Assembly: GCA_963706575.1 (NCBI GenBank)
Contig: CAVPNL010000008.1
Coordinates: forward strand, 1 to 64,000
From: an uncultured delta proteobacterium
Lineage (GTDB): Bacteria; Desulfobacterota; Desulfobacteria; Desulfobacterales; JAHEIW01
Direction: 5' to 3'
Length of the DNA stretch: 64,000 bases
Shown here: piece after piece, positions 1-64,000 of the stretch
Position numbering within the stretch: the first letter of the stretch is position 1
How the letters are laid out: each line of letters starts with the position of its first letter
Notes under the pieces: generated by a model
Told to the model about the DNA's origin: nothing
Database searches by the model: none
What the model saw: only the letters and a program-made list of their open reading frames with translations
Made by a program: the position numbers and the translations under genes

Positions 1-112
1 CTCCTTCCCCTGATATACAATTTCCATTTCGCGTTGCATATTATTTTCTCGAAAAATTTTACTGCAATTAATATATAATTAATCTGTTAATAGCTGTGTG
101 TTTGTATCTTAA

Positions 113-1306
113 ATGAGAATTTTAGTTTTGACACCCACATTTCTGCCTGCACTCGGAGGCGCCGAATTAGTTATTTTACAGGTATATCGAAGGCTCTCCA
201 CCAGGCATTCCGTATTAGTTTTAACCCCTTTTCTATCGGATAAGTTAATAAACAATAGCGGATCAAAAGATTATAATCATCAAATAAACTTCGAAGTACA
301 ACATTATTGTGATCAGTATACTTTCATGAAAATTAGAGGGCACAAACTTAGCTACGGGCTGATTCCTCCCTTCTCATTATCTGCAATTTCAGCAACAAGG
401 CATGCAGTAAAAACTTTTAAGCCCGATGTATTAAATGTACACTATGTAATGCCAACAGGTTTGGCAGGTCTTTATACACAAAAATTTCTAAAAATTCCAG
501 CAGTCATGACTTACAATGGACGTGATGTTACAGGACCTGGCGTACCAAAAATATGGAAACATTGGCACAGGTTAATCGGTCAAAACTATTCTAAAATGAC
601 ATTTGTTTCAAAATATTGCCATGATGCAATTTATGGTCAAGAAAATAAAAAAGGTAATGTAATATATAATGGTGTTGAAGAACCTAAGAATGTAACTAAC
701 GATCAAATAGTTGCTTTAAAATCAAAATTGCAAATAAATAATGATGAAATTGTTCTATTTGGATTGCAAAGACTAGATTCTCTCAAAAGAGTAGATATTT
801 TAATTAAAAGCATGAAAATCATTTTGCGACAGCAATCTAATGTTCGTTTAATAATCGGTGGTAAAGGCGAGGATATGTCGCGATTAAAGAAATTAGCAGA
901 AAAATTGAGCATTTCAAAATATATTGTGTTCGCAGGGTTTATACCTGATAAAGAGATTCCTGTTTATTATTCTATTTCAGATCTATTTGTTTTTCATTCG
1001 ACATATGAAACTTTTGGTATGGTGCTGGCGGAAGCAATGAATTATAGAAAAGCCATTGTTTCTGTTTCGAATACAGCAATATCAGAAGTTGTTGATGATG
1101 GTAAAACTGGACTTTTGGCACCAACTTTAGATTATGAAGCTTTTGCGGGCGCAGTTTTGCAATTATTAAATGACGAAGTTCGTCGTAATCAGATGGGGCA
1201 AAATGGTTATAAAAAATGCCAAAAACATTTTAAATGGGATTCGATTGCTTTACAATATGAAAAAGTTTTAGAAACCGCCGTATTAAAAGGAACAACGTCT
1301 GATTGA
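113..1306 (+). CDS. Glycosyltransferase family 4 (GT-B fold)
   Basis: Intact 397-aa ORF with N-terminal MRILVLTP..GGAE and the C-terminal GT4 EX7E motif (ETFGMVLAEAM). Confidence 0.92.
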   Translation: MRILVLTPTFLPALGGAELVILQVYRRLSTRHSVLVLTPFLSDKLINNSGSKDYNHQINFEVQHYCDQYTFMKIRGHKLSYGLIPPFSLSAISATRHAVKTFKPDVLNVHYVMPTGLAGLYTQKFLKIPAVMTYNGRDVTGPGVPKIWKHWHRLIGQNYSKMTFVSKYCHDAIYGQENKKGNVIYNGVEEPKNVTNDQIVALKSKLQINNDEIVLFGLQRLDSLKRVDILIKSMKIILRQQSNVRLIIGGKGEDMSRLKKLAEKLSISKYIVFAGFIPDKEIPVYYSISDLFVFHSTYETFGMVLAEAMNYRKAIVSVSNTAISEVVDDGKTGLLAPTLDYEAFAGAVLQLLNDEVRRNQMGQNGYKKCQKHFKWDSIALQYEKVLETAVLKGTTSD

Positions 1307-2476
1307 TAAATCATAATATAAAAACTGCTGAAATATCTAAAAAGGCAAAAACTAAAATAAGAGTAGCATTTATTTTTAATCATTCATTTTTTTTAGGAGG
1401 AGGTGAGATTAGCTTATTTGAACTTATTAAAAATTTAGATAAAACTCGTTTTTACCCAATAGCTATAGTCCCGAAACAAGGACAAATTAGAAATAAATTA
1501 AGAGCAAATCATGTTGAGGTTTATATTTGTAAATTTCCAAGTATCGAATACTTTTTAAATGGCTCTTCGCTCATTTCATTAGTGAAATTTATTAGAGTTT
1601 TGAAATTAAAAAAAGTAGAAGTTTTGCATGCGAATGGTTCCAGAGTAGCCCTGTATGCCGGGATTGCAGGAAAAATTTTGCGTATACCGATTATTTGGCA
1701 CGTTAGGGAAACTGTAAAAGATATATTTTGTTATGATGGCTTGCTTGGATGTCTCGCTTCTAAAATTATATGCGTTTCAAAAAGTGTTCAAAAAAAACGA
1801 TTTGCAAGATTTGGTAGCTGTATTAACAAAAAAATTCTTGTTATTTATAATGGGGTTGATACTAAAATTTTTAAGAATGATGTGCATATTCGAAACAAAA
1901 TAAGGAAGAAATTAAATCTCGACGGTCAAGTTGTTTTTGGTGTAATCGGAAACTTTGTTCCCTTGAAAGGTCAAGACTTCTTTTTAAAAGGATTTGCCTT
2001 AGCCAATAAAAAAGCAAAAAATTTAAAGGCCAAAGCGCTATTAGTCGGTAGAATTATAGATAAAGAATACTATCATTCTATAAAAAAATTATCAAAACCA
2101 ATTGGATATAAAAGAAAGAATAATTTATAAATCTTTCTGCACGAATATTGAAGAAATTTTATCAACAATTGACGTTTTTGTTTTAGCATCAGAAAGGGAA
2201 GGTTTTAGTCGTTCAATGCTTGAAGCTATGAGTTGTAGTCTGCCAATTATAGCGACTAAAATAAGCGAGATCGAAGAGGCCATTATTGATAATCAAAACG
2301 GATTACTTGTTGAATTCAAAAACCATAAAAAAATGGCATCAGCAATTTTAACGTTCTATAAAAATGAGAACTTGCGTAAGGAAATTGGTGCGCGTAACAG
2401 ATTGGCTGTTGACAGAAAATATAATATAATTTCTCATGCGAAAGAGTTTGGTTCTCTTTATAGCAGCTTTATTTGA
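1303..2476 (+). CDS. Glycosyltransferase family 4 (one frameshift near 2100)
   Basis: ORFs 1303-2130 (GGGEISL, IYNGVD, KGQDFF) and 2102-2476 (EGFSRSMLEAM) join into one GT4. Confidence 0.88.
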
Positions 2477-2539
2477 AAAAAACATTTAAGTTTTCGGAAA
2501 AAATAAGAGCGGAATTTTTGAAATACTTCATATTTTACA

Positions 2540-2693
2540 AAATTAATTAAAAAAAATACATAACTGCCTCTGAGTTCCAATGACTGCGTTGCAGATCTCC
2601 GCGAAGTAGTCACATACTGGCGAATGTCGCGCTTTTTTTATCAATCTGCACCATGCCCTTTGACCTGATTTAATATTTTGAAATTACTTCTAT
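2540..2693 (+). mobile_element. Degenerate copy of the ~150-bp MITE-like element at 11990-12138 (left boundary approximate)
   Basis: Shares caatgRctgcgttg, taStcacRtac, tgccctt..acctgat and ttttgaaa..actt with the intact copy. Confidence 0.55.
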
Positions 2694-2772
2694 GTAAATT
2701 ATAATTTTTATTATAAAAAAAATAACGAGTATAAAATACGCTGAATTTAGATAAATATCTATTGTATAAATT

Positions 2773-3898
2773 ATGCGAATCGGAGTTGATGCCAGGGAGA
2801 TTCAGAATGGAGTTATTACCGGAATTGGTAGATCATTCGCCAATTTTTTAGAATATTTCTGTAAAATCGAGAAAGAGCATTCGATAATCGTTATTTGCAG
2901 AGAAAAGATTTATCTTAATTTTAGGTGATAAAATAGGACAAATTGGCAAAATAATTCGTTAACTTTTTTTGGGATCAACTAAAATTGCTACAGGCATTAA
3001 AGGGTAATAAGATCGATCTTTTTTACTCACCGTATTATAAAGTTCCACTCTTAACAGATATACCAGTTGTTAATCAGATACTCGATTTAATGTTTGTCGT
3101 GTTTAAACCATACAGAAAAAGTCTAGGAATGTCTAAAAAATGGTATTACGCTACAATGGGAAAAGCTTTTGCCAAAAGTCCTTAGGTATTATTACAGACT
3201 CAGAGCATGCGAAACAGGATATTATTCGAATCTGGAATATTGACTCAAAAAAAATTAAGGTTATTCCACTTGGTCTTGCGAGTCGCTATAAACCGGTTAA
3301 TAATTTAAACCTACTAAATAAAGTGTAAAAATTAATTTCAAATCTACCTGATAAATTTATACTTTATTTGGGTAATTTTAAACCTCATAAAAATGTTTCA
3401 TCGCTGGTTAAAGCTTTTCAAAGGATTAAGAAAAGGATTTTCCTGAATATAAGCTGGTTCTCGCAGGATCCCTTGATAAGCATGGTAATAAAATAAAAAA
3501 TATGGTGTTGGAAAAAAGGTCTTGATGATAGAGTTTTGTTTACAAATACTGTAAGAGAAAATGATTTCCCAGAGGCATTATATTCATTAGCTGATGTGTT
3601 TGTTTTTCCAACTTTATATGAAGGATTCGGCCTTCCTCCTCTTGAGGCTATGGCATGTGGTACTCCGGTGATTGCTTCAAATTTAACATCTGTTCCGGAA
3701 GTTGTTGGTGATGCAGGTGTATTGGTAAATCCATTGGATGTTGAAGCCATGAGCAAAGCTCTGATTGACCTTATAGAAAATCCCGAAAAAAGAGAGCATT
3801 TTATTCAAAAAAAGGACTCGAACGAGCCAAGTAGTTTTAGAGAAAAGGATACGGCAGGAAAACTATATAATCATATTATTTCTTTACTGGAGAAATAA
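2773..3898 (+). CDS. Glycosyltransferase family 4, mannosyltransferase-like (several frameshifts)
   Basis: ATG 2773 reads MRIGVDARE...GIGR; later fragments give [19 protein letters not shown] and [21 protein letters not shown]. Confidence 0.85.
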
Positions 3899-3901
3899 AT
3901 A

Positions 3902-4926
3902 ATGAAAATTTTAATCACCGGTGGAGCAGGTTTTATTGGTGTAAATAGCGCTTATTATTTTGCAAAAAAAGGTCACCGAGTCGTTATTTTTGACAATTTG
4001 TCGCGAGAAGGTTCCAGATAAGAATCTAGAATGGATTCAAAGCAAATGTAAAGTTGAATTTTTTAAAGGAGATTTAAGAAAATTTGTGGATTTGGTTGAT
4101 GTTTTTAACAACAATGGAAAATTCGATTTAATTCTTCATCTTGCAGCACAGGTAGCTGTGACAACATCAGTGACTGATCCATACGAGGATTTTGAAATCA
4201 ATGCCTTAGGGACTTTTAATCTGTTAGAAGCAACACGACGATACAGTCCAGAATGCAACATTTATTTATTCTTCTACCAATAAAGTATACGGAGAAATGG
4301 AAGACTTGAATATTAGTCGAAAAAAATGGACGTTACATGTACGAGGATTTATCTGAAGGAGTGGATGAAAATCGAAATCTTGACTTTCATTCTCCTTATG
4401 GTTGCTCAAAAGGTGCAGCGGATCAATATTGCAGAGATTATCATAGAATTTATGGTTTAAAAACAATTGTTCTTCGTCAATCATGTATATATGGTTATCG
4501 TCAATTTGGAATTGAGGATCAGGGATGGGTCGCCTGGTTTTGCATCGCAACAGCTTTGGGAAGACCAATTACAATATACGGTGATGGTAAACAGATAAGA
4601 GACGTATTATTTATAGATGATCTGATTAATGCATTCGATTTGGCCTATAAAAATAGAAAAAGGCTGCAGGACAAATTTATAATATCGGTGGCGGTCCAGA
4701 TAATACAATGTCATTGCATGAACTGATTGAAATACTGGAAAAACTAAAAAGGAAAAAGATATCCCTTTCTTACAATGCTTGGAGACCAGGAGATCAAAAG
4801 GTCTTTGTAGGAAATATTAATAAAGCAAAAAAGGAGTTAGGTTGGGAGCCAACAGTAAAACCCGAAAAAGGCGTCAAAATGCTATATAATTGGGTAAATA
4901 ACAACAAAGAAATGTTTAAATCATAA
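3902..4926 (+). CDS. rfbE: NAD-dependent epimerase, CDP-paratose 2-epimerase (tyvelose synthesis)-like (frameshifted)
   Basis: MKILITGGAGFIG at 3902; HLAAQVAVTTS; DFHSPYGCSKGAADQY (YxxxK); DQGWVAWF; GDGKQIRDVL. These motifs are typical of the RfbE subfamily; the substrate is not proven. Confidence 0.75.
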
Positions 4927-4942
4927 AATACCTTTTAGTATT

Positions 4943-6147
4943 ATGAATCTTTTATTCATCGCTCGATGTTTCTGAATCTTATTAAGTGGATCCGAACAGG
5001 TTTTATACCAACAAGCGCTGGGATTATTAGAAAAAAAAAATAAACAACAACAATCAATGTAATAACACGCGAAAATAGCAAGTCCTTTAACTCAGGAGTA
5101 AAATACATTGAGGGCATTTTAGATGCTTATTACTCAATTAACTTAAATCAGAAGTTTCTTCTTTCCTTTTCAATTTTAACACAACCCTCCAAACTTTTCG
5201 AAAAATTTGTTGTTGGAAATAAACTGTCGGCTGCTATTAGCCACCAACCTTTTAATCTATTTTCCTTATTAATTTCGCGCAAATTAAAAAATTTACCTTA
5301 CATTTATAACTTTCACTCACCTAGTCACGAGGAGTATTTATTATCAGGGGATCAAAAAAAATATTTTTTAAAAAAAAATAAATGTAATTCTGCGCAAATT
5401 CATCGAGGGAATATGTGTTAAAAAAGCAACTAAAGTGGTGGTTTTAAGCAAATTTATGAAAAAAGGTGATAAGGCTGTACGGAATTTCACCTATGCAAAT
5501 TATAGTAAATCCAGGTGGAGTAGATCTGGAGAAGTTTTTTCCACCAAATAATCGAAAAATGACACAAAAAAAAGTAGGCTTTTTTAAAGAAAAAATAAAT
5601 TTACTCACTGTTCGAAATTTAGAACCCCGAATGGGAATAGACAACCTGATAATAGCGATTAAGCGATTAAAAAAAGTGCCAATAAATGTGCATTTAACTA
5701 TAGTGGGTGATGGGCCTGAAAGAAAAAGGATAGAACATTTAATAAAAAAATTGGATTTAACTGTAGATGTTACTTTAGGAGGTTCAATCCCGACAAACAG
5801 ATCGTCGTTTTATTATGGAGCAGCTGATTTTTTTATATTACCAACACGCGAGCTAATAAGGTTTTGGTTTGGTGACACCTGAATCCATGGCGTGTGGTAC
5901 CCCAGTTTTAGGTACGCCTGTCGGGGTGGTATAAAGAAATACTTGAAAATTTCGATCCTCAGTTTTTTTTAAGGACTCATACCCCGAATCTATTGCACAA
6001 GGGATTCAGAAAGCTATTGATGAGTATTTACAGGAAAAAGAAAAGTACAATAGACTAAGAGTCCGATGCCGACGGTATTGTAATCAAGAATTAGTCGTGG
6101 CAGCGGCATATGGATATTTTGGAATCTCATCATTTATCGAATGGTAG
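4943..6147 (+). CDS. Glycosyltransferase family 4 (heavily frameshifted; end approximate)
   Basis: ATG at 4943; fragments NPGGVDLEKF, TVRNLEPRMG, ADFFILPT and ESMACGTPVL. Confidence 0.72.
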
Positions 6148-6187
6148 AGCCGGAAACCTAATTAATAATCTAAAGATTGTTTCGAAC

Positions 6188-7365
6188 TTGAAGAAGATCC
6201 TTCACATCATCACCCGTCTTGATATGGGTGGTTCGGCTCAGAATACATTGCTCAGTTGCAAAGAGCTATGCGCCAAGTATGAAATCATTTTAGTTCATGG
6301 GCTTTCCCGCGAATCAGGGATGAGCGGATCTTGAAAAAAAGATCGTTGAAAATGGGATTGAAAAAGCAAAAACGAATGGAGTTAAAGTAATAGCGCTGCC
6401 ATCGATGGTTCGAAGTATTCGTCCAATTAAGGATTTTGAGGCATTGCTTTCTCTAGTATGGCTGATTTTCAAAGAAAAGCCCGATATTGTACACACCCAT
6501 TCTTCCAAGGGCGGTATTCTCGGGCGGCTGGCAGCAAAGATTGCCGGTGTTCCTCATATCATTCACACGCCTCACGGACATGTGTTTTACGGCCATTTCG
6601 GGCGATTTGCTTCCAGGATTTTTATGTGGGTCGAAAAGATTTTTTCAAGGTTCACCGATCGTATGGTGGCGCTGACGGACGGTGAAAAGGATGACTACAT
6701 TAACCTGTCGGTTTGTTCGCCGGAGAAGCTTTGTAAAATCCACAGCGGTGTAGATGTAAAAAAATTCATGCAGGCCAATGGGAATCGGGTCGAAAAAAGG
6801 CGGTCTGCTGGGTTTGGATCAAAACGAAGCGGTGATCGGGTTTGTGGGCTGGCTGCTTCCGATTAAAGGCCCGGACTACCTGCTGAAAGCCATGGATTAT
6901 GTTTGGCATGAGCATCAGGAGGCTTCCCTGGTTCTGGTGGGCAAGGGTGACCTGGATGTGGATTTGAGGGCTGAAGCCCGTAAAAAAAATGCCAACGGCA
7001 AGGTCAAATTTCTGGGCTGGCGTGAGGATATTGATGAGATTATGCCGCTATTTGACATGCTGGTTCTGCCGTCTTTGAACGAGGGGATGGGCCGTGTCCT
7101 GGTTGAAGCCATGGCCGCTGGAAAGCCGGTGGTGGCCAGCAGGGTAGGGGGCATACCGGATCTTGTCAGAGATGGTGAAACCGGCTATCTGGTGCCGCCG
7201 GCGGATGAGAAGGCTTTAGCGAATGGGATCAAGAAGCTTTTGGATGATCCGGCCAAAGCAAAACAGATGGGTCTGCGGGGGCAGGAACACTGCCGGCAAT
7301 TCAGCCTGGAAGCGATGATTGAAAAGCTGGATGATTTGTATTCTGATCTTGTTTATAAATTTTAA
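6188..7365 (+). CDS. Glycosyltransferase family 4 (two frameshifts)
   Basis: TTG 6188 reads LKKILHIITRLDMGGSAQNT; HTHSSKGG; IHSGVD; EGMGRVLVEAMAAGKPVV. Confidence 0.9.
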
Positions 7366-7394
7366 CCGCAGACTCACGCAGACAGACGCAGACA

Positions 7395-7423
7395 TTTTGG
7401 TCGAGCGACCCGCTCGACCAAAA
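7395..7423. terminator. Perfect 13-bp-stem hairpin after the glycan genes (possible terminator)
   Basis: ttttggtcgagcg-acc-cgctcgaccaaaa. Confidence 0.5.
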
Positions 7424-7564
7424 ACAGTATCCCGTTCGCGGGAAATTTTTCTAGTTAAACTGTTATCGCAACCATCTGCAAAAGTATGCTTTTATTCCAA
7501 AATGGCAAATGTATAATTTTAGGCATTTTAGCTCACTTTAGATCATTTTAGGCACTTCTTTTAA

Positions 7565-9400
7565 ATGAAAATCTGGTTTAAATACCTGAAGCAGGGATTA
7601 TCGAGCACCCAGCCTGAGGATAAAATTTCCTCAGCGAAAAATAATAGCCGGATAATTCCCAATCTTAAAAACCTTTATCCTTACTTTAAACAGAACTGGC
7701 GCAAAGGATTTACCGGCTTATTCCTGATTCTGCTGGCGTCCCTGTGCGGCTTTGCGCCGCCCCTGATCATGCGATTTCTGGTCGATGACGTTATCATGGG
7801 GGAGCAAACAGGGCTTTTGGCTGTTGCGATCGTGTTGCTGGCCGGTTTTCTGGTGGCTGAAAAGCTGGCGCGCATGCTGCAGGAGTTTTATTTTGCCCGG
7901 CTCGAACAGCGTATTACGCTGGATATCCAACAGGATCTCATCGCCCGGGTATTGCGATTTCCCAAAAAATTCTTTGATGACCATCAAACCGGATACCTTA
8001 TGTCCCGTCTTTCAGAAGATGTCGACGGGATACGCTGGTTTTTTTCAAATACCATCGTTTATGTTTTAAGCAATACGATTCGTTTCATCGGGGGTCTATG
8101 CTTTTTGTTCTATCTGGAATGGCGCTTATCTCTGATTGTCGTCATTTTATTGCCCGGACTCGTGTGGTGTATTCGCCGTCTTTCCGGCAGCCTTTTTAAG
8201 CTGAGTCACCAAAGTATGGAACAAAAGGCGGTGCTATCCGGGCGTCTTCAGGAATCATTGTCCGGGGCCGACCTGATTAAGGCGCACAGTTCTGAAGAGC
8301 GAACCCTAAAACGGCTGTTGGCCGGATGGAAAAATATCTTTCAAACATCTTTGCAGCAGACAGCCGTCAGTTCGCTTGCGAATCTGGTGGTGGATTCCAC
8401 ACCCGGCCTGGCCCGGCTTTTGGCTCTGGCTGCCGGCGCATTCTGGGTCATATCCGGTGAATGGACACTGGGTTCACTGCTGGCATTTCAGGCTTACCTG
8501 GCCTATGTGTTCGGGCCGGCCCAAATAATGGCCTCTGCCAACCTGCAATTCCAAAAGGCAATCGCCGCCCTGGGGCGTGTCTCGGTTCTTTTTGAGATTG
8601 TCCCGGAAGAAAATGCGGGCAGCGGTAAAAATGTAGATCGATTGATCGGAGACGTGGAATTTAAAAACGTCTCTTTTTCCTATAACGGAAGTGAAGCGGT
8701 CCTGCAGGATTTTTGTTTTAAAGTTCACCCCGGGGAACGGGTTGCGATTGTCGGCCCGAGCGGGGTGGGCAAGACCACCCTTTTGAGCCTGATTTTGAGA
8801 TTTTACCGACCGACGGCGGGTGAAATCTTGTTCGATGGACAGCCGGCATCGGATTATGAATTGAGTTCATTAAGGCAGCGCATCGGCTATGTGTCGCAAC
8901 GCCCCCGTCTGTTGGCGGATACGATATATAAAAATCTGTGTTACGGCAATCCCGATGCCGCCGAGCAGGAAGTGGTTGATGCTGCCGTGGCAGCAGGCAT
9001 CCATGATTTTATTGAAAGCCTGCCCCGGGGCTATGCGACTCAAATTAGCGAAGATGGGGTTAATCTGTCAGAAGGGCAAAAGCAACGTCTTTCAATCGCT
9101 CGTGCATTAATCAAAAAGCCGGACATTCTGGTTCTGGATGAACCCACTGCAGCCCTGGATTTGGAAACGGAAAAAACGCTTTTTCGCAAGCTGCCTGAAT
9201 TCATTCGGGGCAAAACACTGTTTATCGTGGCCCATCGCCCTTCCACCATCCGCAATTGTGACCGCATTCTTTTGCTTGACGAAAATCATCTGATGGCCGG
9301 CGGATCACATGAAGCGCTTTTAAGATCGAATGCATATTATCGTTCGATGGTTGCCGGCCACAAATCGCGGCAAGATGCCGCTCCCACTTCCCTATGTTGA
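7565..9400 (+). CDS. ABC exporter, fused TMD-NBD (MsbA/peptide-exporter type)
   Basis: N-terminal TM helices; Walker A GPSGVGKT; signature LSEGQKQR; Walker B ILVLDEPT; no C39 peptidase domain. The last codons (SRQDAAPT) run into a REP-like element. Confidence 0.93.
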   Translation: MKIWFKYLKQGLSSTQPEDKISSAKNNSRIIPNLKNLYPYFKQNWRKGFTGLFLILLASLCGFAPPLIMRFLVDDVIMGEQTGLLAVAIVLLAGFLVAEKLARMLQEFYFARLEQRITLDIQQDLIARVLRFPKKFFDDHQTGYLMSRLSEDVDGIRWFFSNTIVYVLSNTIRFIGGLCFLFYLEWRLSLIVVILLPGLVWCIRRLSGSLFKLSHQSMEQKAVLSGRLQESLSGADLIKAHSSEERTLKRLLAGWKNIFQTSLQQTAVSSLANLVVDSTPGLARLLALAAGAFWVISGEWTLGSLLAFQAYLAYVFGPAQIMASANLQFQKAIAALGRVSVLFEIVPEENAGSGKNVDRLIGDVEFKNVSFSYNGSEAVLQDFCFKVHPGERVAIVGPSGVGKTTLLSLILRFYRPTAGEILFDGQPASDYELSSLRQRIGYVSQRPRLLADTIYKNLCYGNPDAAEQEVVDAAVAAGIHDFIESLPRGYATQISEDGVNLSEGQKQRLSIARALIKKPDILVLDEPTAALDLETEKTLFRKLPEFIRGKTLFIVAHRPSTIRNCDRILLLDENHLMAGGSHEALLRSNAYYRSMVAGHKSRQDAAPTSLC

Positions 9401-9548
9401 CAGCTATATGTGCGATCCCGAGAGTTGAAACCGGCAAGACCCATTAACCGGGATTCGTCTATGTATATAATTTAATCAGATAGCATATCGCGGCAAAATG
9501 CCGCTCCCACCCTTGACAATGCGATGTGGGAGTGGCTTCCAGCCACGA
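9365..9548. repeat. Three GTGGGAG-type REP-like palindromes
   Basis: tcgcggcaagatgccgctcccac (9365), tcgcggcaaaatgccgctcccac (9488) and gtgggagtggcttccagccacga (9526). The reverse complement of the last recurs near 59644. Confidence 0.75.
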
Positions 9549-9568
9549 TTAATTGATGTAATGGCCTA

Positions 9569-10741
9569 ATGGAAATACAGCAATATTCAGATTGGAGTTC
9601 AGCGGTTCACGGGGTTTCGGTATCTAAACGGATTCCCGTCAGCGGGACGATCGAGGTAACCGAGCGTTGCAATAACCGCTGCGCGCACTGTTACGTCAAC
9701 CTGCCCCTCAAAGACCAAAAGGCCAGGTCCAATGAACTCAGCTACGAGGAACATTGTCGGATTCTGGATGAAATTACGGCCGCAGGCTGTCTATGGGTAT
9801 GTTTTACCGGGGGGGAGGTATTCATCCGCAAAGATTTCCTGGATATTTATACCTACGCCAAACGCAAAGGCTTGCTGGTCACGCTATTTACCAACGGCAC
9901 GATGATGACGCCGCAGATTGCTGATTATTTGCTAAAATGGCGCCCGTTTTCGATTGAGATTACCCTGTATGGGAATACAAAAGAGACCTATGAAAAGGTG
10001 AGCGGCATCCCGGGATCCTATCAACGCTGTATGGAAGGGATTCACCTGCTGATGGCGAGAGGGTTGCCGCTGCGGCTTAAAACAACGGTTGTTACCCTGA
10101 ACAAACATGAAGTCGGGGATATGAGGCGCTTTGCCGAGGAAGCGCTCGAAATGGATTTCAGATTTGATGCCATTATCAACCCGCGCTGTGACTGTTCCCG
10201 CAGTCCGCTGGAGGTGCGCCTCACGCCGGCTGAAGTGGTGGCGCTCGATCTCCAGGAGCCAAAGCGAGTGGAAGAATGGCGCAAACTAAACGCTGAATTT
10301 GGCAATGCTCACGACATGCACACAAACAGGGACCTTCTTTGGTCATGCGGCGGGGGCCTCAATTCGTTTGCCGTTGATCCTTACGGAAAACTGCAGGTTT
10401 GCGTTATTTCGAAAAACGAAACCTACGATCTGCGAAACGGCAGCTTTCAGGAAGGCTGGCAGCATTTTCTCTATAATCTAAAACAGACAAAAACCAGCCT
10501 GCAGACCAAATGCACAACCTGTGGACTTAAAGTTATGTGCAATATATGCCCAGCCAGTTCGCAGCTGGAGTGTATGGATGCCGAATCACCGGTGGATTTC
10601 CTTTGCCAGGTAACGCATTTGCGGGCCCATGCGTTCGGGATTGCGATACCGCCCCATGGAGATTGTGAGTATTGCGAAGACGGCAGCAGGCGTCATGAGA
10701 TCGTGGAAATAGTTAATAAGTTAAAGAAGGACTGGGGTTAA
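9569..10741 (+). CDS. Radical SAM protein with SPASM domain (PqqE-like peptide-maturase type)
   Basis: CNNRCAHC motif; FTGGE; TNGT; SPASM cysteines CGGG..AVDPYG..QVC and CTTC..MCNICP, plus extra C-terminal Cys. Confidence 0.93.
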   Translation: MEIQQYSDWSSAVHGVSVSKRIPVSGTIEVTERCNNRCAHCYVNLPLKDQKARSNELSYEEHCRILDEITAAGCLWVCFTGGEVFIRKDFLDIYTYAKRKGLLVTLFTNGTMMTPQIADYLLKWRPFSIEITLYGNTKETYEKVSGIPGSYQRCMEGIHLLMARGLPLRLKTTVVTLNKHEVGDMRRFAEEALEMDFRFDAIINPRCDCSRSPLEVRLTPAEVVALDLQEPKRVEEWRKLNAEFGNAHDMHTNRDLLWSCGGGLNSFAVDPYGKLQVCVISKNETYDLRNGSFQEGWQHFLYNLKQTKTSLQTKCTTCGLKVMCNICPASSQLECMDAESPVDFLCQVTHLRAHAFGIAIPPHGDCEYCEDGSRRHEIVEIVNKLKKDWG

Positions 10742-10743
10742 AG

Positions 10744-10920
10744 GAGCGGTCCTTCGGACCTTGATGAGCGCTTTGCTTAAAGAGCACTGCGTTTGAGGAG
10801 CGGCTCTTCGAGCCTTTAACCCTGGACCTTTTTGTTGTGCTGAGGACTGAGTGCGAATCATAAAATGAGCGCTGCGCTTTAAGAGCACTCCGTTCGAGGA
10901 GCGGTTTTTCAAACCTTGAG
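10744..10920 (+). repeat. GAGC-hairpin modular repeat family (other copies 11366-11412 rc, 11655-11753 rc, 37580-37640, 60060-60134)
   Basis: Units such as gagcggtccttcggaccttgat / gagcgctttgcttaaa / gagcactgcgtttgag / gagcggctcttcgagcctt recur at the listed sites. Confidence 0.75.
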
Positions 10921-10930
10921 GAGATAAAAA

Positions 10931-11321
10931 ATGGAACGATTCGATTGATGAAGACGGTTTTGTATTTCCTTTTGAAAAAATTGAAGTATGGCGGCTCTCA
11001 GTTGATCTGGCTGATTATGTATTCGGTCTTCTTGAATCATTGCCTCCTAACAAACATTTCAGGATAATCGGCCAGATGGAAGCGGCTGTATCCGGTATTT
11101 CCCAGAATATTGCTGAAGGAAAAGGCAGACAGTATAATAAAGAATTTATTCAATTTTTGTATATCGCAATAGGTTGTCTTTTTGAAGTTTTGACTTTGAC
11201 GGAAATTTTCAAAAGGAGAAAACTGTTCAAGGAAAATGAAGCAAGCGAGATTCGGGATAAAGCTAAGGTCATATACCGCAAAACCACTGCTCTAATTAGG
11301 AGTTTAAAACGAAGAGTATAG
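10931..11321 (+). CDS. Four helix bundle protein (23S rRNA IVP-like family); frameshift just after the ATG
   Basis: FPFEKIEVWRLSVDL...QMEAAVSGISQNIAEG.GR...EFIQFLYIA.G...EV. The frame of ORF 11040-11321 stays open back to ~10932. Confidence 0.88.
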
Positions 11322-11333
11322 GCAAAACTCATT

Positions 11334-11936
11334 TTGAACCTGCAATCGGATACCCAATCAAGAACTCGAGCGAAGCGCTCATCAAGTGAAACGCTCCTCA
11401 AGCGAAGCACTCCTGACGCTGATCGAAATGGATTCAGGATGGATCGTGCCAAGATTTATCCCGAGTTAATTGCCGATCTTTTGTTCAATGGCCACAAGGT
11501 GAAATTTCGAGCACCGGGCTACAGCATGTATCCGACCATATTGCATGGAGATGTGATCACGATTGAGCCGGTTGAGCCATCTACCGTTAAGGTTGGCGAC
11601 ATCGCTCTCTATCGAAACGAAAATAGCGTCATCGCACACCGAGTCATAAAAATCCTCAAGCGAAGCGAAAGAAATTCGCGCAGCGCTCCTCAAGGTCCGC
11701 AGGACCGCTCAGCCCCGCGAACTGAAGCGGGGCCTTCTACAAGTGAAACGCTCCAATTTATCCTGCGCGGAGATGCCAGGCCTGCCTGCGATGATCCGGT
11801 CGCAGCCGAACATATTTTGGGCAAAGTCGTTTTTATAGAAACCAATGGCCGTGGCATTAACCCTTATGGCTTCAAAGCCAAACTCACCTTTATTGTCCGC
11901 CGATGGGTATTGCGCCTGAAAAGATTTCAGAATTAA
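11334..11936 (+). CDS. S24/S26 family peptidase (SipW/archaeal-type Ser-His signal peptidase-like); likely start 11439
   Basis: GYSMYPTI (Ser), VGDIALY, IAHRV (His), LRGD. Contains an in-frame repeat insertion. Confidence 0.85.
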   Translation: MNLQSDTQSRTRAKRSSSETLLKRSTPDADRNGFRMDRAKIYPELIADLLFNGHKVKFRAPGYSMYPTILHGDVITIEPVEPSTVKVGDIALYRNENSVIAHRVIKILKRSERNSRSAPQGPQDRSAPRTEAGPSTSETLQFILRGDARPACDDPVAAEHILGKVVFIETNGRGINPYGFKAKLTFIVRRWVLRLKRFQN

Positions 11937-11989
11937 TCTCCGGATTCCCATCTTTAGTTTCCCGGCCGCCTGTTCCGCCCCCATCCTTT

Positions 11990-12138
11990 TTATAAGTGGT
12001 TTCAAAACCCCATCTAAGGCCCAATGGCTGCGTTGTCCCGCAAATTGAAATACTCACGTACTTACGTGTACGCTCCGTTTCCAATTTGCGGGACGCCTTG
12101 CCCTTGAACCTGATCTGAGGTTTTGAAACCACTTATAA
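11990..12138. mobile_element. MITE-like element, 149 bp, with 20-bp perfect terminal inverted repeats
   Basis: ttataagtggtttcaaaacc (11990-12009) / ggttttgaaaccacttataa (12119-12138); inner IR gtcccgcaaattg / caatttgcgggac; no coding capacity. Confidence 0.72.
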
Positions 12139-12418
12139 TAGAACAGCAGGAGACGTCTTTAATGGCTAATGGGAATTTAACCTTGCCGGTGTCAGGGTAT
12201 CCGGGTCAGGTATTAAATAATTTAATACTCATAAAAAAATTAATATCCCTGAGCACCCTGTTGGCAGTCGCAACGGTCGCCGCTGATTAACGAAAAGCGG
12301 CATTCCTATAATGCTAAAATATTTTAACTATCTAAAATTATAGAGTTTATCACTGAAAATAGATTGATTTATTTTTAAGGGGCAGTTCACATTTGAATCT
12401 TTGGGCCACAAAATAGCC

Positions 12419-12434
12419 TGGCATAAAACTTGCT
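12419..12434 (+). promoter_or_regulatory. Sigma-54 (-24/-12) promoter of the minor pilin operon
   Basis: TGGCAT-AAAAC-TTGCT with canonical GG/GC spacing, just upstream of the RBS (ggag 12455) and fimT. Confidence 0.8.
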
Positions 12435-12467
12435 CCCTTCTGGAAAGCAGTAATGGAGATGAAAGTC

Positions 12468-12936
12468 ATGCATAAAAATTCGGGATTCACATTCATGGAA
12501 CTGATGACAACCATAGCAATCATTGCGGTGCTTGCTGCGATTGCCATTCCCAATATGATCGGCTGGCGCAGCGGAACAAAGCTGCAGGGTGCTGTGGAAA
12601 ACCTGCAGGGGCGATCTGCAGTGGGCAAAATTGAAGGCGGTGCAAGAAAATGAGTTCGTTACGGTATTGTTTTTACCCGGCGGCACCAGCTACGAGGTAT
12701 TTATGGATAGTACCATTAACGGGGTTCGTGATGCAGGCGAACGTCATTACAGACGACGGGATCTGTCGGCCGGCGTTTCGATAGATCTTGGCGGCACCGA
12801 CTTCAACGGCAATGACTATGTAACCTTTAATAATAGAGGATTCCCCGAGAACGCTGGAATGGTCGCGGTCGACAGTTCCGGCGGTGCCGGGCGAAATATT
12901 AATGTAAACCGAGTGGGACGTATCGTCATTAATTAG
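12468..12936 (+). CDS. fimT: FimT/GspH-family type IV minor pilin (frameshift ~12610)
   Basis: Prepilin G|FTFMELM followed by a hydrophobic helix; LQWAKLKAV; C-terminal TFNNRG...INVNRVGRI. Confidence 0.85.
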
Positions 12937-12963
12937 TACCCATAAAAAGAATAGAGTTTATCC

Positions 12964-13360
12964 ATGAAAAAAGATCACACGAACACCGCGTTATCGAACA
13001 ACAACAGGGGCTTTAGCTTGATCGAAGTGATGATCGCCATGGCCATATTTTCGATGGGCATTCTGGCTGTCGGCAGCATGCAGCTGTCAACTACCAAAAA
13101 CAATACCACGGGTAACATTATGACCGGAGCCACCATGCTGGCCAGACAGAAGATCGAGGAGCTAAAAAACCTGGACCGATTCGACTTTAGATACAGCAGA
13201 TGGTAATGACACGGTAGGTCTCTATAGCCGGGATTGGGTGACCGACCCGGTTCCGGGCAGCAGTATCGCTTACAAACTAATCGTCACCGTGAGCTGGACC
13301 CGGCGGGGCCCGGAACGCAGTGTGGTTCTCCAATCAATTACCAGAGGAAACGGAACATGA
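12964..13360 (+). CDS. pilV: PilV-like minor pilin (frameshifted)
   Basis: G|FSLIEVMIAMAIFSMGILAV; ARQKIEELK; reconstructed end ..ITRGNGT* overlaps the next ATG. Confidence 0.8.
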
Positions 13361-14045
13361 AGAACCGGATTTCAATGCCTTTAAAATCAATGCCAGGTTC
13401 AGATGCCGGCCGCATCCGGATAGGGGCTTTACGCTGATCGAGTTGCTGGTGACGCTGGCCATCTCATCTATCGTTATGGCGGCCATTTTCAGTGTTTATG
13501 CCACCTTGACACGATCCTACACCACCCAGAACGCTTTCGCTGATGTCCAGCAGGCCGTGCGCGCCTCCGTCGATATTATGGCAGAGGATATTATGATGGC
13601 CGGCCTGAGGGATCGCTGGAAAGGGTACAGCGGCAGCCCGCCGGCAATATTAACGGCCGGTCGCTGGGAAATGAGCTTTACGTCAGATAGAGACCTGGAC
13701 GGAGCGATTAATGGGAACTCTGAAAATATCGCCTACAGGTTAGTCGGCAGACAGCTCCAGATAACCGATTCCATAGGCACCGAAGTCCTTATCGACAATG
13801 TAATTAACAATTTTCTCCCCACCCCGGTACCCTTATTCAGATACTTTAGTGAAAGCGCTGATGATTTAAAGGATGATAAGGACTTAATTAGTCACTACGG
13901 ATATGCCGACCCGATGGATGCAGATGATGAAAGTGAACGGGAGGAAATCAGTACGGTGGAAATTTCCATAACCGTGGAGGAGCCTGCCGGTCGGGAGGGT
14001 ATGGTCCAGCGAACTTACACCACACGGGTCAGATGCCGCAACTAG
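13357..14045 (+). CDS. pilW: PilW-like minor pilin (frameshift before the prepilin site)
   Basis: RG|FTLIELLVTLAISSIV; DIMMAG; C-terminal TTRVRCRN. Confidence 0.82.
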
Positions 14046-14070
14046 GGTTTTTGACCAGGGAGCAAGATAG

Positions 14071-14651
14071 ATGCTTAAGAAAATAAAAATTTGGCCCAAA
14101 GCAACATCCATTTTAAATAACGAGGGGGGCGCGGTTATTATCGCCGCTTTAATGGTGCTGGTGTTGCTCACCATTATCGGCATCGCCTCAACCAACGTCA
14201 GCAACACGGAAGTGAAGATTGCCACCCATGAGCTGATTCACCAGCAGAACTTCTATCAGGCCGAAGGGGCCACCCTGATAGCCCTTGAAGAGATGGAGAA
14301 ATTGCTCAATCCAAAAGGAGATGACCCCTCCTGGATGTGGCAAAAAACAGATTATGATTCGACTTACACGGGGTTCTTGACGCGAGATGGCTTTCAATCC
14401 TGACCTTTGGGCTGGAAACTCAACAATTGAGCACGAAGGAGAGACGGTTACGGTAGACTCAAGCCCCGAGCCGGTTGCCGGAGAACTCTTGTCAGATAGC
14501 AGTTATTTCGTGGTTTACAAGGGAATTGTACCCAATGAGCCTTTGGAAATCGGCGTTACCAAAAGATATCGCTACGACATTTATGGTCGCTGTGCAGCCT
14601 CGCAATAGAGGCGCCATCACCGTCGAAATCGGATACATAAAAGCATTTTAA
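14071..14651 (+). CDS. pilX: PilX-like minor pilin (frameshifted)
   Basis: LNNEGG|AVIIAALMVLVLLTIIGI (no Glu5, as in PilX); NFYQAEG; ends VEIGYIKAF*. Confidence 0.8.
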
Positions 14652-14665
14652 AAAGGAGCTTTCCT

Positions 14666-17600
14666 ATGAATATAATCCACTGCATTCCAAAAACAGCCGG
14701 TCGTTCGAAAGGATTTTCCTTATCCGCGGGCAGCGGTTTTCTGCTGCGAACGTTTCCGGCTTTTATGGTTTTAGTCGTCTGTTTTGTCCTGGCCAGCGGC
14801 TGGGGCATCGGGGTGGATAACGCTTATGCCGACACTGTCGAAGTCTGGGTTTCCGCAGAGCGCAGATGATGCCGAAGAGTCCGCTCAGTGGTTCAGTCGG
14901 CCTCACCAGTTCCGATCTGGAGCTGGTCCGGACATCAAGTGACCAACAGATCGGCATGCGCTTTCAAAATATCAGCATCGAGCAGGGCGCCATCATCAAC
15001 AGCGCTTACATCGAGTTTGCCTGCGATGAAAACGGCACAACCGAAGCCACCAACCTGACCTTTTACGGTCAGGCCCACAATAATGCCCTCGACATTCAGC
15101 GGTTCCAACAACAATATCAGCCACCGGGTAAAAACCAACGCGTCCGTTGCCTGGAATATTAGTGAGCCAGTGGGCCACCACCCATGGAAAATACCACCAA
15201 CACCGGACCTTGCGCCGCTTATTCAGGAAATCGTGGATCGATCCGGCTGGGAGAGCGGCAATTCCCTGGTCATCATCGTTACGGGTACGGGCAAAAGAGT
15301 GGCGGAATCCTATAACGGGGGAGGAGCCGACTATGCCCCCAGGCTTTTCATCGATTACACCGGTGGCAGACGACAAAGTCGACACCTGCCGGATCTATTA
15401 CCGCGACAACAAACAGGCCCAGGCGGACAGCACCAACAGCCTGTCGGTGGATATGCCCCTCGGAACGACGGAGGGCGATTTGATGATCGCCACCGTGGCC
15501 TTCGGCAACGGTGACGCCACCCTCAGCGCCCCGGGCGACTGGACACCGATCCAGCCGTTATCGCCCGGAGTCGAATCGTTGCGCACCAGTGCCTGGTATA
15601 AGGTAGCCGGACCGAGCGAGTCCGGGCACCTATGATGTTCAGCGCCAGCGGTTCTGCCGATGAGATGCTCGTTGATATCGCCACCTTTTACAGCTCGGCC
15701 GGTGCCGCTGTACTCGGCTGGGACCTGGAAGACTCGTCCTACAATTACCTGGGTTCTGAAGAAACGGTCATTAATTCGGACAAGGTTAAATGCGTCGACA
15801 GTGGCCTGCTTTATTTTGCCGGCTCCTACAAGGACGCTTCAGACGTCGTCAGCCGGCCCAGCGGCATGACGGTTCTCTCCGAGCAGAAGAAAACCTCGGG
15901 GGCTCAGCTCCTTTCGCTGGCAGCCTACTACCAGAAGCGCGACGCCGGTAACAACATCTCCAAGACCATCGAGTGGACTTCACCATCGGCATTTTTAACC
16001 GCCCTTGCCGCGGTATTCAGCTGCCAAAGCTCGGCCGAGTGGATTATCGACGCCAGTGCGGGTACCAACGGCAGTATTTCACCGGTCGGTCACATCGGCC
16101 TGCCGGACGGCGGCAGCAAAACCTTTGCCATCATACCCGATGCCGGCTATGAGATATTCGATGTCGTGGTAGACGGTACCTCCAAGGGTGCGCTGACCTC
16201 TTACACCTTCAACAATGTCAAGGCCGATCATACCATCGCGGCCACTTTCAAGGCCACCGGTCTTTTTACCATTACGACCAGCCCCGGTTCCAACGGAAGC
16301 ATTTCGCCTGTGGGACCGGTGGGAGTGGCACCCGGCGCCAACCAGACATTTTCGATCATCCCGGATGCAGGTTATTTCGTGGACGAAGTCTACGTCGACG
16401 GCAAGAAAAAGGGCGAGCTGACCTCTTACACTTTTGAAAATGTCGACGACCATCATGCCATCTCGGCAATATTTAAAGTGGACACAGCGGCGCCGCCGGA
16501 TGATACCTGTGCCGATATTTCGGATGTTCCGCTGGATGCCACCTTTCAGTCCGCTCCGCCCAATATCCTCATCGCCCTGGATGACTCCGGCAGTATGAGC
16601 TTTGAGATTCTGGTGCCGGGAGCCAATGATGGAAAATATCTGGACTTTCATGATTATGCCTATGATAACCCCTGTGGGGATACGTTCGGCGGCACCCCCG
16701 GGTGCCACGAATATGACCGCGACAGTATCTTAAACGCGGGGATACCCGCCTGCACTGGAAAACCCAGTGGGCTGGATTTAATAAGGTATGGTATGATCCC
16801 ACAATTGATTATGATCCCTGGCCCCTGGTCGACGGCCGTATGGACAATGCCGACGCCAATTATCCGCGGTCACACCCCATGCATGCCTCGCCCACCTTTG
16901 ACCTGAGCAGCAGCTATGACGAGTTTTCCGTTGTGCAAGGCGAAGTCATTGTGGACAGCGTAGACATAGGCACGGATCTCTTCTCGATTACCGGGCCCTG
17001 GGAGTGGTTCAGCGACGCGCAAGCCTATAATGGCGGTTACTATAGCGCGATTCAAGAAAATCAGACCTACAGCGCCACATGGGCGCCGTACCTTTTAGCG
17101 GGAGACTATGAAGTCTATGTCTGGTATGTTGAGGCTGGTTGGCGCGACGATAAAGTGCAATATACGATCACCCATGCCGGGGGTACCGACATCAAAGAGG
17201 TCGATCAGCGCGACCATGGCGGCGAGTGGATTAAATTGGGCGACTATACCTTTAATACCGGCATAGCTAATGTATCCATTGTTGACCATGAGGTTAACGA
17301 TAACGATCATGATCGGGCTTGCGCCGACGCCGTAAAATTTGTGCCCAAGGGAGGCTACACCCTGGACATAGATATCCCGCGCGCGCATTATTATGTCAAA
17401 TCGCAAACAGCAAACAAGCCCTACCTGGTAATGGTGGACGGCGGATCCATCACCTATTTCTAGGTCGATGATGTCGATGCCGATGATATAGTTGACGCGG
17501 GTGAATTGCTGCCCGTCGTCAGTCCGCCCGCCGATGTGAAAACCGGGCGCAGCTATACCGAAGAGCGCCAGAATTTTGCCAACTGGTACAGCTACTACCG

Positions 17601-20386
17601 CAGGCGCTCATTGGCCGCCACCTATGCGACGGCCGAAGTTATTGTCAACATGCAGGCGGTGCGCATCGGGCTTTACGGCATCAATATCGGCAAGAAGCTG
17701 GACGATCACCCAACCGGTGCTCAATGTCAAAAACGACGGTCAGGATTATACCGAAACCCTGCTGAACCTCTTATACGACTTTAAGTTTCAGGGGGGCACC
17801 CCGTTGCGGCGAGCCCTGGAAGCCGGGGGTCGCTACTTTGACAAGCATGATAATAAAACGCTGGACGGCAGCAACGGCGATGATTCCCCCTGGGACACCG
17901 CCGACAAATGGCGGTGAATGCCAGCAGGCGTTTACCATCGTGATCACCGATGGATACTATAATGGCAAAGATCCCAAAATCGCAAGCATAACATAGACGG
18001 CGATAACGGGGTGCCGTATGCCGATGCCTACAGCAAAACCCTGGCCGACGTCGCCATGTATTACTACGAGCGGGATCTCAACACGGATCTGGCCGATAAC
18101 GTGCCGCAGAATCCATATGACGATGCATCCCACCAGCATATGGTGACTTACACCGTCGGGTTCGGTGTTGTTGGGGAGCAAGACCCCAATGACTTTGATG
18201 CCGATTTAAAGCACAAGACAACCGGCGATTACATCGTATGGCCGGACCCCGGCAAGGAAAAATCGGCACCCGTAAAAATCGACGATGTCTGGCATGCCGC
18301 GGTCAACGCCCGGGGCCAATTTCTGAATTCATCCAATCCCAAGGAACTGGTCACCGCGTTGAATACGGTCATGAAGGATATCGAGCGCCGCGTTTTTTCA
18401 TCCACCGGCGTGGCCGTTAATGGGGATCAACTGTATCAAAAGCTGGAGCCGGATCTGCTCATGTTTCAGGCCAGCTACAGCTCTGAAGGCTGGACCGGCG
18501 AGGTAAAAGCCTTCAACGTTAATGAATCAACCGGAGCGGTGGATACCCTGAATCCCGAATGGTCGGCGGCTCCATGTTGAATGCCAAAGGCGTGGGACAA
18601 CCGTCTTATCGCCACCCATAACGGGACCGGCGGCATACCCTTCCGGTTTGACAGCCTGACAGATGCCCAGAAGAGCCTGATCGATCCAAATTGGGGTACA
18701 GATTCTACAACTGCCCGTGAAATTATGGATTACCTGCATGGGGATACCGGCAATGAAGAGCGCAACGGCGGCACGCTTCGCAACCGCTTTTATGTGCTCG
18801 GGGATATCGTGCATTCCTCCCCGGTGTTCAAAAATAATATCATTTACACCGGCGCCAATGACGGCATGCTGCACGCCTTTGACATCGAGACCGGTGAGGA
18901 ACTTTTTGCCTATGTGCCCAACCTGGTGTTTGCAAACCTCAGCGACCTTGCCGATCCGCTATATGAGCATAAGTATTATGTGGATCTTACCCCGACCATA
19001 AGGGACATCCCCCTGACCTGGCTCGGTGCCAACACCACCATGCTTGTCGGTGGATTGGGCAAGGGCGGCCGCGGCTATTTTGCGCTGGATCTAACCGGCC
19101 TCTCGCCCACGCTCGGGACCATGCCCACCAGCGAAAGCGCGCTGGACGACCGGGTCATGTGGGAATATCCGGATGCGGCCACGCCCAGTGGCGAGGTGAA
19201 TGATCTGGGTTACTCTTTTAGCAGGGTTTCGGTGGTTAAGTCCAACGCTTCTGCACATAATGCGGTTGTTATTTTCGGCAATGGCTACAACAGCGCCAAC
19301 GGTAACGCCGTGCTGTTTATTCTCGATCCGGTTACCGGTGACCTGCTGAAACGGATCGATACCGGGGTCGGTACCTGCAACGGGCTTTCCACGCCGGTTG
19401 CGGTCGACATAGATGATGATGAAAGGGTGGATTATGTCTATGCCGGTGATCTTAAGGGCAATTTATGGAAATTTGACCTGAGCAACCCTGATCATACCCT
19501 GTGGGACGTGGCATACAAAGACGCGGGTACACCCAAGCCTTTGTTTCAAACGAACAACCAGCCTATCACCACCAAGCCGGCTGTGATGTATCATTGCGAA
19601 AAGAACGGTTACCTCGTGACCTTCGGCACCGGAAGGTATCTGGGGCTGCAGGACCTTGCCGATGTCAGCACCCAGGCGGTATACGGTATCTGGGATTACG
19701 GCGATGATGAGGATGACACTGAATATGTCGGCGCTTTCAACGGGAGCCTCATCACCGACACCTACCTGCCGGCCACAGTATCGCTGTTGCAGCAGATCGT
19801 TGTTGATGAGCGCACCGCATTTGGCGAGGTTTGGAGAACCCAGAGTGCGGGTCAGCCGGATTGGCAGTCAACCACTCTGGAAGGCGGCGCCTGCGGTGAT
19901 AATGCCGGTGAGAACGACTGTGATCCCAATGATATTCCGAGTGTGGAGCCGGGTCCGGATCCGGTCAGGAATGCCGGTTGGTATTTTAATCTGCCTGAAA
20001 GCGGTGAGCGGGTGGTCAGTGATGTGCGGGTCAGGGCAGGCCGGCTGACGGTGGTATCCTATGTTGCCTCGGCCAGCACATGCGGTCTGTCCGGCCACTC
20101 CTGGGTGGCGGTGCTGGATCCCTGCACCGGCGGAAGGCTGACGGAGGCCTATTTCGACCTTAACGAAGACGGCAAAGTCGACTTTCAGGATCTGATTGAT
20201 ATCGGAGCGCCGGATAAAGCGGCGCCTACCGCGTTTAAAATAGACGGCAAGGTGGAGATGCCCACGTATCTGATTGATGGAGACACGGAAATATTATATC
20301 TGCCTAATATTGATACAACCCTGAACGAGAAACGCGGAACAGCGCCCTCACAAGAAATGACCCACTGGCGTGTGCTGCGGAAATAG
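14666..20386 (+). CDS. pilY1: PilY1/PilC type IV pilus adhesin, ~1,900 aa, with long modular N-terminus (multiple frameshifts, one in-frame TAG at 17461)
   Basis: Signal peptide ending AYA|D; vWA-like PNILIALDDSGSM; NFANWYSYYRRR; GTPLRRAL; LGDIVHSSP; GANDGMLHAF; Ca-binding loop DIDDDERVDYVYAGDLKGNLWKFD; GWYFNL. Confidence 0.9.
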
Positions 20387-20465
20387 CGATGAATAATGGA
20401 TAATGCATAATGCATAAATCCTGAGACACGAGCATTGAACCCTTATAAAGGAGAATGAACTAACC

Positions 20466-20849
20466 ATGATCATGATATTCGATAAAATAATCCGACGAAG
20501 ACGGAGCGCCTTCTGGGTCTGTTTGGGTCTGGCAATGGTGTTTCTGTTGTCTGCCGTCCCGCGAAATTTCAGTTATGCGGAAGAAGGACTGTATATGCGC
20601 GAGGAGTGGAAAGTGCCGAAATTCTACCCGCGGGGGTTTGACGGATACGGCAAAATTGAAAGAATCGATCAGGACGGCGTTGTGATCGATGATACGGGTT
20701 GGAAATTTTCACGGCAAATACGATTTGCTACGCCCAGAGACCGTAATGCCGGAGTTTCCTCATTTAGCGCGGGAGACACCGTTGCGTATCTGCTAAATGA
20801 AAATCGGGAAGTTATTTCCCTGTGGTACATAGAATTTCATAAACGATGA
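20466..20849 (+). CDS. Small secreted protein, PilY2-like by position
   Basis: 127 aa with a signal-like N-terminus and GKIERID...VVIDD...GDTVAY; directly follows pilY1. Confidence 0.55.
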   Translation: MIMIFDKIIRRRRSAFWVCLGLAMVFLLSAVPRNFSYAEEGLYMREEWKVPKFYPRGFDGYGKIERIDQDGVVIDDTGWKFSRQIRFATPRDRNAGVSSFSAGDTVAYLLNENREVISLWYIEFHKR

Positions 20850-20919
20850 AAAAGAGGTAATCTGAAAACTTGTGTGTCGTGTCCCGGAAATAATTGACAA
20901 TAGTTTTGCACTTCCCCGC

Positions 20920-20952
20920 GTCATTGCGAGGAGTGAAACGACGAAGCAATCT
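20920..20952. repeat. GTCATTGCGAG...GAAGCAATC palindromic repeat element
   Basis: gtcattgcgaggagtgaaacgacgaagcaatct, a widespread small palindromic repeat type; single copy in this window. Confidence 0.55.
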
Positions 20953-21034
20953 GATCCACGGATCATCCCGAGTTAATCGAGGGATCCCGCTTAGCGGGAG
21001 ATTAGTCTGCTCTGTTTTTAAATCGGTTTGAAAG

Positions 21035-21116
21035 AAAAGGGAACATCCATAGGATGTTCCCTTTTTACTTTTACGCAATAGGGGGACATCCGAAACATTG
21101 GATGTCCCCTTTTTTT
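21035..21116 (+). terminator. Two related hairpins; the second is followed by a T-run (terminator candidate after the pilin operon)
   Basis: aaaagggaacatcc-ata-ggatgttccctttt and ggggacatcc-gaaacatt-ggatgtcccc-ttttttt. Confidence 0.55.
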
Positions 21117-21299
21117 GATTCTCCCTATTTTCCTGAACCCTGTTCATACCTTGGAATACTTATCCAGATAAATTCCTATTTCCTGCCACTGGGCCTATTA
21201 AACCTTTTTAAAGAACTATTAATTTTTTTAACAGTTTTGGCTCTAATCATATCCAAGAATAGTCTTAGTAAAGCAGCTGATTTTCTTCGATTTAATCCC

Positions 21300-21538
21300 T
21301 CATTTTTTCCTGCAAAATGCCGATAATTGTCTTAGGCACCTGATTTCATCTCAACGAAAGCATTTTAATTTTAAATCAACTGATTTTATTGGAAAAATTG
21401 AAGAAATATTTTGCCAAATTTTGTCATGTAAGGTGGGCAAATTTTGTCTTTACGGCAATGCAGTTCTAATTTGAATGACTTTTTGATATTAGATAGTTAC
21501 GATTCAGTTGGGTGAAAATTCGTGGCATATGTTTTGCA
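21300..21538 (+). promoter_or_regulatory. Promoter block of giant gene A: sigma-28-like box, activator site, sigma-54 promoter
   Basis: TCAT-N15-GCCGATAA (21300-21326); ggcaaattttgtc (21436-21448); TGGCAT-ATGTT-TTGCA (21523-21538). Confidence 0.78.
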
Positions 21539-21625
21539 CAAAATTGACAGCATTCTCAACCGGATATCTGCGTTCTGAAATGTTGGGATAATTACAACTG
21601 CTCGCATTTATGAAATAGAGGTGTT

Positions 21626-24600
21626 ATGCGGATTATTGGAAATAACCAACTGATAATGAGACACATACTGAAACCTTTTCTGACCAATTTAGCCGGAAAA
21701 GGTTTTCTGCATATTTTTGTTCTGGCACTCGCGCTTTTTGTTGCCCTGCCAGCCGTATCTTTCGCAGACACATACGTTTTTGATACAGCCACCTCGACCA
21801 CCACCTGGGATGTTCCCGCCGATGTAACTGAAATTACGGTCAAAGTCTGGGGTGGTGCCGGTGGTGGTGGCGCCGGTGGAAGTTTAGGTGCGGGCGGTGT
21901 AGGTGCCGGCGGTGGCTTTGCTCAAGCCACGCTATCGGTGACACCGGGTGAAACCCTCAATATTTTTGTCGGTGGCGGTGGTGGTCCAGGCTCAAATGGC
22001 GCAACCGGCGGTGGCAGCGGCGGTGGTGGCGGCTATTCGGCCATCGAGAGGGACTCGGATTCGACTTATTTAATTGTAGCCGGCGGTGGTGGTGGCGGCG
22101 GTGGCGGCGACAACTCGTCTTCGGTGCCCGGCGGTTATGGCGGCTACGGCGGCGGCACAACCGGAGGCACTGGTGGCAGCTCAATCAATAATGTTGCGGC
22201 TCCTGACTCAACTGGCGGAACGGGCGGCACACAGGCCGCGGCAGGCACTGCCGGCGATAGCGGCAATAACCCGGGATCGCCCGGCAGCGGAATGAACGGT
22301 GGCGCTGGTGGAGACGGTAGTGCCACTGATAGCACCGACGGCAGCGAGGCCAATGGTGGCACCAATGGCGGTGGACACGGTGGTGTCGGGATCGCCGGTT
22401 ACGGCGGTGCCGGTGGCGGCGGTGGCGGCTATTTCGGTGGCGGTGGTGGTGGAGCAGCCACTGCCAGTGATGCCGGCGGCGGTGGTGGCGGTGGCGGCTC
22501 CTGCTACATTACCGGTTCGGGTACTACAATTGCACAGGCCAGCGGAACGCCCGCGGCCAACGAGGGAGACTCTGATTACAACGGCACAGCGGAGGGTGGG
22601 CGGCAGCGCAGGGGCTGTTAGCGCTGCCGGTTCTGCCGGCAGCGACGGTCTCATCGTCATCCACGCTGTTCGGCCGGGCCACATTACTGACCCTGAACCA
22701 CACCGACGGCGAAAAGGCGGTTAGGCAGGCCCAATCAGCGCAAGGTCGTGCGGGACGCAGACGGCTACTGGTACGTCGCCTATATGGACTGGGTCACCGG
22801 CGGCACAAACGATGACTATGAGGTCTTCCTGGTCAAGTCGAGTGATACCGAAGGCAACTCCTGGGAGACACCTGTGAAGCTGGCGGGCGAGTCCGGAATA
22901 CTCCTTGACAGCTCCTTGGGCTTTTACTGGCCGGCTATCGAAATAGACCGGACTTACGGCGCACTGCATATCATCTTCACCGTCGAAGGGACTTCAGGCT
23001 CCACTTCGCTTTATCATTCCAAGTGCAACAACCTGACGAACTGGAACCAGGCCACATCCTGGTCGCAGATCGACGGCGGCACCTCACCGCGGTATACCGC
23101 GATTGCAACGGATCTCCATTTCTTCAGCACCAACGCTTACCGCTCGAATTCAATCGCTGTGGACAGCAAAGGAGATGCCCACGTCGTCTATCTCCGGACG
23201 ACAACCGGCTACCCCTGGTACAGCTACGGCTCCACCAGCACAGGCTGGGACGCCGACGCTTCGCAGCCGGTGCAGCTGGATACCTTCTCGGTAACCAAGG
23301 CCTACCCGGCCATTGACGTCGACTCCAGTGACACTGTCCACATCGCCTATTCCCGAATGAATGGCGGCAATTATCAGTCCATACATCATTTCTACGCCAG
23401 CAGCCCATACACCAGCTTTAGCGGGCCTTATGCTCGAATAGGCTTGCTCTCTTCGAACAACCTGATCAACCCGTCCATTGCCGCTGACGACGAGGGCAAC
23501 ATCCACATCGTCTGCGAGCACCAGGAAAACAGCGAAATCTGGACAGCATATTACGACGGCGGCACCTGGACTGAAACGGAGGGTATGGACACGCTGGGCT
23601 GGAACACGCCCATGGTGGGGGTCAAGCTTGGCGGTGGCGCCGGCGTGACCGACGACATCATCATATCCCCCGACAACGGCACCGATCCGGACGATGTATA
23701 CTACTGGAAGTGGGACGGGTCCGCGTGGTGGCAGCCCGAATCAGACACCACCAAAGACAGCGATTCGTTCGTCTCGCTGGAGAAAAAAGCGCCCGCCGGC
23801 AAGACAGATATGGGCTACCTTACCTTCGACTCCGCCACGGGCGATTTGCTGTTCCACCGAATTACGGGGCTGGCCGCGGGCTCCACGCCGGCGACTCAGC
23901 CCGGTTTGGATCCCCTGATCGCCTACACCGAAAGTTCAGCAACCTGGGACGATTGGATCCGGTACATCACTTACGCTTCAGGCGACTGGCAGGCAGAGGC
24001 CGACATAGTGGACATCAACGATTCAACTTATATGAAATGGCACGTTGCCAAGACCAGCCCCGACGGCAGCGAACAGGCGGTGGTCTCGGTGATGAGCGCT
24101 CCCAAATATCTGTATGTGTCGCTCTATGACGGGACCAACTGGGATGACGGCAGCGGCAGTCCCTATAACGATGCCAAAAACCTGGGATACGTCCAGAATC
24201 CCGTACAGCGAAACTTTGCCGCCGCCTACGAGCAATCCAGCGGTCAACTGCTGATTGTTACCGGTACAGACACACTTAACCAGATCAAATACTGGGTTTG
24301 GGACGGCAGTTCCTGGATCGTGGACGGAGCGACAATTAGTTTGTCCACCATCAGTAACAAAATCGTCTGGATCGAGATGGCCTCCCAGCCCGGCACCAAC
24401 CAGATTGCCCTGACGGCCGTGGATATCAATAAAGACGTCATCGGCCTCATCTGGGACGGAGATACCAATTCCTGGGGCAACGAAAAAAAGCTAAACTCAT
24501 CGGTGCTCTATTCCTATACGGAAGAGCAGATTGCCGTCGCGTATATGCAGTCCGGCACCAATGCAGGCAAGGCCGTCTTCGTCCACTCCATCTCCGATGA

Positions 24601-27600
24601 TGTCTACAGCTGGACCTGGACCGGGTCGGCCTGGGAAGGATCCAGCAAATCCTGGCTGCACGGTAGCGGATCCCCTTACACCATTATTTGGATGAAGCTT
24701 GCAGCAGATCCGAACAGCGACGATCTTCTTCTGGCATTCTGCGATTATAACGAGGACATTTATACATTGCCTTGGGACGGAAGCGCCTGGACAAGTCATG
24801 ATACGGTGGAAACCGAAGCTCTGGGCGACGCTTATGCCCACCCGCCATTCAATGTTATCTTCGAAAGCAATTCCAATCACAGTGGGCATGCGCTGATTGT
24901 CTATGCCGATACCACCGGCCTCAGATACCAGCACTCGAGTGACGGTGGCGCCACCTGGGATGGTGAAAGCATAATAAATGACGATGACGAAGGTTACTGG
25001 ATTCAGCTGGCGCGCGAAAATAATGATGTGCTCCATATGGCCGTACACGATATTGACAACGACCTGGAAACCTTCACCTGGAACAACTCAACCTGGACCA
25101 AAAAGACCACCCGGGAAACGGATCTCAATTATGACGGGTCACATACCTATGAAGCATTTGCCATAACGGCTGCCGGGCCATTAACGGCGGAGATTACCCT
25201 GGGCGATCACGCTTCCGGTCAAATTGCCGATCAATTCATCGGAATTTCTCCCGTCTCCGACGTGCTTTTCAGGTTCAGCCTGACAGGGGATGACAGCACC
25301 CAGGTGGATGCGCTGAATGTAAATTACACCACCGCCATCGGCGTATGGGACGCCGATGTGACCGCGGCAGAGTTGTATGCCGATGATGGCACAACTCCCG
25401 GCGTCATCGACGGCAGCGATACTTTGATCGAAAGCGGCGTCAGCGGCTCGGGCGCACAGCTGAGTTTTACCACCAGTTTTACACCGGCCTCCGGCGGTAC
25501 CGGTTACCTGGTCAAGGCAACCGTGTCCAACCTGGTGGAGAACGACAGCACCACATTTTCCATCGGAACGGGCGACATCGCGCCAGGTTCCGGTAGCGCC
25601 GGCGGCAGCTCTCCGGCCAGCGCCACCCACACGGCAGATGCGCCACCGATCATTCTAAACGATCACACTTCCGGTCAGGTTTCCGACCAGTTCGGAGATA
25701 CAACCCCAGTTTCGGGCATTCTCTTCAGATTCAGTCTGACAGGGGACGACATCATCCAGGTGACGGCATTGGATGTGAACTACACCACGGATGACGGGGT
25801 TGTGGATGGGGATGTAACAGCGGGAATGCTGTACGCTGACGACGGCACAACCCCCGGCGTCATCGATGGCAGCGACACCTTGATCGAAAGCGGTGCAAGC
25901 GGCTCGGGCGGGCAGCTAAGCTTTAGCACTAGTTTTACACCGGCCTCCGGCGGCACCGATTACCTGGTCAAGGCGACGGTATCCAACCTGGCGGCGGATG
26001 AAAGTACGACATTTTCCATGGGTGCCGCCGACCTGACAGTTTCGGCCGGGACGGCAGCGGGAACCGCCACTGACGCCATCCACATAGTGGGAATTACGAC
26101 TGAATTCACCATCCAAATCGGAGGCAGCGCCGACGATTCCTATGCGGCTGATAATTTGGACAATGCCTCCACATATATTGCCTCTGCCATTGTGGATATC
26201 ACGGCGCATATGAACGGCCTGAGTTCGAAATATAACGGCGGTTTCAGATTTACCGGTCTCAACATTCCGCAGGGCGCCACCATCAACAGTGCCACATTCT
26301 CAGGCTACGTCTATGACGTTGGGAGCGATAACTTATATTGCACGATTTATGGGCATGATGTGGGGAATGCGCCGGATTTTTCAACCAACCAGTATATCAA
26401 AACCACCGGCCAGCGCCCGCGCACCACTGCCAGTGTAACCTGGCAGTCAGACTTCGGCTCCACCGGCTGGAAGGACAAAGATGTCACCGGGATTGTGCAG
26501 GAGATCATCGGACGGGGCGACTGGAGCAGCGGCAACGCCATCGCATTGCTGTTCATATCCGATGACAGGGTGGATCCCCAACCCAATAGATTCCGTTCCT
26601 ATGACGGGGTGCCTGCTGAGGCTGCCAAACTTAACCATCGATTTCACCCTCCCCAAAATGCTTTACCGCTCTGTGGGCACCACGGCCACCGCCCTGGAAA
26701 GCGGCACAAGCAATGCGCTCACCATTACCGGTTCCACGGCGACTTTCGGCAGCGGAATTTCAAACAGCGTCGGAGTGGGAGATGCCATTGAATACGACTC
26801 GGATGGCGACAGCAGTATCGATGCGCTGGCATTTATTCACGGCCGAAGCGACTCTCAGACCTATACGGTTAAAGATAAAGAAGGCAACACCCCAACCGCA
26901 GTGACCGGAGACAATGATTGGGCCATCTACCGCGCCTATACATCGCTGAATAAGTGGCAATTGCAGGATGAAAACGACACTATTGATGACGCAGTTGAAA
27001 ACTTCGATATTTCGAGGGACCTGGTTGGTAACGGCACCATCATGTACGTCGCGTGCTATGCGGATGCAGATGATACCAATAAAGTTCCGATACAGGGATG
27101 GAATACGGGATCATCAAATTATATTAAGATATATACACCGTATTTAACATCTGAAGTCGGAGCAACACAAAGACATTTAGGAACGTGGGCGTCGGGTGGA
27201 TATAAGATAGTTGATTCTGCAACATATAGCCAGGGTGTGATTTATATCAATAACGATTATGTTAGAATAGAAGGATTGAGAGTTGAGAATACGGCAGACA
27301 AAAGTAATCAAACAAAAGGAATCGTTAATAGAAATAGCGGAGGTGGAGAAACTCACATAAGTCATAATATTGTGCGATCTACAGGATCGGGTTCTGGAAA
27401 TTACTCGGCTGCTGGAATTTACAATACTAACGATAGCACCGGGACCTTGAAGGTGTGGAACAACATCGTGTACGATTTTGGAGGTGGTATCGTTATCGAA
27501 TGGCTCGCTGGCACTAACAACTTTGCTATTTATAATAATACGATCATTAATAGTGATGCAGTTGGGATTGAATTCGATGACCATTCTTCTGGATATTTTA

Positions 27601-30600
27601 GAATTGCCAATAATTTGGTTCAGGACTCGTCTGGATACAACTATTATTTTGCCGGAGGTGCCGGCAGTATAGACTATTCCGCAACGAATCTATCCCAGGA
27701 TGATACGTCTCCTGACGGAGCATCATTTCAGAATAAGACAGTCACCTTCGCGGGGGCAGCGGATTTTCATCTTGATTCCAGCGACACCAACGCCAAGGAT
27801 CAAGGGACCGATTTGTCCTCTGATCCCAATCTTTCTTTTTCCGATGACATCGATGGTGACGACCGGGAGGCGGCCGACTGGGACATCGGGGCTGATGAGT
27901 ATGTAGCTGCCTCGAACTCAGCGCCTACGGCTCCGACCACACCTTACAGTAACGACACGACCGCTCAGAGTGGTCAAACCAACCCGACCGGTATCACCGA
28001 TACCACACCGGCGTTTAGCGCGATTTACAATGATCCGGATAGCGGAGATGTCGCCAACAAGTACCGCGTGGAAGTCAACACCGCCAGTGATTTTGGCGGT
28101 ACGGTCATGTGGGATTCAGGCGCCGGCGGCACAAGCATGACTGACACCACCGCGGGCAACCGCTGCCCGGACATTATCTATGCAGGCTCGGCTCTATCGA
28201 ATAGCACCACCTACTACTGGCGCATTACCTTCTGGGACGATGACGACACCGAAGGGACGGTGAGCGCCACCCAGAATTTTACCACCGGCACAATCACTTC
28301 CTGTTCCAGTGTTGTGTTAAATGCCTTATATGAAGGTACAACCCAGATTGCAGCGAGCGATTATATCGCAACGGTTGATATCACCGATGTGGATATGTCC
28401 AAATCCTTTCTGGTGTTCAGCGCCGCTGTCGATGACAATAGACCCCAGTGCACTCAGATTCGGGGTAATCTATACGACGCCGGTTCCGGTGACATCAAAA
28501 TGGATTTCGAACGCTATGAATCTACCTGCCCGGTAGCCGATATCCGCTATTACGTGGCGGAATTTTCCAGCGGGGTCAGCGTGCAGCGCGGCACCAAGAC
28601 CACGTTGAGTGCAGACACCATAAATGTCCCCCTGAGCCCCACGGTGGATACCGGCAAAAGCTTTCCGTTGATCAGCGGCTTTGTGAGCAGCACCATACAC
28701 AACGGCAATGACTTTATCGAAGCGGAAATTACCGCCAACAATAATCTACAGTTGAGGAAAAATACCGGTGACGGAACAGCTAAGGTGGATTGGCAGGTCA
28801 TCGAGTATGGGTGCAGTGCGGTTCAAAAAAATACCATCTCAGGCTGGACAACCGGTTCGAAAACTGACGTCCTCAGCCCCACGGTGGACCTGTCCAAATC
28901 ATGGCTGATTTACAGCTATAAGACCGATAGTGGCGGTGATGCCACCATGGCGGAAAACATGGTACGCGGGCGCATCACCGCCGTCAACGAGCTAACCTTT
29001 GACCGAGATGATACCGGTTCTACCATCGATCTGACCTGGTATCTGGTTGAGTTTACCGATGACACCACGATTAAATACGGCACAGAAGATTTTGCAGCCG
29101 GTGACAGTCAGGAAAATGTCACCCTGTCACCATCGGTTAGCCTGGCGAGCACCCTGGCGCTTGGCGGTATGTATATGCGGGGCGGAAAGAGCGCTCATGA
29201 CAGCGATGACAACCCCGGCTACGGTTGGTTTACCTTTGATTTGACGGCCGACGACAATCTGCAGATTACCCGTAACGCAAGCGCCGGTGCGGCGGCTGAT
29301 GTGGGCTGGTTTGTAATCGATTTTAATCCCCCCACAACCCTCTACCGCTCGGTGGGCACCGCAGCTGCCGACCTTAATACCGGCTCGCGGACGGTTGAGA
29401 TCTCCGGTTCCACAGCGACTTTTTCCGGTTCCATGCCGGACAATATAGGAGTGGGTGATGTGCTGGTGTACGACAATGGCAGTGCCCAGCTGGCATTTAT
29501 CCACGGCCGCAGTTCAGCCACTGTTTTTACCGTAAAAGACAAAGACGGCGGCGCCCCGGCGGCAGCGCCAGCGGGAACAGCGGTCGGTGTTTATCGCGCC
29601 TACACCTCGTTGAGCAACTGGCAATCGCAGACCGAAAATACAAATATTACCGAACCCGCCGAAGATGATGTCAACCCTTCAACGGATCTGGTTACGGCAA
29701 ATACCATAATGATGGTGGCCTGTTATACCGGCGCATCCATCGATAATGATTATGTTATTATAGACAATTGGACGACGGGTCCCGCAAACTACATTAAAAT
29801 CTTTACCCCGGTTTCTTCATCCGAGGTCGGCACCAGCCAGCGGCACGATGGAACCGCGGGAACTGGATACAGTCTGATTACCTCGGGGTTAGAGGTCGGT
29901 ATCTCTATTCGAGTAGAATATGTAAGAGTCGAAGGATTGGAAATCTCATCCTATTACCCTCCAATTGACTTACGAGAGATGTCCGGCCCCAGCGAAATCA
30001 GAGCTTCCCATTGTTTGCTCCATGGGCTTGATAGCGGTTACGACGAATGGGCCAATGCGATCTACGTGAATGACACTGATGTAGTTCTCTATGCATGGAA
30101 TAACATAGGTTATAATCTTGGATATGGTATTTCCACAGATGCGTCCAATGAAATCTATGCCTACAACAACACGTTCATAGACCTCTTGCATTATGCAGTC
30201 GCCATAGGCAGTGGCACCTGCTATGCAAAAAACAACATTGCTGCCAATAGCGTCGAAGGGAATTATTTTGCTTGGAACAGCGGCTCATTTCATAGCAGCT
30301 CTGACTACAACTGGTCTGATGACACAACCGATACCGGCGGCACCAACGACATCAACTCGAGCGATCCGGGTTGGAATGATGTGACGTTTGCCAACGAATC
30401 CACCGATAATTTCCATCTTGCTTCCACTGATAGCGGCGCCAAAAACCTCGGCACCGACCTTTCCGGTGATGCCAGTCTGGCTTTTGCAGACGATATCGAC
30501 GGCGGCACCCGCTCAGGTATCTGGGACATCGGGGCCGATGAGTATGGTGCCAGTCCAGTAACCACACTTTATCGTTCGGTGGGCATCACTGCCACTAATC

Positions 30601-33600
30601 TTAATACCAGCCCACATACGGTAGAAATCTCCGGTTCCACTGCGACTTTTTCCGGCGACATGCCGACCCTTGTCGGGGTGGGTGATGTGCTGGCCTACAA
30701 CAATGGCAGCAACCGGATCGCATTTATCTATGGTCGCACCTCCGCTACAGTCTTTACGGTCAAAGACAAAGACGGCGGTACCCCGGCAGCCGCCTCAGCG
30801 GGAACAGCGGTCGGTGTTTATCGCGCCTATACCTCGCTGGGCAACTGGGAATCGCAAACTGAAAATGCCAACATCACTGAGCCCGCCGAAGATGACGTCA
30901 ACCCCTCAACAGATCTGTCTGCTGCGAATACCATCCTAATGGTGGCCTGTTATGCCGATGGAGCCGAAACGACAGGCAGTGAGGTTAACATTTCCGGCTG
31001 GACCACCGGAGCCGGCAATTACATCCGGATCTTTACCCCGACTGGAACAGATGAAGTCGGAGCCAGCCAGCGCCATAGCGGCAGCGCCGGCACAGGTTTT
31101 GTCATGAAGCCCAACACCTCGTCTCCCGGTGAATATTTCTCTGTTATCGAAATCCAGGAGGACTATGTTCGCATCGAGGGCATCGAAATCGACGGCACGA
31201 CGATCACCAACGGGCAATCTGTCAGCGGCATTCAGACGAACAATATCTCAGCTGCCAGCGACATCCGGATCGATAAGTGCCTCATTCACGATATTACCTC
31301 GACAACGGGCGCCAATTATCCTTTTGCGGTAGGAATAAAGGTCGATGATGGGTCCACCCGCATAACCAATAATATTATTTACGATATGCGCAATACCAGC
31401 GCAGATGCCGATGCTTTTGCCAAGGGCATGCGGCTCGACGGCGGTGCCGCTGAGAGCCAGAATGTTTACAATAACACCATCTACAATGTCAACAGCTCCG
31501 GCAGCGCCGGAACCATCGCCGGTATTCATGCCATTTCCGGTACAATAACGGCGACCAACAATTATGTCGGCGGTACCAGCGGCGGTGCCTCGGCCGTTGA
31601 TTTTACCGGCACCCTGACACAGAGTAACAACATTTCCTCTGACGCCACTGCCAGCGGCACGGGCTCTTTGACCAACCGCAGCGCCACCGACAATCCCAAT
31701 CCGGGTGCCGGCGACTGGGTGGTATTTGCCAATCTGACCGCCGGCAGTGAAAATTTTCACCTGCAGGATGCGGCCGAAAACGATGCGCTCAATACTGGCG
31801 CTAATCTTTCCGGCACCTTTAGCGATGACATCGACGGGGATGTCCGCCCGAGCGGCGCCAATACCTGGGACATCGGGGCCGATGAAAGCGATGGGAGCTG
31901 CAATGATTCATTTGGCTACGCCAAGTCGATTACCATCGACCGCACCAAGATCACCAACCCTGCAGGCACGCTGCCGATTGCCTTCGATGCGGTCTCGAGC
32001 TCCCAGACCGCAGATGCGGGGGCCGGAAGTCTTTCCTGGTCGCACACGGTGGGCGCCGGCAGCGAGCGTCTGCTGGTGGTGGGGGTGTCGATCCGCAACA
32101 ACACCGGCCAGACGGTCTCAAGTGTGACTTACAACAGTATCGGCCTGACATATTTAAACTCTCAGAGCAACGGCACCAATGCCCGGGTGGAGATGTGGTA
32201 TCTAAAGGAGTCCAATTTTCCGGGAACCCCGGGCGCCTACACTGTGGAAGTAACGTTGTCGGCCAGCGCCCGGTGTCGTGGCAGCGGCCACCTCCTTTTT
32301 CAACGTGGATCAGACCACCCCCTTTGGCACCTTTGCCTCCAATACCGGGACCAGCAATCCTTTTCCAAATCCAGGCGTGACGGTCACCAATGCATCCGGG
32401 AGGTAGTTGTGGCGGTTTTTGCCAAAACCCATTCTTACGGTGCGACCAAAGGCGTTTCGAACCATCAGGTCGAGCGCTGGAACCAGGCTACCGCTGACGC
32501 CACCGCGGCCAACAACATCATGGGTGCAGGGGCACTGGCGACCGGATCCGGGCCGAGCGTTGGCGTCTCCTGGCAGTTGGACGATTCTACCACCCAGTAC
32601 TGGGCAATCGGTGGTGTGGCAATCAAGCCCACCTCGAATGCACCGCCGCAGATCACCACCTTAACTGATTTTCCGCTGCTTTACAGCGTGACCGATACGG
32701 ATTTGAGAGACAATGTCACCAGCGCCAACGGCTGGGACATTATCTTTCGCGCTTTAGATGACACAACCTGCGGCGGCGCCGGTTTGGCTCCGTGCACCCT
32801 GGATCATGAAATCGAAAAATACGATTCAGGCACCGGACAAGCTGGTGGCCTGGGTCAGACTGCCTTCGGTCAACGGGGCGGCAGCCGGTTCAGATACGGT
32901 CATCTATATCTATTATGGCAACAGCTGCATCACCGCTTCGCCGGAAAACAAAAACGGCGTGTGGGACTCTGATTTTATGGAAGTGTGGCACCTGGGCGAA
33001 AGTTCGGGTGCACCGGGTGACTCAACGTCAAACAATTACACGGGCACGATCGAAACGCCGGGCAACGTCACCCAGGATGCCACGGGCAAAAACACGCCCG
33101 CCTATCATTTTGCCGGCGGCTCAGGCACACCCTCATGGCTGACGCTTGACCGACGGAACCATGACCGCCAATGCCCCTTACGCTATCGAGGGCTGGTTTT
33201 ACATCGACACCACCGTGCCCACCTGGTGGGTGGGGTTTGTGACCAAGGACCGCGACACCGCCAATCCGGAGGCCACCGCCAACTGGGGAGGGCTTTGGAC
33301 CGACAGCACTGAAGCTGATTTCTTTTGGCAGCATCTACAACAAGGGCAACAATCTTGACGGCTCAACGCTTGTCGGCCGGCCAGTGGTATCATGGCGTGG
33401 CGGTCTTTGACGGCGGGCTTGCGAACCCTTTATTTGAACGGGCAACGGGATCCGGCTGCGCTGGTATCTTCTCCGACGGTCTATCTTGCCGACATGACCA
33501 TGCCTCTGCGGGTCAACCAGGACGATAGCGACGACGACAGCATGACCGGCGTGTATGATGAGGTGCGCGTCTCCACCACAGCGCGCTCACCGGGCTGGAT

Positions 33601-36600
33601 TTTAAGTACCTACAACAACATGAACGACCCGGGCGACATTGGCAGCCCCGGATTTTATATCTGTGGGTTCAGAGGAGGCCGATCCGCCCACGGCAATATC
33701 GTTGATCTCCTTTACCGCCAAAGGCGCAGGCGCAGCGGTGCAGGTCAACTGGCAAACGGCCCAGGAAGTGTCCAACGTGGGCTTTAACCTGTACCGGGCA
33801 GACAGCGCCGCCGGCCGTTTGTACAAGATCAACGCCAGCCTGATCCCGGCGCTGAGCTTTTCAGCTACGGGCCGAAGCTACGGCTTTGTCGACAGCAACG
33901 TGGTGTTAGGCAACCTTTATTATTACAAGCTTGAAGACATCGATGTGTACGGCAAGCGCACCTTGCACGGGCCCATCTGCGTGGACTGGGACGGCGACGG
34001 TCTGCCCGATGACTGGGAGATCAGATACGGGCTTAACCCGTGGGCAAACGATGCCAATCTCGATTCTGACGGTGATGGGCTGACCAACCTGCAAGAATAT
34101 GAGCTGGGCACAGACCCGTTTAACCCCGATACCGACGGCGATGGGATCTTAGATGGTGATGAAAGCCGCAAAGTGAGAACGCCAAGACAGCGATGGCACC
34201 CGCCAGCTTAGCCGCGGGGTGGAGGTTGTGGCCGAAGATGAATATGGCATTACCCTTGAGCTTTACACCGACACCTTTTTTACCGAAAGCGTTTATGCGG
34301 ACGGCATGGAATATGAGCGGCTTACGATCGACGATTACGTGCACGGTTACACCAGCGAGGTGGGCAAACCCGAGCTGCCGTTAAAAGGCATCCTGGTTAA
34401 TATCCCCGAAGGCCAGATCGGTGCGCTTTCCATTTTACGACCACAGTTGAGACCTATAGCGGTTATCAGATCTTTCCGGTACCGGCAAACAGCGTCGATG
34501 ATCAGGAGGGCGGCCGCGGCTGTGGCAGAAAGCTTTGTCATCGATGAAGCCGCCTATCAGCAAGATGCCTTTTACCCGCAAGCAGTCGCGCAATTAGGGG
34601 ATCTGTTTGCCTTCCGCGATCAAAACAAACAGCAGCTGCTGTTTTACCCGTTTGCCTTTAACCCGGTCACCGGCGAGCTTAACCATTACAAACGCATTCA
34701 GGTACGAATTGACTATGTCGATGATCTGTATGCCAGAGTTGAAGATCACAGCTGTTAGCCCCTGGACGGTGCCGCTGCCCGCACCATCTTCAGGCGACTT
34801 ATCCGAGCAGCTGGCATCGATGGGCACTATGGCCATGGCCTTTGGGGCATCGCCTTTGATCGTAAACCCGCTGTCGCCGGCGCTCACATCTTTGGGTGTG
34901 ATCATGGGCGCGGTGTGGTCACCGCCGGCTGATGGAGCTGCCAGCGCCTATAAGATTATGGTCGCTGAAGATGGCCTCTATCGGCTTGACAGTGCCTTTT
35001 TTACCAACAACGGCATTGATCCCGCCGACATCGATTTAGATACCGTGCGCATCTATCATATGGGTGAAGAAGTCGCTGTTTTGGTCAACGATGCCGACAG
35101 CCCCGGTGCCTTTGATGCCAATGATTATATCGAGTTTTACGGGCAACCGGTAGCGGATCAATATAACAAATACGCGGCCCAAAACATCTACTGGCTGGTG
35201 ACCGGTGGCGGCATTGGATCCCCCAAACGCATGGTTGCAGTCGACGGTACCCCGGCTGCCGGGCCTGTGGCTACCGAGCACAGCGCTTCTGTGCGCTTAG
35301 AAGACGATGAATACTATGTGGGGCTTGGCCCCGGGCACAAACGAGCGCGACCGCTGGTTTTTTGATGACTTTGTGCTGGGCACCGACTTTACCGGCGGGC
35401 CGACTCCGGTGCAGGTGCCCTTTGACCTCACCTTGCCGGGCGTTATCGGCTCCGGGTAATCTTACCATCTCATTGTGGGGCTATTATGACACCGGCCATG
35501 AGGTGGAAGTGTGGGTAAATGATGTGTCTCAGGGCACCTTTTAGCTGGAGCGGCGTTGCCTTTTATGAGGTGAACTTAAGCGGGCTTAATTTAACCGAAA
35601 ACACCACCGTCAAACTTGCCTGTAACACCGCCATGGACGGGTTGATCGTCGACTATATTGAGGCTACTTATCCGCAAAGCTTTGCCGCGGTCACTGACAC
35701 ACTCAACATTTAGCCACGACAGCGGCTACCGCTATATCATCGATGATTTTAGCACCGATGCGCTGCGTGTTTTTGACATCACCGACCCGGTTGATGTGGC
35801 TCAAGTGACCAACCTGCAAATTAGCGGCGCAGGTACTTTTAGCCTTGAGTTTGAACCCCCGCCCAGCGGGCTGACTGACCGCTTTGTTGTCATCGGCTCC
35901 AATGATTATAAGATCCCCGACGCCATTATCGAAGATGTACCCTCTGATCTGGCAGACACCGCCAACAGCGCCGATTACATCTTGATTACCCATCCGGATA
36001 TCGGCTGGGACGGCGGCGGTGCACAACAGGGCTGGTTAACCGATCTGGTTGCCCTGCGTGAAGATGGTGATCTTGAAGTCAAGGTGGTCGAATGTCACCG
36101 ACATCTATGATGAGTTTAGCTACGGCATCACCCACCCCGGTGGCGATCCGTGACTTTTCTGTCCTATGCCTATGAGCAACTGGCGCACGCCGGCACCCCA
36201 GTATGTGCTGTTGGTGGGTGACAGCACCTATGATTTTAAGGACAACTACAACCGGGGCACCGTAAACCATGTGCCCGCATATACGGTGTTTACCGATTAT
36301 ATGGGTGAGACCGTCACAGACGAATACTTTGTCACCATCAGCGGCGATGATGCGCTGGTCGATATGTACATCGGGCGGCTTCCGGCCCAAAGCGCAGCTG
36401 AAGCCGCAGCGATGGCTAAATAAGATCATTGCCTATGAAACCGGGCTAAACAACGGCAGCTGGGAGAAAAACATGGTGCTGGTCGCCGATGATCAGACCG
36501 AGGCCTATGAGGCGGTCTTTGAGACCATCAACGAGGATGCCGCCGCGCTGCTGCCGGCTAAGATGGTGGCCTTAAAGGGCTATTTAAACGATTATCTGCT

Positions 36601-37556
36601 CTCTGGTGATTTAAGCACCGACATCACCAACTGGATCAATGACGGGGCGTTAATTGTCAATTACAGCGGCCATGCCTCATTGCAGCAGTGGGCGGCAGAG
36701 GCGGTTTTTGTCAATGCCGATGCGGGCACTTTAACCAACAGCGGCAAATATCCGTTTGTGATCTCCATGAGCTGTTTGACCGGCTACTTCGGGTACCTGG
36801 ATGCCGTCGACGGCCCGGAGCCCTCGCTGGCCGAAGCGCTGCTTGCAGCCTGCCGACAAAGGGGCCGTCGCAGCGCTGATGCCAACGGGCATGACCACCA
36901 CCGCCGGTCAGCACATATTCAACAACGCGGTCTTTGAGGCTTTTTTTGTAAACGATATCAGACAAGTTGGGACCTGCGATCGCTTCAGCCAAACAAACCC
37001 TTTTAGCCAACGGCGATGCCTATTTTGAGCAGATCAGCGCAGACCTTTTTGCTCTTTGGCGATCCGGCGCAAACCTTAAAGATCCCGCTGCCGCAGAATG
37101 CCCAGCGGGGTAAAGGCCTATTGGGAAAACAACTCCGTGCGCATTCACTGGAATGCGGCCTTGGACAGCAACGGCAACGCGGTGGCCGGCTACAATATCT
37201 ATCGCGCAAGCTCCCCGGCAGGCCCCTACAGCAGGGTCAACACCGGGCTTGTCACCGGCACCGAGTTTGTCGACGCTGACGGGGCGGTGGGCATTGATGA
37301 GGGCGAAGGAAGCGGAAGTAGCTACTACGGGGTCACAGCGGTTGACAGCTTCGGTGATGAAAGTGCCCAGTCTTTAGGCATCAGCCCGGCTTCGGTTGCT
37401 TCAGCGGCACAGGCGCCGGTGGCAGCTTGTTTTGTCGGGTCTGTCAGTCAGTCTATGCCCAAACAGGGGATCTGGTTTGTCGTGCTGCTGGCCATAGCGG
37501 TGGTTATTGCCATCAGGCGCACGGTGCACGGCAAAAGAAGAAGGACTGAGGGCTGA
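21626..37556 (+). CDS. Giant secreted modular surface protein A (~5,300 aa, reconstructed across frameshifts) with C-terminal C25 peptidase
   Basis: Signal peptide (..PAVSFA|D); Gly-rich domain; BNR/propeller-like region; Ig-like repeats; three LYRSVG/beta-helix modules ending WDIGADE; DUF2341+LamG-like; TSP3-like repeats; C25 cassette; TM tail. Consecutive fragments abut or overlap with no intergenic gaps. Confidence 0.8.
33680..37556 (+). other. C-terminal cassette of gene [12 protein letters not shown] domain, TSP3-like repeats, C25 propeptide, C25 (gingipain/PorU-like) peptidase, Fn3, Cys+TM tail
   Basis: [58 protein letters not shown] (His codon 36671); SMSC (Cys codon 36773); LLFGDP; AACFV + TM + RR. 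Confidence 0.88.
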
Positions 37557-37775
37557 GTGCTGAGGACTGAGGATCAAGGGAGTGATCCTGCGGACCTTGA
37601 TGAGCGCCTCGTTTGATGAGCGGTTCTTCGCACCTTGAGGTAGAATCCCTGAGCCCTGCTTGCGTGTCACGCCGAAGCTTTAACGAAGGGGGATGGGGTC
37701 GTCTTGTGGGGTCGAAGCCCGAAGGGTGAAGCCCCAAGCGCGGGGGCGCGAAGCCCCAAGCTTTGCGCCTTGGGC
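37545..37775. repeat. Mosaic of intergenic repeats (ctgagga-type heptamers, GAGC-hairpin unit, gaagccc motifs)
   Basis: ctgagggctgagtgctgaggactgagga; gagtgatcctgcggaccttgatgagcg; repeated gaagccc(c). Confidence 0.6.
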
Positions 37776-37878
37776 CTTCTGTATCCATTAAAATATTTTA
37801 AGAACCATTAAAGATTTTAATAGTTTCAGCAATAAAACTATAGAACAATAACAACCCTTCCTAACATAACTAAACCCC

Positions 37879-38115
37879 TCATTTTTTTCTGCAAAATACC
37901 GATAATCGTTATAGGCAAGTGAGTTTTTCAAGATGAAATTCTTCAATCTTTTAACATTATGAAATCATAACAAAAAATTGAGATACATTTTTCCAATTCG
38001 GATGGTTTCGGATGGGCAAATTGTGTCTTTTTGCACAACAATTTAGTTTGAATCTCATTGGATATTCAATCATTGCAGACTTGATTTGCCAGATTCTAAC
38101 GGCACAAATTTTGCA
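37879..38115 (+). promoter_or_regulatory. Promoter block of giant gene B
   Basis: TCAT-N15-ACCGATAA (37879-37905); ggcaaattgtgtc (38015-38027); CGGCAC-AAATT-TTGCA (38100-38115). Confidence 0.78.
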
Positions 38116-38222
38116 GATAAAACATTGAAATTTAATAAGAATTTTAAAAACTGCCGCCATGAGAGATCTGGCGAATAGGAATATTTGAAACACGGGAATA
38201 AGCAACCGGGGATTTTTGCCTG

Positions 38223-41200
38223 TTGATTTTAAACAATAAAATATGTCGGAGAGGGAATACGCGCCATTGTACCACCAGCGTGGGGTGGATCACCGCATCA
38301 CTGATTGCGGTGATGGTCGTTTTCGCCTCGAGCCCTGCTAACGCCGCGATCGGAGCTTCACTCGTAACCTCTATCGCTGACGGTACAGATACTTCCTCCT
38401 ATGACTTTCCTTCGGCCACTTACTCCAACAACGTTCTTTACATCGCCTTTACTTCCACTGCCTGCGGCAGCGGACAGAATTGCGGTCTTGGTGTAGACAT
38501 CGTCGCTGCAGTAGAGAGTGTCAGCGGGGCGGGATTGAATTTCACTGAGATCGGGACACCTGGCGGGGAGGTTTTCAGCACAAACGGTCGGCGCATCCAG
38601 GCCTGGCGGGCATTGGTCGCCAGCGGGGCCGGCACAGGGGCTGTCACGGTTACCATGCAAACCGGAACTATCTCTGCTTCAATGGGTGCGGCGATGATTG
38701 AGTTCACGGGCACTAAGACCAGCGGCACGAACGGCGCTGACGCTGTTGTGCAATGGCCCACGAACAGCGCCAGTGGAGTTAGCTCGCTTACCGTCAATAT
38801 GGCGGCTTTCGCCGATTCTAACAACAGGCCGGTCGCCTTCTTTTCGCACAGAGCCCAATCAGGCAGCGAGGCAACGACCCACGACACTGCGGAAGGATAC
38901 ACGGAACTGTATGACGGGCCTCATGACAGTGTTATGATGGCTGACATGGCCGAGTGGCATGCCACAGCGGCAAACACCACTCCCTCAGCTTCATGGACTA
39001 GCTCGGGTTCCACTGGCGGGTTTGCCCTGGAAATAGCAGAAGCAGGCGCTCCGGCGGCTGCCACCCTCACCCAGGCCCATGTTCGCTGGCGCAATGACGA
39101 TGGCGGGGAGTCGGGTGGTGGCTCGTGCGTTGCCGGGCCGACGGAGTATTCAACAGCTCAAGATTCAACGACGTACGTCGTTCCTACAGGGTGTGATGTG
39201 ATTACGGTAAAAGCCTGGGGTGCCGGCGGTGGCGGCGGAGAGTCGACCGGCAGCAATACCGGCGGATCCGGCGGTGGCAGCGGGTTTGCACAGACTGACC
39301 TATCGGTGACCCCCGGTGAAAATCTCACGGTCATTGTCGGCGGCGGCGGGCCCGGTGGAAGCAATGCCGGTGGTGACGGCGGTGGCGGCAACGGTGTTAC
39401 TGCTGCCGGTGGCGGTACCGGTGGCGATGCGGGAGATCCCGGTAGCGGCGATTCCGGCGGTGGTGGTGGCGGCGGAGGTTATGCAGCGGTCCTGCGCAGC
39501 GGCACCTATCTCGTGCAAGCCGGCGGCGGCGGCGGCGGCGGCGGCACCGGAAATAGCGCTGGGGATGGCGGCGCCGGGGGCGCTGGTGGTGGATCAAGCG
39601 GTCTTTCTGGCAGCACTGGTGGGGGCTCAGGTGGAGTCGGGGGTGGCGCGGGAACGGCCTCGGCCGGTGGCGCTGGCGGTGCCTTAAGCGGCTCCGCCGG
39701 CTCGGCAAACACCGGAGGCACAGGCGGCACCAATTCGGGTGACGATCCCGGCGGCGGCGGCGGTGGCGGCGCTGGACGTTACGGCGGCGGCGGCGGTGGC
39801 GCGGCTTCCCCTGAAACCGCCGGCGGCGGTGGCGGCGGTGGATCAGGTCTTGTCACCGGAACTAATACGTCACTGCAGCAAGGATCGGGTTCGACCGCGG
39901 CCAATACCGGCGATACAGACTACGCGGGCAATGCCGGGCAGGGGGGGGCTGCCGGAACAGATGGCAATCCCGGTCGAATTGTTATCATACCCAGCAGTTC
40001 CGGTGGTGGTGGCAGTATCAGTGAAACAGGAAGTGCAACAAATATAGGATCTAGTAGCGCTGCTTCAATTACACACGGCCTGACCATAAATGCCGATGAT
40101 GTGATCGTTGCCATGATTCATGTAAATACAGATAGCACTGATGTTTCTGACAACAATGGTGCTTACGCGTTTACAGAGCAAATCGACGAACCAAATGGAG
40201 GGACTTCAAGTCATTATGCAATTTATTCCAGGGTAGCCGGCGCTTCAGAACCCGCCAGCTATTCATGGAACCTTGGTGGTTCTTGGGCTTGGTCTATACA
40301 AATCCGTGTATTCTCCGGGGTAGATACTGCTACTGTCTGGGACGTAGCACCTTCCACGTCTACCAGATCTTTTGCAGGTTCAGGCACCACTGCAACCGCC
40401 CCAACCATGACCACGTCAACTGACGGTGCAATGGGAATCATTGCCTTCTTCTCCGATAGTTTGGAAACTTTTAGCAATCCCACCAATGGCTATGCAACGG
40501 AGGTTGAACCTGCCAGCAGCAGGGCTCAGGCGAGTTATATTCGCACATGGGCATCTGCGGGGGTAACAGGAACATCGAGTGCCACCCTCTCTGCTTCAAA
40601 TGACTGGCTGGCACATCAATTTGCATTAAAACCCGCGTCGGGCAGTGGTGCCACCTGGGCAGCCGACGAAGACACCAAGCTGACGGGCCTGGCTAAAAGC
40701 ACCACCAGGCGGCTGCGCTTCCTGGTGGACAATTCCGGCACCGCAAGCTCCGGGGCCGTTTCTTATGAATTGCAGGTACAGGAGACAGACACCTGTGGCT
40801 CGGGATCCTATACGGCGGTGGACTCCTCGACTCACTGGAACATCGTGGATTCCACCTACGTGACCGACGGCGCTGCTTCGGAAAATGTCAGCGGCGGTCT
40901 GACGGATCCGGGCGGCTCGTCCTGGGTAGCCGGTGAACTGGAAGACAGCGCAGATTCTCCCGACCCGATCACTCTAGCTGCCAGCGAATTCACTGAAATC
41001 GAGTTTGCCGTGCAGGCAACTGCCAGCGCCACAGACGGCGGGGACTATTGCTTTAAGCTGACCGACAGCGGGACCGATCTGGACAGTTATTCAAATTATG
41101 CCGAGGTTGCCCTTTCAGGGGGCAGCGGAGCAACGCTCAACCAGGCCCACGTCCGTTGGCGCAACGACGATGGTGCGGAGAGCGGTGGTTCGACCACTGC

Positions 41201-44200
41201 CGTTTCGGATTCGTTTACCGAGTCAGCCAACACGGTTCTTACATCCCATTCCCCGGATACAGGAACCGGCTGGACGGAGGTTTATGACAGTTCCCCGAGT
41301 GGTGATGATGCCACAGTAGTGGCCACGGAAGACATCGTAAGAGCAGGTTCGAGTGTAAACGACGTTGGGCAGGCTTATACGGCCCAACCTGCGCCGGCGG
41401 GTGTCGATCAGGATATCAGCATTGCTATAGATACTTTAATATCCGATACCGGAACCAAGCCTTTTGGACTCTTTGGAAGGCGCACGGATAACAGCAATTT
41501 CTACCACGTTCAGATTCTTCCAAATGAGCACAGTGAAGCCAGCGTTAAGCTCTGGAAGTTTGTAAGCAGCGTGGATACCGAACTGGGGTCCTATGATGCT
41601 ACGCTGGCAGTTGGTGATATCATTAAGCTCGAAATCAGGGACGCCACCAAAAAAGTTTATATTAATGGTGTCGAGCGAATTAGTTCCTCGGACAATTCCC
41701 TTACCAATGCGGGCACCTGGGGTCTCTATTTTGGAAATTATAATGGTGCCGGAGCAGGAGGCCACCTGCGGGTTGACTGGCGACTGGATAACTTTCTGGC
41801 CGAAGACCCTGGAGGAGGCTCAGGCGCTACCTTTAGCATAGACGAAGATACGGCGCTGACGGGTCTGGATAAAAACACCAACACCCGGGTCCGTTTCCTG
41901 GTGTCGAATAGCGGCGGTACGACCGCCAGCAACACCAGCTACCAGCTCGAGTTTGCCGAAGCAGCCACCTGCAGCTCCGGCTCCTACAGCGCGGTGCCTG
42001 CCACCGCCGGCGCAGGTGATAAATGGCAGATTGTGGATTCAACTCATTATACCGACCCAACGGCCACGGCAGATATTACCGACGGGGTCGACGACGCGCT
42101 GCCCAACCCGGGCGGTATGAGCTTTGTGGCCGGTGAGCTGAGGGATGACAACAGCAACAGCACCGGGGGAATTACCCTGGATCCGAACGAGTTTAGCGAA
42201 ATCGAGTTTACCATTCAGGCGACCAATGACGCCCTGGACGGCACCCATTATTGCTTTAAACTGACCGAAAGCGGAACGGATCTGGATAGTTATTCATATT
42301 ATGCAGAGGTTACCCTTTCAGGGACTCCTCCCAATTCAGCTCCAACCTTAACCGTCGATGAACCCGACGGGGCTGGCGATACGGTAACCGTCGGTGACAA
42401 CTACAACATCCAGTATGACCTGGCCGATACCGATGATGTTGTCACCGTTGCATTTTTACTATGATACCGACAACAGCGGACTCGACGGCACCGCCATAAC
42501 CGGCGCCTGTGCAGGCTGCAGCCGAAGGCACCGATGTCACCTGCAGCTGGGATACCACCGGCGTGACGCCCGGCAACTATTACGTTTACGGCATCACCGA
42601 TGACGGAACCAATCCCGCAGGTGAGTGCTTACTCGTCGGGACAAATTACCATTAATGCTGCTTCGGCCGCCACCCTCGATCAGCTCCACTACCGCTGGCG
42701 CAATGATGATGCGGGGGAGTCTGTTATCCCCCTGGATACGGGATCCGGAGCCGATGGCTCTGTGACGATTTCAGCATCTGAAAATATCAATACGGCTGTC
42801 CTGGGTTCCAGTCGTTCGACTTATGCGGACGGAATCCTAACCACGGTTACGGCAAATCCGACCGCAACCTCCATTAGCGTTACCGATACGACCGGTTTTG
42901 CGGCCGGCGATGAGATTTTATTGATCAACCTCCAGGGTGCCTCGGGCGATGTGGCAGATGTCGGTAACTATGAATTCCTTACCGTCGATACCGTCCCCAA
43001 CGGCACGACGATCAATGTAACATCGACGATTACCAAATCATACGACGGAACGACTTTTGCCAACCAAAGCATTATTGTCCAAAGGGTACCTCAATGGACG
43101 TCGGTGACCATCAATTCCGGCGGGACATTAACAGCCAATGCCTGGGATGGGACCAGCGGCGGGGTCATTGTCTTCAGGGCCACGGGGTCCGTTACTGTCA
43201 ACACGGGCGGGAAGATTGACGCCACCGGCATAGGCTACAGGGGTGGTGCCGGCGGTACGAGTGACGGCGGAAACAACGGCGAGTCTTACGACGGTCAGAA
43301 TGGGAAAGGCGGTGCCGATGACTCACGGGGCACGCTGGGCGGAGGCTCAGGTGAGAACTACCCAACCCAAGATAACACTACCGGCACCCGCGGCGGTGGT
43401 GGCGGTGGTGGTGAAACCGGTAGTATAGGCCAGGGTGGCGCAGGCGGAGGTGGTGGCGGCTACGGCGGCGGCGGCGGCGGTGGCGGCGGAGGTACAGATA
43501 CAGACAACTATATTTCAGGCGGCGGTGGAGCCGGCGGAACCACCGGCGATAGCGCAGGCGGCGGCGGCCACGGTGAAAACAGTGGCACCTCCGGCGATGG
43601 AGGATCTGCCGGTAACCCGGGCAACGATGGAGGCGTAAGCGTGGCCGTGGGCGGCGGTTTGGCCGGTAGCGGTACAACCACCGGCCAGGGCGGTCATTCT
43701 GAGGACGCCTCAGATTCCCCGGGCGGTGGCGGCGGTGGCGGTGGGAGCTACGGTATTGCGAACCTAACTCAGATTTTTTGTGGCTCAGGCGGTGGCGGTG
43801 GCGGCGATTCCGGTGCGGTTACGGGAGACGGGGAAACCGGAGGCGCCGGCGGGGGCATCATTTTCATCATTGCCGACACGGTTGATAATAACGCGACTAT
43901 CCAATTGCAGGGCGCGGACGGGGTAGACGCTACGGACGGGGACGGCGCGAGCGGTGGCGGTGCCGGCGGCAGTCTCTTGATCCAGGCGAACACGGTTGAC
44001 AATACTGGCGGCACGATTACCGCTGCCGGAGGCACTGGTGGAGCTGTGGATACGAATGATGACGCCGGCGGTGGCGGCGGCGGCGGCGTCGGTCGCATCC
44101 GTATCGAAGCCGATACGATCATTGGCACCAGCACCCCGGCTGCATCAACGAGCGGCACTCCTACTTCGGGAAGTAGCGCAAGCTGGGCAGCCGACGAAGA

Positions 44201-47200
44201 CACCAAACTGAACGGCCTGGCCAAAAGCGCCAACAAGCGGTTGCGTTTTCTGGTTGATAATACCGGTACCGGGAGTTCCGATGCGGTATCCTATGAGCTT
44301 CAGGTAGCCGAAAGTGCAACATGTGGCTCAGGATCTTATTCAGCGGTGGATTCTTCCACTCACTGGAACATTGTGGACTCCACTTATGTTACCGACGGTA
44401 GTGCCTCTGAAAATGTCAGTGGCGGACTGACGGATCCAGGAGGGTCCTCCTGGATGGACGGTGAGTTAGAGGACAGCGCTGATTCTACCGATGCGATCAC
44501 TCTCGGTGCTAGCGAATTCACCGAAATAGAGTTTGCCGTGCAAGCCACGGCCAGCGCGACCGATGGCGGGGATTATTGTTTTAAATTGGTTAATGCTGCC
44601 GGCGGTGCCCTGGACTCTTATACGGCGTATGCTCAGGTACGCATCGCGGGCGCGCATCTTACCCAGGACCATTACCGCTGGAGAAATGACAATGGTGGAG
44701 AGACCGCATCATCAACCGTGACCTACCAGAAAGGCGACGGTAAAGGCAGTGTTTCTGAGACGGATGATGCGACGTTGCATTCGACTAATTCTACTACAAA
44801 TTATGGCTCTGACGCTGCCCTCCTGATAGATGACACTCCTGATTTACACGCAGTTATCAAATTTCCCAATATTTTTGGTGGGGGCGCGAACCAGATTCCC
44901 CTGGGTTCAACGATCACCAGTGCCACATTGACCGTTGAAGTATTTGACCCGGGTACAGAAATAGCCGTTTACCAGGTTACTGAGAGTTGGATTGAAGATC
45001 AGGTGAGTTGGACCAACCGAGTTACCGGTACCCCCTGGTCCAATGCAGGTGCTGATGGAACCCTCTCCCATAAAGCAACAGCGGACGACACTTTTACAAA
45101 CGGCAGTAATGGTTCCAGGGATATCGATGTCATCACCAGTGTTCAGAACTGGTCCGCCGGAGAAGCGAATGAAGGATGGGTTTTTATCAACACGACTACC
45201 GGTGGTGTGGATGTAAGATCCAGCGAATATGGGACATTAGCCCAGCGTCCAAAGCTCTCAGTAACCTATGGTAGTGGTTCCGGTGCCACCTTTGCCGCCG
45301 ATGAAGACACCGCAATTACCGGTCTTGCTAAAAACACCAATAAACGGGTTCGCTTTCTGGTGTCCAATAGCGGCGATACGACCGCCAGCAACACCAGCTA
45401 CCAGCTCGAGTTTGCCGAAACCGACACTTGCAGCTCCGGCTCTTACAGCGCGGTGCCTGCCTCCGCCGGCGCCGGCGATAAATGGGAGATCGTGGATTCA
45501 ACTTATATCAGCGACGGAGAAACGACTTCAGATATCGATGACGGAGTCGACGATGCGCTGCCCAATCCGGGCGGCATGAGCTTTGTGGCCGGCGAGCTGC
45601 GCGATGACAACAGCAACAGCACCGGCGGAATTACCCTGGATCAGGATGAGTTTAGCGAAATCGAGTTTACCATCCAGGCGACCGATGACGCCCTTGACGG
45701 CACCCATTATTGCTTCAGGCTGACCGACAGCGGAACCGATCTGAACAGTTATTCATATTATGCCGAGGTTACCCTTGCGGGGGCTTCCAATTCAGCTCCG
45801 ACTGCCCCGACAACCCCTTACAGCAACGACACCAGCGCCCAGAGCGGACAGACCAATCCCAGCGGCATCACCGATCCCACCCCGGCCTTCAGCGCGATTT
45901 ACAATGACCCCGATTCAGCGGGGATATCGCCAACAAATACCGGGTGGAGGTCAACACCGCCAGCGATTTTAACGGCACGGTGATGTGGGATTCCGGCGCC
46001 TCGGGTACGAGCATGCCAGACACCACCGCAGGCAACCGCTGCCCGGACATCATCTATGCGGGCTCGGCGCTGGCCGACAGCACCACCTATTACTGGCGCA
46101 TTACCTTCTGGGACGATGGCGGCAGCCGAAGGCACGGTAAGCGCCACCCAGAATTTTACCACCGGGACGATCGCCACCACGACCCTGAGCTGGGGGGAAA
46201 ACAGCAGCCGGGACGACTTTAACGCTGTAACCGAGGATACGTATTTAGATCAGGATCAGCCCAGTTACGACATGGGCACCAACCCGCTTATTCGTGTTGG
46301 AGACGACGGCAGTCGCATCAACAGAACCCTGATAAAATATGATCTTACTGCCCTTGACGGCCTCGTCACAAGCTCCAGTCAAATCGTTTCCGCCACCCTC
46401 AAGATGAAAACCTATAATGACGACGCTGACCCTGGAAACATCGATGTTGATGCATTCAGAGTTAAAAAAGATTGGTTTGAAGGAACCAAAAGTTATGATC
46501 CGGCAGATGATGTGGATGATGCTGCCACCTGGCAATATCAGGTTTTTAACGAGACCTCGTGGACCGGCGCCGGCTGTGATGATTCAGCCGATAGAGAAAC
46601 GACTTCAGACGATGTTGAAACATTTGCTGCAGATTATACGTGGTACTCCTGGGATGTAACCGATTCGGTCAAATATTTCTTCGATACCCCATCCAGTAAT
46701 TTTGGATGGCTTTTAAAAGCGCAGAGTGAGGGGATAACCAAATATTGGCGAATATACAGCAGTGAAGCGGCTGAGGCAAACCGGCCCTATCTGGAAATCA
46801 CGATTAACGATGATCCGGCTTGCGGCTATGCTTACAAGCGGGCCATTACCATCGATCACAACGATGTCATCGGCGACAGCGGAGATACCGTGGATCTGGT
46901 TGATTTTCCGGTTGTGATAAAAGAATCCGGCACCTGGCTCAGAAACAGCGGCTACACCGACGGGCGCATCGAAAATGTTAACGGCTATGACATCATCTTC
47001 AAAGATTCCACCGAAACGCTGACCCTGGCGCACGAAATCGAGTATTATAACGAAGGTTCCGAGGCCGCCAACGGGGAAGCTGATGGCCTGGGTAAAAATT
47101 CCCACCCTCGATGCGGATGCCAATACCGTCATTTACATGTATTACGGCAACAGCTGTATTACGGCTGAGACTCAAAATAAAAACGCGGTTTGGAACGCCA

Positions 47201-50200
47201 ACTACAAGGGTGTCTGGCACATGTCTGAAGAGGTTGCCGGCACCGGGACCGCGGATCTGTACCAGGATTCCACCTCGAATGCACAGCCACGGAGATGACA
47301 ATGTGGACGCAACGGATCAGACAGGCCAGATCGATGGTGGACAGCAATTTGATGGCGTCGATGATCACGCCCTTGTTTCGGATCCAGGCGGGAGCTGGGA
47401 ATTTAGTGAAGGTGGTCTGGATGGCGGTACGAGCGATTTCAGCATTTCAGCCTGGGTGAGGCTGGATGCTTCGGGAACTGAGATTTTTCCAACCATCGTT
47501 AAGAAAGGTGGCGGTTCGGATACCGCCGGGGGGTACTGGTTCAACTATTATCTGACTGACGACACTCTGGATCTCAGGGTGTCGGATGGTACCAATCGGT
47601 TCATTGCAAATTCAAACACGGGCCTTGGCCTGGAAGGTGCCGGCTGGCACCACGTCTACTGCCGTTTTCGACCGTGAGGCCGGTACGGATACCGCCTACT
47701 TCTATCTGGATGGAAGCCCGGTGGGATCGGAGGGCTCCAGCCTGATTGCCGACAATTCAATCAATGAAGATAACGATCTTAGTATCGGTGCAAATAGAGC
47801 AAGCACCTGGAGGCCCTGGAAAGGGGAGATTGACGAAGTCCGCATAACCAACGTCGCGCGCACCGCCGGCTGGATTAGAGACTTCATTCAACAACCAGGA
47901 CGATCCTTCTATTTTTTACGGGCTGGGCGGTGAACAGTCCAGCGGCAATCAAACCCCCGCCGATCCGACGATCAACGACCACAATGACGGCAGCACGACC
48001 TCGGACAACACCCCCACGCTAGGCTTTACCCAGTCGGACCCGGATGCCTCCGAGCAGGTCAAATATCGCATCCAGATCGATGACGACGGACAACACCTTC
48101 AGTAATCTGGTGGTGGATTACACATCGGCTCTGATGGCCGAAGGGGCCGCCAGCTTCACCGTGGGTCAGGCGGCAGGATCAGGCACTTACACTGTCGGCA
48201 GCGAAAGCCAGACGCTGACAGACGGTGACTATTTTTGGCGGGTGATGACCACCGATGATGAAGCGGCTGCCAGCGGCTGGACCCAGGCGACTGCGGGCAG
48301 CAATGTCGCTTTTACGGTGGATACTAGCAGCGGGGGCGGGGCAGATGATGACTACACTCAGGACGCCGACATTGTCTCCTGGTGGTATCTGGATGAATCC
48401 TCCGGCACCCGCTATGACGGTTCGGCAGCAGCAACAATGATCTGAGCTGATACCAATTCCAACGTCAGCGCTCTACAGCACCACCGGCGCCGTCCGTCAA
48501 AGAAGGCGCTGCCGCCGCCAGATTTTGAAAACTCAGCCAGCGAAGATGCCCATCTGTAGGATTGCGACGACTCCCAGACCGGTCTTGAGCATCACCGGCA
48601 AGTCTCACCCTTGTGGCCTGGTTAGACTGGAGTCAACCGGGGATACCAGGACATTGTCGCCAAAGACGATGCTACCGGTAACAGAGGGCTATCACCTTCG
48701 TTATCAATGGGACCGGCGGGCTGAGATTTTATTCTTTCCAGACGATGGCACCAACATTACCGCTCGAGTGCATGGATCGACCACAGTGTCTGCCGGAACG
48801 TGGTATCATGCGGCCTGGCGTATAACGGCACCGATGTTCGGCTGTATCTCAATGACAGCTTTACATCAACGGGATCCGACGCAACCCCTGTATCTTACAG
48901 CGGCGGAATATATCAGCAACACGCACCGTTTACCATCGGATGCCGCAAGGGCAATGTTCAGATTTTTCGACGGGCAGATCGACGAAGTGGCGGTCTTTAG
49001 CCGGGCGCTTAACGCTGATGAGGTCAAATCCATTTACGAAAAAGGTCTTAACGGCGTCACCCGCATGCGGCCGGATGCCGCCCAGCCGCCGGTTCCCTAC
49101 TTTGGCCGCTCCATCGGCGAAAATACCGGAACGGTTTACGGCACCGGTACGGTGACGCTCAATCAGGGATCTCGGCGGGCCAGCTTCTCGGGGGCGACAC
49201 TGCCGACAAACATCGGCGAAGGTGATGTGCTCACCATTGGCGGCTCCACCTATTATATTGCCAGCCGGGAGTCGGCCACGGAAGTCATCGTCCAGGAAGC
49301 CAACATCAGCGGGGGTGATCATTCCGGTGCCGGCTATACGATTACCCGTGCTTACAGCGGCTCCAACCATACGCCTTTCACGAGCTGGGAGGATGCTCGG
49401 GATGGAGATCTGGTGACCGATGATTCCATTCAAAGGGGAATTTGCTACAAAGATAGCGATGGCGTCTTTGATTTTAGCAATGGGATAATCTTCGACGATT
49501 CTACGACCGACAGCAGCCATTTCATGTGGCTTACCGCCCATTCCAGCGCCCGCCACAGCGGGACGGCAGGGACCGGGGTTATCGTCGATGGCAGTGGTAT
49601 TGCAGCCGGCCACGGATTCAAAGTGATGAATCCCTATATGAGAATGGAGTGGCTGGAGATCAGAAACTATCCCGGTGACACATCTTCCGCCCAGCCAATC
49701 AACATGGGGTACCTTGGGGACGCCTCGAACAGCCTCCTCTCACATCTGATCATTCATGACTTTACATCGGATGATCAGAATAGGGGTGGAATCAATATCT
49801 ACAGCAGCGTCACCATTCGCAATAGCATCCTTTACAACGGGGACAGGGGAATTCGTGTTTACGAAGATGGTATTACCGTCACTTTGGATAACAACACCAT
49901 TTATAATATGACCGATGACGGAATTTACTTTACACAGCTGAGTACCGCCATTCTGAGAAACAATATTTCAGTGGGTAACGGAACGACGAGTGGCCAGGAT
50001 TTTGACATCGATGACTGCGGATGTGACGATTCATGCGAGTTCCGGAAACAATCTCTATTCCACTGTTGACGGTGGTGTCCATCCGGGCAGCAACAACCAG
50101 TCCCCGCCGGCCAGCCTTGATGATCTTTTTGTTACCATTACCGGCGGATCGGAAAACCTGCACCTGGAAGCCAGCGGCCACAATGCCCTGAATAACGGTG

Positions 50201-53200
50201 CAGGATTTATCGTCTTCATTTACCGATGACATCGATGCCGAGACCCGTCCCACCGGTGTCGGCACCTGGGACATCGGGGCTGATGAAAATTTAGGTGCCG
50301 GTAATTCAGCACCCACAGCACCAACCACACCCTATGCTAATGACGATTCGGCGCAGAGCGGACAGACCAATCCGAGCGGGATCATTGATGCCACCCCGGC
50401 CTTTAGCGCAATATACAACGACCCTGATTCAGGGGATATCGCCAACAAATACCGCGTGGAAGTGAACACCCAGAGCGATTTTGGCGGAACAGTAATGTGG
50501 AATTCCGGCTCTTCGGGTACGAGTATGTCTGACATCACAGAAGGAAACCGCTGCCCGGATATCACCTATGCTGGCACAGTCTTGGCCAACAGCACCACCT
50601 ACTACTGGCGCATTACATTCTGGGACGACGGCGGCACCGAAGGAACGGCAAGCGCCACACAGAATTTTACGACGGGCACCCTTACCTTGCCTTTTGCAGA
50701 TGGTTTCGAAAGTGGTGATCTGAGTGCATGGAGTGGCAATAACACCGAGCCGGGCGATACGATCGCAGCATCTACCGAACAGGTCAATTCAGGAACCTAC
50801 TCTGCCAAGTCTGTTGTTGATAACGATGGGGCTGCCAATCAGGCAATGGTTTGGAGAAATTTTGCCGGTGAAACTGTGGTTTATGCCAGAATACACATCT
50901 ACGTGCCTTCCAGTTTCTCGACCACCGACAATGTCACTGTAATGCAATTCCTCAATAACTGGTCCAATATCATCGCAACGACCATTGATGATGACATGAC
51001 CCTTTATATGTGGAATGCTGTGGCAGGCGAAGCTTACGGATTTGGCATCGGTTCAACCCTGTCAAAAGATGAGTGGCATTGCCTGGAGATGATGGCGATT
51101 ATTTCTCCGACGATCGGTGAGGCGCGGCTCTGGCTGGATGGTAGCTTAGAAATTGAGGCCACCGGTAAAAATCTGGGATCAAACGATATTGATAAATTTG
51201 CGGCGGGCTATTACTGGGCCATTCCGTATGATGAGAGTAACACTTTATACATCGATGATGCTGTTGTTGATACCTCAGCAAACGGTTGTGTAGTCGATGA
51301 ACTCTATCGCTCGGTGGGCACCACTGCTACCGATCTAAATACCGGCTCACATACGGTCGAGATCTCGGGCTCCACAGCGACTTTTTCCGGTTCCATGCCG
51401 GACAATATCGGGGTGGGTGATGTGTTGGCGTACAATAACGGCAGCGCCCAGCTGGCATTTATTCACGGCCGCAGTTCTGCTACGGCCTTTACGGTCAAAG
51501 ACAAAAACGGCGAAACCCCGGCGGCAGCGTCAGCGGGAACATCGGTCGGAGTTTATCGCGCCTATACCTCGTTGAGCAATTGGGAATCGCAGACTGAAAA
51601 TGCCAACATCACCGAGCCCGCCGAAGACGATGTCAACCCTTCAACGGATCTGGTTACGGCCAATACCATAATGATGGTGGCCTGCTATGGCGATGGCGAA
51701 GACGCGGCTTCAGTTTACATTGATAGCTGGACCACGGATCCGGACAACTATATCAAGATCTACACCCCCACTTCATTGAGCGAGGTTGGCACCAGCCAGC
51801 GGCACAATGGGGCCTGGGATACCTCGGCCTATCGCATATCAATGGACGGGACTTATTTCGCTCCGATAGGAATACGAGAGCGCTACGTCCGTATCGATGG
51901 GCTGCAAATAGATAGTAATCTTGAGTATAATAATGAGTCGAACGGGATTCATGTCAGTGATGATAATGCTGATGCCGCAGTAGAGATTCATATTTCCAAT
52001 TCAATTTTTCGGATGACGAGCGCCCCTCCAACTACCGCGGCATTTGGTATTGGCGCTTTGAATCAGTTTGGTGGAGCTAACAGCCTTTACGTTGCCAAAG
52101 TATGGAATAACATCATCTATGGCTATGCGGTTAGCGGCGGTGGCGGTAACTGTATATACGCTCAAAATAATGGCACCGTTTATGCCTACAACAACACCTG
52201 TGTCGGCGGCAGTGGGGCTGGAAACGGAATAGCGGCATGGGATAATATAGATTTCTATGCCAAGAATAACATCTCTATCGATTTTACGGATCCATACAAA
52301 AATACGTTTCACGCGGACAGTACCAATAACGTCTCCGATACCGGAGATGCACCGGGGAGCAACCCGATCAATGGAGAGCCCACTTTTGCGAATAAAGCCG
52401 GCAATGATTACCACCTGGCCGTCAGTGATACCGTGGCCCGGGGGGCGGGCGCGGACCTCGATGGGGATGCCATTCTTCCCGTCACCGACGACATCGACGG
52501 CAACGGCAGGGATGCCTCTGCCCCTGACATCGGTGCCGATGAGTACCTTGCGGCTTCCACATCCACGCTTTATCGCTCGGTGGGCATCACGGCCACCGAC
52601 CTTAATACCGGATCGCGTACGGTAGAGATCTCCGGTTCCACAGCAACTTTTTCCGGTGACATGCCGACCCATGTCGGGGTGGGTGATGTGCTGGCTTACA
52701 ACAATGGCAGCAGCCGGATCGCTTTTATCCATGGTCGCAGTTCAGCCACTGTTTTTACCGTAAAAGATAAAGACGGCGAAACCCCGGCGGCAGCATCAGC
52801 GGGGACATCGGTGGGTGTCTATCGCGCTTACACCTCATTGAGCAACTGGGAATCGCAGACTGAAAATGCGAACATCACCGAACCCGCCGAAGATGATGTC
52901 AACCCCTCAATTAATCTGGTTGCTGCGAATACCATTATAATGGTGGCCTGCTATAACGACGGGGTGATGGACGACGGCAGCATCAGCATCGATGGGTACA
53001 CCACCGGAGCCGGTAATTACATCCGGATCTTTACCCCGACTGACACCAGTGAGGTGGGCACGAGCCAGCGGAACGACGGCACGGCCGGAACAGGATTCGT
53101 CCTGAAGCCACAGACCTCGTCTCCGGGTCAATATTACTCTGTTATTCGAATCGAGGAAGATTATGTCCGGATCGAGGGGGTCGAGATCGACGGCCTCCTT

Positions 53201-56200
53201 GTGACCAACGCAGAGTATAACAGGGGCATTCTCACCACGAATACCGCAGCGGCCAGCGACATCCGGATTGACAGGTGTCTCATTCACGATCTTACGAGTT
53301 CGAAGGTGGCGGCCACTACGCATGCTGCCATGGGAATAGCGCTCACCAGCGGGTCGGCCCGAATAACCAATACGATTATCTACAATATCCACAATACCAG
53401 CACCGACCCAAATTCTTTCGCGAGGGGAATACGAATCGAAACCGGCAGCACCACAAATTATCTTTACAACAACACCATCTATAATGTCACGAACACGGGA
53501 AGTTCATACAACCAGTATGGTATTTTGGTTGATACCGGCACGGTGATAGCAACGAACAACTACGTGGGCGGCACAAGCGGTTTGGGTACGGTGGCTGATT
53601 TTAATGGCACGATGACGCAGAGCTACAACATCTCCTCTGACGGCACGGCCAGCGGCAGCGGCTCGCTGACAAACCGCACGGCCACCGAAAATTCCGATCC
53701 GGGCGCCGGTGACTGGGTGGTATTTTCGGATCTGAGCACCGGCGGTGAAGATTTTCACCTGCAGTATGTGGCTGAAAACGATGCGCTCAATGCCGGGGCA
53801 GATCTATCCGGTACTTTCAGCGATGACATCGACGGGGAAACGCGCCCGACCGGTGCCAATACCTGGGACATCGGGGCCGATGAAATCAACGAGTCCTGCA
53901 ACGATAAATTTGCCTACCGACGTCTGATTACCATCGATCATAACCAGGTGGGCCTGGATAATAATCCGGGCACCCTTCCAAATTTCCCGGCCCTTGTAAG
54001 TTTATCTGGCAAATGGCTTAACACCACCAGCGCAGATCCTACTAATGGACGAATTGAGCATTACAAAGGCTGGGACGTTGTTTTCAGGGCCTCCGACGAA
54101 GTCACCCATTTGGACCATGAGATCGAATACTATGACGGTTCGGCATCCGGTGGTGATGTTACCAAAAGCGACGGCTGGTACACAGGATTAGGAGCCTATA
54201 CGGTGCCGGCCGGCAGCGATCGGCTGCTGATTTTTGTGACTGGTTTAGAAGATGCCTCTGACAACCAGACCACCATCACCAGTGTGACCTATGGCGGCGT
54301 GAGTATGACCCCGGCTGTTGAGCACTTTTCATACAGCAGCCCGCTGACCGTGCGAACCGGAATCTGGTATTTGAGGGATGCCGACATCCCGGCCGGCAGC
54401 AACAGCTTTGTGGTTACCTACAGTCCTTCTGACCCGGGCCGCAACCGTCACGCTTACGCTCTTTTTACCAACGTCAGTCAAATAAATCCCATTGTTGATT
54501 CGGATTCGGGTGCAGTAACGAGCTCAACAACCATCACGACGGACAATCCCATTGATGTGGTTGCAGGCGGAATGTCGGTTTCGGCTGTAGTCTCCAATAA
54601 CGTTGGAAACTATGACGACAATTCATGGGGAACCGGCTGGACGGAGGGCACCGATCAAGCCTCGGGCTGGCATACGGTGGGTTCGGCCAACAGCGGCGCA
54701 TATGGATCAGACACAACAGACAGCGGCTCTGCCACGTTTAATATAGCCGCCAGACAGGTTATCGTTGCTGCCTGTCTGCGGCCCTCGTCGGATGGGGATT
54801 TGGTGGCCTGGGTGCGCATCCCCAGTCTTGCCAAGGATACCGATAGCCAGATTTACATGTACTACGGCAACAGCTGTGTCGCTAATAACCCGGAAAATTC
54901 GGCAGGTGTCTGGGTTGACTACGCCGGTGTCTGGCACTTAACAGAAGACGGCAATGGAACTGCCGATGAATTCAAAGACAGCGCCCAATACGGCAATCAC
55001 GGGCAAGGCGGTGAGGGTACCGTTGAGTTTGTGCCCAGCCAGGTGACCGGTCAGATTGCCAACGGGCAGGATTTTGATAATTCAGATGGCAAATGGGAGC
55101 TGATTGATTGCGGCAATGATTCGAGCCTGGACATCACCGGAAATCAAATAACGCTGCAGGCCTGGGTGAAGTACGATAGTGCTACTCACAGCCACATGGG
55201 TCCGTTAAACCACAAAGGCTGGAACAATGGCTACCGTCTGCTCATGGGGGAAAATGCCACCACAGTCAATTTCCAGATAACGGGGTCAAGCTATGACCTG
55301 GAGTCCAGCGGAACCCTTTCCACCGGTGCCTGGCATCATCTTGTGGCAACCTATGACGGTTCCAAAATGAAGATTTATATCGATGGTGCCAAGGATGCCA
55401 ATGAGCTCGATAAAACCGACAACATCCTTTCCGTGCCACCGACCGAAAATGAAGTCTGGATCGGGCACGCTGATCAGCCAAAGGACGTGGCGTGGAGTTA
55501 TCCATGGGACGGCCAGATTGACGAAGTCCGTATTTCTGCGACCGCCCAATCTGCGGACTGGATCGCCACCGAATACAACAACCAGAGCTCACCGGTCACG
55601 TTTTTAAGTGCAGGTGCCGAGGGAGCCGGCGGGCCCACCGCCATCAGCCTGGTCGAATTTACGGCCACCGGCGCAGGCAACGCGGTGCAGGTCAACTGGC
55701 AAACCGCCCAGGAGGTGTCCAACGTGGGCTTTAACCTGTACCGGGCAGACAGCCGCACAGGGCAGCTTTGAAAAAATCAACAACAGCCCTGATCCCGGCA
55801 CTGAGCTTTTCAGTCACCGGCAGAAGCTACGGTTTTATCGACACCGACGTGGTGTTGGGCCAGCTTGTACTATTACAAGCTTGAAGACATCGATGTCTAC
55901 GGCAAGCGCACCATGCACGGGCCCATCTGCGTGGACTGGGACGGCGACGGGCTGCCCGATGACTGGGAGATCAGATACGGGCTTAACCCGTGGTTAAATG
56001 ATGCCAATCTCGATTCTGACGGTGACGGGCTGACCAACCTGCAGGAATATGAGCTGGGCACCGACCCGTTTAACCCCGATACCGACGGAGATGGGATTCC
56101 AGATGGCCAGGAAGCCAGGAAGCGAGAAAGCCAGGAAGCTGAAGGCACGCATCAGCTTAGCCGCGGGGTGGAGGTTGTCGCTGAAGATGAAAATGGCATT

Positions 56201-59200
56201 ACCTTAGCGCTTTACACCGACACATTTTTTACCGAGAGCGTTTATGCCGACGGTATGGAATACGAACGGCTAAAGATCGATGATTACGTGCACGGTTTTA
56301 GCAGCGAGGTGGGCAAACCAGAGCTTCCGCTAAAAGGCATCCTGGTTAATATCCCCGAAGGGCAGATAGGCGAGCTGTCCATTTTACAAACCGTTGTTGA
56401 GACCCATAGCGGTTATCAGATCTTTCCGGTACCGGCAAACAGCGTTGATGATCAGGGTGTGGCAGCGGCTGTGGCAGAGAGCTTTGTAAAAGACGAAGCC
56501 GCCTATCAACAAGATGCCTTTTACCCGCAAGCAGTCGCGCAGTTAGGTGATCTGTTTGTCTTCCGTGATCAAAACAAACAGCAGCTGCTGTTTTACCCGT
56601 TTGCCTTTAACGCGGTAACCGGCGAACTTAACCATTACAAACGCATTCAGGTGCGTATTGACTATGTCAATGATCTGTATGCCAAAGTTGAAGATCACAG
56701 CGTTAGCCCCTGGTCGGTACCGCTGCCCGCACCATCTTCAGGCGATCTGTCAGAGACACTGGCCTCGATGGGCTCTTATGCCATGGCCTTTGGGGCATCG
56801 CCTTTGATCGTAAACCCGCTCTCCCCGGCGCTTACCTCTGTGGGTGTGATCATGGGCGCGGTGTGGTCACCGCCAGCTGATGGGGCTGCCGGCGCCTATA
56901 AGATCATGGTCTCAGAAGATGGCCTCTACCGGCTTGACAGCGCCTTTTTTAGCCAACAACGGCATTAATCCCGCCGACATCGATTTAGATACCGTGCGCC
57001 TCTATCATATGGGTGAAGAAGTCGCTGTTTTGGTCAACGATGCCGACACCCCCGGTGCCTTTGACGCCAACGATTATATCGAGTTTTACGGCCAGCCGGT
57101 AGCGGATCAATATGCCAAATACGCGGCCCAAAACATCTACTGGCTGGTGACCGCTGGCGGCATCGGAACCCCCAAACGCATGGTGGCAGTCGATGGCACC
57201 CCGGCGGCCGGGCCTTTGGCCACCGAGCACAGCGCTTCTGGTGCGCTTAGAAGACGATGAATACTATGTGGGGCTGGCCCCGGGGGCAAACGAACGCGAC
57301 CGCTGGTTTTTTGATGACTTTGTGCTGGGCACTGACTTTACCGGCGGAGCCGGATCCGGTTGAGGTGCCCTTTGACCTCACCTTGCCGGGGGTTATCGGT
57401 CAGGGCAATCTTACCATCTCCTTGTGGGGCTATTATGACACCGGCCATGAAGTGGAGGTGTGGGTAAATGATGTGTCCCAGGGCACTTTTAGCTGGTCCG
57501 GCATTGCCTTTTATGAGGTGAACCTGAGCGGGCTTAATTTAACCGAAAACACCACCGTAAAACTTGCCTGCCACACCGCTATGGACGGGCTCGATTGTTG
57601 ATTATATCGAGGCCACTTACCCGCAAAGCTTTGCCGCGGTCACTGACAGCCTTCACCTTTAGCCACGACAGCGGCTACCGCTATATCATCGATGATTTTA
57701 GCACCGATGCCCTGCGTGTTTTTGACATCACCGAACCAGTTGATGTGGCACAGGTCACCGACCTACAAATTAACGGCACAGGTCCGTTTAGCCTTGAGTT
57801 TGAACCGCCGCCAAGCGGGCTGACCGACACCTTTCTTATCATCGGCACCGATGATTATAAGATCCCTGATGCGATTGTTGAAGATACGCCCTCTGATCTG
57901 GCCGACACCGCCAACAGCGCCGATTATATCTTAATTACCCACCAAGACATCGGCTGGGACGGTGGCGGTGCTCCAATATGGCTGGTTAACCGATCTGGTT
58001 GCCCTGCGTGAAGATGGTGATCTTAGAAGTCAAGGTGGTTAATGTCACCGACATCTACGATGAGTTTAGTTACGGGATACCCACCCCGGTGGCGATCCGT
58101 GATTTTCTGTCCTATGCCTACAGCAACTGGCGTACGCCCGCACCGCAGTATGTGCTTTTGGTGGGCGATAGCACCTATGATTTTAAGGACAACTACAACC
58201 GGGGCACCGTAAACCATGTGCCCGCATATACGGTGTTTACCGATTATATGGGGGAGACGGTCACAGACGAATACTTTGTCACCATCAGCGGCGATGATGC
58301 GCATGGTTGACATGTACATCGGGCGGCTTCCGGCCCAAAGCGCAGCTGAAGCGCACGGCGATGGCTAAATAAGATTATCGCCTATGAGACCGGGCTTAAC
58401 ACCGGCAGCTGGGAGAAAAACGTGGTACTGGTCGCCGATGATCAAACCGAGGCCTATGAGGCGGTCTTTGAGACCATCAATGAGGATGCCGCAGCGCTTC
58501 TGCCCTCAAAGATGGTGGCGCTTAAAGGGCTATTTAAACGATTATCTGCTGTCTGGTGATTTAAGCACTGACATCACCAACTGGATCAATGACGGGGCGC
58601 TAATTGTCAATTACAGCGGTCATGCCTCACTGCAGCAGTGGGCCGCCGAGGCGGTGTTTGTAAATGCCGATGTAAACACCCTGACCAACACAGGCAAATA
58701 TCCGTTTTTTATCTCCATGAGCTGTTTGACCGGCTACTTCGGGTACCTGGATGCAGCCCTGGGCCCGCAGCCTTCATTGGCCGAAGCACTTGTTGCAGGC
58801 CGCCGACAAAGGGGCCGTAGCTGCGCTAATGCCCACGGGCATGACCACCACAGCAGGCCAGCACATATTCAACAACGCGGTCTTTGAGGCCATTTTTGTA
58901 AACGATATCAGACAATTGGGCCCTGCGATCGCCGCTGCCAAACAAACCCTTTTAGCTAACGGCGATGCCTATTTTGAACAGATATCGCAAACCTTTTTGC
59001 TCTTTGGCGACCCGGCTCAAACTTTAAAGATCCCGCTGCCCAGGATGCCCAGCGGGGTAAAGGCCTATTGGGAAAACAACTCCGTGCGCATTCACTGGAA
59101 TGCGGCCTTAGATAGCAACGGCAACGCGGTGGCGGGCTACAACATCTACCGCGCCAGTGCCCCGGCAGGCCCTTACAGCAGGGTCAACACCGAGCTTGTC

Positions 59201-59497
59201 AGCGGCACCGAGTTTGTCGACACTGACGGCACAGTGGGAATTAATGAGGGCGGTGGAGCCGGCGGCAGTTATTACGGGGTCACTGCGGTTGACAGCTTCG
59301 GGGATGAAAGTGCCCAGTCTTTAGGCATCAGCCCGGCTTCAGTCGCCTCATCGGCCGAAGCCGCGGTGGCGGCCTGTTTTGTCGGTGCTGTCAATGGGTC
59401 AATACCCGCGGGGCTGTTCTGGATTTTGGCGGTCTTTGCCATCGCGGTGGTCGTTGCCCATTGGCGCTCCCGCAATATGCGGGATTTCACTTCTTGA
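38223..59497 (+). CDS. Giant secreted modular surface protein B (~7,100 aa, reconstructed across frameshifts) with C-terminal C25 peptidase
   Basis: Signal peptide (..SPANA|A); four RWRND..EDT carrier domains with inserts; two Gly-rich domains; two DNRLRE-like domains; DUF2341/LamG modules; LYRSVG/beta-helix modules; same terminal cassette as gene A. Confidence 0.8.
55630..59497 (+). repeat. C-terminal C25 cassette of gene B; near-identical direct repeat of 33680-37556
   Basis: Long identical DNA runs versus gene A; His codon 58621 (NYSGH), Cys codon 58723 (SMSC); ends AACFVGAV + TM + RSR. Confidence 0.9.
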
Positions 59498-59549
59498 TTA
59501 GATATATTCAGGTGTTCAAACGGCCTACGGCACAAGGAGTACGGCAAAA

Positions 59550-59756
59550 GTAGGGCGACCCTCCGCGGTCGCCAATCGATGGCGGCGAGGGGCCCGCCCT
59601 ACATTTGACTCCGTTGCCCCTTTGCATGCCGGCAGTGAGTGATTCGTGGCTGGAAGCCACTCCCACCATATTTAAGTTGATGCGATAACCCTCTAATCTA
59701 TTTCCACAAAATGTGTGATCTTTCCAAAAAATGTGGGATGCGGCATCTTGCCGGCG
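59550..59756. repeat. REP-like cluster (inverted GTAG-type pair plus GTGGGA-type copies)
   Basis: gtagggcgaccctccgcggtcgcc (59550) facing ggcgaggggcccgccctac (ends 59602); tcgtggctggaagccactcccac (~59644); gtgggatgcggcatcttgccggcga (~59733). Confidence 0.7.
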
Positions 59757-60059
59757 ATACAAAATAGGGCGGCCCTGCGTAGCCGCGGCGAAGTCAGCGC
59801 CTTTTGCGTGACGCAGACGGGCGTACCGCTTATTATCTTCTTCTTAACGCTTGGCGAATCGTACCTGCTTTTCTGTGACAACAACGAATTTAAAATATCT
59901 TTATAAACTTTTTCGGCTGTAATCATGGCTAAACACCTTCCTTGATAACTTATTCTATCATTTTGTCAATCAATTTTCAGCGGAGTGGGCGGCCGAAATG
60001 GGCGGCAAAGATAAGCTCTAAAAAACTCTGATTTTAGGGCTGAGTGCTGAAGGTAAAGG

Positions 60060-60215
60060 GAGCGGTCCTTGGGACCTCTAAGAGCGCTGCGCTTCAAGAG
60101 CACTACGTTTTAGGAGCGGCTCTTTGAGCCTTGAATCAGAAACCCAGAACCTGTCGGATGCTTTCTGTCATCTGTTTGCTGACACCTGACACCTGAACAC
60201 TGAAACCTGATACTA
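60060..60215. repeat. GAGC-hairpin repeat plus ctgacac-type heptamer tandem repeats
   Basis: gagcggtccttgggacc..gagcgctgcgcttcaagagcactacg..gagcggctctttgagcc; ctgacacctgacacctgaacactgaaacctga. Confidence 0.65.
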
Positions 60216-60407
60216 CTTGAACCAATCAAACCAATAAAACGGTTTTTGAGTAAATCAGATCGAACATCGAAAAACCTTATTTCCCTCCAAAACTTAATTC
60301 TTTCCCTGAAAAATTCTTATAAAAAAATTTAATGAGCTATTAATTTTTTTTAGAGCTGAAAGCTTTCTTTCCTTTGCGAATAAAGTCATTCATACCGCTG
60401 TTTTTAC

Positions 60408-60650
60408 TCAAGATTTCATCATAATTGCCGATAATTAATTCAGGTAGGCCTGTGTTCTGAGCGTACGGGAAATGCAGATATGATGCAATATCCTGAAAAA
60501 ATTGAATAAAAATCCAAATCCTTGATGCCGAATATTTTTATTTTGGATGGCAAATTTTGCCTCAAATGGGATGATAAGGAACTCGTAAGTATTTGAAAAA
60601 AAAACAAAAAAAATATTTATTGTCTTGGATGCATTGGTATATTTTTTGCA
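60408..60650 (+). promoter_or_regulatory. Promoter block of giant gene C
   Basis: TCAA-N15-GCCGATAA (60408-60434); ggcaaattttgcc (60549-60561); TGGTAT-ATTTT-TTGCA (60635-60650). Confidence 0.78.
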
Positions 60651-60761
60651 GATAATGATTGAAATCAATAAATTTTTTAAAAACCATCGTCATAAAAAAT
60701 CTGACGATCAAAAACACATATGACCCAGAAACTCTCAAATGGAAATGTGTTGCTGCTGCCA

Positions 60762-63700
60762 ATGAACAATAGAATATGTCAGCAGGGCAGAAAGGGCCGC
60801 AGCCGCGGCAGCGCAAGATGGACAGCCGCGGCACTGGTTCTGGTCCTTTTCCTGTTTGGCGTTGCGACCTCAGCCCAGGCTGCGTGGTATGACTCGAACT
60901 GGCAGTACCGCAAGAAGCTTACCATCGACTACAAAAAGTTGGGGCGACACTGATCAACTTCCCCGTTTTAGTCTCTCTTTCTTCCGATGCCGACCTTGCT
61001 GCCGATGCTCAGGATGACAATGACGATATCCTCTTCACCAGTTCTAATGGCACCACCAAACTGGACCACGAGATCGAATATTTCAACGGCACCACCGGCC
61101 AGCTCGTCGCCTGGGTGAAGATTCCCAGCCTCTCCAACACGGTGGACACCGAAATCTACATGTACTATGGGAATGGTTCTGCAACCAGCCAGCAGAATGC
61201 CGACAGGGGTGTGGGATGATGGCGGCTTAAATTACTACAAGGGTGTCTGGCATCTCAATCAGAGTTTTGCAGACAGCACCACATACGGCAACAATGGAAC
61301 CAACAACGGTACTACTGATACCAGCGGAAAGATTGCCAATGGGCGGGATTTCGAGAACAACCCGACCCCCTCCAACCAATACATCTCGGTGGCAGACAAT
61401 GCCAGCCTTCATATCTCGGACTACATCACCGTTGAAGCCTGGGTGAATCCGGAAACCGTTGGTGTTTGGGAGACAATTGTCTCCAAAATGAGGACGGGCG
61501 CGCAGGAAGACCTCTACTTTGTTTTAGACGACAGTACTTCTTCGCTATTTGTAGGTTTGAGTGGCGCTTATCTAAATTGGGACTCAGGTGTCGATATTAC
61601 TGACGGAAGTTGGCAACATGTCGCTATGACCTATAATGGGTCTAACCTTCGTGTTTACAGAAATGGGGCCCAGACGTCGGTGGGAGCCACTGGGACGCTC
61701 GACCTCGCTACGAACACAGATCCCCTTTATATGGGGTATAACACTGGATGGACTAACGAGCTCTGGGACGGACAGCTCGATGAAGTCCGGATCTCTAATT
61801 ACGCCCGTCCCGGCACCTGGATCAGCACCGAGTTCAACAACCAGGACGACCCCGGGCCCGGCGCCGGGTCGTTTTTCAAAAGCCTGGGAAGTGAAGAACA
61901 AGCGACGCCACCTCCATTTACCGCTCGGTGGGCACCACGGCTACCGCGCTGGCTAGTGGTGGCGCCGGTAGTACACAGGCAATTAAGATTCAGAGAGGCA
62001 CCGCTGACGTGCCCAATACCGGCACGACGCAGACTGCCCCCAGCAACTTTACGGCCTTTGGTTCATTAACCTCAGCATTTGTATTGAATAAGAATAACAG
62101 ATTTGGCTCAGCGGGTGCTTCTGCTCTCGACGCGACAAACAGACTTGTTGCTGATTTGTCTTTGAGAATTGAGCTTACGGCGACCGATACTATCACCTTT
62201 ACCAGATTAGCGACTGGCGATGCAGCTAATTATCGAGCTGATTGGGAATCCTGGGAATATGTCGGCGCACCCGGCGGTCCGAATGAATTTATTGTCCGTT
62301 CAAGAGATACGGTTACGATTACCGCCGGCAGTAGAACCAACGCCGCAACTCTTACCAATACGCCAACTGATATTAACAAATGTATTCCATTCATTACGGG
62401 CATTTCCAATACAAATACCGGGACAGCATCGCAAGGCCTGACTGCGCTTGCCTGGATATCCGGAGCCAATACGCTCAATATCGAACGTGGCGGTGACGCA
62501 AGGAGACACCGTTGTTCAGGTAGTCACCGTTGAGTTCACCGGTTCAAACTGGAGAGTCGGCCATGGTAGGACCAGCTGATTTTGATGGTGTTACTGGCGA
62601 TACCGGAACTGTAACTCTATATGAAGATGCTGATGGTCAAACGACTCCTTTCACCTTAAACAGTGTGAACAACGCAATCATTGGCTTCCGCCCAATTCAA
62701 AGGCGACGATACGGGTAACAATTATGCTATCGAAGATACCTACCCGGCAATGTATATCAGCAGCTACAACCCAGGTTTCCTGGGTATTTGATGTTGGCCA
62801 CGGCGGCACAGACAACCAGATCTTTGTTCATGTCCTTGAAAACTGCCGACATGTCTGTCACTCCGTTATCCACTAACTACCGGAAATGTGGCAGGTGATA
62901 GCGATGTCGACATTACTTCTGCCGGGGTTACAGACTTAACGAATACGGCTATCTTTGGGACTCGAGAATCATCAGGCGGAGGAACCGCCTTGCCTAGAGG
63001 ATGGATGAACTATCGGCTGACAAGTACGACAAACGCAGCTCTGTGGTGTACCCGTTTAGGGAATACAATTGAATCCAGAATTGAAATTGCCATTATGCCC
63101 AGGATCCAGGATCGGCACCAACGAATTGGTTATTTCCGGGTCAACCGCCACCTTTGGCACCGCCCTGGATGATAATATCGGCGTCGGCGACGTGATTCAG
63201 TATGATTCCGATGGCAACGGCAGCATCGATGCGCTGGCATTTGTTCACGGGCGAACCGACTCTCAGACCTATACGGTCAAAGACAAAGACGGTAATCCGC
63301 CCACAGCGGTGACGTCAGACTATGACTGGGAGATCTTATCGCGCCTATACCTCACTGGCCAACTGGGAATCTCAAACCGAAAATTCAAACATCACCGAAC
63401 CTGTCGAAAATGATGTCAATCCGTCAACGGATCTGGTCAGCGCCAATGCGATTATGATGGCGGCCTGTTATGCAGACGGGGCGGATACGACTGCAGTCAC
63501 CATCGACGGCTGGACCACCGGAGACAATAACTATATTAAAATTTATACACCGGTTTCTTCATCCGAGGTCGGCGCATCCCAGCGGCATAATGGTACCTGG
63601 GATGACAGCAAATATCGAATCGAATCCACCAGCGCTCCGATTAACATCGGCGCAGGCAGGTACCGGAGCTGCAAACGTGTGGATCGACGGGTTACAGATC

Positions 63701-64000
63701 TATTTGTCATCCGTAACCGGCAATGGCAATTCCGGTATCCTCTCTTATCAGACGGCCCAGGCAAATCATAGAATCAGCAACAATATCATCCGCAGCGTGA
63801 CAAACAATACTTACTCTTATGTTGGAATATATCTTTATGACGCTGCGGCGAGCAGTGAGGCGCGGATCTGGAATAACATCGTATACGGTTTCGATGGTAC
63901 GAATGCATCCGGCATCGGCAATTCCGATTCAGATTATACAGCCTACGTCTATAATAACACCGTCTATGATTGTACGACCGGTTATGGGACATCTGGGACA
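60762..64000 (+). CDS. Third secreted modular surface protein C (5' part only; frameshifted; start may be slightly upstream)
   Basis: Signal peptide ..TSAQA|AWYDSNWQYRKKLTID; DUF2341 (LDHEIEYF..LVAWVKIP); LamG-like (GQLDEVRIS); LYRSVG-type module paralogous to genes A and B; runs off the window end. Confidence 0.8.

Follow-up and report, generated by a model that had tools for sequence, protein, structure and literature searches.

A PorU-like C25 protease module fused to giant exported proteins in an uncultured delta proteobacterium: a candidate sortase system outside type IX secretion

PorU is an enzyme of gut and mouth Bacteroidota that clips and fastens surface proteins. To our knowledge no other sortase of this kind has been demonstrated, and PorU is tied to type IX secretion. 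Giant exported proteins ending in a C25 protease module that resembles PorU are encoded by an uncultured member of the Desulfobacterota (assembly GCA_963706575.1), in a stretch of 64,000 nt of contig CAVPNL010000008.1, hereafter the window. The locus raises the question of whether surface proteins may be sorted by such an enzyme without type IX secretion. The reading favoured here, at a probability of about 0.55 and from sequence comparison, is that the module is a PorU-like self-cutting protease, and that it represents a sortase system that does not depend on type IX secretion and is here fused to its cargo. No description of such a system was found in the main texts of open-licence PubMed Central and bioRxiv papers.

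The giant protein array and its reading frames

Five paralogs of the giant exported protein are encoded in the genome, four of them in one row (Table 1). A first-pass annotation of this DNA had placed the catalytic motifs correctly, yet counted two copies. Copy 1 consists, in order, of a signal peptide, Gly-rich, beta-helix-like, Ig and LamG passenger regions, and then the conserved module. Upstream of this module, 7 of the 8 breaks tested are bridged by intact relatives, with 22600-22750 remaining unbridged; we infer that copy 1 is one continuous gene along its whole length. Within the passenger of copy 2, four breaks are likewise bridged and those at 42440-42620 and 45890-46000 are not.

Compared with an intact relative (87 % identical), the copy 1 module contains 17 frameshifts in the assembly (16 insertions, 1 deletion) and no in-frame stop. 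Since the assembled module is broken, its earlier description as fused rests on the relatives, where a single reading frame is indeed present. Were the frame changes genuine, the genes would be decaying pseudogenes and the module would not be made, which is very improbable. The number of frameshifts is what speaks for decay: 5 to 17 per module copy, a higher density than ordinary genes of the same assembly show (14 frame changes over 51.6 kb of matches). However, the module copies together show 47 insertions against 2 deletions with no in-frame stop in ~5,070 codons, dN/dS between copies is 0.14-0.19, and relatives' contigs have one base fewer at a minimum of six break sites (at least 6, among the matches listed). 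Additionally, the module of the fifth copy (the C6 paralog) is unbroken throughout, and intact relatives are known up to 6,467 residues. The frameshifts thus look like sequencing errors, as judged by comparison with relatives; a search for same-strain reads found none, with no sequencing run sharing more than 20 % of words. An alternative genetic code was rejected because the breaks are frame changes, not stops.

Table 1. Features of the array, the copy 1 module and the accompanying gene set
Feature	Position	Strand	Basis or remark
Copy 1, giant exported protein	21626..37556	+	ORF pieces; ~5,300 residues if frameshifts are read through
PTA domain, fibronectin III-type sorting domain	33687..33989	+	Predicted cut Thr(33690)/Ala just before first strand
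Bacterial TSP3 (calcium-binding) repeats, between PTA domain and propeptide	33990..34175	+	PF18884, 45 bits (cut-off 25)
Gingipain-type propeptide	34207..34740	+	PF08126 (Propeptide_C25), 59 bits, above Pfam cut-off
PorU-type N-terminal domains, including a CBM35/36-like beta-sandwich	34949..35969	+	NF033707 positions 6-152, 292-376
Peptidase C25 catalytic domain	35970..37093	+	PF01364, 93 bits, above Pfam cut-off; His 36671, Cys 36773
Second fibronectin III domain	37094..37380	+	Residues 1252-1338 of relative P0007 match Fn3-like 3mpc; aligned to window
Membrane-anchor tail	37416..37556	+	Sequence: small residues, Cys-Phe-Val (Cys 37428), membrane helix, basic cluster
Copy 2	38223..59497	+	~7,000 residues if continuous; module 55634-59497; Thr 55637, His 58621, Cys 58723, tail Cys 59375
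Copy 3	60893..64000	+	Start only inside window; module C8 72295-76139
Copy 4			After copy 3; module C8 93581-97421
ABC exporter of accompanying set	7565..9400	+	Least firmly linked member of the set: close relatives next to 6 or 7 of the 78 related loci
Radical SAM/SPASM enzyme of set	9569..10741	+	Relatives at 13 of the 78 related loci; many loci are truncated
S24/S26 signal-peptidase-like protein of set	11334..11936	+	
PqqD-like protein of set	C8 97740-98033		After copy 4, outside window
Precursor peptide of set	C8 98070-98234		After copy 4, outside window
HPr-kinase-like protein of set	C8 98653-99501		After copy 4, outside window
Nucleotidyltransferase, CPBP membrane protease and HEAT protein of set			After copy 4, outside window

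Kinship of the protease with PorU and gingipains

The His-Cys pair is intact in copies 1 and 2, as first annotated, and in an alignment with gingipain R both residues fall on its His and Cys. The gingipain-like propeptide noticed at the same time is borne out by its Pfam match (Table 1), and in the predicted structure of the C6 paralog it matches the Kgp prodomain (5mun, Z 11.2); it likely keeps the protease latent. The stretch YKIMV...NIYWL, likened earlier to the N-terminus of PorU, aligns with the beginning of the PorU model NF033707.

Over the first 740 positions of the PorU model, the description 'PorU-like' holds by both profile and predicted structure. The intact relative P0007 matches NF033707 positions 5-739 with 305 bits, and its best match among PDB sequences is PorU 6za2 (E 3e-17), followed by RgpB (1e-10). 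PorU 6za2 is also the top Foldseek match of the predicted structure (E 3e-29), and 577 residues of the C6 paralog model align to its residues 24-791. The modelled catalytic domain alone, however, is closer to RgpB (Z 33.7, rmsd 2.8, 320 aligned) than to PorU (Z 23.0, rmsd 6.5), with low pLDDT near the active site. The structural comparison proposed in the first-pass annotation favours PorU for the whole model and RgpB for the catalytic domain. For the phylogeny proposed there, a quick tree of C25 pieces of 250 to 480 residues, gingipains themselves left out, groups the module with PorU; support is no higher than 83 %, PorU is represented by two rows, and branches are long. C25 proteins of gingipain type from the same order lie in another part of this tree. 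Fused forms occupy four places in it, and the clade of the window is sister to stand-alone enzymes.

Membership of PorU proper was rejected, given a score below the curated cut-off of 420 bits (exceeded in 0 of 201 phylum genomes), no type IX tail and no PorV found. A search of the genome (91.8 % complete) for type IX genes, whose absence had been presumed earlier, found none: the PorV family had 0 matches with its positive control detected, and SprA and TIGR04183 had 0 matches with their positive controls silent too. Neither TIGR04183 nor Por_Secre_tail matched 33624-34211, and TIGR04183 matched in 0 of 5 genomes, again with a silent control. A type II secretin is present in the genome.

Like PorU, the module has the same N-terminal domains ahead of a C25 domain with a His-Cys pair, and the linker leading to a small beta-sandwich domain holds a candidate cut site that follows the PorU pattern. 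In its relatives, a single enzyme goes with many cargo proteins that have their last domain in common. Unlike PorU, it lacks the last 350 model positions (the match ends at 739 of 1095) and the type IX tail, and it has a gingipain propeptide, TSP3 repeats and a Cys-transmembrane tail. It is also fused behind its cargo, the cargo domain is fibronectin III-like, and the enzyme travels with peptide-modification genes in a genome where no PorV, SprA or type IX tail was found (SprA and tail controls silent). With the gingipains RgpB, RgpA and Kgp (1cvr, 4ief, 4rbm, 5mun) it shares the propeptide and the catalytic fold. RgpA and Kgp each combine protease and adhesin in one polyprotein, which is processed once exported. 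The passenger of the module precedes the protease, however, whereas that of gingipains follows it; ~340 residues of PorU-type domains plus a linker separate propeptide and catalytic domain; and the candidate site is Thr/Ala rather than Arg or Lys, with no type IX tail.

The PTA domain, the anchor tail and the accompanying genes

The PTA domain is predicted by AlphaFold2 with pLDDT 93, its first strand beginning at residue 4. The best fold is Fn3 3mpc (Z 11.3, rmsd 2.1, 87 aligned), and the top 50 fold matches are fibronectin III-type, with no type IX tail structure among these 50; an Atlas cluster named for a type IX tail scored 0.85 against the domain, which is a lead only. The fold is common (10,205 library representatives at E 1e-10), and fibronectin III domains often begin with Pro/Thr/Ala-rich linkers. 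In fused proteins the variable passenger stops exactly at the Thr-Ala-Ile site, at which Thr is found in 53/55 domains, Ala in 49/55 and Val or Ile in 55/55. The site Thr is present in 53/57 domains linked to a protease module versus 17/44 tandem PTA-like domains without one (p 3e-9, for sequences that are not independent). PorU is reported to cut at X/(GSA)(VLI) and to prefer acceptors with a small first residue (PMC4560394), and to cut PT/GI within a flexible linker (PMC11969387). Thr-Ala-Ile at the passenger boundary fits the first of these published patterns.

In this genome each of the five PTA domains is part of a protease fusion, and free PTA-ended cargo was not found. In other genomes, with one to three stand-alone protease copies, PTA is the last domain of up to ~30 unrelated exported proteins (Lcl, hydrolase, FG-GAP and S8 among them); one genome (G001) has 32 PTA matches and one C25, another (G003) 21 and 3. 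The domain stands last in 91 of 99 anchored PTA domains from eight split-form genomes. In genomes with a stand-alone enzyme, its behaviour is that of a C-terminal sorting domain. Across 200 phylum genomes, a full PorU-like gene occurs in 9 of 11 with PTA versus 3 of 189 others, counts that are not independent since the genomes are related; in two of the latter three, a divergent PTA gene lies immediately upstream.

Several observations count against a sortase reading. At least 24 PTA domains occur in G195 (93 % complete), in which neither C25 nor cassette kinase was found, and no C25 was found beside the 15 PTA domains of the fragmented G002 or the one weak PTA of G104. The residue after Thr in stand-alone cargo is mostly Leu (66/99), not the small residue preferred by PorU, and both the PTA fold and Pro/Thr/Ala-rich linkers at the start of such domains are, as noted, common.

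The protease half has a Cys-transmembrane anchor tail of its own, so that the 'self-anchoring' of the first-pass annotation needs correcting. Of 120 relatives, 111 have a Cys-Phe/Tyr-Ile/Val/Leu motif, which in 77 precedes a membrane helix; 32 of the 120 stop right after the motif and have no helix. Cys-type tails are defined by an invariant Cys, a membrane helix, a basic cluster and a cognate CPBP protease (bioRxiv 10.1101/2023.06.07.544157; PMC11980579). All of these are found here, the CPBP protease gene being nearby, which places the window's tail with the MYXO/JDVT kind. As with MYXO-CTERM/JDVT-CTERM and their CPBP myxosortases, the CPBP gene adjoins the array (best model MrtJ, 39 bits), such a gene lies beside 34 of 79 precursor loci, and the genome has a type II secretin; unlike them, the array's CPBP protease does not reach the MrtJ cut-off (75). 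No MYXO, JDVT or CFI-box sorting-tail model matches the tail in the window. CFI-box-CTERM (NF041770, cut-off 40 bits) is found as a full domain only in stand-alone relatives such as L107 (97 bits).

The genes that travel with the protease form a peptide-modification set, kept with stand-alone and fused enzymes alike, and not glycan genes, which flank this one locus. The precursor has a Tyr-x-x-Pro-x-Leu leader and a core with three conserved Cys, and matched no NCBIfam model. All 24 precursors of the fused clade that were found without a pattern have Gly or Ala right after the conserved leader; the 80/80 in the metagenome scan was imposed by the search pattern. PqqD-like and HPr-kinase-like proteins, a PF14907 nucleotidyltransferase, an exporter and a leader-bearing precursor recall lasso-peptide tailoring and radical SAM/SPASM cassettes, from which this set differs in being tied to a C25 protease gene. 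No lasso cyclase or B2 protease was seen among the neighbours scanned.

Proposed mechanism and alternatives

The giant protein would be exported by Sec and would pass type II secretion, and the CPBP membrane protease next to the array may cleave the tail, leaving the protease half anchored via the tail Cys by analogy with MYXO-CTERM. Upon removal or displacement of the propeptide, the protease would recognize the PTA domain, a thioester would form on the Thr of the passenger, and the Thr/Ala bond would be cut in cis or between paralogs. Hydrolysis would then release the passenger; alternatively, by a PorU-type transpeptidation, the passenger would be passed to an amine acceptor, for which the candidates are a surface glycan and the modified peptide of the flanking genes. 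If so, PorU-type clipping and fastening would be older and wider than type IX secretion, Chloroflexota included, the display of 500-700 kDa proteins by sulfate reducers would be explained, and many sediment C25 genes counted as food-digesting peptidases would be sorting enzymes. In the fused form the enzyme and the predicted site lie together in 1,200 residues that can be expressed as one piece, and this form may give a new protein-ligation tool.

A narrower and tentative proposal is that PorU-like transpeptidases of Desulfobacterota, Chloroflexota and other phyla cut cargo at the Thr before PTA and link it to the ribosomally made, enzyme-modified and exported Cys-rich peptide whose gene adjoins theirs. 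A natural-product-type peptide would then serve as anchor or cross-linker of surface proteins, the enzyme acting on its own cargo of 5,000-7,000 residues. The Gly or Ala after the leader would fit the small-residue acceptor preference of PorU; the different precursor encoded in stand-alone operons counts against it.

Two further readings dispense with sorting. The module may be a degradative protease displayed on the surface together with the adhesive domains to which it is fused, as in an RgpA/Kgp polyprotein with its parts in the opposite order; PTA would then be a spacer only. The gingipain-type propeptide and the RgpB-like shape of the modelled catalytic domain, which along with the 83 % grouping weigh against a sortase, would suit such a protease, as would the adhesin-like passenger domains; papers on extracellular peptidases also discuss C25 genes of sediment microbes. 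This is nonetheless unlikely, given the 340-residue PorU-type region ahead of the catalytic domain and the gingipain-like C25 proteins of the same order, which fall elsewhere in the tree and come without PTA in the two genomes tested. One enzyme per tens of PTA-ended proteins, and a Thr kept only beside the protease, would also go unexplained. It is unlikely, too, that the protease trims or links the exported Cys-rich peptide, with PTA an uncleaved docking or export domain merely in the same locus, although the gene order recommends it. The precursor gene lies directly behind the protease gene, with C25 upstream in 15 of 23 metagenome loci having at least 1.8 kb upstream, and C25 or the tail upstream in 33 of 46 having at least 0.9 kb. 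The operon of the set includes the protease gene in G001, and protease-less genomes are also without the kinase, yet retain PTA domains. Against this, several protease loci, including those of Chloroflexota and of family f47, have PTA cargo and no set nearby, the Thr is kept in 15/23 domains of the protease-less G195 versus 60/65 in protease-bearing genomes (p 0.004; not independent), and the set has an S24/S26 peptidase of its own.

The giant genes and their C-terminal module

The window forms the beginning of contig C8 in a genome of 5.67 Mb. Among named organisms, the protease has its closest relatives in Desulfobacterales. In addition to the two giant genes tabulated below, copies 3 and 4 are located on the same contig and copy 5 on contig C6. 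Passengers vary among the copies (Gly-rich, beta-helix, LamG, CBM96, DNRLRE and Ig domains), and every copy ends in a module of common order: PTA domain, TSP3 repeats, Propeptide_C25, PorU-type N-terminal domains, Peptidase_C25, fibronectin III and a Cys-transmembrane tail. The codon positions that the first-pass annotation assigned to the catalytic His and Cys are correct, and both residues align with the His/Cys of gingipain R. The run-on of the C6 paralog is also seen in two relatives, P0031 and P0038. A conserved hydrophobic helix, which only some family members have, may contact the membrane or mark a site of maturation.

Locations of features (G000, this genome; C, its contigs; L, contigs of relatives)
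Feature	Location	Remarks
Giant gene copy 1	window 21626-37556 (+)	signal peptide at start; C25 module forms its end
Giant gene copy 2	window 38223-59497 (+)	follows copy 1
Fifth paralog	G000:C6:185945-193294 (-)	frame continues beyond membrane tail into response-regulator domain
Hydrophobic helix	window 34820-34920	in the linker (poorly predicted) from propeptide to PorU-type domains
HEAT-repeat membrane protein and partner	G000:C8:103182-104679 (-)	always adjoin CPBP protease
Four frames ending in Cys-Phe-Ile and membrane helix	G000:C18:175169-178840, 185405-187090, 188044-189267, 191982-192194	no C25 or PTA
Gene with passenger, PTA, TSP3 repeats and Cys-transmembrane tail	L056:659-1996	no protease; directly behind full protease gene
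Precursor, unannotated, 54 residues	G000:C8:98070-98234 (= L002:19071-19232)	Tyr-x-Lys-Pro leader, three conserved Cys
Second precursor family	L095:12174 (-), L104:13945 (-), L112:3423 (+), L117:4819 (+)	upstream of radical SAM gene, stand-alone protease operons
Small inserted gene	window 11040-11321	between radical SAM and S26 genes
Minor pilin cluster and PilC/PilY1-like adhesin	window 12453-20386	directly upstream of giant genes
Low-GC glycosyltransferase cluster	window 113-7365	before array
WbqC, deacetylase, aminotransferase, WecA, ExeA-like ATPase, Wza, Wzc and ligase genes	G000:C8:105103-118000	after array

The end of the protein, which lies beyond the coordinates of the first-pass annotation, consists of Cys-Phe-Val, a membrane helix and a basic cluster. 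The Cys motif is present in 111 of 120 relatives, 77 with the helix and 32 stopping directly after the motif. A CPBP membrane protease gene is located behind the giant-gene array, and such a gene adjoins 34 of 79 precursor loci. The tail is built like those of MYXO-CTERM proteins (Cys, membrane helix, basic cluster), which are cleaved by a CPBP protease and rely on the Cys as well as on type II secretion (PMC11980579; bioRxiv 10.1101/2023.06.07.544157). By analogy, the protease half would be anchored by its own tail. The HEAT-repeat protein carries the middle of the CFI-box-CTERM profile (positions 18–49), a part that the short tails of the giant proteins lack, as if this domain were split between them. 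The products of the four frames on contig C18 are probably also handled by the CPBP protease.

A PorU-like enzyme and the PTA domain

P0007, an intact relative used as reference, scored 305 bits over positions 5–739 of 1095 of the PorU model, whose cut-off of 420 it does not reach; its best PDB match was PorU (E 3e-17), with RgpB next (1e-10). PorU also ranked first in Foldseek when the C6 module was modelled with AlphaFold2 (pLDDT 69, pTM 0.51). A quick tree, built from 75 catalytic domains, placed the fused clade of the window (100 %) as sister to stand-alone enzymes (93 %; both together 89 %) that share its propeptide and N-terminal domains, and two Bacteroidota PorU rows fell outside both clades, inside a weakly supported group (83 %). 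Fused enzyme-cargo forms occurred at four places of this tree. No match to PorV was found in the genome, where the control did respond; SprA and the type IX tail gave no match either, but their controls were silent. A type II secretin is present (539 bits). The enzyme thus resembles PorU in build but is not PorU.

The PTA domain has a fibronectin III fold (AlphaFold2 pLDDT 93; Z 11.3 to 3mpc) and is a member of a very large family. The variable passenger ends exactly at the PTA boundary, with Thr in 29/29 and Ala in 27/29 relatives; a wider set of 55 domains has Thr in 53, Ala in 49 and Val/Ile in all 55. PorU is reported to have the cut pattern X/(GSA)(VLI) (PMC4560394) and to cleave at PT/GI in a flexible linker (PMC11969387). 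A point against the PorU-like site is that in 66 of 99 stand-alone cargo domains the Thr is followed by Leu, where PorU sites have a small residue. The Thr is seen in 53/57 domains linked to the protease module versus 17/44 tandem domains without it, and therefore is not required by the fold.

Across eight genomes, PTA was the last domain in 91 of 99 anchored domains (sampled from each genome's matches; 7 more could not be anchored). The cargo is mutually unrelated (hydrolases, Lcl, FG-GAP and S8 proteins), and 25 of 30 cargo proteins had a signal-peptide-like start in a crude test. PTA matches and C25 genes numbered 32 and 1 in genome G001, 21 and 3 in G003, 3 and 1 in G004, 7 and 7 in G005, and 15 and none found in the fragmented G002. 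In a set of 200 genomes from the phylum, the PTA domain was present in 11 (E 1e-12), a PorU-like gene covering both the N-terminal and the catalytic part in 12 (E below 1e-50, the threshold having been chosen once the list had been seen), and domain and gene together in 9, related genomes not being independent and per-genome counts being lower bounds. Five more matched the catalytic domain only, and weakly. Of the three genomes with the enzyme alone, two carry a divergent PTA gene immediately upstream of it. Thus the boundary site, the terminal position on unrelated cargo and the co-occurrence with a PorU-like enzyme make the PTA domain more than a spacer. Genomes with a stand-alone enzyme share with known sorting systems the pattern of many cargo per enzyme, whereas the window's genome has enzyme and cargo in one fused protein.

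Three genomes speak against a sorting role: no C25 and no cassette kinase turned up in G195 (93 % complete, at least 24 PTA domains), G104 or G002. The Thr is kept in 15/23 PTA domains of G195 versus 60/65 in protease-bearing genomes, which fits decay following enzyme loss, yet G002 keeps it in 9/10. The L056 gene product is a possible trans substrate inside the fused clade. In Chloroflexota (L081, L082, L097, L098, L100) a short hydrophobic C-terminal motif, Phe/Tyr-Leu-Pro-x-Ile/Val, is found on both PTA-ended cargo and the C25 enzyme, which suggests a further sorting signal of that phylum.

Proposed processing and its alternatives

We propose, at a probability of roughly 55 %, that the giant protein would be exported and its protease half anchored through the C-terminal tail, that propeptide loss would activate the protease, and that the passenger would be cut off at the Thr/Ala bond and then released or joined to an amine. 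In this scheme, predicted PorU-like chemistry would be combined with a sorting domain, an anchor and an export route that differ from those of PorU; no description of such a system was found in open-access papers. It is unlikely that the protease serves the peptide pathway while the PTA domain stays uncleaved. Relatives of the flanking peptide-modification set (described below) adjoin 12–17 of 78 related loci, many of them cut short, and surround stand-alone enzymes in eight genomes; a search that began with the precursor found C25 upstream of it at 15 of the 23 metagenome loci that had 1.8 kb or more of sequence on that side. The set was not found near Chloroflexota and family f47 protease loci, and four of eight stand-alone operons checked had a different small precursor. 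We likewise doubt a degradative protease at the cell surface. RgpB aligned (VIA-align) to the catalytic domain of the C6 model alone with Z 33.7 (rmsd 2.8, 320 aligned), above the Z 23.0 of PorU 24–791 on residues 403–1137 (rmsd 6.5, 577 aligned); gingipain-like proteins, with RgpB as best PDB match, were placed apart in the quick tree.

That the giant genes are pseudogenes is very improbable. The module is split into pieces in the assembly by frame changes: over about 5,070 codons the four C8 copies (84–88 % identity to P0007) have 47 insertions of a single base, 2 deletions and not one in-frame stop. Ordinary genes of the assembly had 14 frame changes in 51.6 kb, a lower per-base rate. dN/dS among module copies is 0.14–0.19, the C6 copy is intact throughout the module, and fused relatives without breaks are as long as 4,500 and 6,467 residues. 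At six break sites the contigs of relatives, among the matches listed, are one base shorter. No reads from the source strain itself were found. From these comparisons, the breaks are read as probable long-read errors remaining in a repeated region.

Flanking genes

An exporter, a radical SAM/SPASM enzyme and an S24/S26 peptidase are located on one side of the array; a PqqD-like gene, the 54-residue Cys-rich precursor, an HPr-kinase-like gene and a PF14907 nucleotidyltransferase are on the other. The precursor had 0 NCBIfam matches and 237 relatives among metagenome contigs. In the second precursor family the leader ends in Gly-Pro-Ala-x-Ala/Thr, followed by a short core with two Cys. The locus has glycosyltransferase, Wza, Wzc and WecA genes beside it as well; glycan-gene relatives are rare beside the 78 related loci (WbqC 2, deacetylase 1, WecA 0), a count limited by short flanks. 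Candidate acceptors of a cleaved passenger, if any, are the modified peptide, a glycan or water. Additionally, a minor pilin cluster precedes the giant genes, and the product of the small inserted gene presumably belongs to a four-helix-bundle-like family.

Follow-up and report, generated by a model that had tools for sequence, protein, structure and literature searches.

The question raised by this locus was whether a short strand, repeated four times in one reading frame, and the conserved block that follows each copy after a long stretch of foreign sequence are two parts of a single interrupted domain or separate members of a chain. The window analysed (64,000 nucleotides of an uncultured delta proteobacterium, contig CAVPNL010000008.1) encodes a giant, secreted-type protein of a sediment-type bacterium with four copies of one small split beta-sandwich domain, referred to here as the carrier. 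A six-frame motif scan of the window found the strand xLxQxH(V/Y)RWRNDxxxE only four times, all in one frame, with the R of RWRN at 39084, 41154, 42693 and 44676, which places the strand starts at 39063, 41133, 42672 and 44655, as a sequence-only reading had located them. Each strand is followed by 190–509 aa of foreign sequence and then by a conserved C-terminal half (C-half) of about 160 aa.

All features described below lie on the forward strand. Translation of 38223..39062 gives a signal-peptide-like hydrophobic stretch and a domain of about 240 aa that belongs to no named family; the region has no Pfam or NCBIfam match and is 82% identical to the N-terminus of relative P0009. The hydrophobic N-terminal leader suggests that the protein is exported via the Sec route. 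Carrier 1 consists of a first strand (39063..39119, motif scan), a passenger of 509 aa (39120..40646), which is Gly-rich at 39120–40004 and forms a beta domain of about 214 aa at 40005–40646, and a C-half of about 158 aa that supplies the remainder of the beta-sandwich (40647..41120). In carrier 2, the strand (41133..41189, motif scan), a passenger of 211 aa without a named family (41190..41822) and a C-half of about 167 aa (41823..42323) are followed by an in-line linker domain (42324..42671). Carrier 3 has its strand at 42672..42728 (motif scan and AlphaFold2 model m8658c9c8f13d), a Gly-rich, right-handed beta-helix of 483 aa as passenger (42729..44177, profile and fold matches) and a C-half of about 158 aa (44178..44651), and carrier 4 has its strand at 44655..44711 (motif scan and AlphaFold2 model), a DNRLRE/CBM96 passenger of 190 aa (44712..45281; NF033679, PF24517) and a C-half of about 167 aa (45282..45782). 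The measured inserts agree with the earlier estimates of about 510, 210, 485 and 190 aa. Beyond a frameshift, the sequence continues (45783..47168) with an Ig_Rha78A_N-like module, a CBM96/DNRLRE-type domain that is in-line, not nested, and a DUF2341-like start. Beyond the window, at 88068–88541 of the contig, there is a fifth C-half, whose unit is likewise split, with a beta-helix-type insert.

The units had been assigned to one gene, which does not hold for the assembly as it stands, where frameshifts split the coding sequence into two open reading frames (38223–42464 and 42600–45983). Three successive +1 shifts fall within about 42460–42610, the first of them where five T stand in a row, which is why the linker domain is spread over three frames; in relatives P0003, P0058 and P0101 it is intact and in a single frame. 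Another shift lies near 45900–45990 and further ones at about 45900–48500. The locus might be a decaying pseudogene or an assembly artefact, its architecture serving no present function in this organism, and the crowding of three shifts into about 150 nt, the further shifts downstream, the failure to find a sequencing run holding the stretch (best share 0.07) and the lack of a DNA orthologue in 30 related genomes, except for a tail fragment in one of them (G018), all point that way. We nevertheless consider this unlikely: a run of five T is a typical sequencing-error site, the modules between the shifts are open and conserved (frames of 1413 and 1127 aa with no internal stops), and the modules come in the same order in intact relatives. 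The conclusion on the architecture is, moreover, independent of the expression of this copy.

A search for uninterrupted homologues, proposed with the original observation, returned many, e.g. P0015, P0024, P0066, L007:1303-1836 and L022:2929-3468. A profile of five C-halves matched 1786 representative clusters (50% identity) at E<=1e-3, and 203 fetched relatives, a sample biased to high scorers against a split query, contained 381 carrier starts, with the strand directly in front in 146, 153–852 aa upstream in 110 and at a gap of 16–152 aa in none. The other 125 starts had no strict strand match, and 58 of these lay in tight tandem arrays with a divergent first strand (e.g. FRIYQDD or YRWYEN). 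In the contiguous form the strand is followed by two residues and then by the ATW of the C-half (DDGSE-xx-ATW). Split units are interrupted between RWRNDDG-x-E and x-x-A-T-W/F, nearly all inserts lying in this same two-residue loop; the N side ends in G-x-E in 99 of 110 split units and the C side restarts at A-T-W/F in 106 of 110. MAFFT matched 13 contiguous natural domains to the flanks on both sides of the insert. Strand and C-half belong together as the two parts of a domain whose family also has uninterrupted members. The carrier (about 175 aa, with its own conserved motifs) has no Pfam, NCBIfam or PDB sequence match, and the C-half profile gave 0 matches at E<=10 against all PDB chain sequences. 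It occurs in Desulfobacterota-like, Acidobacteriota, Gammaproteobacteria, Binatia, Nitrospirae and Patescibacteria MAGs, and is common in the last of these.

The same order of elements would arise from beads on a string, if RWRND closed the preceding domain as its last strand or a linker, or else opened the passenger as its first strand, with the EDT half being a complete smaller domain. The split units do stand in adjoining pairs (1-2 and 3-4), with the strands of units 2 and 4 beginning only 2–4 residues past the end of the preceding carrier, and a carrier precedes 44 of 107 split strands. However, no carrier stands before the other 63 of these or before 112 of 144 contiguous strands, and a strand follows the last carrier in only 5 of 149 cases; the strand is therefore not part of the preceding domain. 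The same strand also accompanies about 22 unrelated passenger groups, and in 146 units, including N-terminal ones (P0066, P0134), it directly adjoins the C-half. As two structure models and their fold alignments likewise put the strand with the C-half, the beads arrangement was largely refuted and we regard it as highly improbable.

In the AlphaFold2 model of unit 4, strand residues 7–16 form a beta-strand at pLDDT 84, with most of the C-half above 90; in that of unit 3 the same residues reach 80–89, again with most of the C-half above 90. Strand docking was judged from DSSP state, pLDDT and the first and last aligned residues, and the alignments fed to the models held contiguous homologues, which favour strand/C-half pairing; on these terms the distant strand is predicted to dock onto its own C-half. 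Alignments with single-domain Ig/CARDB-like structures start at or before model residue 10, pass over the insert and run on to the C-half's end; among the matches listed, this holds for 50 of 50 rows (unit 4) and 47 of 50 (unit 3). The structures include CARDB 3idu (Z 7.9 and 8.2, 101/116 residues aligned) and the adhesin domain CLIPPER (9ifr; Z 7.5 and 7.9). The proposed structural check, i.e. whether the RWRND strand belongs with the EDT half, thus came out in favour of the pairing in both units, with a confident beta-strand and alignments spanning strand and C-half. Pairing could alternatively occur in trans, in donor-strand style, the strand of one molecule or unit completing the C-half of another so that units polymerise or cross-link. 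Pilins and donor-strand systems do appear among the fold matches (Z 6–7), and the distance between strand and sandwich reaches 509 aa here and 852 aa in relatives. Contiguous forms with two linking residues can, however, hardly swap, strands and C-halves occur 1:1 within proteins and each unit folds locally in the models, which makes exchange between units very hard to credit.

Uninterrupted homologues and the models with their fold alignments together uphold the reading of a split carrier with passengers. Each unit is very probably an Ig/CARDB-like beta-sandwich whose post-strand-1 loop is interrupted by a complete foreign domain, the passengers being predicted side-branch binding modules of a likely surface-exposed stalk. 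The chain would enter the carrier, exit after strand A, build the passenger and come back to complete the sandwich; with this path, the two ends of a passenger would be adjacent and the passenger would project off axis, as a side branch of the stalk. The geometry of the side branches is modelled at low confidence, since the passenger of unit 4 has pLDDT <50 and 173 passenger residues of unit 3 are <50; the beta-helix part of the unit 3 model is at 65–96.

Passenger 4 had been called DNRLRE-like, and profile searches bear this out: it matches NF033679 over the whole model (positions 1-164 of 164; E 8e-19, 68.3 bits, cut-off 34) and CBM96 PF24517 (E 1.8e-11, 44.6 bits, cut-off 26). Passenger 3, described as a Gly-rich unit, is a Gly-rich beta-helix by its partial AgmC_N match and by fold matches over model residues 29–505 to the beta-helices of EtpA (Z 7.0) and FHA (Z 6.8). 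Its assignment as the AgmC N-terminal domain (NF047640) was rejected, the match reaching 82–84 bits against a cut-off of 275 and covering profile positions 239–406 only; it therefore points to Gly-rich beta-helix repeats in common and not to an equivalog. The start of passenger 1 resembles Gly_rich_2 (PF21722) weakly (E 0.0064, 17 bits, below the cut-off of 24.3, positions 3-219/226), and its beta domain is 56–78% identical to passengers of P0003, P0137 and P0046. The label ConA-like given to passenger 2 found no support in Pfam, NCBIfam, the ESM Atlas or local hhalign. At E<=5 no Pfam or NCBIfam family matched it apart from a DUF7374 fragment, and the ESM Atlas returned unnamed clusters only; it is 89% identical to P0003 residues 1285-1493. 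By BLAST, the inserts of the 110 split units form about 22 unrelated groups, the commonest being DUF2341+LamG (30 of 110). Passenger families also occur in-line, e.g. CBM96 at 46056–47168 and P0003 residues 565-749. The passenger kinds (DNRLRE/CBM96, beta-helix, Gly-rich and other beta domains) suggest that they bind polysaccharide or other surface ligands.

The carrier halves had been described as near-identical in DNA, which overstates their likeness: C-halves 1 and 3 share 80% over 405–422 nt, and 2 and 4 share 86% over 478–504 nt. The proposed A-B-A-B scaffold holds for the C-halves, which pair as 1/3 and 2/4, but not for the N-strands, where 1 and 2 are closest (15 of 17 aa) and 2 and 4 furthest apart (10 of 17). 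In addition, the last third of C-half 1 resembles C-halves 2 and 4. Of the history offered earlier, in which the scaffold was duplicated and its inserts then exchanged, the exchange is supported by mosaic relatives and the duplication is at odds with the N-strands; an A-B duplication with a later insert swap is a plausible history. Carriers more than 80% identical hold unrelated passengers, both in the window and in metagenomic relatives, and passengers have therefore been exchanged. The clade of win_C1, win_C3 and P0007_626 (support 96) carries three different passengers, and that of win_C2, win_C4, P0003_980 and P0009_571 (support 100) three passenger kinds. In P0074, passenger 4 recurs at 83% identity inside a carrier only 52–57% identical, and in P0003 a single loop combines the beta domain of passenger 1 (77%) with passenger 2 (89%). 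On a FastTree tree of 242 carriers, in which 106 of 239 inner branches have support <80, the 105 split units require at least 45 changes of passenger type, with a possible minimum of 20 and a mean of 70.7 for shuffled passenger labels.

These exchanges probably came about when the conserved flanks of carriers recombined. A more tentative extension, which we regard as possible and rather doubtful, is that the two-residue loop following strand A serves as a dedicated slot for cassettes, where recombination between conserved flanks would exchange entire binding domains among carriers, whether these lie in one giant surface-protein gene or in different ones. The flanks of this loop are the most conserved motifs of the family, RWRNDDGGE on one side and GxGATW..EDT on the other. 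If this were true, uncultured sediment bacteria and Patescibacteria would gain fast modular change of fibre binding, and the carrier would be a natural general-purpose display scaffold, with at least 22 unrelated guests of about 150–850 aa.

The design itself is already known from RTX adhesins and is found here in another, unnamed family, in non-RTX proteins. Graham et al. 2024 (Proteins 92:933) is one source on the split Ig-like domains of RTX adhesins. Two further reports (PMC10865825, PMC12077191) describe a split Ig-like domain made of a single N-terminal strand, a ligand-binding domain and the bulk of the Ig-like domain, with V. cholerae FrhA SBD-UKD, A. hydrophila AhLap and M. primoryensis MpIBP as examples, and state that such domains escape homology-based annotation. 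The RTX units resemble those studied here in the N-terminal strand of about 12 aa, the inserted whole domain with adjacent ends, the bulk of an Ig-like sandwich meeting the strand again, the use of several insert kinds, the giant fibrillar surface proteins and the escape from homology-based annotation. The carrier units are likewise discontinuous Ig-like sandwiches in the order strand, insert, rest, which is the definition of the RTX-type split domain. Unlike RTX split or BIg domains, the carrier has no detected sequence relation to them (0 PDB chains at E<=10). Pfam scans of ORFs 38223-42464, 42600-45983, 46056-47168, 48525-50069 and 50198-55771 gave no RTX or BIg family, the C-terminus of the gene being obscured by frameshifts. 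The host protein also differs from RTX adhesins in its N-terminal Sec-like leader, with no T1SS features in the Pfam-scanned ORFs, and the host range is that of the MAGs listed above. Further differences are that carrier units stand back to back (1-2, 3-4), and that the family is abundant in unsplit form and uses one two-residue site for about 22 passenger groups.

In RTX adhesins of Gram-negative pathogens, split domains had been described as a means of recognising domains that bind ligands. The same device is seen here in a different, very large and unannotated family (the 1786 clusters), in giant proteins that are not of the RTX type and come from environmental phyla (Patescibacteria among them), with split and unsplit members side by side and a single, nearly constant insertion site. 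This gives a parsing rule: the sequence between RWRNDDG-x-E and the next A-T-W..EDT is a passenger and probably a binding module. Domain annotation pipelines would benefit from a model of the joined carrier, which is also a candidate scaffold for domain display.

The best fold matches of the carrier are CARDB 3idu (PF1109, di-metal site), 4u48 (alpha-2-macroglobulin MG) and CLIPPER 9ifr, from a fibrillar adhesin of a Gram-negative bacterium (Z 7.3–8.2, rmsd 2.8–3.5 Å, 101–117 residues aligned); the best fold Z scores of 7.9–8.6 are in a range that the tool calls common for beta-sandwiches. In contrast to CARDB, MG and fn3-like sandwiches, to which it has no significant sequence match, the carrier is larger and has motifs of its own. 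No carrier in the window matched CARDB (PF07705), and one weak Pfam match to this family falls within a carrier of P0024 (E 0.067).

The split carrier is a real feature of the giant protein encoded on the forward strand from 38223 to at least 47168, and the core of the sequence-only reading, a domain whose first strand is parted from its remaining half (C-half) by a passenger, was right. A six-frame scan of the window recovered the RWRN(D) strand in four copies only, all in one frame, at exactly the positions that reading had named (39063, 41133, 42672 and 44655), and the C-halves were found to start at 40647, 41823, 44178 and 45282, also as given there. Insert lengths were 509, 211, 483 and 190 aa, matching the estimates of about 510, 210, 485 and 190 aa. 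Insert 4 is the expected DNRLRE/CBM96 domain, and insert 3, noted as Gly-rich, is a Gly-rich beta-helix. The Gly-rich start proposed for insert 1 gave a match to Gly_rich_2, which was present but below threshold. Passenger 2 was assigned to no named family by Pfam, NCBIfam, ESM Atlas or local hhalign, its ESM Atlas matches being unnamed clusters only, which leaves its proposed ConA-like label unsupported. Passenger 4, searched across 150 genomes of the order, gave 6 distant matches. Two details were overstated: C-halves 1/3 and 2/4, described as near-identical in DNA, have 80% and 86% identity, and the A-B-A-B order does not extend to the N-terminal strands, of which 1 and 2 form the closest pair (15/17 aa). 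A fifth carrier, 24 kb past the window end (contig C8 86809–88551; locus L001 6809–8551), lies in another giant DUF2341/LamG protein and holds a beta-helix like that of unit 3; every one of the five carriers identified in the source genome is split. The last third of carrier 1 (window 40995–41120) matches carriers 2/4 (42198–42323, 45657–45784) at 68–72% aa, and that of carrier 3 does so at the lower 53–55%, so that carrier 1 itself has the look of a mosaic, a hint that neighbouring units have undergone gene conversion.

For analysis of the carrier family, a profile was made from an alignment of five C-halves (A1), which matched 1786 representative clusters at E ≤ 1e-3, 997 of them at E ≤ 1e-10. 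The sample of relatives comprised 203 proteins (65 from one search and the best 150 of the C-half profile search, overlapping), takes in the window's own two, is biased to high scorers against a split query, and holds 381 carrier starts. Uninterrupted homologues, proposed earlier as a check, were found: the strand stands immediately before the C-half in 146/381 starts and 153–852 aa upstream in 110/381, with no gap of 16–152 aa among the 381. The strand model was not matched in the other 125, of which 58 lie ≤20 aa behind the previous carrier in tandem arrays and have a divergent first strand (FRIYQDD, YRWYEN), the rest being mostly truncated or unresolved. Thirteen genome loci, belonging to Acidobacteriota, Gammaproteobacteria and Patescibacteria, also yielded natural contiguous domains. 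The strand is owned by the downstream half and not by the previous domain: no carrier precedes 63 of 107 split strands, and a strand follows only 5 of 149 last carriers. Across the split units the insertion site is invariant, the N side closing with G-x-E in 99/110 and the C side restarting at A-T-W/F in 106/110. The residue between G and E in the DDG-x-E turn is G in 66/110 split units; contiguous units mostly have S, N or D there, and the G may be a hinge adaptation to passenger carrying. The carrier had no named family in Pfam (7 + 17 + 6 proteins) or NCBIfam, no paper with the motif strings RWRNDD, YRWRND or HYRWRN was found in full-text literature, and a broad literature search on nested domains in surface proteins gave nothing about the carrier family.

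Structure prediction, suggested with the original reading for each unit, was carried out for units 3 and 4 with AF2, using input alignments (A2, A3) of contiguous natural domains and C-halves, to which six homologous split units were added for unit 3. In the unit 4 model the strand (residues 7–16) has pLDDT 84, the C-half is mostly >90 and the passenger <50. In the unit 3 model the strand (residues 7–16) has pLDDT 80–89, the C-half is again mostly >90, parts of the beta-helix reach 65–96 and the Gly-rich core (197–369) is <50. The distant strand is predicted to dock onto its own C-half; the register of strand pairing is inferred. In a fold search independent of Foldseek the best matches were generic Ig/CARDB-like sandwiches, including 3idu (Z 7.9 and 8.2), 7wrk (Z 7.6 and 8.6) and CLIPPER 9ifr (Z 7.5 and 7.9), values in the range that the tool calls common. 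Among the matches listed, the alignment ran from residue ≤10 to the end of the C-half in 50/50 for unit 4 and 47/50 for unit 3, the other three (EtpA twice, FHA once) covering residues 29–505, which is the passenger. Foldseek with the 669-residue model returned weak matches only, to tailspike beta-helices (E 5e-4 to 1e-3) and Ig-like domains.

The arrangement is a known split-domain design, here in a large unnamed carrier family. In the RTX adhesin AhLap, ligand-binding domains 'bud' off Ig-like split domains behind the first strand and point away from the axis (PMC12077191); the device is the same, a domain inserted after the first strand of an Ig-like split domain. In contrast to RTX adhesins, the host protein was without RTX, BIg or T1SS features in Pfam scans of its ORFs, and, in contrast to their split domains, the carrier had no sequence match when PDB sequences were searched with its profile. 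Membership of the RTX group fails on both host protein and sequence, so the carrier works like an RTX split domain and belongs to another family. By this design carriers would build the axis and passengers, their two ends adjacent, would bud sideways; CBM96/DNRLRE, beta-helix and LamG families make the passengers putative ligand binders. The giant protein starts with a hydrophobic leader and would be exported by Sec.

The family combines one insertion site with many domain-sized guests. The 110 inserts fell into 22 BLAST groups, the largest being DUF2341+LamG (30 units). Local hhalign detected no relation among passenger 2, the passenger 1 beta domain, the N-terminal domain and insert group 1 (best probability 18%). 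Single-linkage clustering had placed passengers 1 and 2 together in insert group 5; this group was rejected as an artefact, because hhalign finds no relation between the passenger types and the relative P0003 carries both. Close relatives are mosaics. In P0003, passenger 2 (89% identical) and the passenger 1 beta domain (77%) share one loop before a type-2/4 carrier, and a passenger-4-like DNRLRE domain (58%) stands in line. P0074 has passenger 4 (83% identity) within a carrier only 52–57% identical, and in P0009 it (81%) is held by a type-4 carrier (86%) that follows another upstream domain. A FastTree tree of 242 carriers was built from rows of at least 140 aa, without the 125 unassigned units; 106 of its 239 inner branches have support <80. 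The C-halves of units 1 and 3 group with P0007_626 (support 96, three different passengers), and those of units 2 and 4 with P0003_980 and P0009_571 (support 100, three kinds of passenger). Passenger type on the split units requires at least 45 changes (possible minimum 20; shuffled labels, mean 70.7 and minimum 65), and the split or contiguous state at least 21 (shuffled labels, mean 78.5). Because labels are shared among kin, the counts serve as description and not as tests. Guests are shown to be re-assorted among near-identical carriers, and the exchange could proceed by recombination between conserved carrier flanks.

The source genome is 5.67 Mb in 25 contigs, the window being positions 1–64000 of contig C8. 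The giant genes are broken up by many single-base frameshifts, giving overlapping ORFs (window 42460–42610, 45900–45990, 47000–48500 and 49900–50230). In the carrier gene the forward-strand pieces are ORFs of 1413 aa (38223–42464) and 1127 aa (42600–45983), with more beyond, and frameshifts cause the breaks. Three +1 shifts follow one another inside about 42460–42610, the first on a run of five T, within a linker domain of about 115 aa that is in a single frame in relatives P0003, P0058 and P0101. The frameshifts look like long-read indel error but may be real. None of the public sequencing runs searched contains this region (best word share 0.07), and when 30 related genomes were searched at the DNA level for a whole-gene orthologue, the one match was a tail fragment of 90% identity in genome G018.

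The neighbourhood, with glycosyltransferases, a PilY1-like gene, further giant LamG/DUF2341/beta-helix proteins and a piece bearing TSP3 and Propeptide_C25, fits a cell-surface role. Just upstream of the giant genes lie a PilY1 beta-propeller protein (18581–20386, E 2e-47) and, separately, a protein with a Gly_rich_2 domain (21626–22621, E 2e-8). That piece, a TSP3 repeat + Propeptide_C25 (55865–56968), comes after an ORF of 1857 aa. Since many of the relatives that bear carriers (P0016, P0029, P0071) end in TSP3 + Propeptide_C25 + Peptidase_C25, a gingipain-like module may likewise lie at the C-terminus of the giant proteins here. Window positions 1–6000 have a GC content of 32–34%, against about 46–61% elsewhere in the window, and contain the group-1/family-4 glycosyltransferases (ORFs 113–1306 and 1303–2130); this stretch is possibly a polysaccharide-synthesis island gained by horizontal transfer. 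A module of about 130 aa (Pfam Ig_Rha78A_N) has copies at five or more sites within neighbouring giant genes (window 27909–28295, 45780–46170 and 50303–50679; contig C8 84698–85131 and 89652–90027) with 81–85% DNA identity, which suggests recent intragenomic copying.
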